The notes under the pieces: generated by a model
What the model saw: the letters and a program-made list of their open reading frames with translations, nothing else
What the model was told of the DNA's origin: nothing
The model's database searches: none
Translations under genes and position numbers: made by a program
Part shown: piece after piece, positions 1-64,000 of the stretch
Layout of the letters: each line of letters begins with the position of its first letter
Numbering within the stretch: position 1 is the first letter of the stretch
Source of the DNA: the human T2T-CHM13v2.0 reference genome, Homo sapiens
DNA length: 64,000 nt
Reading direction: 5' to 3'
Assembly: GCA_009914755.4 (NCBI GenBank)
Contig: CP068257.2
Location: 34,400,001 to 34,464,000, forward strand

Positions 1-125
1 AGGCAGGAGAATCACTTTGAACCCAGGAGGCGGAGGTTGCATGCAGTGAGCCAAGATCGCACCACTGCACCCAGCCTGGGTGACAGAACGAGACTCCATC
101 TCAAAAACAAAAACAAAAACAAAAA
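1..125 (+). mobile_element. Alu (3' portion, cut by the window edge)
   Basis: The sequence ggcaggagaatcactttgaacccaggaggcggaggttgcatgcagtgagccaagatcgcaccactgcac...gagactccatctcaaaaac matches the Alu consensus. Confidence 0.8.
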
Positions 126-325
126 ACAGGCATCAGGTTGGATTTGGCCCATGGGTCACAGTTCATCAACCCAGCTCTTCACTATGCTAGAATCAAGAGC
201 CATGATTATGTTTTACAATTTTGATAGCTGCTGACATCACTGATTGTATGTCATATTTACCCTACTTCAGACCAACATTTATTTCCTTTTCTTTTTGTAC
301 ATTGCCAGATTACATTGCGATGCTA

Positions 326-853
<528 letters not shown>

Positions 854-1771
854 TCAGTCCTTAACTTCCTCTCTTCTTCCCCTTTCAGAGTGAGATTTTG
901 CGTGGTAAGATTTGGGGAGGCATGTTTTGATATTCCTTGTGATTTTGAATGGGAGGCCAAGCAGGGCTTCAGGAAGTGGAGCCCAGAGCTGGTGTTCCTG
1001 GGCTTGGTGACAGGTCCTGGGCCCCTCCCTGTCTGAGGATACCATTCTATGTGTCCCCATGACAACTCCGAGGTTTGATGCTGGTGGAGCTGATTGCTTC
1101 CATGAGGGCTTCATAGTCTAATTCTAGCACACTCTCCATTTCTCAATGGACCACTCCAAAAAGCTTCCCTCGAAGGATCAGTCTGGCCAAGAAAAACTTG
1201 CATGGCCCTGGGTACCACCATTTCTACCTGCACAGCTCCGGACAACCGCAGAATCCTGATGCCCGCTCTATGTGGGACCATGAAAGGCCCTCTCGATGTT
1301 GTCCTGCTCTCAGATTTCTTTTTCCAGAAAGTTCAGCTGTGGCTCCCATTTCTACTGCTATGTAACACTGCTGTGCTCAGGCTGGGGAAGCCCCTAATTT
1401 TCCAACAGGGAAATAATCTTGTACATTGAGACCAACCGTAACATTATCCCAAGCAGCTATGAGATGTGCACAAGTAATTTGTTATTAATCCAAATTTAGC
1501 CTTCTCCCTGACATAAAATTAAATTATGCCTTCAAAAGCCTAAAATGGCTTAAACATTATCCCTAAAATAATGTCACTTCCGATGTGCTTTCTGTAGTGA
1601 AAAAAAAGAAGTTAGGTGAGAATGAATGAACCACCTATGCTTCCCCTCACAACCCAGAAGCCCTTGATCCACAGTGAGCAGCCGTGGGAAATACAAATTG
1701 TTCTGCTGCTTGCAAGGTGTGGTTTTATAGTTTCTGTTGTTTTCTTTTGCATTTCATTCTGAAATATATTC

Positions 1772-2075
1772 TTTTTTTTTTTTTTTTTGAGACATAGTCT
1801 CGCTCTGTTGCCCAGGCTGGAGTGGAGTGATGTGATCTCGGCTGTCTGCAACCTCCGCCTTCCAGGTTCAAGTGATTCTCCTGCCTCAGCCTTCTGAGTA
1901 GCTGGGATTATAGATGCCCGCCACCACACCTGGCTAATTTTTATTTTGTATTTTTGGTAGAGATGGGGTTTCACCATGGTGGCCAGGCTGGTCTTGAAGT
2001 CCTGACCTCAAGCTATCTACCCCCCTCAGCCTCCCAAAGTGCTGAGATTATAGGCGTGAGCCACCGTGCCTGGCC
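1772..2075 (-). mobile_element. Alu
   Basis: Minus orientation: T-run then gagacatagtctcgctctgttgcccaggctggagtg... ending ...ggcgtgagccaccgtgcctggcc. Confidence 0.85.
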
Positions 2076-2486
2076 CTGAGATAGATTTTTAACATGAAAG
2101 ATGTCAAGGCTAAACACACGTGAGTAACCCCTGCACTGCTGATGAACGAATATGCCACCCTGCCTCTCTCCAAGCAAAGAGGAGAAACCTGCCATCAGGC
2201 TGTATGAACTCTTCTTTGCTTTTTTCCAGTATTGTCATTCAGATTAGCTTTCATGCACGTACCACAAGAAAAATCAGATGTCCTGGATTTGTCCTGTGTT
2301 CCTCATCAGCAGAGGAAGCCACTAGCAGCCCTTACGAGAATCAAGGCTACTCTACTGGAACTCTTCTTACATAGCCAAAAATGTGTGAATTCCATTTACT
2401 GTGATTTTTAACAAAAATGTGTTTATTTAAATGTGTTTATTGTGGTACTCGCTTGCTTAATTATCTTATTTATTTTATTTGTTGTA

Positions 2487-2790
<304 letters not shown>

Positions 2791-2864
2791 TGTTTGCTTA
2801 ATTATCTGTGGAATACAGAAAAAGAAAAAAATCAATACTCTTTAAAAAAATAATCTAGTCCTTA

Positions 2865-3237
<373 letters not shown>

Positions 3238-3339
3238 TCATGTGGATGAATGTGTTTATCAATGTCCCTGGGGAAAATAAAAGCAGCGTTATTTGCCTTA
3301 CTTCCCTACCAGATTTTTGATATTTTCTCAAAATCAGCT

Positions 3340-3510
3340 GGGTGCAGGAGCATGAGCCTGTAACCCCAAGCTCTACTCAGGAGGCTGAGGTGGGAGGATC
3401 AGTTGAGCCCAGGAGGTCAAGGCTGCAGTAAGCTATCACTGCACCACTGCACTCCAGCCTGGGTGACAGAGCAAGACTCTGTTTCTTTAAAAACAAAACA
3501 AAACAAAAAA
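3340..3510 (+). mobile_element. Alu right-arm fragment
   Basis: It contains ctactcaggaggctgaggtgggaggatcagttgagcccaggaggtcaaggctgcagtaagctatcactgcaccactgcactccagcctgggtgacagagcaagactctg. Confidence 0.7.
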
Positions 3511-3599
3511 ATCTTATATTTTCTCAAAATCGGAGTCCACTCATGGGATGTGTCATTTTATTAGCTATATATATACATCTATGCCGTTTGGATTTGAAT

Positions 3600-4090
3600 G
3601 TCATCCATTATCTGTTGCAGTGGGTTGAATGGTGTCCCCTTCCCCCAAAAAAAGACATGCCCAATCCCTAAGTCCCAGTACCTGTGAATGCGGCCTTGCT
3701 TGGAAATCATATCTTTGCAGATGTCATGAAGAGAAGGATCTCAAGTTGAGATTATCCTACATTAGTTGTGTGAGCCCTGAATGCAATGAACCTTATAAGA
3801 CAAAAGGAGAAACAGATACAGAAAGAGACATGGGAGAAGGTGATGTGACCACATAGGCAGAGATGGGAGTGACGCAGCAGCAAGCCAGGGAGCCCTACGG
3901 ATGGCCGGCCGCCACCAAAAGCTGGGAGAAAGGCAGGGAACAGATTCTCCCTGAGAGCCTTTAGAGCAAGCACAGCCCTGCTCACACCATGATTTCAGAC
4001 TTCCAGCCTCCAGGACTGTGCAAGAATAAATGTCTGTTGTTTTAAGCCACCGAGCTTGTGGAACTTTGTAACGGCAGCCCTGGGAAACTA
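3600..4090 (+). mobile_element. MaLR-type LTR (MLT1-like) fragment
   Basis: It has the terminal signature ...gactgtgcaagaataaatgtctgttgttttaagccaccgagcttgtggaactttgtaacggcagccc. The family call is from my memory of the consensus. Confidence 0.5.
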
Positions 4091-4559
4091 ACACCTGTGG
4101 GTCGAGGCAGGGAAAGAAATGCTGCCCCAGTATAGAGAAGATTTGCTCCAGGTTCTAGGAGAGCCAAAAAGCAGCATCTCATGGCCGTCAGCAAACCCCT
4201 GGGAGGACGGCAGACCCCAGGGGGCGAGCAAACTTGCTGGTGGTTGGAGCATGCCTGATGCTATCACTCTGTGGGTACCAAGTACCAGGCAAACAGGTAG
4301 GCCTTGTTCAAAGCCAGTGATGGAGAGAGGCACTCTCCAACAGAGCCATCGAACAGGGCACGTACTGTATCAGCTCTAGCAGAGGCCAGCAAACTTTTCT
4401 GTAAAGGGCTTGATAGTAAGTATTTTCAGCTTTGTGAACCACAAACCGGAGTAGTCTCTGTCACACCTCCTCAGCTCTGCTGTTGGGAAGTGAAACCAAC
4501 CATATGCAACTGCCAAACAAATACACGTGAAAATCTTTATTTACACATGCTTCGCTCTA

Positions 4560-5098
4560 TACCCAAAAAAATGTAAAGCAGGGACTCAAACAGATACTTG
4601 TATATGAATGTTATTCTCACAATAGCCAAGAGGTGGAAATAACCCAGGTGTTCATCAATAGATGAATGGACAAACGAAATGTGTAGATACACGTACATGC
4701 AAAGGAATAGTATACAGCCTTAAAAAGGAATGAAATTCTGACACGTGCTACAACGTGGGTGAACCCTGAACGCATGATGCTAAGTAAAATAAGCCAGACA
4801 CAAAAGTAAAAAGATCGTATGACTGCACTTACATGAAGTACCTAGAACAGGCAAATTCATAGAGATAGAAAGTAGAAGTTACTAGAAGCTCAGGAAAGTG
4901 GGAAATGGAAAGTTACCGATTCACGGTACAGAGTTCCTATTTGGGGTGCTGAAAAAGTTTTGAAATTAGATAGTGGGGATGGTTATACAAAGTGTGAATA
5001 TACTCAATGCCACTGAATTGTACAATTTAAAATGGTTAAAATAGTAAATTTTATGTTATACATATTTTGTCATAATAAAGTTTGCATTTAGAAAAAAA
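4560..5098 (+). mobile_element. L1 3'-end fragment (plus strand) with an A-tail, followed by an Alu
   Basis: It matches L1 3' UTR consensus I recall (gaaataagccagacacaaaag...atggttaaaatagtaaattttatgttatacatattttg...aataaagtttgcatttagaaaaaaaaaa). Confidence 0.7.
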
Positions 5099-5101
5099 AA
5101 A

Positions 5102-5386
5102 TTTCTTTCAAACAGAGTCTCACTCTGTCACCCAGGCTGGAGTGCAGTGGCATCATCTCGGCTCACTGCAACCTCTGCCTCCCAGGTTCATTCTTTCTGC
5201 CTCAGCTTCCTGAGTAGCTGGAATTACAGGCATGCATCACCACAACCAGCTAATTTTTGTATTTTTAGTAGAAATGGGGTTTTGCCATTTTGGCCAGGCT
5301 GGTCTCGAACTTCTGACCTCAAGTGATCCACCCAGCTCAGCCTCCCAAAGTGCTGGGATTACAGGCGTGAGCAACCATACCCGGCT
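5102..5386 (-). mobile_element. Alu
   Basis: Minus-orientation Alu consensus lying directly after the L1 A-tail. Confidence 0.85.
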
Positions 5387-6903
5387 TAGGAAAAAAAAAA
5401 ATTATTTACAAAAATAGAAACTGGCCATAGTTTGCCAACTCCTGGTATAGAGTTTTCTATAACATCAAAGTGGCTCTTGGTATGTGACTGTTCCAGAATT
5501 ATCCCAGCATAGCAGATATGAGGTGGTACTTCCTATGAGCTCTGCCATCCTCAGTCCCTGGACTGTGTCATTTCCTTTGGGCATGTGCACATACACCCCT
5601 GGAACATGGAGGAAGGCATATTAATAGCGGGTAGTATGGATTTAAAAGCCTCAGAACCGTGTCATTGATGCTATGCTCTGTTCCTGGAAGTGAAAATGCA
5701 CAGAGGAACCAGCTGGTACAGTATGATGACAACAGATTTAGGGTACCCAGTCACCATTCACTGCATGGCCTCAGTCACGTTATCCCTGCTCTCTGGGCCT
5801 CAGTTTAATCAGATGATTCTCATTTGCTGGCTATATGATGTCCTGCTCTGGAAAAGCATGTAGCTTAGAAATGAGACTGCATGTGAAGGTATTACACCAC
5901 CCCCCGTGGATGGCTGCCACCATCCTTAAGCATATTTTCATCCAGAAGAATAAACATCCTTAGAGAAATACACATGAAATGCAAAGCTTGAAGTCATAAC
6001 TCAATGCATAACAACCTGCAAACCAGTACAGGCTTATGAGCTAGCTAATAAAATAAATCATAGTCATGTTTTTCAAATGACTTTTCATGTGTTGTCATTA
6101 CTTCTCCGACGTACTGTAAATTAACTGTGAAGTGCTACTTCCTGCAGGGAGGTTTTCTTTCCCCTCCCAAATATAAAGAGGTTGTAAGGCTAAAGAATGC
6201 AGACATGCATCATGTCTGCGAAAATCATTTTTTAAAAAGATCAAATGTAATATTTTCTTTCAACATGGACAACTGCTTTGAGATTTTCCATTCAAGCAGC
6301 CTTGAACACAGCCTCCAGCGTTTGCCAATTACTCCTGACAAATACCATTTGGGCCTGAGTGATGTTGTAAGTGAAATAAAACAGTGGAAGGAAAAAAACC
6401 AGAACATGATAAAAGGAATTTTTTTTGGTCTGCTGAGAACTTACTGTAAGTTATACATTCAGGAGTGAAGGCCCTGCTTCCTGCCAGTGACGGACTCCAT
6501 GTGAGCTGGAGTTTGAAGGTGACTTTTGTTTGACAGTAATAGGAAGGGAAGACAAAACTCAGTTTTCATGTCCCTTGAAAGGGAGTCAGCCCTTTTTTCT
6601 CCCTCATAAAGAGGAAAAAAAAGTATATAAACAAAAGAAGAGAAAAAGAGGCACTAGGCCCTGTTCCCTGTCATTCTGCACAATACGCACTAATGGCTGA
6701 AAACAATCCCATGAAATCAGCGTGGCCAGCATGCCCGGGCGGCCAGCAGCCCCACCTGCCTCCGTACCTGAGCTCTGAGCATGTTAGAACCAGCTGAAGG
6801 CAACCAAAGCCACAGGAAAGAGAGGGCACAGCCAACTTTCAAAGTGCAGTCATCTGGTCCCACCCCCACCCCCCTACCCCCATCTCTCCTGAAGTTTCCT
6901 CCT

Positions 6904-7200
6904 TTTTTTTTTTTTTTTTGAGACAGAGTCTCCCTCTGTTGTACACGCTGGAGTGCAGTGCTGCAATCTCGGCTCCTGCAACCTCCACCTCCTGGGTTCA
7001 AGTGATTCTAGTGCCTCAGCCTCCCGAGTAGCTGGGATTACAGGCACCCACCACCACACTCGACTAATTTTTGTATTTTTAGTAAAGACGGGGTTTCACC
7101 ATGTTGACCAGGCTGATCTCAAACTCCTGATCTCAAATGATCTGCCCGCCTTGGCCTCCCGAAGTGCTGGGATTACAGGTATGAGCCACCGTGCCTGGCC
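6904..7200 (-). mobile_element. Alu
   Basis: Minus-orientation Alu consensus. Confidence 0.85.
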
Positions 7201-7420
7201 AAGTTTCCTCCTTTTCTGAGGTTCCTGTCCCAGAATCTATGATGGCCAAGACAAAGCAAAGGTGAAGACTGCTCCCCCTCCACCACTGCCTTTCCCAACA
7301 TCCTTCTCTGCTTGTTCTTTAAGATTCCAGTGAAACTCAACCTTGACCTCAGTGCTGTGGGGAATCAGAGAGCAGCCAGGGGAAACGACTGGAAAGAGGC
7401 TGGGTGGTAACTGGGCACAG

Positions 7421-7698
7421 TGGCTCATGCCTGTAATCCCAGCATTTTGAGAGACAAAGGTGGGAGGATCACTTGAGGCCTAGAGTTTGAGACCAGTCTG
7501 GGCAACATGGTGAGACCCCCGTCTCTACAAAATATTTTTAGAATTAGCCAGGTGTGGTGGTGCGTGCCTGTAGTTCCAACTGCTCAGGAGACGGAGGCAG
7601 GATGGTTGCTTGAGCTCACGAATTTGAGGCTGCAGTGAGCCATGATTGGCCGTTGCACTCCAGCCTGGGCAAAAGAGCAGGACCCTGTCTCTCAAGGC
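7421..7698 (+). mobile_element. Alu
   Basis: Plus-orientation Alu consensus. Confidence 0.8.
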
Positions 7699-8528
7699 TG
7701 AGAGGGTACCAAGTGCCCACATGGTATCCAGCAGACCAGGACCCAGAGCTGGTCTGTCTATACCAGCCACGAACCTTGGACAAGGAAGGGACTTTGCTAG
7801 CTAATAAAAATAAGCTGGACTGACTGACTGAGCTGGACTTTCCCCATCTGTTGGGGGAGACTATTGTAGCCACTGAGGATGAAACTGATTCAGGGCTGGC
7901 AGCCTGTCGTACTGTGCTGGCACCTGGAAATGCTAAGTCAATGCCACGGTCCAGTCTGAACATCCTGGGACCCCTCCACTCAGGGTGCACCAGTCCTAAT
8001 GCACCTGTGGAGCTCGGCGATTTTGTAACCACACTGCTGCACTGGGATCTATTTTTCCCGGTGAATGAAAAACTCACAAATGTGAGTGATTTAGGCTGGA
8101 GGTCCGCAGCCCCACGGCGCAGAGGCTCCCCAGCATGTGGTGTGAGTAAGGGGCTGGTGGCTTTCTGTCCAGCTGCCTCCCACTTCAAGAAGTCTTTGGC
8201 AACTGCCATGCCCCAAAGTAAAAGGGGCAAAACCATGGTCATTGTGCTGATAATCGGGCCTCGTGGGTCCTCTGAGCAGAACCCCAGCCCCGCCTCACTT
8301 TCTGTAAATGAGCCATCTCCACTGGCACCTCGTGTCAAGGAAGGGTGAACCAGGACAGGGCTAAAGGGATTGCCAATGGACAGCCCAGAAGACAGGTCAT
8401 AAACCGCCCAACTGGCTCGATGTCTGGAGTCGGTCACACCTCGAAGACACTGTTTTCCTAACTTTCACGTACACGGGAATCTTGTTCCAATGCAGATTCT
8501 GATTCAGTGGGTCCAGGGCAGGGCCTGA

Positions 8529-8874
<346 letters not shown>

Positions 8875-9263
8875 AAGATCCTGAATTTCTAATAGGCTCC
8901 CAGGTGCTGCTGATGTGCTCTGCAGATCACCCTGTGAGGAGCAGGGTTCTAAGGCAAACAGCCCCAATCAACAAAGCTGAAAGCACTTATTTAGCTTCCT
9001 GGGGGACATTTTTTGGTGGTAGTGGCCTCCTTTATAGACTTTTGCCCTGGTGACCTATAAAAGAAAGAAGATAGATCCTAGCAGTTGCCCCCTGCCAGTA
9101 CTTTTCTCCTGCTGGTATCAGAGACACTGCCTTCTAATACAGAGACACAGTATTTCTCCTCTCGCACGACTGCTGCCATGGTTGTGAGTCAAGACTCCCT
9201 GCCTAGACTACATGGTGGCCACCTACTCTTAACATTGAACCACAACCATCAAAAATCACTTGT

Positions 9264-9577
9264 GGCCAGGTGTGGGTGGCTCACACCTGTAATCCCAGCA
9301 CTTTGGGAGGCCGAGGCGGTTGGATCACCTAAGGTCAGAAGTTCAAGACCAGCCTGGCTAACATGGCACAACCCAGCTCTACTAAAAAAAATACAAAAAA
9401 ATTAGCTGGGAGTGGTGGCGTAGTGCACGCCTGTAACCCCAGCTACTTAGGAGGCTGAGGCAGGAGAATCACTTGAACCCAGGAAGTGGAGGTTGTAGTG
9501 AGCTGAGATTATGCCACTGCTGCACTCCAGCCTGGGTGACAGAGCACGAAACTGTCTCAAAACAAAACAAAAAAAAC
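9264..9577 (+). mobile_element. Alu
   Basis: Plus-orientation Alu consensus. Confidence 0.85.
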
Positions 9578-9598
9578 TTGTTATTCCAACCTGAATAC

Positions 9599-9895
<297 letters not shown>

Positions 9896-9900
9896 TACTC

Positions 9901-10223
<323 letters not shown>

Positions 10224-10945
10224 TAAATAATATCTGCATTCCATATACATAATCACCATCACCAGTGAGGCAACTCCAATCAGATAAACAGTAATGTATA
10301 CCTTTCTCTACTCCTCCAATTAAAAAAAAAAAAACCTTCAATATAGTGATATTGAATATTGGCCTCATCGAGGTCTTGGTAGCACTCTGTAGATCAACAT
10401 GCCAAAGAGAAAACAAACTTCCACTCAACACAAAGCCAGAATGTGTATCAATAGCACGGGGCTGGGGAGGAGAAGGGTATCAGGAGGGAGAAAAGCATTA
10501 TAGCAGCTTCCCGGTTCACAAGTTGAATTTGTCTACACATAAGACCAGATGACAGAGCTTCTGATAAAGTCCAGCTGACCAAAGAAATCATTTCAAGTGA
10601 GGCCATCAGCGTCAAGTCATCATGTGATGTTGTACTGAGTCAGTCCACATCACCAGCCATTTGGGGATCTACAGTGTCTCAGTATCCTGTGGACAGAGAA
10701 GCTCAAGCGCACCCTGATGGTTTTTTTCACTCTACCTTGAGGCCCCAACCTCTGATCAGTCATGCACCTCTAACAAAGATGGGCCAGGCCTCCCCTCGGT
10801 CAGCAGAAATGGATTCTTTCCACCTCACCACAAAATACTTCACGTTATTCTAGAAACACCTGGCAGATGAGAAGCTAGGAGTCACAGGATCCGTCCCTCT
10901 GTTTGTGTGGGTGGTCAGTTTCAACTCCTTAAAAGCCATCCTTCT

Positions 10946-11258
<313 letters not shown>

Positions 11259-11947
11259 CCTTCTTTTGGCCTGCCTGAAACAGCCTGAGTCTACCTGCTA
11301 TCAATTAGGATAGAAATTGAAACCTGCTACCCGGTGTGAAAAGTTCTCTCCTTCTCAAAAGTAAGGGCTAAATATATGCCTTTATTTGTGGCTCCTCTGT
11401 GGGCAGAGCCAGGATGGTTCCTGCACGGTCTCACCCCCTCCTCCTCTCGCCATTACATCTGAGCCACCACTGCCCTCTCCAGCCCCTGCCCCACCTGGCC
11501 AGGTCCCTTCCCGAGCAGCTATCACCTTGAAGTGGTGTTTATCCGCCCAAAGGAGAATGTGAACGTTGGCATTTTCTTCCAGGGGAAACACGGAGAGTTG
11601 CTTCTGCCTTGTTTGGATGCTACTAATATTTGGGAAAACCACTCTCTGCTGCCTGACTTGACCGAGCCGCAGTACCCAGGTCAGCTCGGCGGTCCTCTTG
11701 CGCCATCTAGTGTACGAAAGGTGGAAGTGGCTCAAGCACGTTGCAAAGTCCCACAGGGATTCCAAGATCCACCTGGTACTTACCAAGCATCAGCCCAAAC
11801 ACTCTGGACACGGAGAGGTGTGGCGCCTTTTAAAGGAGACACGTGGAATTAAATTTGCTAATCACTTCTCGTGGACTGGGCGGGCACTCCAACTGTATTT
11901 ACTGAGCCAAATGATAAAGAGTTGATCTCTGGATTCATCTGTACTCA

Positions 11948-12340
<393 letters not shown>

Positions 12341-14039
12341 TCAGCTTGCCTCCCACACCTCTGAAAACCAGAAAGTTCCAGCTGGGAAAAGGTAAGGCAG
12401 CTTGCTCCCATATCCCAGAGGTTCAGAAAGGGAACTTTGGTGAACATCAGTCATGTGGGAGCTTTAAATCTCCACTGCCCCGGCACACCTCAGGCCAACT
12501 AGTTCAGACCCCTGCAGTGGGAACCCGGCCTCAGAATTTTTTAAAGCTCCGCATGTGATTCCAGTGAACAGCAAAGCCGCCAACCACTGCTACAGCCTTT
12601 ACCATCAGAGGCTTGGAAGGCAAAGACGTCCAGTGACACAGGTCTCAGACATGGCACGAGAAGCACAGGTCTACGCTGCCTGTCCCAAACACAGTCGCCT
12701 TAGACCCAACCTGCTTCCTCTGTGACATCCCAAACTCTCTCTTATCTGTCAACAGTTTAGTCTCCCTTTGTGATTATCACAGTAAAAACTGGAATTGTTG
12801 ACTGTCCCAAGCATTACTGAGTGGGGTCTTTGCCGTTCTGGTCTTGGCCCTATCTTCTGAATCTGGGCATTAGGAAGAGATTTCAGGGTTCTGAGCAGTT
12901 TCTATGGCACCGAGACAATGCTTTCAACTGCAACAGGAGAGCCTCTCCCCTGAGACGAATTCCACGGAAACGAGAAAAGGCCTGCTTTGGGCTCACTCAC
13001 CCCTTCTCAGCCCTCTAATAACAGCTATGCCCTGTATGAGATATGAGCTGTCAGTGTGATGAGAAGCGGGCTGTAAAACTGAAATGGGACCATTTGAGGC
13101 GAGGCTGCAGCGAGAGAGACTGGCTCACTCTGCCCTGCAGCAGGGCCAGGGAGTGGAGTTGCCTGGTTCCTCCAGAACAGCCTGCAAGGTGAAGTAGTCA
13201 CTCGGCCTTTCACAAAGCAAAACCAGACAACATAAACTGCTTGAAGGTGGCGGGTCCCCTCCCTTACCCTAGACTGCCTAACTTAGGAGGCAGAAACAGG
13301 TATCACTCACACATCAGAGGCAGGAACTCAGACACCAGACACTGCTGGCTTCTAATCCCTGCCACGTGATGTGGGAGAAGTCAGTTGACCCGTCTATGCC
13401 TCAGTGTCTTCAACTCTAACAAAAGATGGAATACCTGCCTCATAGAGCTATTGTGACAATTAGATGAGAAAGAGGGATATCCCACCGGGTACCAGGAGGA
13501 CACAGTGGCTCTAAGTCCCACTCCACCTTTTTTTTTTTTTTTTTTTTTTACAGTCAGGGTCTCACTTGTCGCAGGTGGGCGACAACCATTTGAGCCAGTG
13601 GCATGCAGGGGTAAAAGAATTTACCAAGACAGCTGTAGGTAAAGAAAGGCAGATTTACGCGAGGAAGAATGAAAACACGTTGTTAGGAGGCAACGGGCAG
13701 ATCAGCGGAGGAGGAGCTGACTGCCAGAGACAAAGGCTCCTGGAGATTTTATAGGATGGTTTCGGCTACATAGGGCTGCGCACAATACTGATAACGCCAG
13801 GGCTGCAAGGAGCTAACGTGCATTTTTCTATCAGCCAAGGTGTCTGATGATAAACGGAAGTGTTTGATGTTAAGTTGGGTGCAGGAGGATTGTGGGTAAT
13901 GTACGTTATCTGCACTGGAGGGCTATGTGTCCTGGACCATGAAGAAAGGTAGGCCGGTAACTTATCTGCTTTATCTTTAACTCCCTCAGTCCCGCCAGCC
14001 TGACTCCTTTGCCCTAAATAGGACTCCACAGATTTGTCA

Positions 14040-14265
14040 TCCAGGCTGGAGTGCAGCTGTGTGATCACAGCTCACTGCAGCTTCGAACTCCTGGACTCAT
14101 GCCATCCTCCTGCCTCAGCCTCCAGAGTAGCTAGGACTACAGGCATGCAGCACCACACCCAGCTATTTTTTTATTATTTTTTGTAGAGACGCGGGGCAGG
14201 GGGTCTCACTATGTTGCCCAGGCTGGTCTCAAACTTCTGGCCTCAAGTGATCCTCCCACCTCGGA
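14040..14265 (-). mobile_element. Alu (partial)
   Basis: Minus-orientation Alu consensus, truncated. Confidence 0.7.
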
Positions 14266-14345
14266 TAGTAACAGCACCTGCTACTATCTACCTTGTGGAG
14301 TGGTAGCCTTACATTTTTATTAAATACATTCTATTTTGGGGAGTT

Positions 14346-14638
14346 TTTTGTTTTTTTGAGATGGAGTCTCACTCTGTTGCCTGCGCTGAAGCGCAGTGGC
14401 ATGATACCAGCTCACTGCAACCTCCACCTCCTGGGTTCAAGTGATTCTCCTGCCTAAGTCTCCGGAGTAGCTGAGATTACAGGTGCCCGCCACCACACCC
14501 AGCTTATTTTTTGTATTTTTAGTAGAGACAGGGTTTCACCATGTTGGCCAGGATGGTCTCGATCTCCTGACCTCGTGATCTACCCGCCTCGGCCTCCCAA
14601 AGTGCTGGGATTACAGGCGTGAGCCACCGTGCCTGGCC
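14346..14638 (-). mobile_element. Alu
   Basis: Minus-orientation Alu consensus. Confidence 0.85.
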
Positions 14639-14789
14639 CAGGTGTTTTTTTTTTTTTTTAATTTTCTTATAGCCTAATGTTAAAACTACATAGAATAAAA
14701 GGATATTAAAACAAGAAAATAGTGAAAGGTTACAACAGGAAGATGAGAAACACCCTCTGAAAGGTGAGAGGGATGAGCACGGGAGAGAA

Positions 14790-16150
14790 ATGTCTGCTGG
14801 TGGGGGCAGGTGCTGGCGTGCTGTCAGTGGAACTCTAGCATGTCTGGGGGACACTGGCATGTGTTGTGTGGGGGACACTGGCGTGTTGTGCAGGGGACAC
14901 TGGCATGTCGTGTGGGGGACACTGGCGTGTTCTGTGGGGGCAATGGTGTGTTGTGTGGGGACACTGGCGTGTCGTGTGGGGGACACTGGTGTGTACACGG
15001 GACACTGGCGTGTCGTGCGGGGGGACACTGGCATTTTCTGTGGGGGCAATGGCATGTTGTGTGGGGGACACTGGCGTGTTGTGTGGGGGCAATGGCGTGT
15101 CGTGTGGGGACACTGGCGTGTCGTGCGGGGGACACTGGTGTGTACACGGGACACTGGCGTGTCGTGCGGGGGGACACTGGCATGTTCTGTGGGGGCAATG
15201 GCATGTTGTGTGGGGGACACTGGCGTGTTGTGTGGGGGACACTGGCATGTCGTGTGGGGGACACTGGCGTGTTCTGTGGGGGCAATGGCGTGTTGTGTGG
15301 GGACACTGACGTGTTGTGTGGGGGACACTGGCGTGTGCACGGGACACTGGCATGTCATGTGGGGGACACTGGTGTGTTGTGCGGGGGACACTGGCATGTT
15401 CTGTGGGGGCAATGGCGTGTTGTGTGGGGGACACTGGTGTGTTGTGTGAGGACACTGGTGTGTTGTGTGAGGGGCACTGATACGTGTGGTGAGTCGCTGT
15501 CCTACTGTGGGGGGAATCTGATGTGTGTGGGGAGCACTGATGTGTGTGGGGGTCACTGTCCTACTGTGGGGGTCGCTGTCCTATTGTGGGGGCTGCTGAT
15601 GTGTGGGGGGGTTGCTGTCCTACTGTGGGGGGCACTGATATGTGTGGGGACCACTGTCCTACTGTGGGGGCTGCTGTGTGTGGGGGTCGCTGTCCTATTG
15701 TGGGGGCTGCTGTGTGTGGGGGTCGCTGTTCTATTGTGGGGGCTGCTGTGTGTGGGGGTCGCTGTTCTATTGTGGGGGCCGCTGATGTGTGTGGGGGTCG
15801 CTGTTCTATTGTGGGGGCCGCTGATGTGTGTGGGGGTCGCTGTCCTATTGTGGGGGCCGCTGATGTGTGTGGGGGTTGCTGTCCTGTTGTGAGGGCCGCT
15901 GATGTGTGGGGGTCGCTGTCCTGTTGTGGGGCGCTAATATGTGGGGGTCGCTGTCCTGTTGTGGGGCGCTGATGTGAGGAGTCGCTGTCCTGTTGTGGGG
16001 CGCTGATGTGTGTGGGGGTCGCTGATCTATTGTGGGGGCTGATGTGTGTGGGGGTTGCTGTCCTATTGTAGGGGCCGCTGATGTGTGGGGGTCACGTCCT
16101 GTTGTGGGGCACTGATGTGTGGGGGTCGCTGTCCTGTTGTGGGGGCTGAT
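14790..16150. repeat. Large compound GC-rich minisatellite (VNTR). Sub-array A (about 14790-15480) has about 30 copies of a 22-23-bp unit GGGGGACACTGGCGTGTTGTGT. Sub-array B (about 15480-16150) has about 17 copies of a 37-39-bp unit GGGGGTCGCTGTCCTATTGTGGGGGCCGCTGATGTGTGT
   Basis: Both periodicities are visible directly in the sequence. The array produces artefactual ORFs of 206-360 aa on both strands in the ORF track, for example the HTCP/QCPP and WGHW repeats. Confidence 0.9.
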
Positions 16151-17244
16151 GCATGGATACATTGGCCGGGCTGGAGAAAGATGCACTGTCCCTGCGCCTT
16201 CCTTCCTCCGTTTTGTTCCTTTTAGTTCCCACAGGACTTTCTGTACTGTGGGAGAAAGCTCTTTTACAAGGGATCCCACAGGTGGCATTCCTGACAAGGC
16301 TGTTCAAATATCAGCCCACAAGTCATGGGTTCTGTTACACGTTCCCCCTCGGGACAAAACCTGCCGCCCAGCATTTACCTATAGTACGGAAGGCAGCAGC
16401 TGACCACCGAGGAGGAGCCAGAATCGCCTCTGCTGGACCCCATGGGCCCTCAAGGGGCACGGCCAGGAGTTTCGGTGAGAAAGTCATTTTCACACAATTA
16501 CAGACCTATTTCCTCAAACATCACTGCCAGCCTCCACAGAGGAGGGCCTCCCTCCTTGAGGAACACCCTCCACAGAGGAGGGCCTATTCTATCCTTAGCT
16601 GGAAAGATGATCGAGGAATGCCTCCAATCGCCCTTAACTTCTTGCTGTCTGTCCCCTCGGGCCAAGTCAGCAGTTGGAGGTTTACCACCCAAACTCAGAA
16701 CTAGACACCAACAGGGGTGCGAGTCTTTAGGAGCCTCAGGCCCACCCAAAGCACCAGCAAAGAGAAAACCAAGAAAGAAAGATGGCTAGGGGGAGTCCGG
16801 GGAGGGCGGTGGTGATTAGACAATAAGGAAGAAAATAGCGCCGTCGGTTAAACAGCACTGCACGCTGCCTCACCCTAGATGGGGACAGATGGGTTTGCTG
16901 CCCTAAGAATGACTTGACGAGAACAGCCTGCCACCAGCGTCTTTTGAGTCCAAAACAAAAGAGCAGCCGAAAGGAAGCGTATGGACTGTGAGCGGTGGTT
17001 TCACCCTGTGGCCAGACTGCCCAACAAGGGGCCACAGGTTTCTTGCAAGGGGTCCGTGACTTCACATAACTAGCATTGTCTACAGTCTCATACTATTCTT
17101 CGAATAAATGCAGATCTGCTGTGCTGATGGAGTATTACTCAGCTGTAAATAAATGCAGATCTGCTGTGCTGATGAACTATTAGTTGTACATGTTTCTGGG
17201 CAGCTGCTTTTTGTCACTGTGTATTTTTTAATTTTGCTTTATTA

Positions 17245-17555
17245 TTTTTAGAGACAGGGTCTCACTCAGTTAGTTGTCGCCCAGGCTGCAGTACAGTAGC
17301 ACGATCCTGGCTCACTGCAACCTCAAACTCCTGGGCTCAAGCCATCCTCTGGCCTCACCCTTCCGAGTGGCTGCAGCTACAGGCACGGACCACCCTGCCC
17401 AGCTCATTTTTTAAATTGTTTTGTAGGAACGGGATTGTGGGGCGGGGGGACGCATTACATCACCCAAGCTGTTCAGAACTCCTGGGCTCAAGAGATCCTC
17501 CACCTCAGCCTCCCCTGAAGTGATCACAGGTGTGAGCACCACGCCCACCCACTGC
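17245..17555 (-). mobile_element. Alu (diverged, AluJ-like)
   Basis: Minus-orientation Alu-like sequence with many substitutions. Confidence 0.65.
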
Positions 17556-18853
17556 GCAGTTTTTCTAATCACTGGACAAGGAAAGCACAATGACCATGTA
17601 GGGTCTGCGAAGTTTTTAATGTTCAAGGGGCTGTCCGTTTTGAAAGGTGAAAAGGAATTAACATATTTAGGTCCACTCATAGGGAAGAGGAAAAAGAAAT
17701 TCTGGCATAGCACAGGGGTCAGGAAACTATGGCCCACCACCTGTCGTTGTCAGTAGTTTCCCTGGAGCCCAGCCATGCAAATGGTTGACATGCTGCCGAT
17801 GGCCGCTCTGCAGAATCGCTGGGACTAAGACCACAGGTCCAGAAAGCTTCAAATGGTTACTATCGGGCCCTCCACAGAAGTCTGCCCACTCTCCATACAG
17901 CATATGATGAAATACACTGCATTATACTGAATATTGAAAAAAAATATACTGCAGCTACTGAAAAATAAACACAAAGTGTATATACAAACAGGGAAAGATG
18001 TTCAAGAAATCATGAGAAAGTTTTATTTTAAACTCTGCCTGCCTCCTGAGGCCAGCAGGTCCCGTTCATTTGGTTTCACTAGGCTCCAATGAGAAAGGAA
18101 TTTGAGTTCTTGGGAAGAATGAACCCTGGGAGGGTAAACAGGACTCTGGGCAACATTGTCTAAGCGGCGTCCCCAGCACGGGCCTGAACAGGACCAGCAG
18201 CCCCTCCGTTACTTACGCAGGCAGTTCCAAGGCCACAGGCCGCTGAGAGCTGTGCAGGAAGCTCTCCCCACCCAAGGTCTGCGTGGTATCAAAACTCAAG
18301 AATAAGAACAGAAGCCAAACCACCACCATGGTTCGCCATCAGCTGACCTACACTGAACCCCAGAATCAAGCAGACAGGCCCACCACGGCCCAGCTGTGCA
18401 GGATGAGCCAGCTCCCCAGGTGGAAAGGCCTGCCCAGGAAAGTCGCCAGAACAAAGCAGAAAGAGCCGCTGGCTGAGCTAGTCATTCTTCCCAAGTGAAT
18501 AATTAGACAAGCGCCACCTTGAGAGGCCAGGAGCATGCTTAGAGGACATTCCCTCCTCCTGGAAGCTGTGTGTCCCCTAGGGGGCTCTTCAACACCCACC
18601 TCAGTGCAGCCACACAGGGAAGGGCTGGCGTCTGGGCCACCCTGGCGGGGATCCAGGACTACCTCACACTGCCCCACACCCACCGCCAATCTGCCCCTTA
18701 ACCCAATGGTATCAGAGCATCTTAAAAGCACAACCACTAGACTCTGATAGCTGCTGTGTCAGATAAGAAGCAGGCCCCGTGGTGACAGACCACACACGGA
18801 CGCAGCTGGCTCCTGGCTGCCTCACAGTCCGCCTCTCTCCTCACAGTTCAGCA

Positions 18854-18859
18854 CTTTAT
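18854..18859 (-). terminator. SETD4: AATAAA polyadenylation signal (minus strand) about 320 nt after the SETD4 stop; probable SETD4 3' end at about 18835
   Basis: The plus strand has tttatt at 18854-18859, which is AATAAA on the minus strand, with GT/T-rich sequence beyond it. It overlaps the stop region of the candidate alternative terminal exon. Confidence 0.5.
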
Positions 18860-19174
18860 TCGGAAGAGCATTAGACCTGCCATCCAGACAGCTTGTCCAC
18901 CTTCACTCACAGCCTCACAATCCCAGAACCTGTGCTGCCCCCTGCAGAAATCCTGCATGTCCTGGGGGCAGCCACCACCCCAGCCCATGATGATGCTCTT
19001 CAAAATTAACTTTTGTTTCTGTAGGAAAAGCAAAAGGAAAAGGATTAAGTTCCTAATTGTTGAGTAGACACAACTCATCGACTCTAAACTATATAAATTT
19101 AGTCCATCAAACCTTAGTCTAAAATGTGTGACTAACACCCACCAGAGGAGGTGACCAAATGCGCTTCGGTGAAA

Positions 19175-19309
19175 TCAGGTAAAAGCTGTTTGCAAACTGT
19201 GCAGGGTCTCGGCAGATGCCCTGAGAATCTTTAGCTCTTCCGTCCACAAGGATTCCACCAAAGTTAGTTGGTTTATCAGGGCCTCTTTTTCATCCTTCAT
19301 ATGAGACAC
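19175..19309 (-). CDS. SETD4: SETD4 terminal coding exon 11 (CDS part): VSHMKDEKEALINQLTLVESLWTEELKILRASAETLHSLQTAFT, stop TGA at 19177-19175; 3' UTR continues to about 18835
   Basis: On the minus strand: aaaaataactttcag|GTGTCTCATATGAAGGATGAAAAAGAGGCC...GCTTTTACCTGA. The ten coding exons sum to 1323 nt, which is 440 aa plus the stop, with every phase consistent. This is the expected SETD4 length. Confidence 0.87.
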   Translation of the reverse strand: MSHMKDEKEALINQLTLVESLWTEELKILRASAETLHSLQTAFT

Positions 19310-19384
19310 CTGAAAGTTATTTTTTAATTATTGTTATTGTAGTAAAACATATATATATATTTCACAGAACGTACGTACCTTTTT

Positions 19385-19700
19385 AACCAATTTTAAGTGT
19401 ATGGTTCAGCAGCATGAAGTACATTCACATTGTTTAGATCCACTGCCACTCTCCAGCTCCAGAACTTTTTCTATCACCCAAACAGAAACTCTACAAGCAT
19501 ACATCAATAACCCTATTCCCCTCTTCCCCAAACCCCCCGTCACCTCTACTCCACTCTCTGTCTCTACGAACTCACCTGTTCCAGGAACCTCACAGAAGTG
19601 GATCATACAGCATTTGTCCTTTTGTGTCTGGCTTATTTCATTTCCAATAATGTCTTCAAGCTTCATTAAAATCACTCTTTAAATCCCAGGCATGTTTTCA
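19385..19700 (-). mobile_element. L1 3'-UTR fragment in minus orientation, 75 bp upstream of the SETD4 terminal exon acceptor
   Basis: The plus strand is the reverse complement of the L1 3'-end consensus (gtacattcacattgtt...atttgtccttttgtgtctggcttatttcat...aatgtcttcaagcttcat). ORF track 19406..19675 (-) reads like an L1 3'-end translation. Confidence 0.65.
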
Positions 19701-19839
19701 TACGAATAAGCTGATTTCTCATTTAACTAAAACATTTACTAAATAAACACATCAATGAGAAAGAATGCTTGAAGTCACACAGTAACTTTTACTTTTTGCC
19801 TTTTAATAAAAAGTAAAGGCAAAGATATGGAATCAACCT

Positions 19840-21090
<1,251 letters not shown>

Positions 21091-21207
21091 TTATTTAAGG
21101 CACTAAACAATGCTCTTATGAAATGCACTATCCCTAATAACATGTACAAAACAAGGAACTGCTGAATCAAGACACTTCTTTAAGGATGTCATATTCTAGA
21201 AACATAC

Positions 21208-21331
21208 CTTTTGAAGCACAGCATTAGTCTCTTCTATGAAATAATAGCATATTTTCTGGGCTATGTCCAAACTTGTCTTCTCATTCGTATCTGAAATTAC
21301 CTCCCCAAGAAGTACTTTTTTCCAGCATGTA
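21208..21331 (-). CDS. SETD4: SETD4 coding exon 10 (124 nt): (F)TCWKKVLLGEVISDTNEKTSLDIAQKICYYFIEETNAVLQK
   Basis: On the minus strand: cattttggttctag|TACATGCTGGAAAAAAGTACTTCTTGGGGAGGTAATTTCAGATACGAATGAGAAGACAAGTTTGGACATAGCCCAGAAAATATGCTATTATTTCATAGAAGAGACTAATGCTGTGCTTCAAAAG|gtatgttt. Confidence 0.87.
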
Positions 21332-23632
21332 CTAGAACCAAAATGTTCCATGACACAATTTTAGCAGGCTCTCAAAAAACAGATTTTTTTGTTTCAGTGC
21401 AACACATAAACTCCTTCTCCTATTTCTCCAGGAGCATAATACAACTCATTCCATAAGCAGATTCCCCAAACCTCCATGCCACTTGCAGCTCCCATGTGGA
21501 AGCCGACCAGGTAATGAGAGAGGAGGAGGAGGAGCTGAGAATAAAAGCACGGGGGGTGGGTACTCTCTGCAGGCAAGGGCTGAATGTTATTATCATCACA
21601 AACCTGTGTCTGACCCATGAGTGAATGAAGTCCCGTTCCCGGCCATGGGAACGAAGCCAGTGACAGAACAGGAGGGCGAGTCCACAGCCGAAAGGCAGAG
21701 GACTAAGGAGCAAAGGCAGAAGTTTTCCTTCAAGTGACCGTCTGTCCAAAATAGTAGCAAACTGGGCACAATTCACAAAGCCAAATGCTCCATGTCTGGA
21801 AGGAGGAATCTACAGCAAGCCTCTATCCCCATGCAGGTCATTCCAGTGCTCTACTACAAAGGTTCGCAGGAAACGGGGCTCAGTCAGCAGGCAGGGCCCA
21901 CTCTGGAAGGTCTGCTGTGGCAGGTGCAAGGGAGCCACAGCAGGATGCGGAGCAGAGGTGGCAGCGCCAGACCTAGACACTAGAAAGAAGAACTACCGGG
22001 AGAAAGACGACGGAGGACCGGATTCTGAACACCGAGAATCTGGAAGTGGAAGTGGCTTCGAAGGGGAGGAAAGATGGCTGCTGTGGAAGTAAACAGGAGC
22101 CCATTAGATTCAGAACAGCTGGCAAGACACAGCCCGGAATAGTCTCAGAAGGCTTCAGTTTCAGAGATGACAGGTGAAATGAGTTCTCAGTAAAGAAAAA
22201 GGAAATGACTGTGTGTCAGGCATGGTGTTCATGAATAACCATTACCTAATTTAATCTTCACAGTTACCTAGCAAAGAAAGCACGATAATCCGCATGCTAG
22301 ACTCAAAGAAACACTCAGCAAAGTTGAAGCACTCACCCTGAGTGACAGAGCTAGTGAGGCAGAAAGAACTGAAACGCCCCAGCCAGAGCCCCACACGTGC
22401 TTTCTCCACACCCACTCAGTAAGCGGTAACTCAAATGCAAGAAAAGAGGCCTAAGGAAGACCTCTGGGAAACAGCCAGTTGTTGTATTTAATTTTAGGCT
22501 GAAGTGTCCGAAAAGGACTCATACCTTGTTGCCAGAAGGATTTAAAGAAGCTAACATAAGTACACACAAAATAAAAGGTAAGATGAATGAAGGCAGAAAA
22601 CAAGACAAAGGAAGACAAAAGGAGAAAAGACAAGACACTGCAGGAATGGGCCAGTGCGAAACCGCATGTCCCAACACTAGGTACGTTTGCATGCACCTCA
22701 GATTTGCCTCTCAGTTTTCCAGTGAACAAGGAAAAGAAGGAAACATCGGTTAAAGAATTCATAGTATCTGTAAGATAAAAACACTCCATTTGCTAAGAAT
22801 AAAAACAAAAACTATGTCTAGTGTTGAGACCAGAGAGAAATTTTACTCCAAAAGTTCCTAGAGAAAAAGAAGGAAGCAACATCATCTCATCCAAAAGAAG
22901 AACAGGCGTCACTGAAGGGGCACCGACTGCTCCCAGGCACTGTGCCTCATCTCAGTCAGTCCTCCCAACTGTTCAAGGACAGCCTGCACCATCTTCAAGA
23001 GGTTCTCCCTGGATATCTAGCAGCAGAAGGTTGAAGGCTGCTCTCCCTGCCAGGGACTCAGGCTGAAGCTGCCCCTACACTGGGTACAGCACAGCTGGAT
23101 GTGTCGACAGGGGGCTGCAGGGAGCAGGACTGACAGCAGGCAGGAACATGAGGGAGCCTGGCCAGGATGCACACCCACACCGGGGGCTCCCCGACCTGCC
23201 TCCCCCATGGAAAAGTCCAGCTCTTCAGCCAGGTTTCTGGATCTCCCCCAGGGCAGGACCGACGTTAGGGACTCTAGCTCTACTTGTCCTGGGCAAAACC
23301 TACCTACTCAGAGACTTTCCTCTGAACAGTGCCAATGCCCACACTTTTTAAAGGATTTCAGGTCACCAGAAGGAAAATATGAGTAGAAACAAAAAGATTA
23401 TCAAAACTATGTATGCTGAGTCTAAAACCAGAATTCCAAAACGGTTAAAACTTAGAAATGAAACATTCGCTACATGGGCAAGTTACATAATGAGAAAGCA
23501 ACTCCAATGTATGACATCCCTTTTTCCTCCCTGGCTGGGTATCTGAATGCAAGCCAAAAACAAACAAACCAACCCTCCAAAGTTATATCTAGCCTGTTGC
23601 TACAGCTTAAGACCAACACATGTGAAACTTAC

Positions 23633-23713
23633 AATTTCTCAGCTTCCAGACATAACAACTTAAGGGCTGTGAGTAGCCTCCAAGATGGTCCATCCCATCC
23701 AAATGTCAAATTT
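23633..23713 (-). CDS. SETD4: SETD4 coding exon 9 (81 nt): (E)NLTFGWDGPSWRLLTALKLLCLEAEK(F)
   Basis: On the minus strand: ttatttgtttttctacttcag|AAATTTGACATTTGGATGGGATGGACCATCTTGGAGGCTACTCACAGCCCTTAAGTTGTTATGTCTGGAAGCTGAGAAATT|gtaagttt. Confidence 0.87.
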
Positions 23714-23934
23714 CTGAAGTAGAAAAACAAATAATGACAAATCCATCATTTCAGTATTTCATGACCTCATAGCAAATGACTGAAGAGCCAAACACCTTTT
23801 TAAAGAGGTTGCTAAATGTCATGTAACCTGCAACCTCGGCCAAAGGACAAGAGAAAATCAGTCTGCAAATACTTAAGAAGAAAGCCTAAGTAACAGGAAA
23901 TTCTCTCCCCATTTTTTTTCTAAAGAGTAAACAG

Positions 23935-24252
<318 letters not shown>

Positions 24253-24864
24253 TTAACCATGGATGAGGGGCCGGAGGCAGGGCCCATGCACAGGAGTTCC
24301 CAGTAAGAGAAACGCTTAAGAACTGGAACTACCCTGGGCATCCCACTGATGGCAGCCACCACTGCCAGGCTGCTCTCACACCATGGCGGGATCATTTCAA
24401 ACTTCATTTCATCCAGAAAAGAAAATCTGAAAGGGAGAGCCTTGAACCCTGTTTAGCCACTTGGCATGGAATCACCTCGCTACCCACCTACCCCAAGAGC
24501 CTGCACCATGTTGCCAGGTGCGTGGGCTCTCCTGAGGCCCAGCCTGGCCTTTCCACATGACCACAAGGGAGACAGACTCACCCTGGGCCACCCATCAACA
24601 CATCCAAGCTCTCTTTTGGTACCATAATTTAATATTTCTAGCTTGTATCTTATGTCCCTAAAGAAGTTTCTTTCAAGTGTCTTATACTCCTTTTGTCCTC
24701 CACAACATCAAGCGCAGTTTTACTGCACATAGTAAGTGCTCAATACCTACCCGTCAGCTGATACAGGGTCAGGAGGGGTCTCACCCCCATGGAAAATTTA
24801 ACCCCAGGTTTTCCATGAAAATTTCCTAAAGGAATAATTTTAAGAGGGAAAGAGAAACACTTAC

Positions 24865-24946
24865 TCTATATAGCCATGATCCTTTAAAATAGAAATCTTT
24901 TTGTCCATCTGTTTATCTGTTGATGGAAGATATTTAACAAGTATTT
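24865..24946 (-). CDS. SETD4: SETD4 coding exon 8 (82 nt): (E)ILVKYLPSTDKQMDKKISILKDHGYI(E)
   Basis: On the minus strand: tttttttttgaatatag|AAATACTTGTTAAATATCTTCCATCAACAGATAAACAGATGGACAAAAAGATTTCTATTTTAAAGGATCATGGCTATATAGA|gtaagtg. Confidence 0.87.
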
Positions 24947-25877
24947 CTATATTCAAAAAAAAAAATCAGACTGTTAGGGCATAAATTTGGACAAAAGTAT
25001 GTCTCCCTTCCCTTCTCAACTCACTTCCTTTCCCTTTAGCAACCCAGACATGCATAAACAGTTCCACCTAATTCACACAAAGGAAATCTACTCTTCAAGT
25101 CCAATTCAGTCACATCAGTACTGAGTCCCTGAAAGGCTGTAAGAATTTCAAGGCTGGAGGACTAAACACGCATAACCTCAGCTCCTGCTCCCACTAAGTA
25201 AATCCACCAAAAACAAGCAGGTCATTAGGACATCAGCATGACTGTTGAAAATTTACAGTCAACAAAAGTAGAGGCCCTGCAAAAACATGAGGAAAGGTTT
25301 ACAATACTGAGCTTTTTCCAAACCAGAATTCAAAGCAGTCTGGATATTAGTGACTGCAACTACAAAAAACTTAAAGTAAATATGCACAAATTAACAGAGC
25401 TATTTGGAGAAGCAGGGTAATAAGGGATTTTTCTATTTTATTTTAAAAATGTAAATATAACTAAAATATAATTTTTGCTCAAATTAATTTATTCAACAAA
25501 TGAATACTTCGCGGACATCAATATTAAATTTATCAGGATTTTGAAAACATGAAGCCAATCTCGAAGCTGGTTTTCTAGCAGCAAGACCCAGTTTTTGCTT
25601 TTCTATTTTTATTTTGAGAAATCACATTATTATTCTGCCTATAAGATGGAGTAGTAACAGCTTGGCCAAGTTTCTATCTCCAATCAAATCTATATTTAAA
25701 AATGCTTCAAATTATATATTTAATAAGGCTCTTGCCGTTTTTTCATGGCCTAGAAAACTGCTTCTCTACAGTTTCAGAAAGGGAAAAATCAGTCTTCTAT
25801 GTACTTTTTTAACACTATATTTGGAATTTTCACATCTTAAGTGTAATGGCTAACTTACTATTTTAAAATAATAAAAC

Positions 25878-25990
25878 TGGGCCAAGCACGGTAGCTCCCG
25901 CCTATAATACCAACACTCTGGGAGGTTGAGGCAGGAGGATCTCGAGCCCAGGAGTTGAAGACCAGCCTGGGCAACATAACAAGACACTGT
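25878..25990 (+). mobile_element. Free left Alu monomer (FLAM-like)
   Basis: It contains gggccaagcacggtagctcccgcctataataccaacactctgggaggttgaggcaggaggatctcgagcccaggagttgaagaccagcctgggcaaca. Confidence 0.65.
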
Positions 25991-26037
25991 CTCTATCATA
26001 TGAAAAAACAAATATTAAAAATAGTAATAATAAAACC

Positions 26038-26340
26038 AGGCCAGGCACAGTGGCTCACTCCTACAATCCTAGCACTTTGGGAGGCTGAGACAGGTAGATC
26101 ACTTGAGGCCAGAGTTCAAGACCAGCCTGGCCAACACGGCGAAACCCCGTCTCTACTAAAATTACAAAAGTAGCCAGGCATGGTGGTGCGTGCCTGTAAT
26201 CCCAGCTACTCCAGAGGCTAAGGCACAAGAATCACCTGAACCTGGGAGGCGGAGGTTCCAACGAGCCAAGATTACACCACTGCACTCCAGCCTGAGCAAC
26301 AGAGTGCGACTCTGACTCAAAAATAATAAAATCAATGATG
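26038..26340 (+). mobile_element. Alu
   Basis: Plus-orientation Alu consensus. Confidence 0.85.
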
Positions 26341-26839
26341 ATGGCTAGGTTAATAGATCACAAAAGAACATACATGAAATCAAATCTCACCATGGCAACA
26401 ACCTCCAGAAACAAGGACTATAGGTAGATTTATCTCTGTGATTAACACAGTGTCTTACCCACAGTAGGTGCTTAATAAATATTTTTTATTCATTGCTCTC
26501 TAATCCTATTTTCTTTAGTGCCAGTGACAACGTCTCAGTATAAACATTTCCATCCTTTAATACTGTATTTATTTCCTTAGCAGTTTTCCTTTTCTTCCAT
26601 TCTATCTTCTGACCCAATGCAATGAAAACTTCTCAAAATATCAGTCAAAACTTCGTTGTTTTTACTTCAACACTGAAATTACAGCCAGTAAGAGTAAGGC
26701 TAGGCCTACCTAGAAGAAAATTAGTGATATGTATGTCAGTCTTAAGGTTTTGATATTTTTATTAAAACTGAAAATACACATCTCCAAATGGGGAAAAAAA
26801 TTATATAGTGTTAATGTTAAGAACAAAGTTGATTCCAAC

Positions 26840-27014
26840 CTCTTGAGACATAAACACAAGCATGAGGATTATGGACAGAAACAAATCCGTATTCCAGGAA
26901 CAGCCGTTGATTATCGTGAGGGCCGTAACAGATGAATACCTCTTCATGCTTTCTCCAACGTGAAGTCGTTCTAATTTCGTAAGAATGAGTTTCTTCATTA
27001 AACGCTGCTTTTAC
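26840..27014 (-). CDS. SETD4: SETD4 coding exon 7 (175 nt), SET-domain core: VKAAFNEETHSYEIRTTSRWRKHEEVFICYGPHDNQRLFLEYGFVSVHNPHACVYVSR(E)
   Basis: On the minus strand: tttttctttctag|GTAAAAGCAGCGTTTAATGAAGAAACTCAT...GTTTATGTCTCAAGAG|gttgga. It contains the EEVFICYG / NHSC-like SET motif. It is not in the ORF track because no start codon opens this frame. Confidence 0.87.
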
Positions 27015-28639
27015 CTAGAAAGAAAAACTGTTAAGGTATTTTTTAAAGTAAGGTGTAAAACTCCAAAGCTGATTAAGTTATTACATAATATTAATGTGAG
27101 TCAGGTGCAGCTTTCAAACACCCATCAATAAATGTAACTACGCATAGGGAAAATGCCACTTCCGGTTTCATCCACCTCGACTTCACCCCATTGATGACGG
27201 AGGGAGTCCTGCCCTAGGGCTCTGGGGGTGGCCACACCACGACACCCGACACAGCACAGATGAGATCATCAGCAGTTTATTGGTCACGTCCACTCACAGC
27301 CCAGGGAAGGAGGACATGGTGGTGCCAATAAACTTTATCTGTAAAAAGCTAGAGAGTAAATACGTTCAGCTTTGCCAGCACTATGTGGTCTCTGTCACAA
27401 GTTGTTGTATTTTCACAATCCTTTCAAAGTGTAAAAACCATTCTTAGCTCAGGGCTCTTGGGCCACACGCCCACAGGCTGTAGTTCGTGCTGTGGTCTTC
27501 CTACAGTAAACTATAAACTCATTGGTTTGGCACATAAATGCACCAAAAGTCCCAATAAAAATAAATCACTGCTGACGGAGTCCCCATGTCTAGCATCCTA
27601 TCACACTACACACTCCTGATATTATTTCGTCAACATCAACCACAGAAACACTCACCTAATCCCAGGCTCCTTTGCTCCCGATTATTAAAGATACTTCTTT
27701 CTACAAAAGTAACAAGCAGACAGCCCTTGTTCCTGGGCTAAGAAAGCAGAGCGGGAACCTCCCTAAGCTCTGATCTCACGTAGAGAGCACGAAAGCTTAG
27801 CACGTGGGCTCACAAGGCATGGCTGCTCTTCTCCAGTGGAATGTCAGATGAAGGCGACGGCCAGGACACAGATCCCAGCCATGTCCCTCCACAACACACC
27901 CCAAAGTGGTTACAGGTGAGCCAACTGATGGACTCTCTTCCGCTCTCCAAGCCAGGCCTCTACCCCTGCATGCCCTGCAAATACACTCATTTCCTAAATG
28001 AGCCACCTGGGGAAAGCGCTGGGGAGGAGGCGATCTGTGACCACCTCCCAAATCAGGTTTCTTTCATTATTTCCCAGAACCCTTTCCCCACAAATACCCA
28101 TCCATTCAATAAACATTTACTGAACACCTACTATGTGCCAGGCCCTGCCATGAGCACTGAGGTGACAAAGAGGAACAAGACAAAGACCCCATTCTCAAAG
28201 ATTTCAGAGCTCAGTGGGAAAAAGAGCAAGTCAGTCAGCGATCAGAGCGAAGAGAAATGCTGTGACAGCTACAACACCAGTTTAAAAGGGACGGGGCAGG
28301 AAAGCAAGCTAAGCTTCAGTCCCGGAAGGAGGAACGAGGGAGAAGGAAGGAAGGCTCCGCACCACAGGCTGCTGGGAAAGACCGGACAGAGGATGCAGCA
28401 CGAGGCTCTGTAGGCCTGAAGAGCAGAGTGAAGAAAAGGGGCCAAGGCAAGCACTGCGGGAGGGATAGTGGGGTCTAGAAGAACAACAGGAGCCTCCTGA
28501 CGTCAGGCCAACCTGACAGGGTCACCTGAAGCCGCCGACACCTCTCCCTGTGGTGCCACCCACATCTACAGCCACAGGTTCTGGGCAGCGGAAGCCTTCC
28601 TATCCAAATAGAATAGCTGCTCCCTTGTCAGCTTCTCAC

Positions 28640-29069
28640 CTGGACATGTGGGCTATGATTCAGCAGGTCCAGGTACGGAGCGAGTGCACAGGTGTCCGGC
28701 TCTGCAGAAAGGCATTCCCGCTGCCTGGGCCTCAGGTACACGGCTCTGGTGTTGACGGTGCACCAAGCCCACAGCAGGGCACTGTAGCTGAAGATGCTGT
28801 CAACAGCCTCCGCAAACAGAGGCTGCAGAGAAGAGAAAAAGTCTCTGGAGGAAGCAAAGAACTCCTGCACGTGGGCTCTCTGCTCTTCAGCCTTTGCTTT
28901 TAAAGATTTGGGAAGAAGGTTCACCACTTCCGGCTCCAAACAAACAGGGCAGGTATACGCCTTGGGTAAAATCTCCAGGTAAGGCTTCCAAAGAGATCGG
29001 TGCCCAGCATGCTTTTCTGAAACTAAAAAGGTGCACAGCGCCAGCAGAGGAGATGGAGGAGGCTTCCAC
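28640..29069 (-). CDS. SETD4: SETD4 coding exon 6 (430 nt): (K)WKPPPSPLLALCTFLVSEKHAGHRSLWKPYLEILPKAYTCPVCLEPEVVNLLPKSLKAKAEEQRAHVQEFFASSRDFFSSLQPLFAEAVDSIFSYSALLWAWCTVNTRAVYLRPRQRECLSAEPDTCALAPYLDLLNHSPHVQ
   Basis: ORF track 28628..29113 (-) covers this exon. The acceptor is ttttaattttcaaag|G at 29070-29071 and the donor is CAG|gtgagaagc with GT at 28639-28638. Confidence 0.88.
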
Positions 29070-30033
29070 CTTTGAAAATTAAAAGCCAGTTTAAAGGAAT
29101 TACTTTGATTCAAAATACGAAATAAGCCAAGCAGTTTGTTTTGCTGCCAGAAGGAGTGTGTTCAAACTGTCAACACACTCAGTTTACTTAACAGACTCAA
29201 GAGTTCCTTCCTTCCTTCCTTAAGGCTCTTCCTCTCCAGGGGAGCACAGCCCCAGTGCTAGTGCTCTGAAAGAGCCATACTTACATGTCAGAAAAACTGA
29301 CTCACTAAGCCAAGTTCCAGGTTTGTTTGCAAGAGATTCCTCTTTGCAAAAAAACCTCTTTGCTTCCAACTTGGTTCTCCAGTTGTAAACCTTTTGACCT
29401 AAGTCCATTTGTCTCACCTATGTAAAGATATAAAATATGGTGGGGAAAAAATGGTGGAAAGAACTGAGACCTGCACCATCCGATATAGTAATCACTGGGT
29501 ACACAGAGCTATTTAAATTTAACCTTTAATTATTTAGAATTGAATATTTAAAATTCAATCCCTTGGTAAGATAAGCTATGTTTTAATTGCACAATAGCCA
29601 TTCAGAGCTAGTGGCCACCATACTGGACAATGCATAAAAAACATCTGTCATTGCTAAAAGCTCTATTGGAGGGCACCAACCTAAACCAAAACTGAATATG
29701 CTCATATACAGTTGTTGCAGTTCTAAAGCTTTTATTCCTAAGTTTACCTGCTCTATTACAAATTATGTATCACAGTATTTTTACTTGCACAATTGCCGAT
29801 AAAAAGATCTCATGTTGCCTGAATGTATTTAGAAAGTTTTCATCAATCCTTCGACATCCAGATTCCTATACTGCCATACATTCTACTCAAAATTTCAGAA
29901 TGATTCAGAAAATGTTAACAATGACAGCATCATTGTCTCTACACAGGCCTAAAAGACCTATTCACTCTCTTCCAAAAACATGCCAGGGGGAAAAAAGACC
30001 AGCACTTACCTAATGGTTAAGAGACAGTATACG

Positions 30034-30395
<362 letters not shown>

Positions 30396-30767
30396 TCAAA
30401 GATGCCCCAAAACAAAGGCCCAGCAGAACGTGTGCCAGAAAACAGTTCTTCCCCATCAGCCTCCTCTCTTCTATACCTAAATAAAACTAATTCTTTCACA
30501 AAATTAACAGCTCTTCAAAGTTCAAGGAAAACTGAAGTACAATAACGGTAGAAATAAGAGAGAGTAACTTACATTTGTCAAGAGCTACTATGATGGAAGA
30601 GAAGAGGCTACTATGAGCCAAGGCACTCAGCTGTGATTTACATATATTATCCCATTTAATTTTTATTTCTTAGTCAGTGATGGATCGGGATATCATACCC
30701 ACACTCCAGGAAGCCTATTAAAAACCTTAGAAATGCCATTTACAGTGAATTAAGAACAAACTTTCTG

Positions 30768-31059
<292 letters not shown>

Positions 31060-31060
<1 letters not shown>

Positions 31061-31205
31061 CAAGCAAGAGAGAGAGAAAGAGAGAGAGAGAGACAAGGAA
31101 GGAAGGAAGGAAGAGAGGGAGGGAGGGAGGGAAGGAGGGAAGGAGGGAGGGAGGGAGGGAGGAAGGCAGGCAGGCAGGCAGGCAGGAAGGCAGGGAGGGA
31201 GGGCA
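31060..31205 (+). repeat. Compound purine-rich microsatellite (GA)n-(GGAA)n-(GGGA)n-(CAGG)n at the 3' end of an Alu, about 160 bp from SETD4 exon 5
   Basis: The plus strand reads agagagagaaagagagagagagagacaaggaaggaaggaaggaagagagggagggagggagggaaggagggaaggagggagggagggagggaggaaggcaggcaggcaggcaggcaggaaggcagggaggg. Confidence 0.9.
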
Positions 31206-31365
31206 AACTTTCTAGAATGGAGTAAACTTTTCACATCATTCAGGTTATTTATCAGCTCTACAAGGGACTGGGTTCTAATGAATTGTGTCTCAAGTGACAT
31301 ATTTGCCATTGACAGACCTTAAGGAGAAGCACTTGCACCAGGTAAGCAAGTGTGTGGTCACTTAC

Positions 31366-31454
31366 TTAGTAATGTATGCCCCTAAGTAGCTTCGAATCAC
31401 TGTGTCCGTGGTGAGCAGGCAACTCTCAGGCAACGAAATAATCATCTGTCCCTC
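31366..31454 (-). CDS. SETD4: SETD4 coding exon 5 (89 nt): EGQMIISLPESCLLTTDTVIRSYLGAYIT(K)
   Basis: On the minus strand: ctttccttttggccag|GAGGGACAGATGATTATTTCGTTGCCTGAGAGTTGCCTGCTCACCACGGACACAGTGATTCGAAGCTACTTAGGGGCATACATTACTAA|gtaagtga. It ends in phase 2 (AA), which pairs with the G that starts exon 6 to give Lys. Confidence 0.88.
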
Positions 31455-31694
31455 CTGGCCAAAAGGAAAGTAAAGTTGAGGACGCCTATGCTTTGGGAAG
31501 GACCCATGAGTATGAGTCTTACAAAGTCGTTGATCCCACAATCACCTACCAGTAACCCACTGTAACTCAACCAAAAGCCACCAATGAGCCTACCAATGGA
31601 GTCGCTCCCAACTCTGCGAGTCAGCAGATGCACACGAGGCTGCTCCAAGGCGAGGCCCCACAGCCCCAACAAAAATGAAAGGTCAATTATGTGA

Positions 31695-31975
<281 letters not shown>

Positions 31976-32296
31976 CCTATTTCTTCACTTTCTTATGCCA
32001 GGAAATAGTGCTACCAATAGTAAACAGACAGAAACTACCCCCAAAAAATTGTATCCAGTGAAATCCAAGTGGCCAGGTGATGGTCTGCTCTCTACATAAC
32101 CCACGCTTATGAGCTAAAGAAAGGCCAGCATGCCCAACACAGTAAGCGTCGAACTCTACCACTTGCAAGAGTATCGTTTTCAGTGTCTCCCACGGAGATA
32201 GAACCATGGAAAGAAAAATTAGATGTAAAGTAATAGAAAACAGTTTAAATAAACACTGCATGAAGAAGCCAGATGTAAGACTCTCCTTTAATTCTA

Positions 32297-32653
<357 letters not shown>

Positions 32654-32989
32654 TCAATTTCTGGTTTCCTCATCTGTAAAGCAAGATTAAGCTGGATGAT
32701 CACTATGGTCACTTCCCATTCCAACATCCTATGATCTTTTGGTTTGAAAATATTTGGGTAAATCTCTTTATCATCAAAATGCAAACTGTACACTTCACTG
32801 TGCATTTCACTATATGTAAAATATGTCTCAATTTTCAAAAACTTTTGATAAAACAACCATATTTGAATGTACATGTGAAACAACTGCCAATTATTTCATG
32901 ACCTAAACAAAAACTACCTGTAGTTACTGCTGCATACATGACATTTCTCATCCCCAAATTCTGCTACAGAATAAAGTCAATTACACCTT

Positions 32990-33077
32990 CCTCCAAAAAC
33001 AAAAATATTGTACAACAATATGAATGTACTTAATACTACTGAACTTCAAAATGGTTAAGATGGTAAGTTTTATGTTA
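32990..33077 (+). mobile_element. L1 3'-terminal fragment split by the retrocopy insertion (continues at 35064-35095)
   Basis: The sequence actgaacttcaaaatggttaagatggtaagttttatgtta | retrocopy | gttttatgttacatatattttacaattaaaaa reconstitutes the L1 3' terminus. Confidence 0.6.
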
Positions 33078-35063
33078 GATGAGCTTCCGGGTTTATGGAT
33101 TCGTGGGCTGCTTCCACCTGCTAGGAGGGTGGTGCACTCTAACTCGGGGACAGAAGCCCCTGTGCTCAGGACTCTTGCAGACCTCTATATCTGGCTGTTC
33201 ATCTTCCATAATCAACTGGTAGATGTTACATCCAAGAGGAAACAATCCAGGCAAGGAAGCACAAGCTGATCAAGATCTGTAGTTACGTGGCTGCCAAGTT
33301 GTGGTTTTTGATAGATTGTCCCATCAGGGAAGACTATCCTCAAACAGAGATTTTACGAGCATTAAAGGCCAAATGTTGTGAGGAGGAACTGGACTTTAGG
33401 GCTGTGGTGATGGATGAGGTGGTGCTGACAATGGAGAAAGGAAACTTGGGTCTGCGGATCAATGGAGAGCTAATCACTGCCTACCCACAAGTGGTGGTAG
33501 TCAGAGTACCAACCCCTTGGGTGCAAAGTGATAGTGACATCACTGTTTTGCGCCATCTAGAGAAGATGGGATGCCAGTTAATGAACCGACTTCAAGCCAT
33601 CCTGAACTGCGTTAATAAGTTCTGGACATTTCAAGAGTTGGCTGGCCATGGTGTTCCTCTGCCGGATACTTTCTCTTATGGTGGCCATGAAAATTTTGCT
33701 AAAATGATTGATGAAGCTCAAGTACCGGAGTTCCCAATGGTAGTAAAGAATACGCGGGGTCATAGAGGTAAAGCTGTTTTCTTGGCTCGAGATAAGCACC
33801 ATTTGGCTGATCTAAGCCATCTTATTTGCCATGAAGCGCCATACTTGTTCCAGAAGTATGTTAAAGAGTCACATGGACGGGATGTACGTGTCATTGTCGT
33901 GGGAGGCCATGTGGTTGGCACCATGTTACATTGTTCAACAGATGGGAGAATGCAAAGCAACTGCTCATTAGGTGGTGTGGGGATGATGTGTTCATTGAGT
34001 GAACAAGGGAAGCAGCTAGCTATCCAGGTGTCTAATATCCTGGGGATGGATGTGTGTGGCGTTGACCTGTTGATGAAAGATGGCAGCTCCTTCTGTGTCT
34101 GTGAGGCCAATGCAAATGTAGGTTTCATCGTCTTTCATAAGGCTTGTAATCTAGATGTAGCTGGTATCAGAGCAGACTATACTGCCTCCCTTCTACCCTC
34201 TGGCCAGCTCACCCAGCGTATGTCCCTGCTCTCTGTGGTGTCCACTGCCAGTGAGACTAGTGAGCTGGAGCTGGGTCCCCCAGCCAGCACTGCTGTTGAC
34301 AACATAAGTGCAAGTTCCAGCTCTGTTGACAGTGACCCTGAAAGCATGGAGCGAGAGCTGCTCACCAAACTCCCAGGGTGACTGTTCAACATGAACCAGC
34401 TGCTAGCCAATGAAATCAAACTACTGGTGGACTGACTCCACTGGTAATTAACCAACAAAACCCTTGTAAAACTTTCTTTCTTTTTTCTTTTCTATTTTTA
34501 AAACCAACTTGCAATGCTGTTCATGGAGGATGCTCAGGAAGATGAGAGAAAATTAGTAGGATTAGTTGGAGAGAGTGGGAGATAGACGAGACCCCCGCTA
34601 GTAAGATGTTACTTTCATTTACAAATCCTACAGAGAGGCAGAATAGGTGGGGTATAGAAAAATGTCAGGCTGTCAGTTACCCTTTTAAATTGCTAAAAAA
34701 TTTGTATGCTCATAGACCATGAGGAACAAATACTTTTTTTTTCATGGTCCCTTGCTTTTGTTTTTGTACAAAAAAAATGGTTTTGCTACAAATATCCAAG
34801 TAGCATAACTCCACATTGTGTTGGAAGATTTGTCATCAGTGAGGAAAACATCTGCTTAAATTACAGGAATTTTTGTATTATACAGCTCTGAAAATTCTGC
34901 CATTTCCTTATTAACTAGCAGCTTTAGTTTGTAGTTTATGAAATCTTGAGGGGCTCTTTTACTGGGATTTCTTATTTTTGTTTTTCGTTTTTTCCCTCTT
35001 AATTTGGTGGGAGGGTCAAAGTGAATATAACCCAATAAAGGCTTCTTAATGACAAAAAAAAAA
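33078..35063 (+). pseudogene. RIMKLBP1: Processed retrocopy of an ATP-grasp RimK-like gene, most likely RIMKLB (RIMKLBP1-like). It is intronless and has an ORF of 364 codons (33287-34381), AATAAA at 35034-35039, a poly(A) tail at 35054-35063 and a 13-bp target-site duplication AAGTTTTATGTTA (33065-33077 and 35062-35074)
   Basis: ORF 33287..34381 contains [48 protein letters not shown]...[28 protein letters not shown]...[11 protein letters not shown]...[26 protein letters not shown] (RimK/ATP-grasp). The in-frame upstream codons ATC TGT AGT TAC suggest the native ATG TGT AGT ... start mutated to ATC. A TGA at 34379 truncates a C-terminus that otherwise reads on as GLFNMNQLLANEIKLLVD*. It is inserted inside an old L1 3' end. 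Confidence 0.8.
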
Positions 35064-35321
35064 GTTTTATGTTACATATATTTTACAATTAAAAATTTTT
35101 AAATGATGAAAACATTAACACGGCGTAATAGAATTACAACATTAAAACATACCATTCTTTATATATTGGACTTCTTGTGTTTGTGATTTTCACCTGTTTA
35201 GGAAAGATAACCTGAATTCCCTTGCTGACTATGCTTGCATTTTAAAGAAACTATACTTTCCTTTAATATTTTAAAAACTTCTCTTTTTAACACAACATTT
35301 TTAAAAAGTAAAATTACTTTT

Positions 35322-35634
35322 GGGCCAGGCATAGTGCCTCATGCTTGTAATCCCAACACTTTGGGAGGCCAAGGCGGGCAGATCACCTGAGGTCAGAAGT
35401 TCAAGACCAGCCTAGCCAAGATGGTGAAACCCTGTCTCTACTAAAAAAAAAAAAAAAAAAAAAAATTAGCTGGGCATGGTGGCACATGCCTGTAATTTCA
35501 GCTACTTCAGGAGGCTGAGGCAAAAGAATTGCTTGAACCCAGGAGACGGAGGTTGCAAGGAGCCGAGATCGCGCCACTGCACTCCAGCCTGGGCAACAGA
35601 GCAAGACTCTGTCTCAAAAAAAAAAAAAAAAAAG
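35322..35634 (+). mobile_element. Alu with an expanded A-rich linker
   Basis: Plus-orientation Alu consensus. Confidence 0.8.
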
Positions 35635-36640
35635 GACGTTTTATCTACTGAAAAAAAAAAGATACCATTCCTTAGCCTAAACATATGTACACATCTGAGT
35701 GCAAGTTTTAAATAGAGAATTTAAAATAAGATAATTTTTAAATAAAGGAAGAAATTAATTTCTGGCTTCACAGAAAATCGTGCGCTAGAGATCTTTAAAA
35801 TAGCATTGGAAGAATGAAAAGAAACCTTGGAGGCTGTCATTTACTTCCTCATTTTGTAGGTGAGGAAACAGGAGCCAAGAGTATGAGGGGTCTCATGCTG
35901 GGGCCTCAGGCAGCTGAAGGCAACTCTGGCCCAAGTCTGAGGCCTCATCCTCCCCTAGCTCTGGTTTCTACCTGCCACATCACGACTGCCTCACAGACAG
36001 CAGCAGCTCCCTTGGCATACTGAAAACGTGATCTGACATGTAACATGTGCTGTGGCAGAGATTGCTAGTTGCCTATCCCAACACGCCTTCTCTCCCCCTC
36101 CTCGCTAACGGAATCCTACTTAGAGGGCACGTGGCTGGGGAAAGGCCAGCACGGATCTCCTCCCTTGCAGCTGGCTAGGGCTGTGTACCTGATCACTGGC
36201 CAAGGACAGAGGGACTGGAATTTCCTTAAAGGAAGGAAGCCTGCCCTTCCTCACCCGCTTGCTCTCTCCTGATGCCCAAGTTCCAAGACCCACAACCTGA
36301 CCTGAGGGTGCAGTTCCCTTAAGGACATGAGAGAGCTGGAAGGAGTTGGGGCCTCTGCCAGCCATGGGACTGCCCCACCAGCCAGGGTCAGCCTACTCCA
36401 AGCTTGTTTCTATGAGTGAGAACAAAATAAATTTCCATGCTGCTTAAGCACCTCAATTTTGGGCTTGTCTTTTATTGCAACAAACTTAATCCTAGTTGAT
36501 AGAACCATATTCAAATATATCTATTAGGTAAGTAAGAAATGACTGTATGTCTGAAATTTTTTTAATTCACTTCGTTTGAACCGCAAAAACAAAGCAGCAA
36601 AATCTACATTGGGTTTCAAGGATCAAAGAACAGTTCTCAC

Positions 36641-36678
36641 CTGCAGGGATGTTTGACTCATCAGCCCTCTTCCTGTAC
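36641..36678 (-). CDS. SETD4: SETD4 coding exon 4, a 38-nt micro-exon: (G)TGRGLMSQTSLQ
   Basis: On the minus strand: ctttctgtctttgctttcctag|GTACAGGAAGAGGGCTGATGAGTCAAACATCCCTGCAG|gtgagaac. It has a strong polypyrimidine tract and a GTGAGA donor. Confidence 0.88.
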
Positions 36679-37571
36679 CTAGGAAAGCAAAGACAGAAAG
36701 AGAGTAAATCCTACCATAACTTCAAGGTCCCAGAGATAACTATTATGGAAAAAAAAAATGTGAACTTCAAAATTACACAAGGCTGAAGCTGGATGTCTCT
36801 CAGCCTTTGATTCCCAGGGGAAACAGGGAGTCAGAAAGCTATTCCAGAAAATGTCTTGACCTCCAGTGAGTTATAATCCTTGAAGGGCAGTCAGCTTCAG
36901 AGGTGAGACCTAAAGAGCACCGTGGACTTTATACAGACCTACTGCTGGGCCTCCTGCAGGACGCTTTGGGCTGGACTCTCTCCACTGGGGCCTACCAGCT
37001 AACAAGGTGCTATTCCCAATGCCCAGCCAACCTCTGAGGCTAGAGCCCCAGGCCACTTATCCCCATTACCAGACTCAGCTCTCCCAAGTGAAGACCTTGA
37101 GACCCCTTTGATTGGCCGACTGGCCAATAAACCCCACTCAAGTCCCCACAAAGCCTGCAGACATCCTCCCCTCTCTGATCAGGTAACCCATGAGATGGGC
37201 TCTCCATGACCTGGTGAGCTCAGCTGGGTAGGTCAGCTCCAGCTGTTCCCTGTGAGCCAAGGCTCCGGCTGGAGCACAGTCACCATAGTAACCTCAGCAG
37301 CTGCATTAATACCAATTAATTCAATAAATTCCTTTATTTAAAAATTAATACCAACTTCCAGAAGTTTCTCCCTTCATGCCTAAGCTTCTGCTCCTGGAAC
37401 AGTCAGACAAACATTGAAAGGATGCTCAGATGACAGCTTTTCTGGCAGGCATAGGTATTACATGGTCATAAGAGGCCTAGAGCATTAACGTCTCCAATTC
37501 ATCGTTCTTCACCTTTCCTCTCTTAGCTGGGAGGGAAAATAATTCAGCCAAGTCAGTGCAGGACTACTGGG

Positions 37572-38045
37572 AGCTCCCAGCTCACGGTGGCTCACTGCCT
37601 CAAGTCCTCCATCAGTTTCCCGCAACTTGGATTTGATGCTCCCGGCTCATGGTGGGAATTCCTGCCTCAAGTCCTCCATCGGTTTCCTGGCAGGTTGGAT
37701 TTGATGCTCCTGGCTCATGGTGGGAATTCCTGCCTCAAGTCCTCCATCGGTTTCCTGGCAGGTTGGATTTGATGCTCCCGGCTCATGGTGGGAATTCCTG
37801 CCTCAAGTCTTCCATCAGCTTCCTGGCAGGTTGGATTTGATGCTCCTGGCTCATGGTGGGAATTCCTGCCTCAAGTCTTCCATCAGCTTCCTGGCAGGTT
37901 GGATTTGATGCTCCTGGCTCATGGTGGGAATTCCTGCCTCAAGTCTTCCATCAGCTTCCTGGCAGGTTGGATTTGATGCTCCTGGCTCATGGTGGGAATT
38001 CCTGCCTCAAGTCCTCCATCAGTTTCCCAGCAAGTTGGATTTGAT
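37572..38045. repeat. 68-bp minisatellite with about 7 tandem copies (unit ggtgggaattcctgcctcaagtcctccatcggtttcctggcaggttggatttgatgctcccggctcat), in SETD4 intron 3
   Basis: Six ORF-track entries of 61-63 aa start every 68 bp (37587, 37649, 37717, 37785, 37853, 37921) and have near-identical translations (MVGIPASSPPSVSWQVGFDAPGSWWEFLPQV...). Confidence 0.9.
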
Positions 38046-39628
38046 GAGTCCCAATTCATCTCCCCTCCCAGGAGGACACTGTCTGCTTATACAGCTGGTT
38101 CTAGTGTTAACTTATTTCATTGATTTTGTGTACCCCATTGTGGAGTTAATCATCCCTGTGCTCCAGAACTCCTCCTAGAATCAATGACTAATGGGAAGAT
38201 TTTCTTCTACCTGGTTATCCTTCCAAAAACTTACGTGCTAATCTAAGTGGAAATTCTCTCCAAACATATATATGAACAAAAGCTGGCCTATGGAATACAT
38301 CTAGAAGATCCTTTACCTATATTTATATGGTAGATAGTGTTTAATATCAAAAAACATATAGTAATCTACACTTACTTTCATTTTCATATTGGATATACTA
38401 GGCAAAGTAGAAGTGGCCATTAGGAGCTCATGAGAGTAAAGCTTATCACAAATGTCTCAAAGCCTCAAAATTTCCACTATCATCAATCTACATGGGAGGC
38501 CCTGACCTGGCTAGTGCTTTTGGTGGTGAAAGGAAATGCTGCGGTCAGTTCCCAAGGCAGAAAAGAAGAGAGAGTCTAAAGATGGAATCCTGCTTAGGAG
38601 ATTTCCTGTGCCCCTCCACAAACTAAGATGAATTCCCCAGAGTTCATACATTTTGACTGAAGCCCAGAAATGTTACCTCCTATCATACACTGATTAAGAG
38701 CTAAAAACTACATGAAGCACTTACAGAAGGTTCCCCAGAACTGTAAGCACTGGGCACGGGTCACTGCCAAGCCACCTGCATCACCCGAAATCTGGGGCTG
38801 GGGCCAGGGCAAGTTGTGCTCACTTTTAAAAATAGGAACTCTTTACTGCTCCAAATTACAAACAGATGACCTATTCTCAGGTATTCCATCTAAACCATCT
38901 GCTGATTCCTGCTTGATGATTTTAAACCCATCCTTCCTAGGGCAAATGACACCAGAGATGTGGGCAGGCCTTAGACACGGCAAGTTTACTGCTGACACTA
39001 CTGACTCTCTTGATCATCTGGGGAAAAACTCTGTTCTGTACATCTAAGGGTGTGGCTTTTACTGACCATCTTTGACACACAAAAACAGAAAGTCAAGCAT
39101 TATTTTAGAGGCTGACAATATGGTTCATGACCATCAACTAGAAGGGGCCTTAATAGAAAATGGCTCAAATCAAGCATTTTAGTTCAAAGTCATGATGTGT
39201 AACTGACTCATGGAGAACAACTTTACACACATCACCTCACTCAGCAAGGGGCACAAGTGGGAAATCATTTGCCTTGGCGTGTGGTATATGAGGAAGTTAA
39301 TTTGCTCAAAGTTCAATTACCTAATGGGTACTTGAATAATAATTCTAATGGCCAAGGGGAGCATTGTGTGGCATATGCTTTGACTTTTCTGTAAGATGCA
39401 GCCTGCCCTGTGATGTAGAATTTTGGGGCCCTAATTGCACCACCACTATCTCTGTGCTACAGCAGACTCCAAATCCTTTTAAAGAGCATCTTGGTCCTCC
39501 CTGTGGTTATCTCTTGCCCACCTGTGGGAAGAGTGGAGTGGCCATGTATGCAGGCACACACCCATAGCAAGCTGCCCAACTTCTGTGAGAGAATGTTCCA
39601 GAAGAAAGTGGTTTTTGTTTTTTGTTAG

Positions 39629-39914
<286 letters not shown>

Positions 39915-40166
39915 AAAATGTTAACCTAACCTCCCTAATAAGCACAAGTTCCAGAGAAGAATGTCAGTCTACCTCAGTTCAGTGCTGAAGCCCACTGCTC
40001 TGCAATTAACTGGCCATACACAGGGGACTCCTCCTCCAACCCAAGGGGAACACATGCAAACCAGCTGAAGGACAATATCTGCTGAGGCCCACCTGCAAGA
40101 GTGGCCCCTGCTGTCTACCTGGCTCTCGTGTGGGAAAGGGCAGGACAGCTGAAGGCTAGATCTTAC

Positions 40167-40262
40167 CTGGAAAACAAGCAGGCGCTAAGTTTGAATCTTG
40201 AAACTTCCTAGCTTTCAGCCACTTCCTCAGCTCTATAAATTCAGACTTGTGGCTCTCATTCA
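40167..40262 (-). CDS. SETD4: SETD4 coding exon 3 (96 nt): (V)NESHKSEFIELRKWLKARKFQDSNLAPACFP(G)
   Basis: On the minus strand: ccttgcctgatag|TGAATGAGAGCCACAAGTCTGAATTTATAGAGCTGAGGAAGTGGCTGAAAGCTAGGAAGTTTCAAGATTCAAACTTAGCGCCTGCTTGTTTTCCAG|gtaagatc. The phase (2 nt + 31 codons + 1 nt) links it to exons 2 and 4. Confidence 0.88.
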
Positions 40263-40420
40263 CTATCAGGCAAGGAGAGAACAAATGGTGATTAAAACCA
40301 CTATATAATCGGATTACCATTTTTAAAAGAACATGTCTGATGAAATGTGTCAGACAGACTTACACAATAGTAAGAATTGGTGTATCTAAACATAGAAAAG
40401 TTACAATAAAAACACAGTAT

Positions 40421-40553
40421 TGGCCAGGCGCAATGACTCACTTCTGTATTCCCAGCATTTGGGAGGCCAAGGCGGGAGGACTGCTTGAGGCCAGGAGTTT
40501 GAGCCCAGCCTGCCCAACACAGAAAGACCCCATCTCTTAAAAAAAAAAAAAAT
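40421..40553 (+). mobile_element. Alu left-arm fragment
   Basis: It contains ggccaggcgcaatgactcacttctgtattcccagcatttgggaggccaaggcgggaggactgcttgaggccaggagtttgagcccagcctgcccaaca. Confidence 0.7.
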
Positions 40554-41275
40554 ACAATATTATAATCTGAGGACCACCACTGTACATGTGATCCATCAAC
40601 CAAAACATACTTATGCAACATACGACTATATTCATTCAATGTAATCCTAATCAAAATTCAAGCAGGCTTTCATACAGGAATTAACAAGATGATCCCAAAA
40701 TTCATGTGGAAATGTAAAAAGCCTAGAATAGCCCCAATATCTTTGAAAGATTGATTTTAAAACTTATTATAAAGCTACAGTAATCAAATTAGTGTGATAT
40801 TGTCAAAACAGACACAAATAGGTCAAAGGAACAACACAGAAAATAGGAAGAGGTCCACACGTAAATTTTTGACAAAGTGCAAAGGCAAATCAGTGGAAGA
40901 AGATAGTCTTTTCAATAAATGATGATCAAACAACTGGACCTCCATCAGCAAAAAAAAAAGTGAGCTTATCGATATCTTGTACCATATCCAGTTGGATTTA
41001 CATAGGACTTTCCAGATGGCCAAGCACTTTTGTATTGAACAAGATACAGTATCTTCTTCAGACAGGGTTACCCTGAATTTGAAGTCATAAATTTACATCC
41101 AAACATTGATATCCTACAGATAGCTGAAGGTCAAGACCAGAAAAAGAAAGTTGGGAGTCATCCCCAGAGAAGACAGTTGAAACAATGAGTTAGTTATCTT
41201 CACATTCCCACCAGGATCTAAAAGAATACAATGGCACCATTAAAAAAGAGTGTTATTTAAGAAATATTCTCTTTG

Positions 41276-41580
41276 GGCTGGGCACAGTGGCTCACACCTG
41301 TAATCCCAGTGCTTTGGGGAGGCCAAGGCAGGAGGACCACTCGAGCCCAGGAGTTCAAGACCAGCCTGTGCAACATAGACCCTGTCACTACAACAAATTT
41401 AAAAAAACATTAGCCGGGTGCAGTGGCATGTACCTGTAGTCCCAGGTACTTGGGAGGCTGAGGCAGGAGGGAGGCTAAGGGAGGAGATCACTTGAGCCTG
41501 GGAGATCAAGCCATGATCACGCCACTGCATTCCAATCTGGGTAACAGAATGTACCTTGTCTCCAAAAAAAAAAAAAAAAG
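41276..41580 (+). mobile_element. Alu
   Basis: Plus-orientation Alu consensus. Confidence 0.85.
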
Positions 41581-41621
41581 AAAGATTCTCTTTGAACACT
41601 GTGTGCCTTTGAGAAAAGCTA

Positions 41622-41823
<202 letters not shown>

Positions 41824-41873
41824 TCACAAAAGGATTTCTTTTTTCATTACTGGTACTAAAAGAAAAACCATAC

Positions 41874-41946
41874 CTCCTCTTGATTCAGAACTTCCGCAGA
41901 GTTTTCGTCTTCTGATCCGGCTTGTTCTCCCTTTTCCTTTCTGCAT
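41874..41946 (-). CDS. SETD4: SETD4 first coding exon (exon 2; the exon spans 41874-41969 with acceptor tatttcag): ATG at 41946-41944, MQKGKGRTSRIRRRKLCGSSESRG plus 1 nt; donor GTATGG at 41873
   Basis: The reverse complement of 41874-41969 reads aaaaaagaaactacagttttagcATGCAGAAAGGAAAAGGGAGAACAAGCCGGATCAGAAGACGAAAACTCTGCGGAAGTTCTGAATCAAGAGGAG|gtatgg. This matches the SETD4 N-terminus as I recall it. It is too short to appear in the 60-aa ORF track. Confidence 0.85.
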
Positions 41947-42261
41947 GCTAAAACTGTAGTTTCTTTTTTCTGAAATACAGTTCTATTTTTTCAAAAAGGA
42001 CAAAACTGTAATTTCTGTGGAAATGCTCAATCTAAAATAAAAAACATTTCTTTGATTTACTTTCCAGTTATATGATAATCACTGTTCTTTGTACCTTTAA
42101 GTATACAAATGTATGTTTTGGTAAACTGTTTCTCTCAAGTGCTTTTGTACATGAAACGTTTATACTGTGAGCTAAATCATGATCCCTACAGTAACAGAAT
42201 TCCCATTATATCAGTCCCTCTAAAACAGTTTTATCTTGCAGACCTAGTGACTACAGCTTAA

Positions 42262-42780
<519 letters not shown>

Positions 42781-42849
42781 ATCTACTTCTAAAACATACG
42801 AGGGCAGAAATGAGCAAGAGACAAGAACTCCAGGCAATATTAATACCGC

Positions 42850-43960
42850 ACTTCCGCAGTATAAGGTTCATTATTTGACCTAACGAAAGTCGGCATGTCC
42901 AGCTCCAGAGGCGAACGGCGGCTGGTTCGGTGCGGGTCCCAGCGCTCAGTCCACAGACCGCGCCGGGAAGTGTCCCCAAGACTCCCGGGCCCTCGCGCGA
43001 GCTGTCCACCATCACCCTGCTGAGGACCACGTGAAGCCCGGTGACCGCCACAGACACAGGCACCGTCCCCGCCCCCATAGTCCTCAAACTCTAGCCGTGA
43101 GGCCGTCCTACGGTCCGACACACACCGCTCCCGCAGCCATAGGCCAGCCAGGCGAGCATCGGACCTCGGGCCTCAGGCTCCTCAGCTTTACGCAGCGCGC
43201 CGGAGCAACATGCGCTAAGTGTAGGACTCCACAAGATGAGAGGTTACTGCAGCGCACACGATAATGCCTGCCCTGGAGGGGACCTGCGACCTAAACTCAG
43301 TTCTTTTTACGCTGATGAATGAAAGACTAAGGAACGCACCCCGCCGACTCTGCTCCCGTTACCCGGGCAACTGGAGGCCCGACCCGGAAGTCCTACTAGC
43401 TCACCTAGGCGCCGGCGGCCGCTTCCAAGATGGAGGCTGCAGTGGGCGGGCCCAAGGCACGTGGAAATACCAAACAGCCCCAGATGAAGGCAAGTTAAAG
43501 GAACCGGCCAAAACTGCAGAGGGAGAGGCTGAAGGCTGTCGCGCCTGCCTGGTGTCCTTAAGCAATCCAAGTCCTCAGTCTCCCGGGTCCGCCCCTTCCG
43601 CCGCGGGCGGCAGCTTCCGGCTCGCGCATGCGCAGTGTTCGCGGACTCGCCGCCAACGCCCAGTACAGTCGGGGACGAGGTCGGCACACCCACAGCCCCA
43701 TAACCCCTACGTCGAGTCAGGGGTCAGAAAACCCAGTAACCCGCAGGCGAGCAAGCTGCGCACTGAAAAGCCGGCCTGCGGAGTCTTTCCTTACGAAGTT
43801 AAACCACCTAGGGCGCGCGGCCCTGTTCGCCCAGACCTCGGGCTTTCCTGCCAGGCTGGGTTTGCCGGGTCGAGTCACTTTGCTCGCCAATCCCCGCCCC
43901 CATTCCACCGTTTCATTCTGGCCCCAGGACCCGCCTCACAGGAAAATTCTAAATAATATA
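42850..43960. promoter_or_regulatory. SETD4: CpG island / SETD4 promoter. It contains an NRF1-type palindrome GCGCATGCGC (43624-43633), several CCGGAAG/CTTCCGG ETS-GABP-like motifs, CCAAT boxes (tcgccaatcc about 43880, ccaatagcg about 43975) and the GC box ccccgccccc (about 43887)
   Basis: This is the highest CpG density in the window. There are long ORF artefacts on both strands and no TATA box. It lies about 2 kb upstream of the SETD4 ATG exon on the minus strand and about 9.5 kb upstream of the CBR1 promoter on the plus strand. Confidence 0.7.
43405..43700 (-). other. SETD4: Candidate SETD4 non-coding exon 1 (5' UTR) inside the CpG island; the 3' end is placed at the best donor, CCTAG|gtgagctag (GT at 43404-43403), and the 5' end (TSS) is only approximate
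   Basis: Exon 2 begins at an acceptor (41969), so there must be an upstream exon. The CpG island 2 kb upstream has ETS-like CCGGAAG motifs and an NRF1 palindrome. On the minus strand, the only strong GT donor downstream of those motifs is at 43404. Confidence 0.35.
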
Positions 43961-45587
43961 TCTAAATACCCCTTCTTCCAATAGCGGGAGCTCGATTTCT
44001 GCCCCACCCACCCCCACTTTGATTATGGGCTATGCCTAGTAACTTGATTCCAAAGAGTACAGCCTGGAATGGTGTTGGGGACTACAGTGGAGAAACCTGG
44101 CAAACAGTACCTTACCGGGTGGTCAAGGATAACATCAGGAAGAAATCATGCTGATAGCATGTTCCTGTGGTGTCTCTCTCCAAAACCCTTCTATGGAAAT
44201 CTTCTATGGGGGAAAAAAAATTAGTACTCCTAAACATGTTTTCTGTCATGAAAAACAAGTACAGTTGTCCCTTAGTGTCCGTGGGGGAATGGTTCCAGGA
44301 CCCTGCGGATACCAGAATTAGAATGCTCAAGTCCCTTGTATACAATGGTGTAAACCTAAGTAACAAAAGAGGCTCCCTAAAAGAAAATGAGATTTATCTG
44401 GGAGTAGCATTGCAATGGGAATATGCATGCCATAGTAAACTGTGTGCGTTTTGGGGGAGGTTGAGGCAAGGAGATGTTTTTAAAAGGAAAATGAAGATTA
44501 TATGAATTGCTTTAAATCAATTATCTTTGGCTAAAAGAATGAATAACAAAGGTAGCATCAGTCCAAAGTTGCTGGACAGATGTCCTTGCAGAAGGATTTT
44601 CTGTGTTTAAGATTGGGCCTTTCTGCAAGGTTAGGGTCTTTTGTGACAATTCTTGTTATGAGGCGTAGTGCATGAGAACCCTTCCTTCAAGGCCTTCCCC
44701 AGCTGCATTTATCAGGGTTTTGACACAAGTGACTCCATTTTGATTCTGCAACTTTCACAATGGTGTAATATTTGCATATAACCTATGCACATCCTCCCAT
44801 ATACTTTAAATCATCTCTAGATTACTTATAACATCTAATACAATGTAAATACTATGTAAATAGTGAAGGGGTGGCCTGCCGCTCCACACCTGTGGGTGTT
44901 TCTCATCGGGTGGGATGAGAGACTGAGAAAAAAAAGAGACACAGAGGCAAAGTATAGAGAAAGAAAAGTGGGCCCAGTGGACCGGCGCTCAGCATACGGA
45001 GCACAAATCCTATTTAAACTACAGATTCTAAACACAAATGATTTTATTCACCCCTGCCCCCCAACACTAAAAGATTTAAACACTAACATAGTTTCTAACA
45101 GCTGTAAACTAAACAAATCCTAAGCCCCTACTGACTGAATGGAACCCCTTTTGGCCAAGATGGCCCCAGAAAAAAACTTAGAAACTTAGTTCCCAGCCCT
45201 GATGGAATGTGAGGTCAGACATGCCTCATTATACCCTCTCTCTTTTACAGTTTAGATACAACTGGCCAGCATTGATGTTAAAATAGAGACCATGAGACTG
45301 ATGGAACAGACTTTTTGTGGCAATAAGATACAAAAATTATAAACAAGACCTAAGGCCATTCCAGGAAAGAGTTAAGTCACTTCAAGAATAAATTCTGTTC
45401 TAATGGTTACAAGTTTTTTCTTTTTCTCTAGCAGCTAAACAAGCACTCACCTCCACCTAAGCAATATTAAAACAATTACCGCTTGTGCACCACCAGATGT
45501 TAACTAACCCCCTGTTCCACAATGACAGAGCATCACCATCTTGGACAACCCCCTCATTCTAAAGTGCACCTTAATAAAAAACCGCCT

Positions 45588-45913
<326 letters not shown>

Positions 45914-46489
45914 TCAGCCTAATGGCTAAGGTCACCATGACCATAAATCACAAATAATATCTTCAACCAGAAACATTCTAAATTCCCCCCTGACCAGAGA
46001 CATGGTAGCCCCAAGATAAACCCCGTTCCATCTGGGAAGTGGGGAAGATGATAGCCCCGAGATAACACCCCTCAGGGCTGGAAAGATGTCCACCCCAAAA
46101 TAACCTCCCCTCTTCCCAGAGAGATTCCAACCCTGCCATGAACTTCTCCACACACATAAACATTCCAAGCTTGTGGTAAGCCCCCTCACCCTAAAACCAA
46201 TACATACTCTTAGTCTCTAAGAGAAAGAGTTCCTGACGGAAACAGGCCAGGAGCACCTGTCAGGTTTCATATAAGGTAAACCTGTCTCTAACTGCCAGCC
46301 GCGTTTAGTGTTCTTACGTCTTTCTTGAACTCTTATATTTGGTGCGGAAACCCAGGCCGGGTGCTGGGGGCAGAGGCTCTCTTGCAACCCAGGAAGCAGT
46401 GGGCAACCACAGCTGGTCCTGAGCTAATTTCTGGATCCTGAGGGTCTCGGGCCACCCGCTCCATCTTTTCTCTCACTTCACTTTTCCCT

Positions 46490-46555
46490 CATCCTCTCTT
46501 TTCCCTCTCTCTCTTTCCTTCTCTCTCTCTCTTTCTTTCTCTCTCTTCCTCATGC
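46490..46555. repeat. (CT)n/(TCTC)n polypyrimidine simple repeat inside the ERV relic
   Basis: The sequence reads ctctcttttccctctctctctttccttctctctctctctttctttctctctcttcctc. Confidence 0.8.
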
Positions 46556-47558
46556 GGCTGCAGTCCAAGAGGCCCTTTGCCAATTCCAACTGGAACATCC
46601 AACATCGGACACTAATCCAGCCAACTGGTAAGATCTGCCCTCCCCTGGCTTTCTCGCGGTACCCGGGAAAAGTCAGGTTGGCCGTCCGGTCCTCAGAGGA
46701 CCAGCAGAACTAAGCTAGAGGAAACCTTGGGGACGCCCAGTTTCTTCTCAACTTGACCATCCTCTTTAGTAAGAGGATTCTGGGTCTCTGTCTTTTGTCT
46801 GGGAATGCCTAGAACAAAAACAGACACCCTCTGCTTCTTCTCGCCAGTCCACATGGATGCCAAACAATCCCACATCCCTACACACACCACAAATAACATC
46901 TCCAACCGGAAAGATTCCAAACTCCTCCCCGACCAGAGACATGCTAGCCCCTAGATAAAGCCCCCTCCAGGCCAGGAAGATGCTGGCCCCAAGATAACCC
47001 CCCTCCAGGCCAGAAAGATGTCTGCCCCAAGATAACCTCCGCTCCTCCCAGAGAGATTCCAACCCTGCCATGACCTTCTCCACACACATAAATATTCCAA
47101 GCTTGTGATAAGCCCCCTTACCCTAAAACCAATACATACTCTTAGTCTGTAAGAGAAAGAGCTCCTGACCAAAATGGGCCAGGAGCGCCTCTCAGGTTTC
47201 ATCTAAAGTAGACCTGTCTCTAACTGCCAACGCATTTTTGCTTCTTTCCTCTTTCTCTAACTCTTACACACAAGCCATAACTACAGCTTTGATTAGACAA
47301 GAGACTGATTTCAACAACTTTCTCCTGATAAGAAGATCATGGACTATGGAATGGACTGGTTCTGGTTTACAGAGGCTGTGTACTTGCGTGCCTTGATGTC
47401 CTGAAAGACCTTTTGACAGATAGGGCCTAATGGTAATACATTTAAATGTCAAGTCACCATCCCAAAGTGAATATACATGAGTCGTATGTTACATGCATGT
47501 TTCTTCAATATGCATGTATCAGGACCACCTTCATGAATATTCACAGCTCCTCCTGTAA

Positions 47559-48015
<457 letters not shown>

Positions 48016-48304
48016 TCCTTTTCTAAATTTATACATTGTGAGTTGTTTTTGGTTTTTTCTTTTTTTTTTTTTTTAACACAGCTCAAGGCTGCATGGCTAG
48101 GATGACCCTATCACCCCTAGGATGACTCTAGCCCCTTCCTGAGAATGTTTAAGCTGCCAAAAAAAAGAAAAAATGTGTTTGTAATAACCAACTTCTGACA
48201 ATAGGCCCCTGACTGCCCTTTCTTAAAGCATTTACTAAAAACGGCTTAGAGCTGTGAATTCTCTCGGTCCCTTTGAGATGTATCTCCCACCCAGGAGTGT
48301 TTCT

Positions 48305-48606
<302 letters not shown>

Positions 48607-49229
48607 AAAGAATGTCTTTCTCAAGGACCTGAAAGCCATTCCTCTGAAATGTAATCATCAGAAATGATACGGCCTCTGTCTTTCAGTCTTTATAGTGGGA
48701 GAATAGAATCCCAACTTTGCTAATTGCCAGCTAACAGACACAGCTGGCCTAACCAACATTTCCACTGAGCAACCCTTGGCAATTTGTCATTTCCCTAACT
48801 CCTCCCACTTCCTGATCCTTCACTCTCCCTTTAAAAGGCACAGTCATCTCTGTACAAATGAAAGTTTGTTTCCACTGGACCCTCTTTCCTATTACAGGAG
48901 TTCATTATTGACTAAAATCTGTCCTTACCACCTTAGTGTCTGGCTTTATCTTTCACAGAATTCAGTAAATTGCTTGAGTTAAATAACTACTAAGCACCTA
49001 AGCCACAGATTGATTCCAGGTCTCAAAGTCCATGGTCTACCGCTGTAGAAAGGCTTATTGAATATCCTAAACAAGCATAAAATGCAAGAGGAACACAGCC
49101 AGTGTCAAGCAGATCCGTGAGGGTAAATAATCAAAGGAACGACCTGGAGAACCTCACAGTTCATAATTTAACAATATTATTTTCCAACATCTTTTCTTTT
49201 AATATATACCATGGAACTGTGTTTTGGGC

Positions 49230-49700
49230 TTTTTTGTTTTTGTTTTTGTTTTTAGATTCGGGGGTACATGTGCAGGTTTGTTACATCAGTGTATTGCCTG
49301 ATGCTGAGGTTTGGGCATCTAATGCTCCCAAGTAGAAAACATAGTACCCAATAGTTCGTTTTTCAACCCTTACCCCCTCCCTCCCCCTTTTGGAATCCCC
49401 GGTGTTATTGTTACCATCTTTTGTGTCCCTGTGTACTCAAATGTTTAGCTCCCACTTATAAGGGAGAACATGCGTTATTTGGTTTTCTGTTTCTGCGTTT
49501 GCACAATAGCCTCCAGCTGCATCCATGTTGCTGCAAAGGAAATGATTCCATTCTTTTTTGTGGGAACTATGTTCTTTAGTTGCTTTAAACTAGTGGGTAG
49601 TAGTGCTCGTTTGGGCAGCACATATACTAAAACCGGAATGATACAGACAAGATTTAGCATGGTGCCTGGGCAAGGATGACATGCAAATTCATGAAGCGTT
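49230..49700 (-). mobile_element. L1 ORF2 C-terminal region fragment (minus strand)
   Basis: The plus strand contains ctcccacttataagggagaacatgcgttatttggttttctgtttctg...catccatgttgctgcaaaggaaatgattc, which is the antisense of L1 ORF2. ORF 49475..49660 (-) contains ISFAATWMQLEAI, which resembles the ORF2 MSFVGTWMKLETI. Confidence 0.65.
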
Positions 49701-51553
49701 CCATTAAAAAAAAAACAGTGGGTAGTAAAGATATGAATTCATTCCACAGGTTAATTGATGTGATAAAATTCTTTATCTATATAGCATCCAATATAGTCTC
49801 AGACCTTTGATTCTCACAACTAAGGCATGTCTTCCAATTTAGCCAATAGCAGTAATAGCAGAGATCTGGAAACTCCATCTTTAAATTTCTGTTTTATTTC
49901 TTAAATTGTTCAGAATCCAGACAAGGTGCTACATATTGGAGGCTCTTCACACATACCACCAGAATCAAGACCCAGATGTAAGAGAGACAACAATACAAAA
50001 CCATCCAAGTAGAGCTTAATTCACAGGCTTTAAATTATGCTTTTCAAAAACAAATTTTCAAAAAGTTTCCCATAGTCAAACCCATCAGACATTTATGATT
50101 CTTCCCCTATTTTTATGCTTATAAAAGAAAGCATTTTCCCCTACTGAAAATAAAACTTTTACTTTTGTTTTCTTTTAGTTGTTTTATGGATTCATTTATA
50201 AATCACTGTTTCTCTCTCTTCGGAAATTATTTAGTGTATGTTGTAAGGGATCTTTTTTCTTTCCAATCATTATGCCCTTTCCCCAGTGCTAATTTTGGAA
50301 TAATTCTTTCCCTCACTAGTTGTTAAACCACCTTTATCATACAGTAAATTCTTGTTAATATATATTTTATATATTTTCCGGAGCATCCTGCCTAATGTAC
50401 CTGTCAATTCTTATGTTGGTTCCAGTCCTAAAAAAATAAATCAGACTCAAACTCATGATTCATAGTCCTCATAGGATTTGCCTTTTGAAACAGCAGGACC
50501 CTCACCCTGTCCAAAGTTCCCTGTACACCATGTGCTATTGCTGACTGGCCCTCTTAATAAATTTAATCCATCCACTCTAACACTAACTCACACCAGCTAC
50601 AGAAGACAGTAGCTAGTGCAGTGGAGAGAACCCAGCCAATGACAGACCCAACACGCACACACTGGGATAGGAAAGAAAATCCAAAACAGAGCTCTGAATT
50701 ATCCTGAGTGGAAAAAAAAAAACCAAAAACAAAATACTACAAACTGTATGACTCCATCTATGTAACATTTTTGAAACAACAAACTTGTAGAAATGGTGAA
50801 CAGATTAGTGGTTGCCATGAATTAGAGTTGGTTTGGGGAGTAACAGAGAGGTATGTTTGGTGATAAAAGTGCAACAGGAGGGCTCTTTGTGCTAATAGAA
50901 ACATTTTCATTTAACTATAGTGGTGGATACACAAACCAACATTTGATAAAATTATATAGGACTAAATACATACACAAAGTACACATCAAACTGGGGAAAT
51001 CTGAGTATGATTGGTGGACTGTTTTGTTGTCAATATCTTCACTGTGATGTTGTACTATACTTTTGCAATATGTTACTATTGAGTGAAACTGAGTAAAGGG
51101 TAAGGAATCTCTGTATTATTTCTTACAACTGCATGTGACTCTATAATTAGCTCGACAAAAATTTCAGTTGAAAAAAAGCAAGGGTCTTTCCTTGATTATT
51201 AACTTGTTTTAAAGCAACTGATTGGAAACCTACCTTGAAATTGCAATGTAATTGCAATCTATTTAAAGCAGTGGTGTTCAACAGACCTTTCTGCAAGGAT
51301 GGAAATATCCTAAATCTGTACTGCCCAATACAGTGACCACTAACACATGCACATATTGAGCACTGGAGATGTGGCTAGTGCAACTAAAAAACTGAATTAC
51401 AAATTTTGCTTAATTTGAATTTATGTTTAAATGGCCACCTGTGATAGTGGCAACCTATGGGACAGCACAGAAATGAAACTTGACCTTATTCCCAATTCCC
51501 TTGTAAGTAGGAAGGAGGAACACTCACTTTGAAACCATGCAATTGTCCCATAG

Positions 51554-51898
<345 letters not shown>

Positions 51899-52879
51899 TG
51901 GTCTCTTTTGAATAAACAAATTGACCCTCCCAGTCTAAAAACTTGAGAAATTTACATTTGTCTTATCTGAGTTCCTTTCTCAGGGAACTAGCCATCAGTC
52001 CTCCCAGATAGCACCAAGGAACTGAAACTTATCGGATCACCACATCTGGAAAATCAGACACCAGACCCCTCACCTGCAACAATTGCCTGATGCCTGTTGA
52101 CCCACTCCTCTTCATCTCTCCCTAACTCCTGCTATTTTCCCACATGCAGTTACATTTCTTCCCTGCTATATCCTAATTTTAATCAGTTGAGAAGATGGAT
52201 TTGAGACTGATCTCTCCCCCCTAGGCTGTAGCACCCAAATAATGCCTTCTTCCCTGACAATAATGGGGTCTCAGTGACTGGCTTTCTGTGCTGTGAACCA
52301 CCAGACCTAGACCAAACTCCTGGCATTTCTCTAACAATTTCCCACCACTGAACTAAGTTATAAATTCTGAGGATGGATCCCTGTTTCTTCATTTTAAGAT
52401 GGGGATTAAAAGGTACATCCTAGAGTGTTATTGTCCGTGTAAAATAGGGCTGTGAAACCCCCTACACCTATGCACAGATAAACTGATGGCCCTGCAAATG
52501 CCCAGAGAAGTAACCTTATAAAGATTTAGTGAATGTTTCCCACCATTATTGGAAAATCTGGCTAAGTCAGTAGCTTTGTTTTCATATACTTAGGGGGAAA
52601 ATCAACAAAAACTTGATGCCCTGTTATTTCCTTCCAGTTTCTTCTGCAACTCTAGCTCCAAAGACTGCAGTTCCTGCAGTATTTTTTTTTTTAGAACACC
52701 AGGAAAAAAAGAAAAAAAAACCATGCAAATGTACTATTTCTTCAAACACAACTAGGAATGATTGAACAGCTGGGAGAATATGAAGAAAACCCCTCAGAGA
52801 ACCAAGGGCAAGCAGTGAGTTCAGATCTAGGCACATGGCCACTAGGAATGGTTCTTCACTGCCACGTGGGCAGCCAACA

Positions 52880-53174
52880 GCCAGTAGCTAGAGACCAGCC
52901 TCGGTCTTCGGCCTGCGGGTTCTGCAAAGTCAGGCTAGCTGGCTCTCCGCCTGCTCCGCACCCCGGCGAGGTTCCGGTGGGGAGGGGTAGGGATGGTTCA
53001 GCCCCGCCCCGCTAGGGCGGGGCCTGCGCCTGCGCGCTCAGCGGCCGGGCGTGTAACCCACGGGTGCGCGCCCACGACCGCCAGACTCGAGCAGTCTCTG
53101 GAACACGCTGCGGGGCTCCCGGGCCTGAGCCAGGTCTGTTCTCCACGCAGGTGTTCCGCGCGCCCCGTTCAGCC
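52880..53174 (+). promoter_or_regulatory. CBR1: CBR1 CpG-island promoter and 5' UTR with GC boxes (ccccgcccc 53002-53010, gggcgggg 53015-53022) and GCGTG xenobiotic-response-like cores
   Basis: There is a sharp rise in CpG density and GC content beginning near 52880 and running through exon 1. Sp1-type GC boxes lie 150-170 bp upstream of the ATG, and there is no TATA box. I cannot place the TSS from sequence alone. Confidence 0.6.
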
Positions 53175-53463
53175 ATGTCGTCCGGCATCCATGTAGCGCT
53201 GGTGACTGGAGGCAACAAGGGCATCGGCTTGGCCATCGTGCGCGACCTGTGCCGGCTGTTCTCGGGGGACGTGGTGCTCACGGCGCGGGACGTGACGCGG
53301 GGCCAGGCGGCCGTACAGCAGCTGCAGGCGGAGGGCCTGAGCCCGCGCTTCCACCAGCTGGACATCGACGATCTGCAGAGCATCCGCGCCCTGCGCGACT
53401 TCCTGCGCAAGGAGTACGGGGGCCTGGACGTGCTGGTCAACAACGCGGGCATCGCCTTCAAGG
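53175..53463 (+). CDS. CBR1: CBR1 (carbonyl reductase [NADPH] 1) coding exon 1: ATG at 53175, encodes MSSGIHVALVTGGNKGIGLAIVRDL...NNAGIAFK plus 1 nt; donor GTATGG at 53464
   Basis: ORF track frame 53064..53537 contains MSSGIHVALVTGGNKGIGLAIVRDLCRLFSGDVVLTARDVTRGQAAVQQLQAEGLSPRFHQLDIDDLQSIRALRDFLRKEYGGLDVLVNNAGIAFK, which I recognise as the CBR1 N-terminus (SDR family, TGxxxGxG Rossmann motif). It sits in a CpG island, and the GT donor lies immediately after AAG G. Confidence 0.93.
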
Positions 53464-54008
53464 GTATGGGGAGGGGACGTGGCCTCCCCGAAGAAGAACC
53501 GATGCACTGGGGCTCCTGGCGTCTGCGGGGTCCATAACGCCTCCCTAGGGAGGAGAGGGAGGAGCTAGGAGATGCAGGGAGTGCAGAAACCTTGGAGAAA
53601 GTGAGAGTTTTCCAGCCAAAGGGAACTTTGTGTTTCCCTGGCTGGGACTCTTGGGGATCTTTTTCAGGTTTTCTGCAGTTTTTCTGAATTGAGCTTTAAG
53701 GCAACTGGATGGATTTTGAACTGATTTTAAAATAAACGACAAATTGCAAAAAGAAAAAATGGTTATGCCAAGATCCAGTGTGTGCACCCTTCATCCTCCT
53801 TCCCCCAATGGTGCCATCTTACAAAAATACTAGAACATGATCAAACCAGGAGATTGACATTGGCACAATACTGTAACCAGATACAGACTTACTTTAGGCA
53901 GAGGGCACTAAGTTTTTGTTTTTTTTTTTTTTTTTTTTTAGTATCATTGTATAGAATTTTACCCCATGGGTACAATGTATTAACTATGTTCTCTTTCTCT
54001 CCTAAAAG

Positions 54009-54116
54009 TTGCTGATCCCACACCCTTTCATATTCAAGCTGAAGTGACGATGAAAACAAATTTCTTTGGTACCCGAGATGTGTGCACAGAATTACTCCCT
54101 CTAATAAAACCCCAAG
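54009..54116 (+). CDS. CBR1: CBR1 coding exon 2 (108 nt): ..V ADPTPFHIQAEVTMKTNFFGTRDVCTELLPLIKPQ(G)
   Basis: Acceptor cctaaaag at 54001-54008. The exon reads tt gct gat ccc aca ccc ... aaa ccc caa g, followed by the donor gtgagtct at 54117. Phase is consistent with exon 1, and ORF track 54044..54256 shows MTMKTNFFGTRDVCTELLPLIKPQG. Confidence 0.93.
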
Positions 54117-55504
54117 GTGAGTCTGATGGGAAACAGCGCACCTTCTCTTTGGGGCTTGATTTGGCCCCTGCTTGCCTGGGATTTCTCCTGCAGGCTCCTG
54201 CTTCCTCTCCATGCTGCACGTGCACTGACCTCTGTGCTTTTTCTCCTGCCAGCTGATATGTGCCATTTTGCCTCAGGACTTTGTCCTCACTTCTCCCACT
54301 CCCATGGCCATTCGTCCTCCCTGTCGCACTGGTCTTTGCACACCTGGCTGACTCTCATCCTTCAGGTCTTAGCTCAAACGTCTCCTGAGAGATGCTCTTT
54401 ATTTGCTCCATTCCCCTCCGCGTGGGAGTCCATCCTGTACCCTTTCTCTGCTCTTTCAGAGAGATCTTATTCAGGCTGGTGGAGGCTTTACTACCACCAG
54501 TTCATTAGGCCCTTCTAATACCTGTCACCTGTCTGAAACACTCCTTAAGCTCCCAACCACATGGTTGTCTTGCTGCCTTTCCATCTCTTCCTGATGCCTT
54601 TCCCCACAATCTAAGATATTTCCAGAGGATCCCTATCCTTTTCCCTAAGTCGTTTGGGACACAGACCCCACCACCCACCCACCAGGATCCTGCAGGTCAC
54701 CATGCCCCACCCCTCATAATCATTTACTAGGTCCTAGGAGTTGTGCCCACTGAGTTCCTCCTGAATCCGTCTCATTGCAGCTCTACAGCAGGCCCTCACC
54801 TGTCCCTCTGGACAATTGCAAACCCTCACAAGGCACCTCTGGTCTTGAGTCTTTTCCTCTTTTCCTTTCCCAGCATCCTGCGTACTGTCTGCATGGTCAT
54901 GCCTCTCCCAAAATCCTTCAGGAGGAAAGTCCAAGCCCTTAGCATGGTTCACAGAGATGTCCATAATCTGCCGCTGCTTAACTCTGGGCCCATTTTAACT
55001 CCCCTTCAACGTGCTGAAGGTGCTGGACATGACTATCACATGTCTTTGGTTGTAAACTGCTGTGATAGTTACCCTAAGTAATGGGACAGGAGATGAACCC
55101 ACCCATTAAATAACACAGCAATTAAGCAGCCACTTTTAGAAAAATTTAAATGTGTGGCTTCGAGTTGGGTACTTGCATGTACAGCTTACTCTCAGCTTTT
55201 ATCCTGTTTCCCTGTCCTGTCGTCCTGTTAAGTTGTGCTACTTCTAAGGCTCTGGTTCACCAGGACCTCAAAGGGCAGCTCTTCCAAATCTCACCTGACT
55301 CTACTCAGCCAAAATTCGAAGGCAGGAATGAACTTCTTCATGCAACTACCACCACACTTTCTATGCGTATTCCTCTTAGAACTCATACCAGTAACTGTCT
55401 CTCATATGAAAATTTTCTGCTCCAAAATCCCTGCAAATTTGGCATTCACCTCTCTACGGGATTGTTGCACACCTTTCTACATAATGCTTTGTGGTGTATC
55501 TTAG

Positions 55505-55941
55505 GGAGAGTGGTGAACGTATCTAGCATCATGAGCGTCAGAGCCCTTAAAAGCTGCAGCCCAGAGCTGCAGCAGAAGTTCCGCAGTGAGACCATCACTG
55601 AGGAGGAGCTGGTGGGGCTCATGAACAAGTTTGTGGAGGATACAAAGAAGGGAGTGCACCAGAAGGAGGGCTGGCCCAGCAGCGCATACGGGGTGACGAA
55701 GATTGGCGTCACCGTTCTGTCCAGGATCCACGCCAGGAAACTGAGTGAGCAGAGGAAAGGGGACAAGATCCTCCTGAATGCCTGCTGCCCAGGGTGGGTG
55801 AGAACTGACATGGCGGGACCCAAGGCCACCAAGAGCCCAGAAGAAGGTGCAGAGACCCCTGTGTACTTGGCCCTTTTGCCCCCAGATGCTGAGGGTCCCC
55901 ATGGACAATTTGTTTCAGAGAAGAGAGTTGAACAGTGGTGA
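55505..55941 (+). CDS. CBR1: CBR1 coding exon 3 (terminal): (G)RVVNVSSIMSVRALKSCSPELQQKFRSETITEEELVGLMNKFVEDTKKGVHQKEGWPSSAYGVTKIGVTVLSRIHARKLSEQRKGDKILLNACCPGWVRTDMAGPKATKSPEEGAETPVYLALLPPDAEGPHGQFVSEKRVEQW, stop TGA at 55939-55941
   Basis: Acceptor ttag at 55501-55504, and the ORF track frame 55150..55941 ends with ...FVSEKRVEQW. The total CDS is 289+108+437 = 834 nt (277 aa plus stop), which matches the known CBR1 length. Confidence 0.93.
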
Positions 55942-56201
55942 GCTGGGCTCACAGCTCCATCCATGGGCCCCATTTTGTACCTTGTCCTGAGTTGGTCCAA
56001 AGGGCATTTACAATGTCATAAATATCCTTATATAAGAAAAAAAATGATCTCTTATCAATTAGCACTCACTAATGTACTACTAATTGAGCAACCTACGCAC
56101 TCAGTTGACTACGTAAATCTGTCAGGTCTTTTGTGATTTCCTCTGATGCAGGAGAGGAAAAATTGTAATTGATGAAAATAATGAATGAAAATCAACAGAT
56201 G

Positions 56202-56207
56202 AATAAA
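56202..56207 (+). terminator. CBR1: AATAAA polyadenylation signal, likely CBR1 3' end (about 265 nt after the stop codon)
   Basis: This gaataaatgg hexamer is the only canonical AATAAA I noted in the 600 nt downstream of the CBR1 stop, and a U-rich region follows it. Confidence 0.55.
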
Positions 56208-56934
56208 TGGTTCTTTATAAGTGTCCATTTGTACAGATTGTTTAGATGCTAAATAAGCTTTGTCTCAAGTACAATCAACCTAAAAGGTCAAGGGAAGGGA
56301 CAGTACAACTTGGGGGTGAGCAAACCCAGAAAGTAAAGAAAGAGCCAGTTAGTCAATATTTTCAATGTTGTAGGTCAAACAATGCATTGGAACTCCCCAA
56401 ATCCACATTATGTAACAAAAGCTGACAGCATGTAAGCCTGTGAGCATAGCTGGCTCTGGCCCTTCCCAGCCTCTAGGAAAACAAATAGTACCACAACGGC
56501 AAAGGCAGCTGACCTGGTCTCTTTAAAAAAGCCAAAGTCATTGGGGAAAAACAACCAGTTGCTATGTGTGAAACGTGAGTGTGCACTTGTGTGAAACACC
56601 GAGCTGATGAGGGACCTATCAGATCTCCATAGGAATGTGTTATTTATGTAGGGATGAAGTGTCATGAGGTGTACAACATATGCCCCAGGTGTACAACATG
56701 TGTTTCAGCAAAGTATACAAAGACTGATGAACAGGTAAGGCAAAAAAAAAACAACTTTTCTGTTTGTTGAAAGCTTTCAAAACCTGGGGGTTGGCAGTGG
56801 AAACTTCTGGCTCTGCCCACTGAATTCCTGACCTCAGGCAGAATACTGTATCTGGCTTTGTCTCTGTTTCCTCAACTGTCAAATTGGGATGACAGTCATA
56901 GGATTATATGTATTGAGATAAAGTGTTGAGAACA

Positions 56935-57120
56935 AATTAGCTGGGTGTGATGGTGGGCGCCTGTAATCCCAGCTACTCAGGAGGCTGAGGCAGGAGAATC
57001 GCTTGAACCCAGGGGGTGGAGGTTGCAGTGAGCCAAGATTGCACTACTGCACTCCAGCCTGGGCGACAGAGTGAGACTTCATCTCAAAAAAAAAAAAAAA
57101 AATAGTGTTGAGAACAGCCC
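56935..57120 (+). mobile_element. Alu right-arm fragment
   Basis: Plus-orientation Alu consensus covering the 3' half, about 1 kb downstream of CBR1. Confidence 0.7.
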
Positions 57121-57394
57121 CTGCTGTCATTAGTTCCTGTAAATGGGCCTGACGCTGTCCCTGCTGGTAATGAGAAGTGTGTGTTTACTGTCTAACACCC
57201 AGTAAATGCCCAGGCCATTCTGTTTCTTCCACAGAATCACAGTGTTGTGATCTCTCACACTTCACCAGTGAGAATTAAGGCTTACAGAAACAAAAAGCGA
57301 TCACCCGTGAAAAGAAGGAGAGGCCCCTTATTTTATTTTTATCTATTTATTTTTTAATTCTCCAAACTGCTTCGGAAGAGTCCCTTATTTTATT

Positions 57395-57690
57395 TATTTA
57401 TTTATTTATTTGTTTGTTTGTTTGTTTGTTTATTGAGACAGAGTCTCAATCTTGGTTCAGTGCAACCTCTGCCTCCTGGGTTCAAGTGATTCTCCTGCCT
57501 CAGCCTCCTGAGTAGCTGGGATTACAGGCGCCCGCCACCATGCATGGCTAACTTTTGTATTTTTAGTAGAGACAGGGTTTCGCCATGTTGGCCAAGCTGA
57601 TCTCGAACTTCTGGCCTCAAGTGATCCACCCGCCTCGGCCTCCCAAAGTACTGGGATTACAGACATGAGCCACTGCACCCAGCCTAGTCC
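57395..57690 (-). mobile_element. Alu preceded by (TTTA)n/(TTTG)n
   Basis: Minus-orientation Alu consensus. The sequence tttatttatttatttatttgtttgtttgtttgtttgtttattgagacagagtctc leads into it. Confidence 0.8.
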
Positions 57691-59429
57691 CTTAGGTTAA
57701 AAGTGAGGTTTACTTTGACAAGTTTCACCTTTCAGTAGGGCTGTTCATTTCTTCCTAGTTTTTGTACACAGACACCAGAAAACAATCACGTCTGCAGCAA
57801 AACTGGTATTCTCAAGTGCTAGTTTAGAAATTTGTACCTGTATTGCAAAGATATTTTTCCCTTAATACCTTAAAAATAACACCTAACTTCTTTAAGAGAT
57901 TTAGAGAAAGCATTGTTCCAAATTCAAGTACCTGCTTACCTCTGAGGGTGAGGGGAGGAGGACATACGTGGTTCCGTCTTTATTGCTAAGGATTTCTTTC
58001 TTATACCAGGTGATAGGTACATGGTGCTAAAATACAATTTTCAGAAAAAGGTAAAATCATGACTGTCATACAGATGTAAAAATAATAGTCAAAAAAATGT
58101 ATTTTACTCATAAGGGAACCAGGGAAATGTTATAACTGGTTCAAAGGAAAAGCTAAAAGGAAAAGCTAACAGATTATATGGAATCAACAAATGTTGAGCT
58201 GAATTGCAAATGACGACAAAACTGGTGTTTTTACAGGGAGGAGGACGTCAATTCAGTCACCACTAGACAGGACAGCACTTGCACCTCTGTTACCTACAAT
58301 TAAGAAAGAGATGCAAAATATCTCAAAGAATGAACAGGGCCATAGTTCAATGCTACGAGTCTTGCCTTGCAAGCACCCTTCACTCTGTTGTGTGAGTCTG
58401 GCAAAACACCCATCCCCATGCTTAATAACCATGCCAGCCTGCTCTAGCAGCTCTTAACAGATGATGTTGCTAGGGAGAAAGGAAACAAGAGGCTGACTGT
58501 ACTCTTTTATGTTCCCACCCCAATCCCAAACAGACAAGCAATTCTCCTAGCCAGTGTTGTCTTTTCCCCTAGTAAATTCACTCTCCTACTCTGTAAGATG
58601 ATTATTCTTTCCGCATATCTCCCAGACTGATCGTGCTGGAGGATGTCCTCAAATCTGTTCCCTAAAAAAGAAATAGATGCCCCTGAGGAGAGTCGTTCAA
58701 CATACCTGCAACCAGACAGCACACCCTGCCCCCCTTTCCGTTACAAGAAGAGGCACACTGCTTCCCAGGCAGCACCCCCACCAGAGTCCTGGTTCGTCCA
58801 TTATTGCCCTCCCAAACATTTTGTTCTTGTAATTATTCCCTTTCTTTCCTTCACCAAATTCACCTCTCAGATTACCATTGCATAAAAACATGCTTTAATA
58901 TCTCTCCCAGCTTTTAAAACTAAGGAGTTGAGTCACACAAAGTATATTCTCCGACCACACTGGAATTAAGTTAGAAATCAATAGTAAGATGGCTAGAAAA
59001 TCCCCAAATAGTTGGAAACCAACAAAATACACTTTCAAACACCCTTAGTCGAAAAGATATCAAAAGTTAAGAAAACAACAACAACAAAATTTTTTAAAGA
59101 TATTGAAAGTTAAATTCAAAAGTATTTTGAACTGAATGAAACTGAAAACAACATATCAATGTTTGTGGGATGGCACTAAAGCGGTACTTCGAGGGAAATG
59201 TATACTACGTAATGCCTACACTAGAAAAGAACTGTCTCAAACAATGACCTCAGCTTCCATGGTAAGAAACTAGAATAAGAGCAAATGAAACCCCAAATGA
59301 GCAGATGAAAGGAAATAAAGATCAGAACAAAAATTAGTATAATCAGAAGAGAGCAATAAAGGTAAAAAAAAAAATCAATGAAGCCAAAAGCCGGTTCCTT
59401 GAGGAAAAACAAAAAGTGCTAAACCTCTA

Positions 59430-59839
<410 letters not shown>

Positions 59840-61489
59840 TCATTGGAATTAACAACTTACATAAAATGTACACATTTATTAATATTTAGAAAAACACTAA
59901 GCTCACTGAAGAAGAAATGGAAAACCTGAATAGCTCTATGTCTGTAAAGTGAAGTTTCAAATACTCTTTGGAAAGAAAGAAAGATTGGTTGGGGCATAAA
60001 GGGAACCACACCCAGCAGGTGCCCAGCTATTAACTTGACTTTGATAGAGAAAGTGGACTCGGTGGCAGGGCACAGGCAGTTCAGCCAGATCTGCTTGAGT
60101 AAAGCAGAGTCATGATGAGATGGTGGCTCTCTGCTAATCTCAGAGTCGCTAATCAAACACACTCAGATCAAACACGTGGGTTACAGTGAAGAAGACGAAT
60201 GAAGGAATCCAATTGCCCGTCTATACCTTGACACACCTTTGACAATTCCTTTGTTTTGTGGGTACACATTTCATGGGGAGATGCCATATATTTTACATAT
60301 TAACTGTGACTTTGGATAAAACAAAAATGCAGACACTTTTAGCAAACGGGTTATGTAACAATTAGATAAAACATTCTAATAAATGGCTTACGGCATAGTA
60401 GGAGCTTCATAAACATTCTCTCTCATTTGAGGGCATACTAGGAACCACACAGAGATTGCCTGCCCATGCCTGGAAGTCTAATTACAGGACATCTTTTTTC
60501 TCTAATTCTTAAGTTTCAGTTTCTCTTAAGAAAGGGGATGTATGTCCTGAGAAGCACTTAGTGTGTAAATAATTTCATTGCATCTTAAGATAAAGCAAAC
60601 ATCTGCATTTTGCAGTGGGTGATGGGTGCACATCCAAGAAAATTACTTGGCACATGTTTTCCTCCCTTTGGGATTCTCCCAAAATAGTTTTAATTCAACT
60701 GTCACCTGTCTCAGGCCCCCTACTGACCCATCACCATCCAGTTTTGCTTTCAGAGAGCCCGACCTCTTAGCCCTGCAAACCATTGCTTGGCTCTGTTAGG
60801 ATCAAAAGAGGGATGTGTCTTGGCATGACCCAATACACAGCTCATGGAAAGGGTAGACCCAGGAGTGGGGGCATTAGGAAACTTTCTGGAACATTCAGCC
60901 CCTCGAGTTGCAGCACTGGAATGCAGAACTTAGCTCTGCTGTACAGCCCAGAGCAACCATGCCGGCCTGCAGCCATAAGGCACCTTCAGGCTGCAACAAT
61001 TCCGAGAATTGACGTCTCTGTACACGCAGGTCCCAATACCACTTATAATGTGTACGAGGTGTTAGTCTCAGATAAACAGGACTGGGCACTTTGGCTGCAA
61101 ACAAAGCAGCATCTGGTGGGACACACGGAGGCACAAGGAGGTACAAGAGGAGTTGTTCATGACACGGGGTCAGAATCCATGCCTTCCATTAGCTGGGCTA
61201 CTTACTCGGATCTCCATAATCCCAATATAGGTGAGAAGGTGTCTATACCCTGTGAAGTATAATTTTGGCAGAACAAGGTACATTTCTTAGGATATGGACT
61301 ATCCCAGGAAGTCCATCCCTCACAAGGATTTACCATTCGGAACTGCCCAGTCCTGACACTAAAAGACAACACAGGAGATTTAGGGTCACACTAGCTATTG
61401 CAGAAAGTCAGTCCCTAACTTTTCTGTAATCACCACAATTCTATAACTTTCAGTCATCTATGCCAGAATTCCCATTTTTGGGAACAGTA

Positions 61490-61885
61490 ATAGATTGAAG
61501 GCTGGCTGCCAAGAAGATATGTCCATGTGTCAGAATCTATGAATATTTTCTTTGGAAGAAAGATTTTTGCAAATGTAATTAAGGATTTCAAGCTGAGCTC
61601 ATCCTGGATTATCTGGGTGGGCCCTAAATCAATGACAAGTGTCTTTTTACAAAACAGAGAGACAAGGCAGGCATATGAAGACAGGTTGATTAGAGGGATG
61701 TGGCCGTAGCCCCAAGCCAAGGAAAGCCTGCAGCCCACAAAAGCTGGAAGAGTCAAGGAAAGATTTCTCTCTAGAGACTTTGGAGGGAATGCAGCTATAC
61801 TGACAGCTTGATTTCAGAATTCTGGCCTCCAGAACTATGAGAGTAAATCTCCGTTGTAAGTCACCAAGTTTGGGGTTATCTGTTT
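61490..61885 (+). mobile_element. MaLR-type LTR (MLT1-like) fragment followed by an Alu
   Basis: It has the signature ...ctggcctccagaactatgagagtaaatctccgttgtaagtcaccaagtttggggttatctgtttca, like the element at 3600. Confidence 0.5.
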
Positions 61886-61889
61886 CATT

Positions 61890-62168
61890 TTGTTTTGTTT
61901 TTTGAGACGAAGTCTCGCTCTGTTGCCCAGGCTGGAGTGCAGTGATGCGATCTCGGCTCACTGAAACCTCTGCCTCCCGGGTTCAAGCTCAGGAGCAGCT
62001 GGGATTACGGACACATACCACCACACCCTGCTAAGTTTTGTATTTTTGTAAAGACGGGGTTTCACCATGTTGGCCAGGCTGGTCTCAAACTCCAGACCTC
62101 AAGTGATCCACCTGCCTTGGCCTCCCAGAGTGCTGGGATTACAGGCATGAGCCACCACGCCCGCCCGG
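61890..62168 (-). mobile_element. Alu
   Basis: Minus-orientation Alu consensus. Confidence 0.85.
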
Positions 62169-62839
62169 ATCATGTGTTATGGCAGCCCTAGGAAAGTGAA
62201 ACAGAAACCCGAACATAAGCAGATATCCTGTGACTGAAATTAACCCTCCAACAACTTCCCACTCTGGCCTTAGCTAACTATGAACCTCTCTGCTCACTCA
62301 TACAGAAGGGCTTCCAATTTTTACCCAGTTCTCTGGAGCCTAGAAGCAAAAAGCTATGACAACCTTTTTCTTGATCCGGCAGCAGACTCATCCACCTTGT
62401 CTCAGAGCAGCAGTGGCAGCAGCAGCCGCGTGCCTGAAGCCCTCTGTCGCCTTACCCCTGGAGCCTCCTTTAACATAGGGCCCTCCGGCTGCACAGTTTT
62501 TGCTGCTCACTGAAAATAGTCAACATTTCTGAGAAAACTGATTCACCTCCCGAGACATTAGAACGAGATCTCAAATGCCTAGAACAACTGACTGCTGTAC
62601 GTGTCTTCACGTTTTTGTTCCTTACATACCTTTGTTTTTAGTTACTTTCGTTCCTTATTTACCTTTGTTTTTTTTTGTTTGTTTTTTTTCCCTTTCTCTG
62701 CTGGTTTAAGGTTCTGGATTGCAAATAGCTACTTGTTATCTCCTAACTATGTCACCCATGTGGGCCCCTGTTCCTAATACTGCCTTTGTACTACCCCTCG
62801 TGACTCCATGGCTTAAACATAATTTAACCAACCATTGGA

Positions 62840-63265
62840 ATTATGTCCACATTTGATATGTTTTGGATCTATGTCCCCACCCAAATCTCATGTCAATAAT
62901 CCTCCCAGTGCTGGAGGTGGGTCCTCGTGGGACTGATTGGATCATGGGGGCGGGTTCCCATGAATGGGTTAGCGCCATCCCCCCAGTGTTGTCTCGTGAT
63001 AGAGTTCTCATGAGATCTGGCTGTTTAAAAGTGTGCGGCCTCTCCTCCCTTTCTTTCTTCCTTCTACTCTAGCCATGTAAGTTGTACCTGCTTCCCCTTT
63101 GCCTTCCGCCACGATTGTAAATTTCCTGAGGCCTCCCCAGCCATGCTTCCTGAACAGCCTGTGGAACTGTGAGCCAATTAAACCTCTTTTATTTGTAAGT
63201 TACCCAGTCTCAGAAATTGCTTTACAGCAGGGAGAGAATGGACTGATACAACATCCCTTTGAGCA
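62840..63265 (+). mobile_element. THE1/MST-type MaLR LTR
   Basis: The sequence tgatatgttttggatctatgtccccacccaaatctcatgtcaataatcctcc...gccttccgccacgattgtaaatttcctgaggcctccccagccatgc...tgtgagccaattaaacctcttttatttgtaagttacccagtctcagaaattgctttacagcagggagagaatggactgatacaac matches the THE1/MST consensus. Confidence 0.7.
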
Positions 63266-63913
63266 TTTCCCAGTTTCCATTAGTACTGATCCCTTGTAGT
63301 GAATCAGTTGGTTGTATAAACGGCAAATACTATAACAAGCCAGATGGCCAAAAACCAAGTACTCTTTATAACGTCATGCAAAAAAGTGGGAATTTTCTGT
63401 CTCCGTTAAAATGAAACTTGGGTATCCTTTCATAGAAATTAGCACTTCAACCAAACTTACTAATAGAGCTTGTAAGCAACCAACTGATATGGGACTAACT
63501 GTACAAGTAAAAGATTCTGCTTTTACACAGATGCTTTAAGGAAGGTTTCTACTTACGCTTAGTCTCCTTGACTATGGAACTATGTGCTGATGTCTGCATT
63601 TCACTGTCTGGTGCTGGAATAGACTTGTATTGACTTGTGTCAAAGCTGTAGGACAATTACACAACATCATGGGGTATTTTGGCAAACAATGGAACTTTGG
63701 GTGGCCTCCAGTGACTGATAGTGGATTTATGCTACAAAAGCTTATTGGCTACTGCCCACAAATCAGACAGAGATGTGCCAACCCAATAAGCTGATGCCAA
63801 CTATCAGGAAAGTTCCTGATATTTCTCTGGGTCCCTTTGGCCCATTGATTTCCCCTCATTAAAAAAAAAAAAAAAAAAAAAGTCTTCAAATCTCTTAATT
63901 CAAGATAAAGAAT

Positions 63914-64000
63914 CCAGGCATGGTGACTCGTGCCTATATTCCCTGCACTCTGGGAGGCCAAGACAGGAGGATTGCTTGAGGCCAGGAGTTCAAGACCAGC
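63914..64000 (+). mobile_element. Alu (5' portion, cut by the window edge)
   Basis: It contains ccaggcatggtgactcgtgcctatattccctgcactctgggaggccaagacaggaggattgcttgaggccaggagttcaagaccagc. Confidence 0.8.

What the first reader, a model, noticed from the sequence alone, without database searches (positions are those of the whole stretch)
33065..35074. Near-intact RimK-like (RIMKLB-type) processed retrocopy, antisense inside a SETD4 intron, with textbook retroposition hallmarks
This is a single uninterrupted 364-codon ATP-grasp/RimK-family reading frame (33287-34381) in an intronless copy.

- **Retroposition hallmarks.** It ends with AATAAA (35034-35039) plus a 10-nt poly(A). It is flanked by a 13-bp target-site duplication AAGTTTTATGTTA and inserted into an older L1 3' end. 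That is the full signature of L1-mediated retroposition.
- **Disabling lesions.** There are only two: the presumed native start codon reads ATC (the in-frame upstream codons are ATC TGT AGT TAC), and a TGA at 34379 removes about 19 C-terminal residues that are still readable downstream (GLFNMNQLLANEIKLLVD*).
- **Implication.** So few lesions in about 2 kb argue for either a young insertion or residual constraint.
- **Transcription.** It is oriented opposite to the host SETD4 intron, so any transcription would give RNA antisense to the SETD4 pre-mRNA. An in-frame internal Met could still yield an N-terminally intact ATP-grasp domain protein.
Basis: partly seen in the sequence, partly recalled or inferred. 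Interest (0 to 1): 0.7.

Follow-up and report, generated by a model that had tools for sequence, protein, structure and literature searches.

The report
Known RIMKLB processed pseudogene in SETD4
This is a dead, intron-less copy of the RIMKLB enzyme gene that a LINE-1 element pasted into an intron of SETD4 on human chromosome 21 over 17 million years ago; it is already catalogued as RIMKLBP1 and has drifted neutrally since, so it is ordinary.

Summary
The element (33065-35074, + strand) is a processed retrocopy of RIMKLB. It aligns to five separate exons of the macaque RIMKLB gene with four introns of 1.8-42.7 kb missing. It ends at the parent's polyadenylation site, carries a short A tract, and is flanked by an exact 13-bp target-site duplication. 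It split the 3' end of an older L1 and lies antisense in a SETD4 intron.

It is not new. The literature lists a pseudogene RIMKLBP1 (GeneID 54031, ENST00000408914) at 21q22.12 beside SETD4, and the window also holds SETD4 and a CBR1-like gene.

The idea that few lesions mean youth or residual constraint is not supported:
- 27-28 nonsynonymous and 11-13 synonymous changes lie on the retrocopy lineage, giving omega of about 0.7-0.96. This is indistinguishable from 1, while the parent's omega is 0.03.
- Nine of the 28 changed residues are invariant across vertebrates, the proportion chance predicts.
- One nonsense codon matches the neutral expectation of about 1.4.
- A gibbon gene model shares seven derived residues, so the insertion predates the human-gibbon split, and I estimate it at roughly 20-30 million years old.

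The first in-frame ATG is codon 46, so no N-terminally intact protein can be made. Transcription could not be tested here.

The parts
33008..33064 (+). Upstream flank: the older L1 3'-end sequence that was split by the insertion
   Evidence: Joined to 35075 onward, it aligns contiguously with two other copies of the same repeat in the window (4983-5068 on +, 19434-19355 on -). The copy at about 4560-5068 is preceded by a remnant matching LINE-1 ORF2p residues 1193-1271, E = 4e-9.
33065..33077 (+). 5' target-site duplication AAGTTTTATGTTA
   Evidence: Exact 13-mer found only twice in the window, 0 expected by chance. It is present once in the related L1 copies.
33078..33218 (+). 5' leader of the retrocopy, inferred to come from upstream non-coding RIMKLB exon(s)
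   Evidence: Homology to macaque genomic DNA stops exactly at a splice acceptor (AG|GTAGAC) at the position matching 33219. No match was found within 10 kb upstream in macaque. The source exon was not recovered, so this is an inference.
33219..33274 (+). 5' UTR portion of the first coding exon
   Evidence: Aligns to macaque L001 1945-2000, immediately upstream of the ATG.
33275..33277 (+). Lost start codon (ATG to ATC)
   Evidence: Codon alignment with macaque and Talpa RIMKLB, G to C at 33277.
33275..34435 (+). RIMKLB coding-sequence remnant, 1161 nt. Exon-exon junctions fall after 33449, 33680, 33767 and 33971.
   Evidence: Same length as the macaque CDS, 47 nt differences (95.95% identity), no indels. 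The junctions correspond to GT/AG introns of 42.7, 1.9, 1.8 and 12.6 kb in macaque L001 and to the same four junctions in Talpa L004.
34379..34381 (+). Premature stop codon (GGC to TGA, codon 369)
   Evidence: The gibbon model P0006 keeps Gly here, so the stop arose after the human-gibbon split.
34436..35053 (+). 3' UTR copy
   Evidence: Aligns to the macaque and Talpa 3' UTR up to the cleavage site. It carries 12 retro-lineage substitutions and 2-3 small indels in 615 nt.
35034..35039 (+). Polyadenylation signal AATAAA
   Evidence: Conserved in the macaque and Talpa parent genes. The cleavage site lies about 14 nt downstream.
35054..35063 (+). A10 tract (poly(A) tail remnant)
   Evidence: The parent genomic sequence reads GACAAAATTGGCATG here. 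The retrocopy has A10 followed directly by the duplication.
35062..35074 (+). 3' target-site duplication AAGTTTTATGTTA
35075..35100 (+). Downstream flank: the last bases and A-rich tail of the split L1
   Evidence: Continues the alignment to the other L1 3' ends.
31365..36703 (-). Host SETD4 intron, bounded by coding exons ending at about 36641 and starting at about 31500
   Evidence: tblastn finds SETD4 exons on the minus strand at 36703-36641 and 31634-31365. The name SETD4 is confirmed for the exon at 28631-29071.

Best explanation
The element is the human processed pseudogene RIMKLBP1. A spliced, polyadenylated RIMKLB mRNA (beta-citrylglutamate / NAAG synthase B), using a proximal poly(A) site 618 nt after the stop codon, was reverse-transcribed and integrated by the LINE-1 machinery through target-primed reverse transcription. 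The target was the 3' end of an older L1 inside a SETD4 intron, in the orientation opposite to SETD4. This happened before the human-gibbon split. My own estimate is roughly 20-30 million years ago.

The copy arrived without a promoter of its own and has since decayed neutrally. It lost its ATG, gained a TGA at codon 369, and acquired 26 missense changes, with heavy CpG decay. It makes no functional enzyme.

Shown here: intron loss, the poly(A)-site end, the target-site duplication, the split L1, the SETD4 context, the neutral substitution pattern, and shared derived residues in gibbon. Inferred: the L1 enzymatic mechanism, the date, and the absence of function.
For: - Intron loss. The retrocopy aligns to five separate macaque RIMKLB exons at 93-98% identity, with four GT/AG introns absent. 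The same junctions are found in Talpa.
- End of the copy. It stops at the parent's cleavage site after AATAAA, followed by A's that the parent genome lacks.
- Target-site duplication. An exact 13-bp direct repeat sits at both ends, unique in the window.
- Split L1. The two flanks are contiguous, with a single copy of the 13-mer, in two other copies of the same repeat. One of these follows an L1 ORF2p C-terminal remnant.
- Host gene. SETD4 exons lie on the minus strand on both sides, and a CBR1-like gene lies at 53175-55938.
- Existing annotation. RIMKLBP1 is listed as a pseudogene at 21q22.12 next to SETD4 and as ENST00000408914 in GENCODE.
- Neutral substitution pattern. The retro lineage has 27-28 N and 11-13 S changes, giving omega 0.71 (NG sites) to 0.83-0.96 (transition/CpG-weighted). 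The p value against neutrality is 0.35-0.86, omega <= 0.2 is rejected at p < 1e-4, and the parent's omega is 0.029.
- Conserved residues are not spared. Nine of 28 changed residues are invariant in 39 vertebrate RIMKLA/B proteins, against a 37% background.
- CpG decay. Fifteen of 60 parental CpG sites are mutated, against about 2.1% of non-CpG sites.
- Nonsense codons. About 1.4 are expected and 1 is observed.
- Age. The gibbon model P0006 shares Q55K, R101Q, R185C, R219H, D270G, P331L and T358M.
Against: - No indel occurs in the 1161-nt CDS, against 2-3 small retro-lineage indels in the 615-nt 3' UTR. Fisher p is 0.04-0.12. This is a weak hint of frame preservation. The UTR indels sit in or near low-complexity runs, and some may predate the insertion.
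- The L1 endonuclease site is only a loose match (T|AAG against the consensus TT|AAAA).
- Identity with the named locus RIMKLBP1 rests on cytoband and neighbouring genes, not on compared coordinates.
- An expression-array study lists RIMKLBP1 as a detected transcript, so it may not be transcriptionally silent.
Confidence: 0.93

Rival explanations
1. The retrocopy is transcribed on the + strand and acts as a non-coding regulator. It could act as RNA antisense to the SETD4 pre-mRNA, or as a decoy for microRNAs or RNA-binding factors that target RIMKLB.
For: It lies antisense within the SETD4 intron. It keeps 94-98% identity to RIMKLB exons, including the 3' UTR. RIMKLBP1 appears as a detected 'mRNA' anticorrelated with lnc-CBR1-3 in a nasal-mucosa array study. 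GENCODE changed its name and biotype over successive releases.
Against: No promoter came with the copy, and none can be assessed here. Array probes can cross-hybridise with RIMKLB. The sequence decays at the neutral rate in both the CDS and the UTR. No paper in the searched library reports a function.
Confidence: 0.05
2. The copy was, or still is, a protein-coding retrogene under partial constraint. It would yield an ATP-grasp protein from an internal Met, or would have been functional for a period before recent pseudogenisation.
For: There is no frameshift across 1161 nt, and only one nonsense codon, which arose after the gibbon split. There is a weak depletion of indels in the CDS relative to the UTR. 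Codon 46 ATG has a good Kozak context, gtggtgATGG. The 95% interval of omega extends down to about 0.34.
Against: - Omega is indistinguishable from 1 and about 25-fold above the parent's.
- Invariant residues are hit at the chance rate, including R219H, which aligns to a conserved Arg in bacterial RimK.
- Seven missense changes, including R101Q, R185C and R219H at invariant positions, were already fixed before the human-gibbon split.
- The start codon is lost and four upstream ATGs precede codon 46.
- The gibbon gene model has to skip 11 residues and replace the N-terminus, which suggests independent lesions.
Confidence: 0.02
3. It is a DNA-level (segmental) duplicate of RIMKLB, or a chance ORF, rather than a retrocopy.
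For: None beyond the presence of a long ORF.
Against: Four introns are precisely absent at GT/AG boundaries. Homology ends at the poly(A) site and at a splice acceptor at the 5' side. The target-site duplication is exact. The ORF is 92% identical to RIMKLB, E = 4e-221.
Confidence: 0

Closest known systems
RIMKLBP1 (ribosomal modification protein rimK like family member B pseudogene 1; GeneID 54031; ENST00000408914; 21q22.12)
   Same: It is a RIMKLB-derived pseudogene in the chromosome band that also holds SETD4 and CBR1-AS1. The window carries SETD4 exons and a CBR1-like gene around the element. Earlier GENCODE names were RIMKLP and RIMKLB2.
   Different: Nothing detected. I could not compare genome coordinates directly, so the identification rests on context.
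RIMKLB (beta-citrylglutamate synthase B / NAAG synthase), the parent gene
   Same: 95.95% nucleotide identity to the macaque CDS and 92% protein identity. It has the same RimK ATP-grasp domain, the same length, and a co-linear 3' UTR up to the poly(A) site.
   Different: There are no introns. The start codon is ATC, there is a TGA at codon 369, and there are 26 missense changes, of which 8 fall at vertebrate-invariant residues. Omega is about 1 against 0.03. It sits in a different locus, inside SETD4.
Typical L1-mediated processed pseudogenes (for example ribosomal-protein pseudogenes)
   Same: It is an intron-less, near full-length mRNA copy. It has AATAAA plus an A tract, a 13-bp target-site duplication, insertion in AT-rich repeat DNA, and neutral decay with CpG loss.
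   Different: The tail remnant is unusually short, and the endonuclease site is only a loose match to TT|AAAA. The complete absence of frameshifts over 1.16 kb is at the low end of what is expected, but not significantly so.

Membership tests
Processed (L1-mediated) pseudogene | Parental introns precisely absent | tested here: met
   Five exon blocks align to macaque L001 at 1944-2177, 44903-45137, 47007-47096, 48934-49141 and 61710-62814. GT/AG boundaries were resolved. The same holds in Talpa.
Processed (L1-mediated) pseudogene | Copy ends at the parental polyadenylation site, followed by an A tract not encoded in the parent genome | tested here: met
   The three-way 3' UTR alignment shows retro ...AATAAAGGCTTCTTAATGAC+A10, while the parent continues ACAAAATTGGCATG.
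Processed (L1-mediated) pseudogene | Flanking target-site duplication of 7-20 bp | tested here: met
   A 13-bp exact repeat at 33065-33077 and 35062-35074, 0 expected by chance. It is single-copy in homologous L1 3' ends.
Processed (L1-mediated) pseudogene | Integration at an L1 endonuclease consensus site (5'-TT|AAAA-3') | tested here: inconclusive
   The site reads GGT|AAGTTT, which matches only T|AA. The consensus is taken from established knowledge.
Processed (L1-mediated) pseudogene | Loss of coding capacity and neutral evolution | tested here: met
   ATG to ATC, TGA at codon 369. Omega is 0.71-0.96 and not different from 1. The parent's omega is 0.029.
RimK / ATP-grasp family, RIMKLB subfamily (by descent) | RimK ATP-grasp domain, and closer to RIMKLB than to RIMKLA | tested here: met
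   PF08443 E = 8.8e-40. Identity is 92% to RIMKLB against about 61-68% to full-length RIMKLA hits. Bacterial RimK structures match at E = 2e-23.
Functional RIMKLB-type enzyme | Intact start, full-length ORF, invariant residues preserved | tested here: not met
   The start is lost, 18 C-terminal residues are cut off, and 9 of the 28 changes fall at positions invariant in 39 vertebrate homologues.
Named locus RIMKLBP1 | RIMKLB pseudogene at 21q22.12 in the SETD4/CBR1 region | tested here: met
   The gene list for 21q22.12 names RIMKLBP1, SETD4 and CBR1-AS1. The window holds SETD4 and a CBR1-like gene. Coordinates were not compared directly.
Expressed or functional retrogene | Transcription from the + strand in some tissue | not testable with these tools
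   The only evidence is an array listing in the literature, and cross-hybridisation with RIMKLB is possible.
Expressed or functional retrogene | Purifying selection (omega < 1) and an ORF conserved across species | tested here: not met
   Omega is about 1. The gibbon model needs an 11-residue skip and a substituted N-terminus.

The most novel reading that the evidence does not exclude
RIMKLBP1 is transcribed from the + strand and its RNA has a regulatory role. It could be antisense to the SETD4 pre-mRNA in cis, or a competing RNA for RIMKLB regulators. The complete absence of frameshifts over about 25 million years might reflect a past period as a working retrogene.
Probability: 0.04. Interest if true: 0.35.

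Novelty: already known. Interest (0 to 1): 0.07.

Why it matters
It matters little for biology. It is one of thousands of human processed pseudogenes, already named and annotated.

Its practical relevance is technical. At about 96% identity to RIMKLB exons it can attract mis-mapped reads and cross-hybridising probes. It also seeds chimeric contigs and spurious 'proteins' in public assemblies, as seen here with P0089 and contigs L002, L003 and L013. Gene models built on it appear in primate proteomes, for example the gibbon entry A0A2I3HC04.

Tried and rejected
- Human parent gene. I could not obtain it. The 90% cluster of P0001 listed no human member. The metagenome scan returned only fragments. 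The best primate-like fragments (L002, L003, L013) turned out to be low-coverage chimeras of pseudogene and parent, so I did not use them for dating. An early inference from L002, that the retrocopy carries an ape-specific parental substitution at 33871, was withdrawn when L003 disagreed.
- Parental exon 1 (source of 33078-33218). It was not found within 10 kb upstream of the macaque coding exon.
- Orthologous loci. Look-ups for gibbon P0006, Old World monkey P0019 and P0057, and orangutan SETD4 P0139 were not on record. Presence in Old World monkeys therefore remains open.
- JGI contig L006. It covers only window 24218-31053 and breaks at an Alu before reaching the retrocopy.
- Pfam searches. 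Single SETD4 exons and L1 ORF2 pseudo-translations gave nothing. The names were obtained instead from the protein database and from PDB L1 ORF2p entries.
- Rfam. There were no matches in 30000-38000.
- Indel rates. The Zhang & Gerstein 2003 paper on pseudogene indel rates is not held, so I used the element's own 3' UTR as the internal control for indels.
Full report
**Observation.**
- There is a 364-codon open frame at 33287-34381 on the + strand.
- In-frame codons ATC TGT AGT TAC lie just upstream, so the native ATG position at 33275-33277 reads ATC.
- A TGA sits at 34379-34381, after which the frame stays readable to a second TGA at 34433-34435.
- AATAAA lies at 35034-35039 and a run of ten A's at 35054-35063.
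- The 13-mer AAGTTTTATGTTA occurs at 33065-33077 and 35062-35074. It occurs nowhere else in the 64-kb window and never in 100 shuffles.

**What the ORF is.** It matches Pfam RimK (PF08443, E = 8.8e-40) and bacterial RimK structures (E about 2e-23). In the protein database its best hits are vertebrate beta-citrylglutamate synthase B (RIMKLB) at 92% identity, E = 4e-221. Full-length RIMKLA hits are about 61-68% identical.

**It is a processed copy.**
- I fetched the macaque RIMKLB gene (L001, 64 kb) and aligned the element to it.
- Window 33218-33451, 33449-33683, 33680-33769, 33766-33973 and 33970-35057 match five separate blocks at L001 1944-2177, 44903-45137, 47007-47096, 48934-49141 and 61710-62814. 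Identities are 93-98%.
- Resolving the GT/AG boundaries reproduces the canonical 386-residue protein. The exon-exon junctions in the window fall after 33449, 33680, 33767 and 33971.
- Four introns of 42.7, 1.9, 1.8 and 12.6 kb are therefore precisely missing. The same junctions are found in the Talpa gene (L004).
- Homology to macaque genomic DNA also stops at a splice acceptor (AG|GTAGAC) at the position matching 33219. I infer that 33078-33218 comes from one or more upstream 5' UTR exons. That exon is not within 10 kb in macaque, so this step is not shown.
- At the 3' end, a three-way alignment shows the copy ending at ...AATAAAGGCTTCTTAATGAC followed by A10. Both parent genomes continue ACAAAATTGGCATG. 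The copy therefore ends at the mRNA cleavage site.

**Insertion site.**
- Joining the two flanks with one copy of the 13-mer gives a sequence that aligns contiguously with two other repeat copies in the window (4983-5068 on +, 19434-19355 on -).
- The first of these is directly preceded by a decayed reading frame that matches LINE-1 ORF2p residues 1193-1271 of solved structures, E = 4e-9.
- The nick site (GGT|AAG) is only a loose match to the L1 endonuclease consensus TT|AAAA. That consensus is from established knowledge and was not tested.

**Host gene.**
- A tblastn with SETD4 finds exons on the minus strand from 41946 down to 19178, identical to the query within the exon cores.
- Two of these exons, at 36703-36641 and 31634-31365, bracket the element.
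- The database names the 28631-29071 exon 'SET domain-containing protein 4'.
- The element is therefore antisense within a SETD4 intron in the SETD4-CBR1 region.

**Already known.**
- A gene table for 21q22.12 lists RIMKLBP1 (GeneID 54031, 'pseudo') beside SETD4 and CBR1-AS1 (PMC12779367).
- A GENCODE history paper traces ENST00000408914 through the names RIMKLP, RIMKLB2 and RIMKLBP1 (PMC5084464).
- An array study lists RIMKLBP1 as anticorrelated with lnc-CBR1-3 (PMC8033732).
- No paper in the library reports a function.

**Is there constraint, or youth?** The coding remnant 33275-34435 is 1161 nt, exactly the parental length. It has 47 differences from the macaque CDS (95.95% identity) and no indel.
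- Polarising with Talpa puts 27-28 nonsynonymous and 11-13 synonymous changes on the retrocopy lineage. The macaque lineage has 0 and 6.
- With 887.7 N and 270.3 S sites, omega is 0.71. With a transition- and CpG-weighted mutation spectrum the implied omega is 0.83-0.96. The p value against neutrality is 0.35-0.86.
- Omega <= 0.2 is rejected at p < 1e-4. The parent's omega, macaque against Talpa, is 0.029.
- Nine of the 28 changed residues are invariant in 39 vertebrate RIMKLB/RIMKLA proteins. These are M1, T13, R101, E149, L151, R185, R219, I263 and D288. The background proportion of invariant positions is 37% (p = 0.70).
- Fifteen of 60 parental CpG sites have mutated, against about 2.1% of non-CpG sites. 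This is the signature of methylated, unconstrained DNA.
- Among 40 neutral substitutions about 1.4 nonsense mutations are expected, and one is seen, with P(<=1) of about 0.6.
- The one oddity is indels. The CDS has none, while the 615-nt 3' UTR has 2-3 small retro-lineage indels (Fisher p = 0.04-0.12). These UTR indels lie in or near low-complexity runs, so I treat this as weak.

**Age.**
- A gibbon UniProt entry (P0006, A0A2I3HC04) is a gene model built on the orthologous copy. It shares seven derived residues with the window: Q55K, R101Q, R185C, R219H, D270G, P331L and T358M. It lacks about 20 human-lineage changes, including the TGA. The insertion therefore predates the human-gibbon split.
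- Seven of 28 changes are shared. Non-CpG divergence is about 2.0-2.4% in both the CDS and the UTR. Using commonly quoted primate rates, which is my own estimate, this suggests roughly 20-30 million years.
- Whether the Old World monkey models P0019, P0020, P0055 and P0057 are orthologues or independent retrocopies could not be settled, because their loci were not retrievable.

**Coding potential.** The first in-frame ATG is at 33410 (codon 46) and opens 323 codons. Four ATGs precede it in the leader, at 33079, 33095, 33223 and 33373. A product would lack 45 N-terminal and 18 C-terminal residues and carry the invariant-site substitutions. One of these is R219H, which aligns with a conserved Arg of bacterial RimK. 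The suggestion of an N-terminally intact ATP-grasp protein is therefore wrong.

**Verdict.** The retrocopy interpretation is right in structure, but the inference of youth or constraint and the implied novelty are not. This is the annotated, neutrally decaying processed pseudogene RIMKLBP1. Transcription and any RNA-level role could not be tested with these tools and remain a low-probability residual.

Noticed in passing
L002 (1-1540), L003 (1-901), L013 (1-1018); window 33041-33973: Three contigs from low-coverage metagenome assemblies (L002 is labelled human bile), presumably human contaminant DNA, fuse this pseudogene to the parent gene. L002 even includes its chr21 flank. The fused parts are RIMKLB exon plus intron sequence, with mosaic switch points. 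They gave rise to a spurious 247-aa protein cluster (P0089, 20 members).
   Followed up: yes
L006 against window 24218-31053: A JGI metagenome contig (sample 3300032031) is only 99.1% identical to the window, with 41 mismatches in 6839 nt. This is more than expected between two humans, so it may be host DNA from a non-human ape. Collinearity breaks at an Alu near 31053.
   Followed up: partly
P0006, P0087 (Nomascus); P0019, P0020, P0055, P0057 (Old World monkeys): Several UniProt/Ensembl primate 'N-acetylaspartylglutamate synthase' entries look like gene models built on RIMKLB retrocopies, with skipped segments and missense load. P0006 is the gibbon orthologue of this locus.
   Followed up: partly
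P0002 (macaque RIMKLB isoform X1), between the exons matching window 33971/33972: The predicted isoform carries a 54-residue insert (EMRSCCVAQASLELLASGDPP...) that resembles a translated antisense Alu. This would be an exonised Alu in the 12.6-kb intron.
   Followed up: no
window 53175-55938 (+): A three-exon gene matches carbonyl reductase 1 (CBR1), with exon 1 100% identical. This places the window in the SETD4-CBR1 region of 21q22.12.
   Followed up: partly
window about 4560-5068 (+) and 19355-19434 (-): Two further old L1 3' ends. The first has an ORF2p C-terminal remnant (PDB L1 ORF2p residues 1193-1271, E = 4e-9). The second lies immediately upstream of the last SETD4 coding exon (19312-19178).
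   Followed up: partly
window 33275-34435 against 34436-35053: There are no indels in the 1161-nt coding remnant but 2-3 small retro-lineage indels in the 615-nt 3' UTR (Fisher p = 0.04-0.12). This is probably a sequence-context effect, but it is the only feature that leans toward frame preservation.
   Followed up: partly
window 30767-31063, 31785-31977, 32329-32630, 35323-35629: Alu-like repeats, each similar to many other copies in the window, surround the insertion. The L1 fragment upstream of the retrocopy is itself interrupted by one of them.
   Followed up: no
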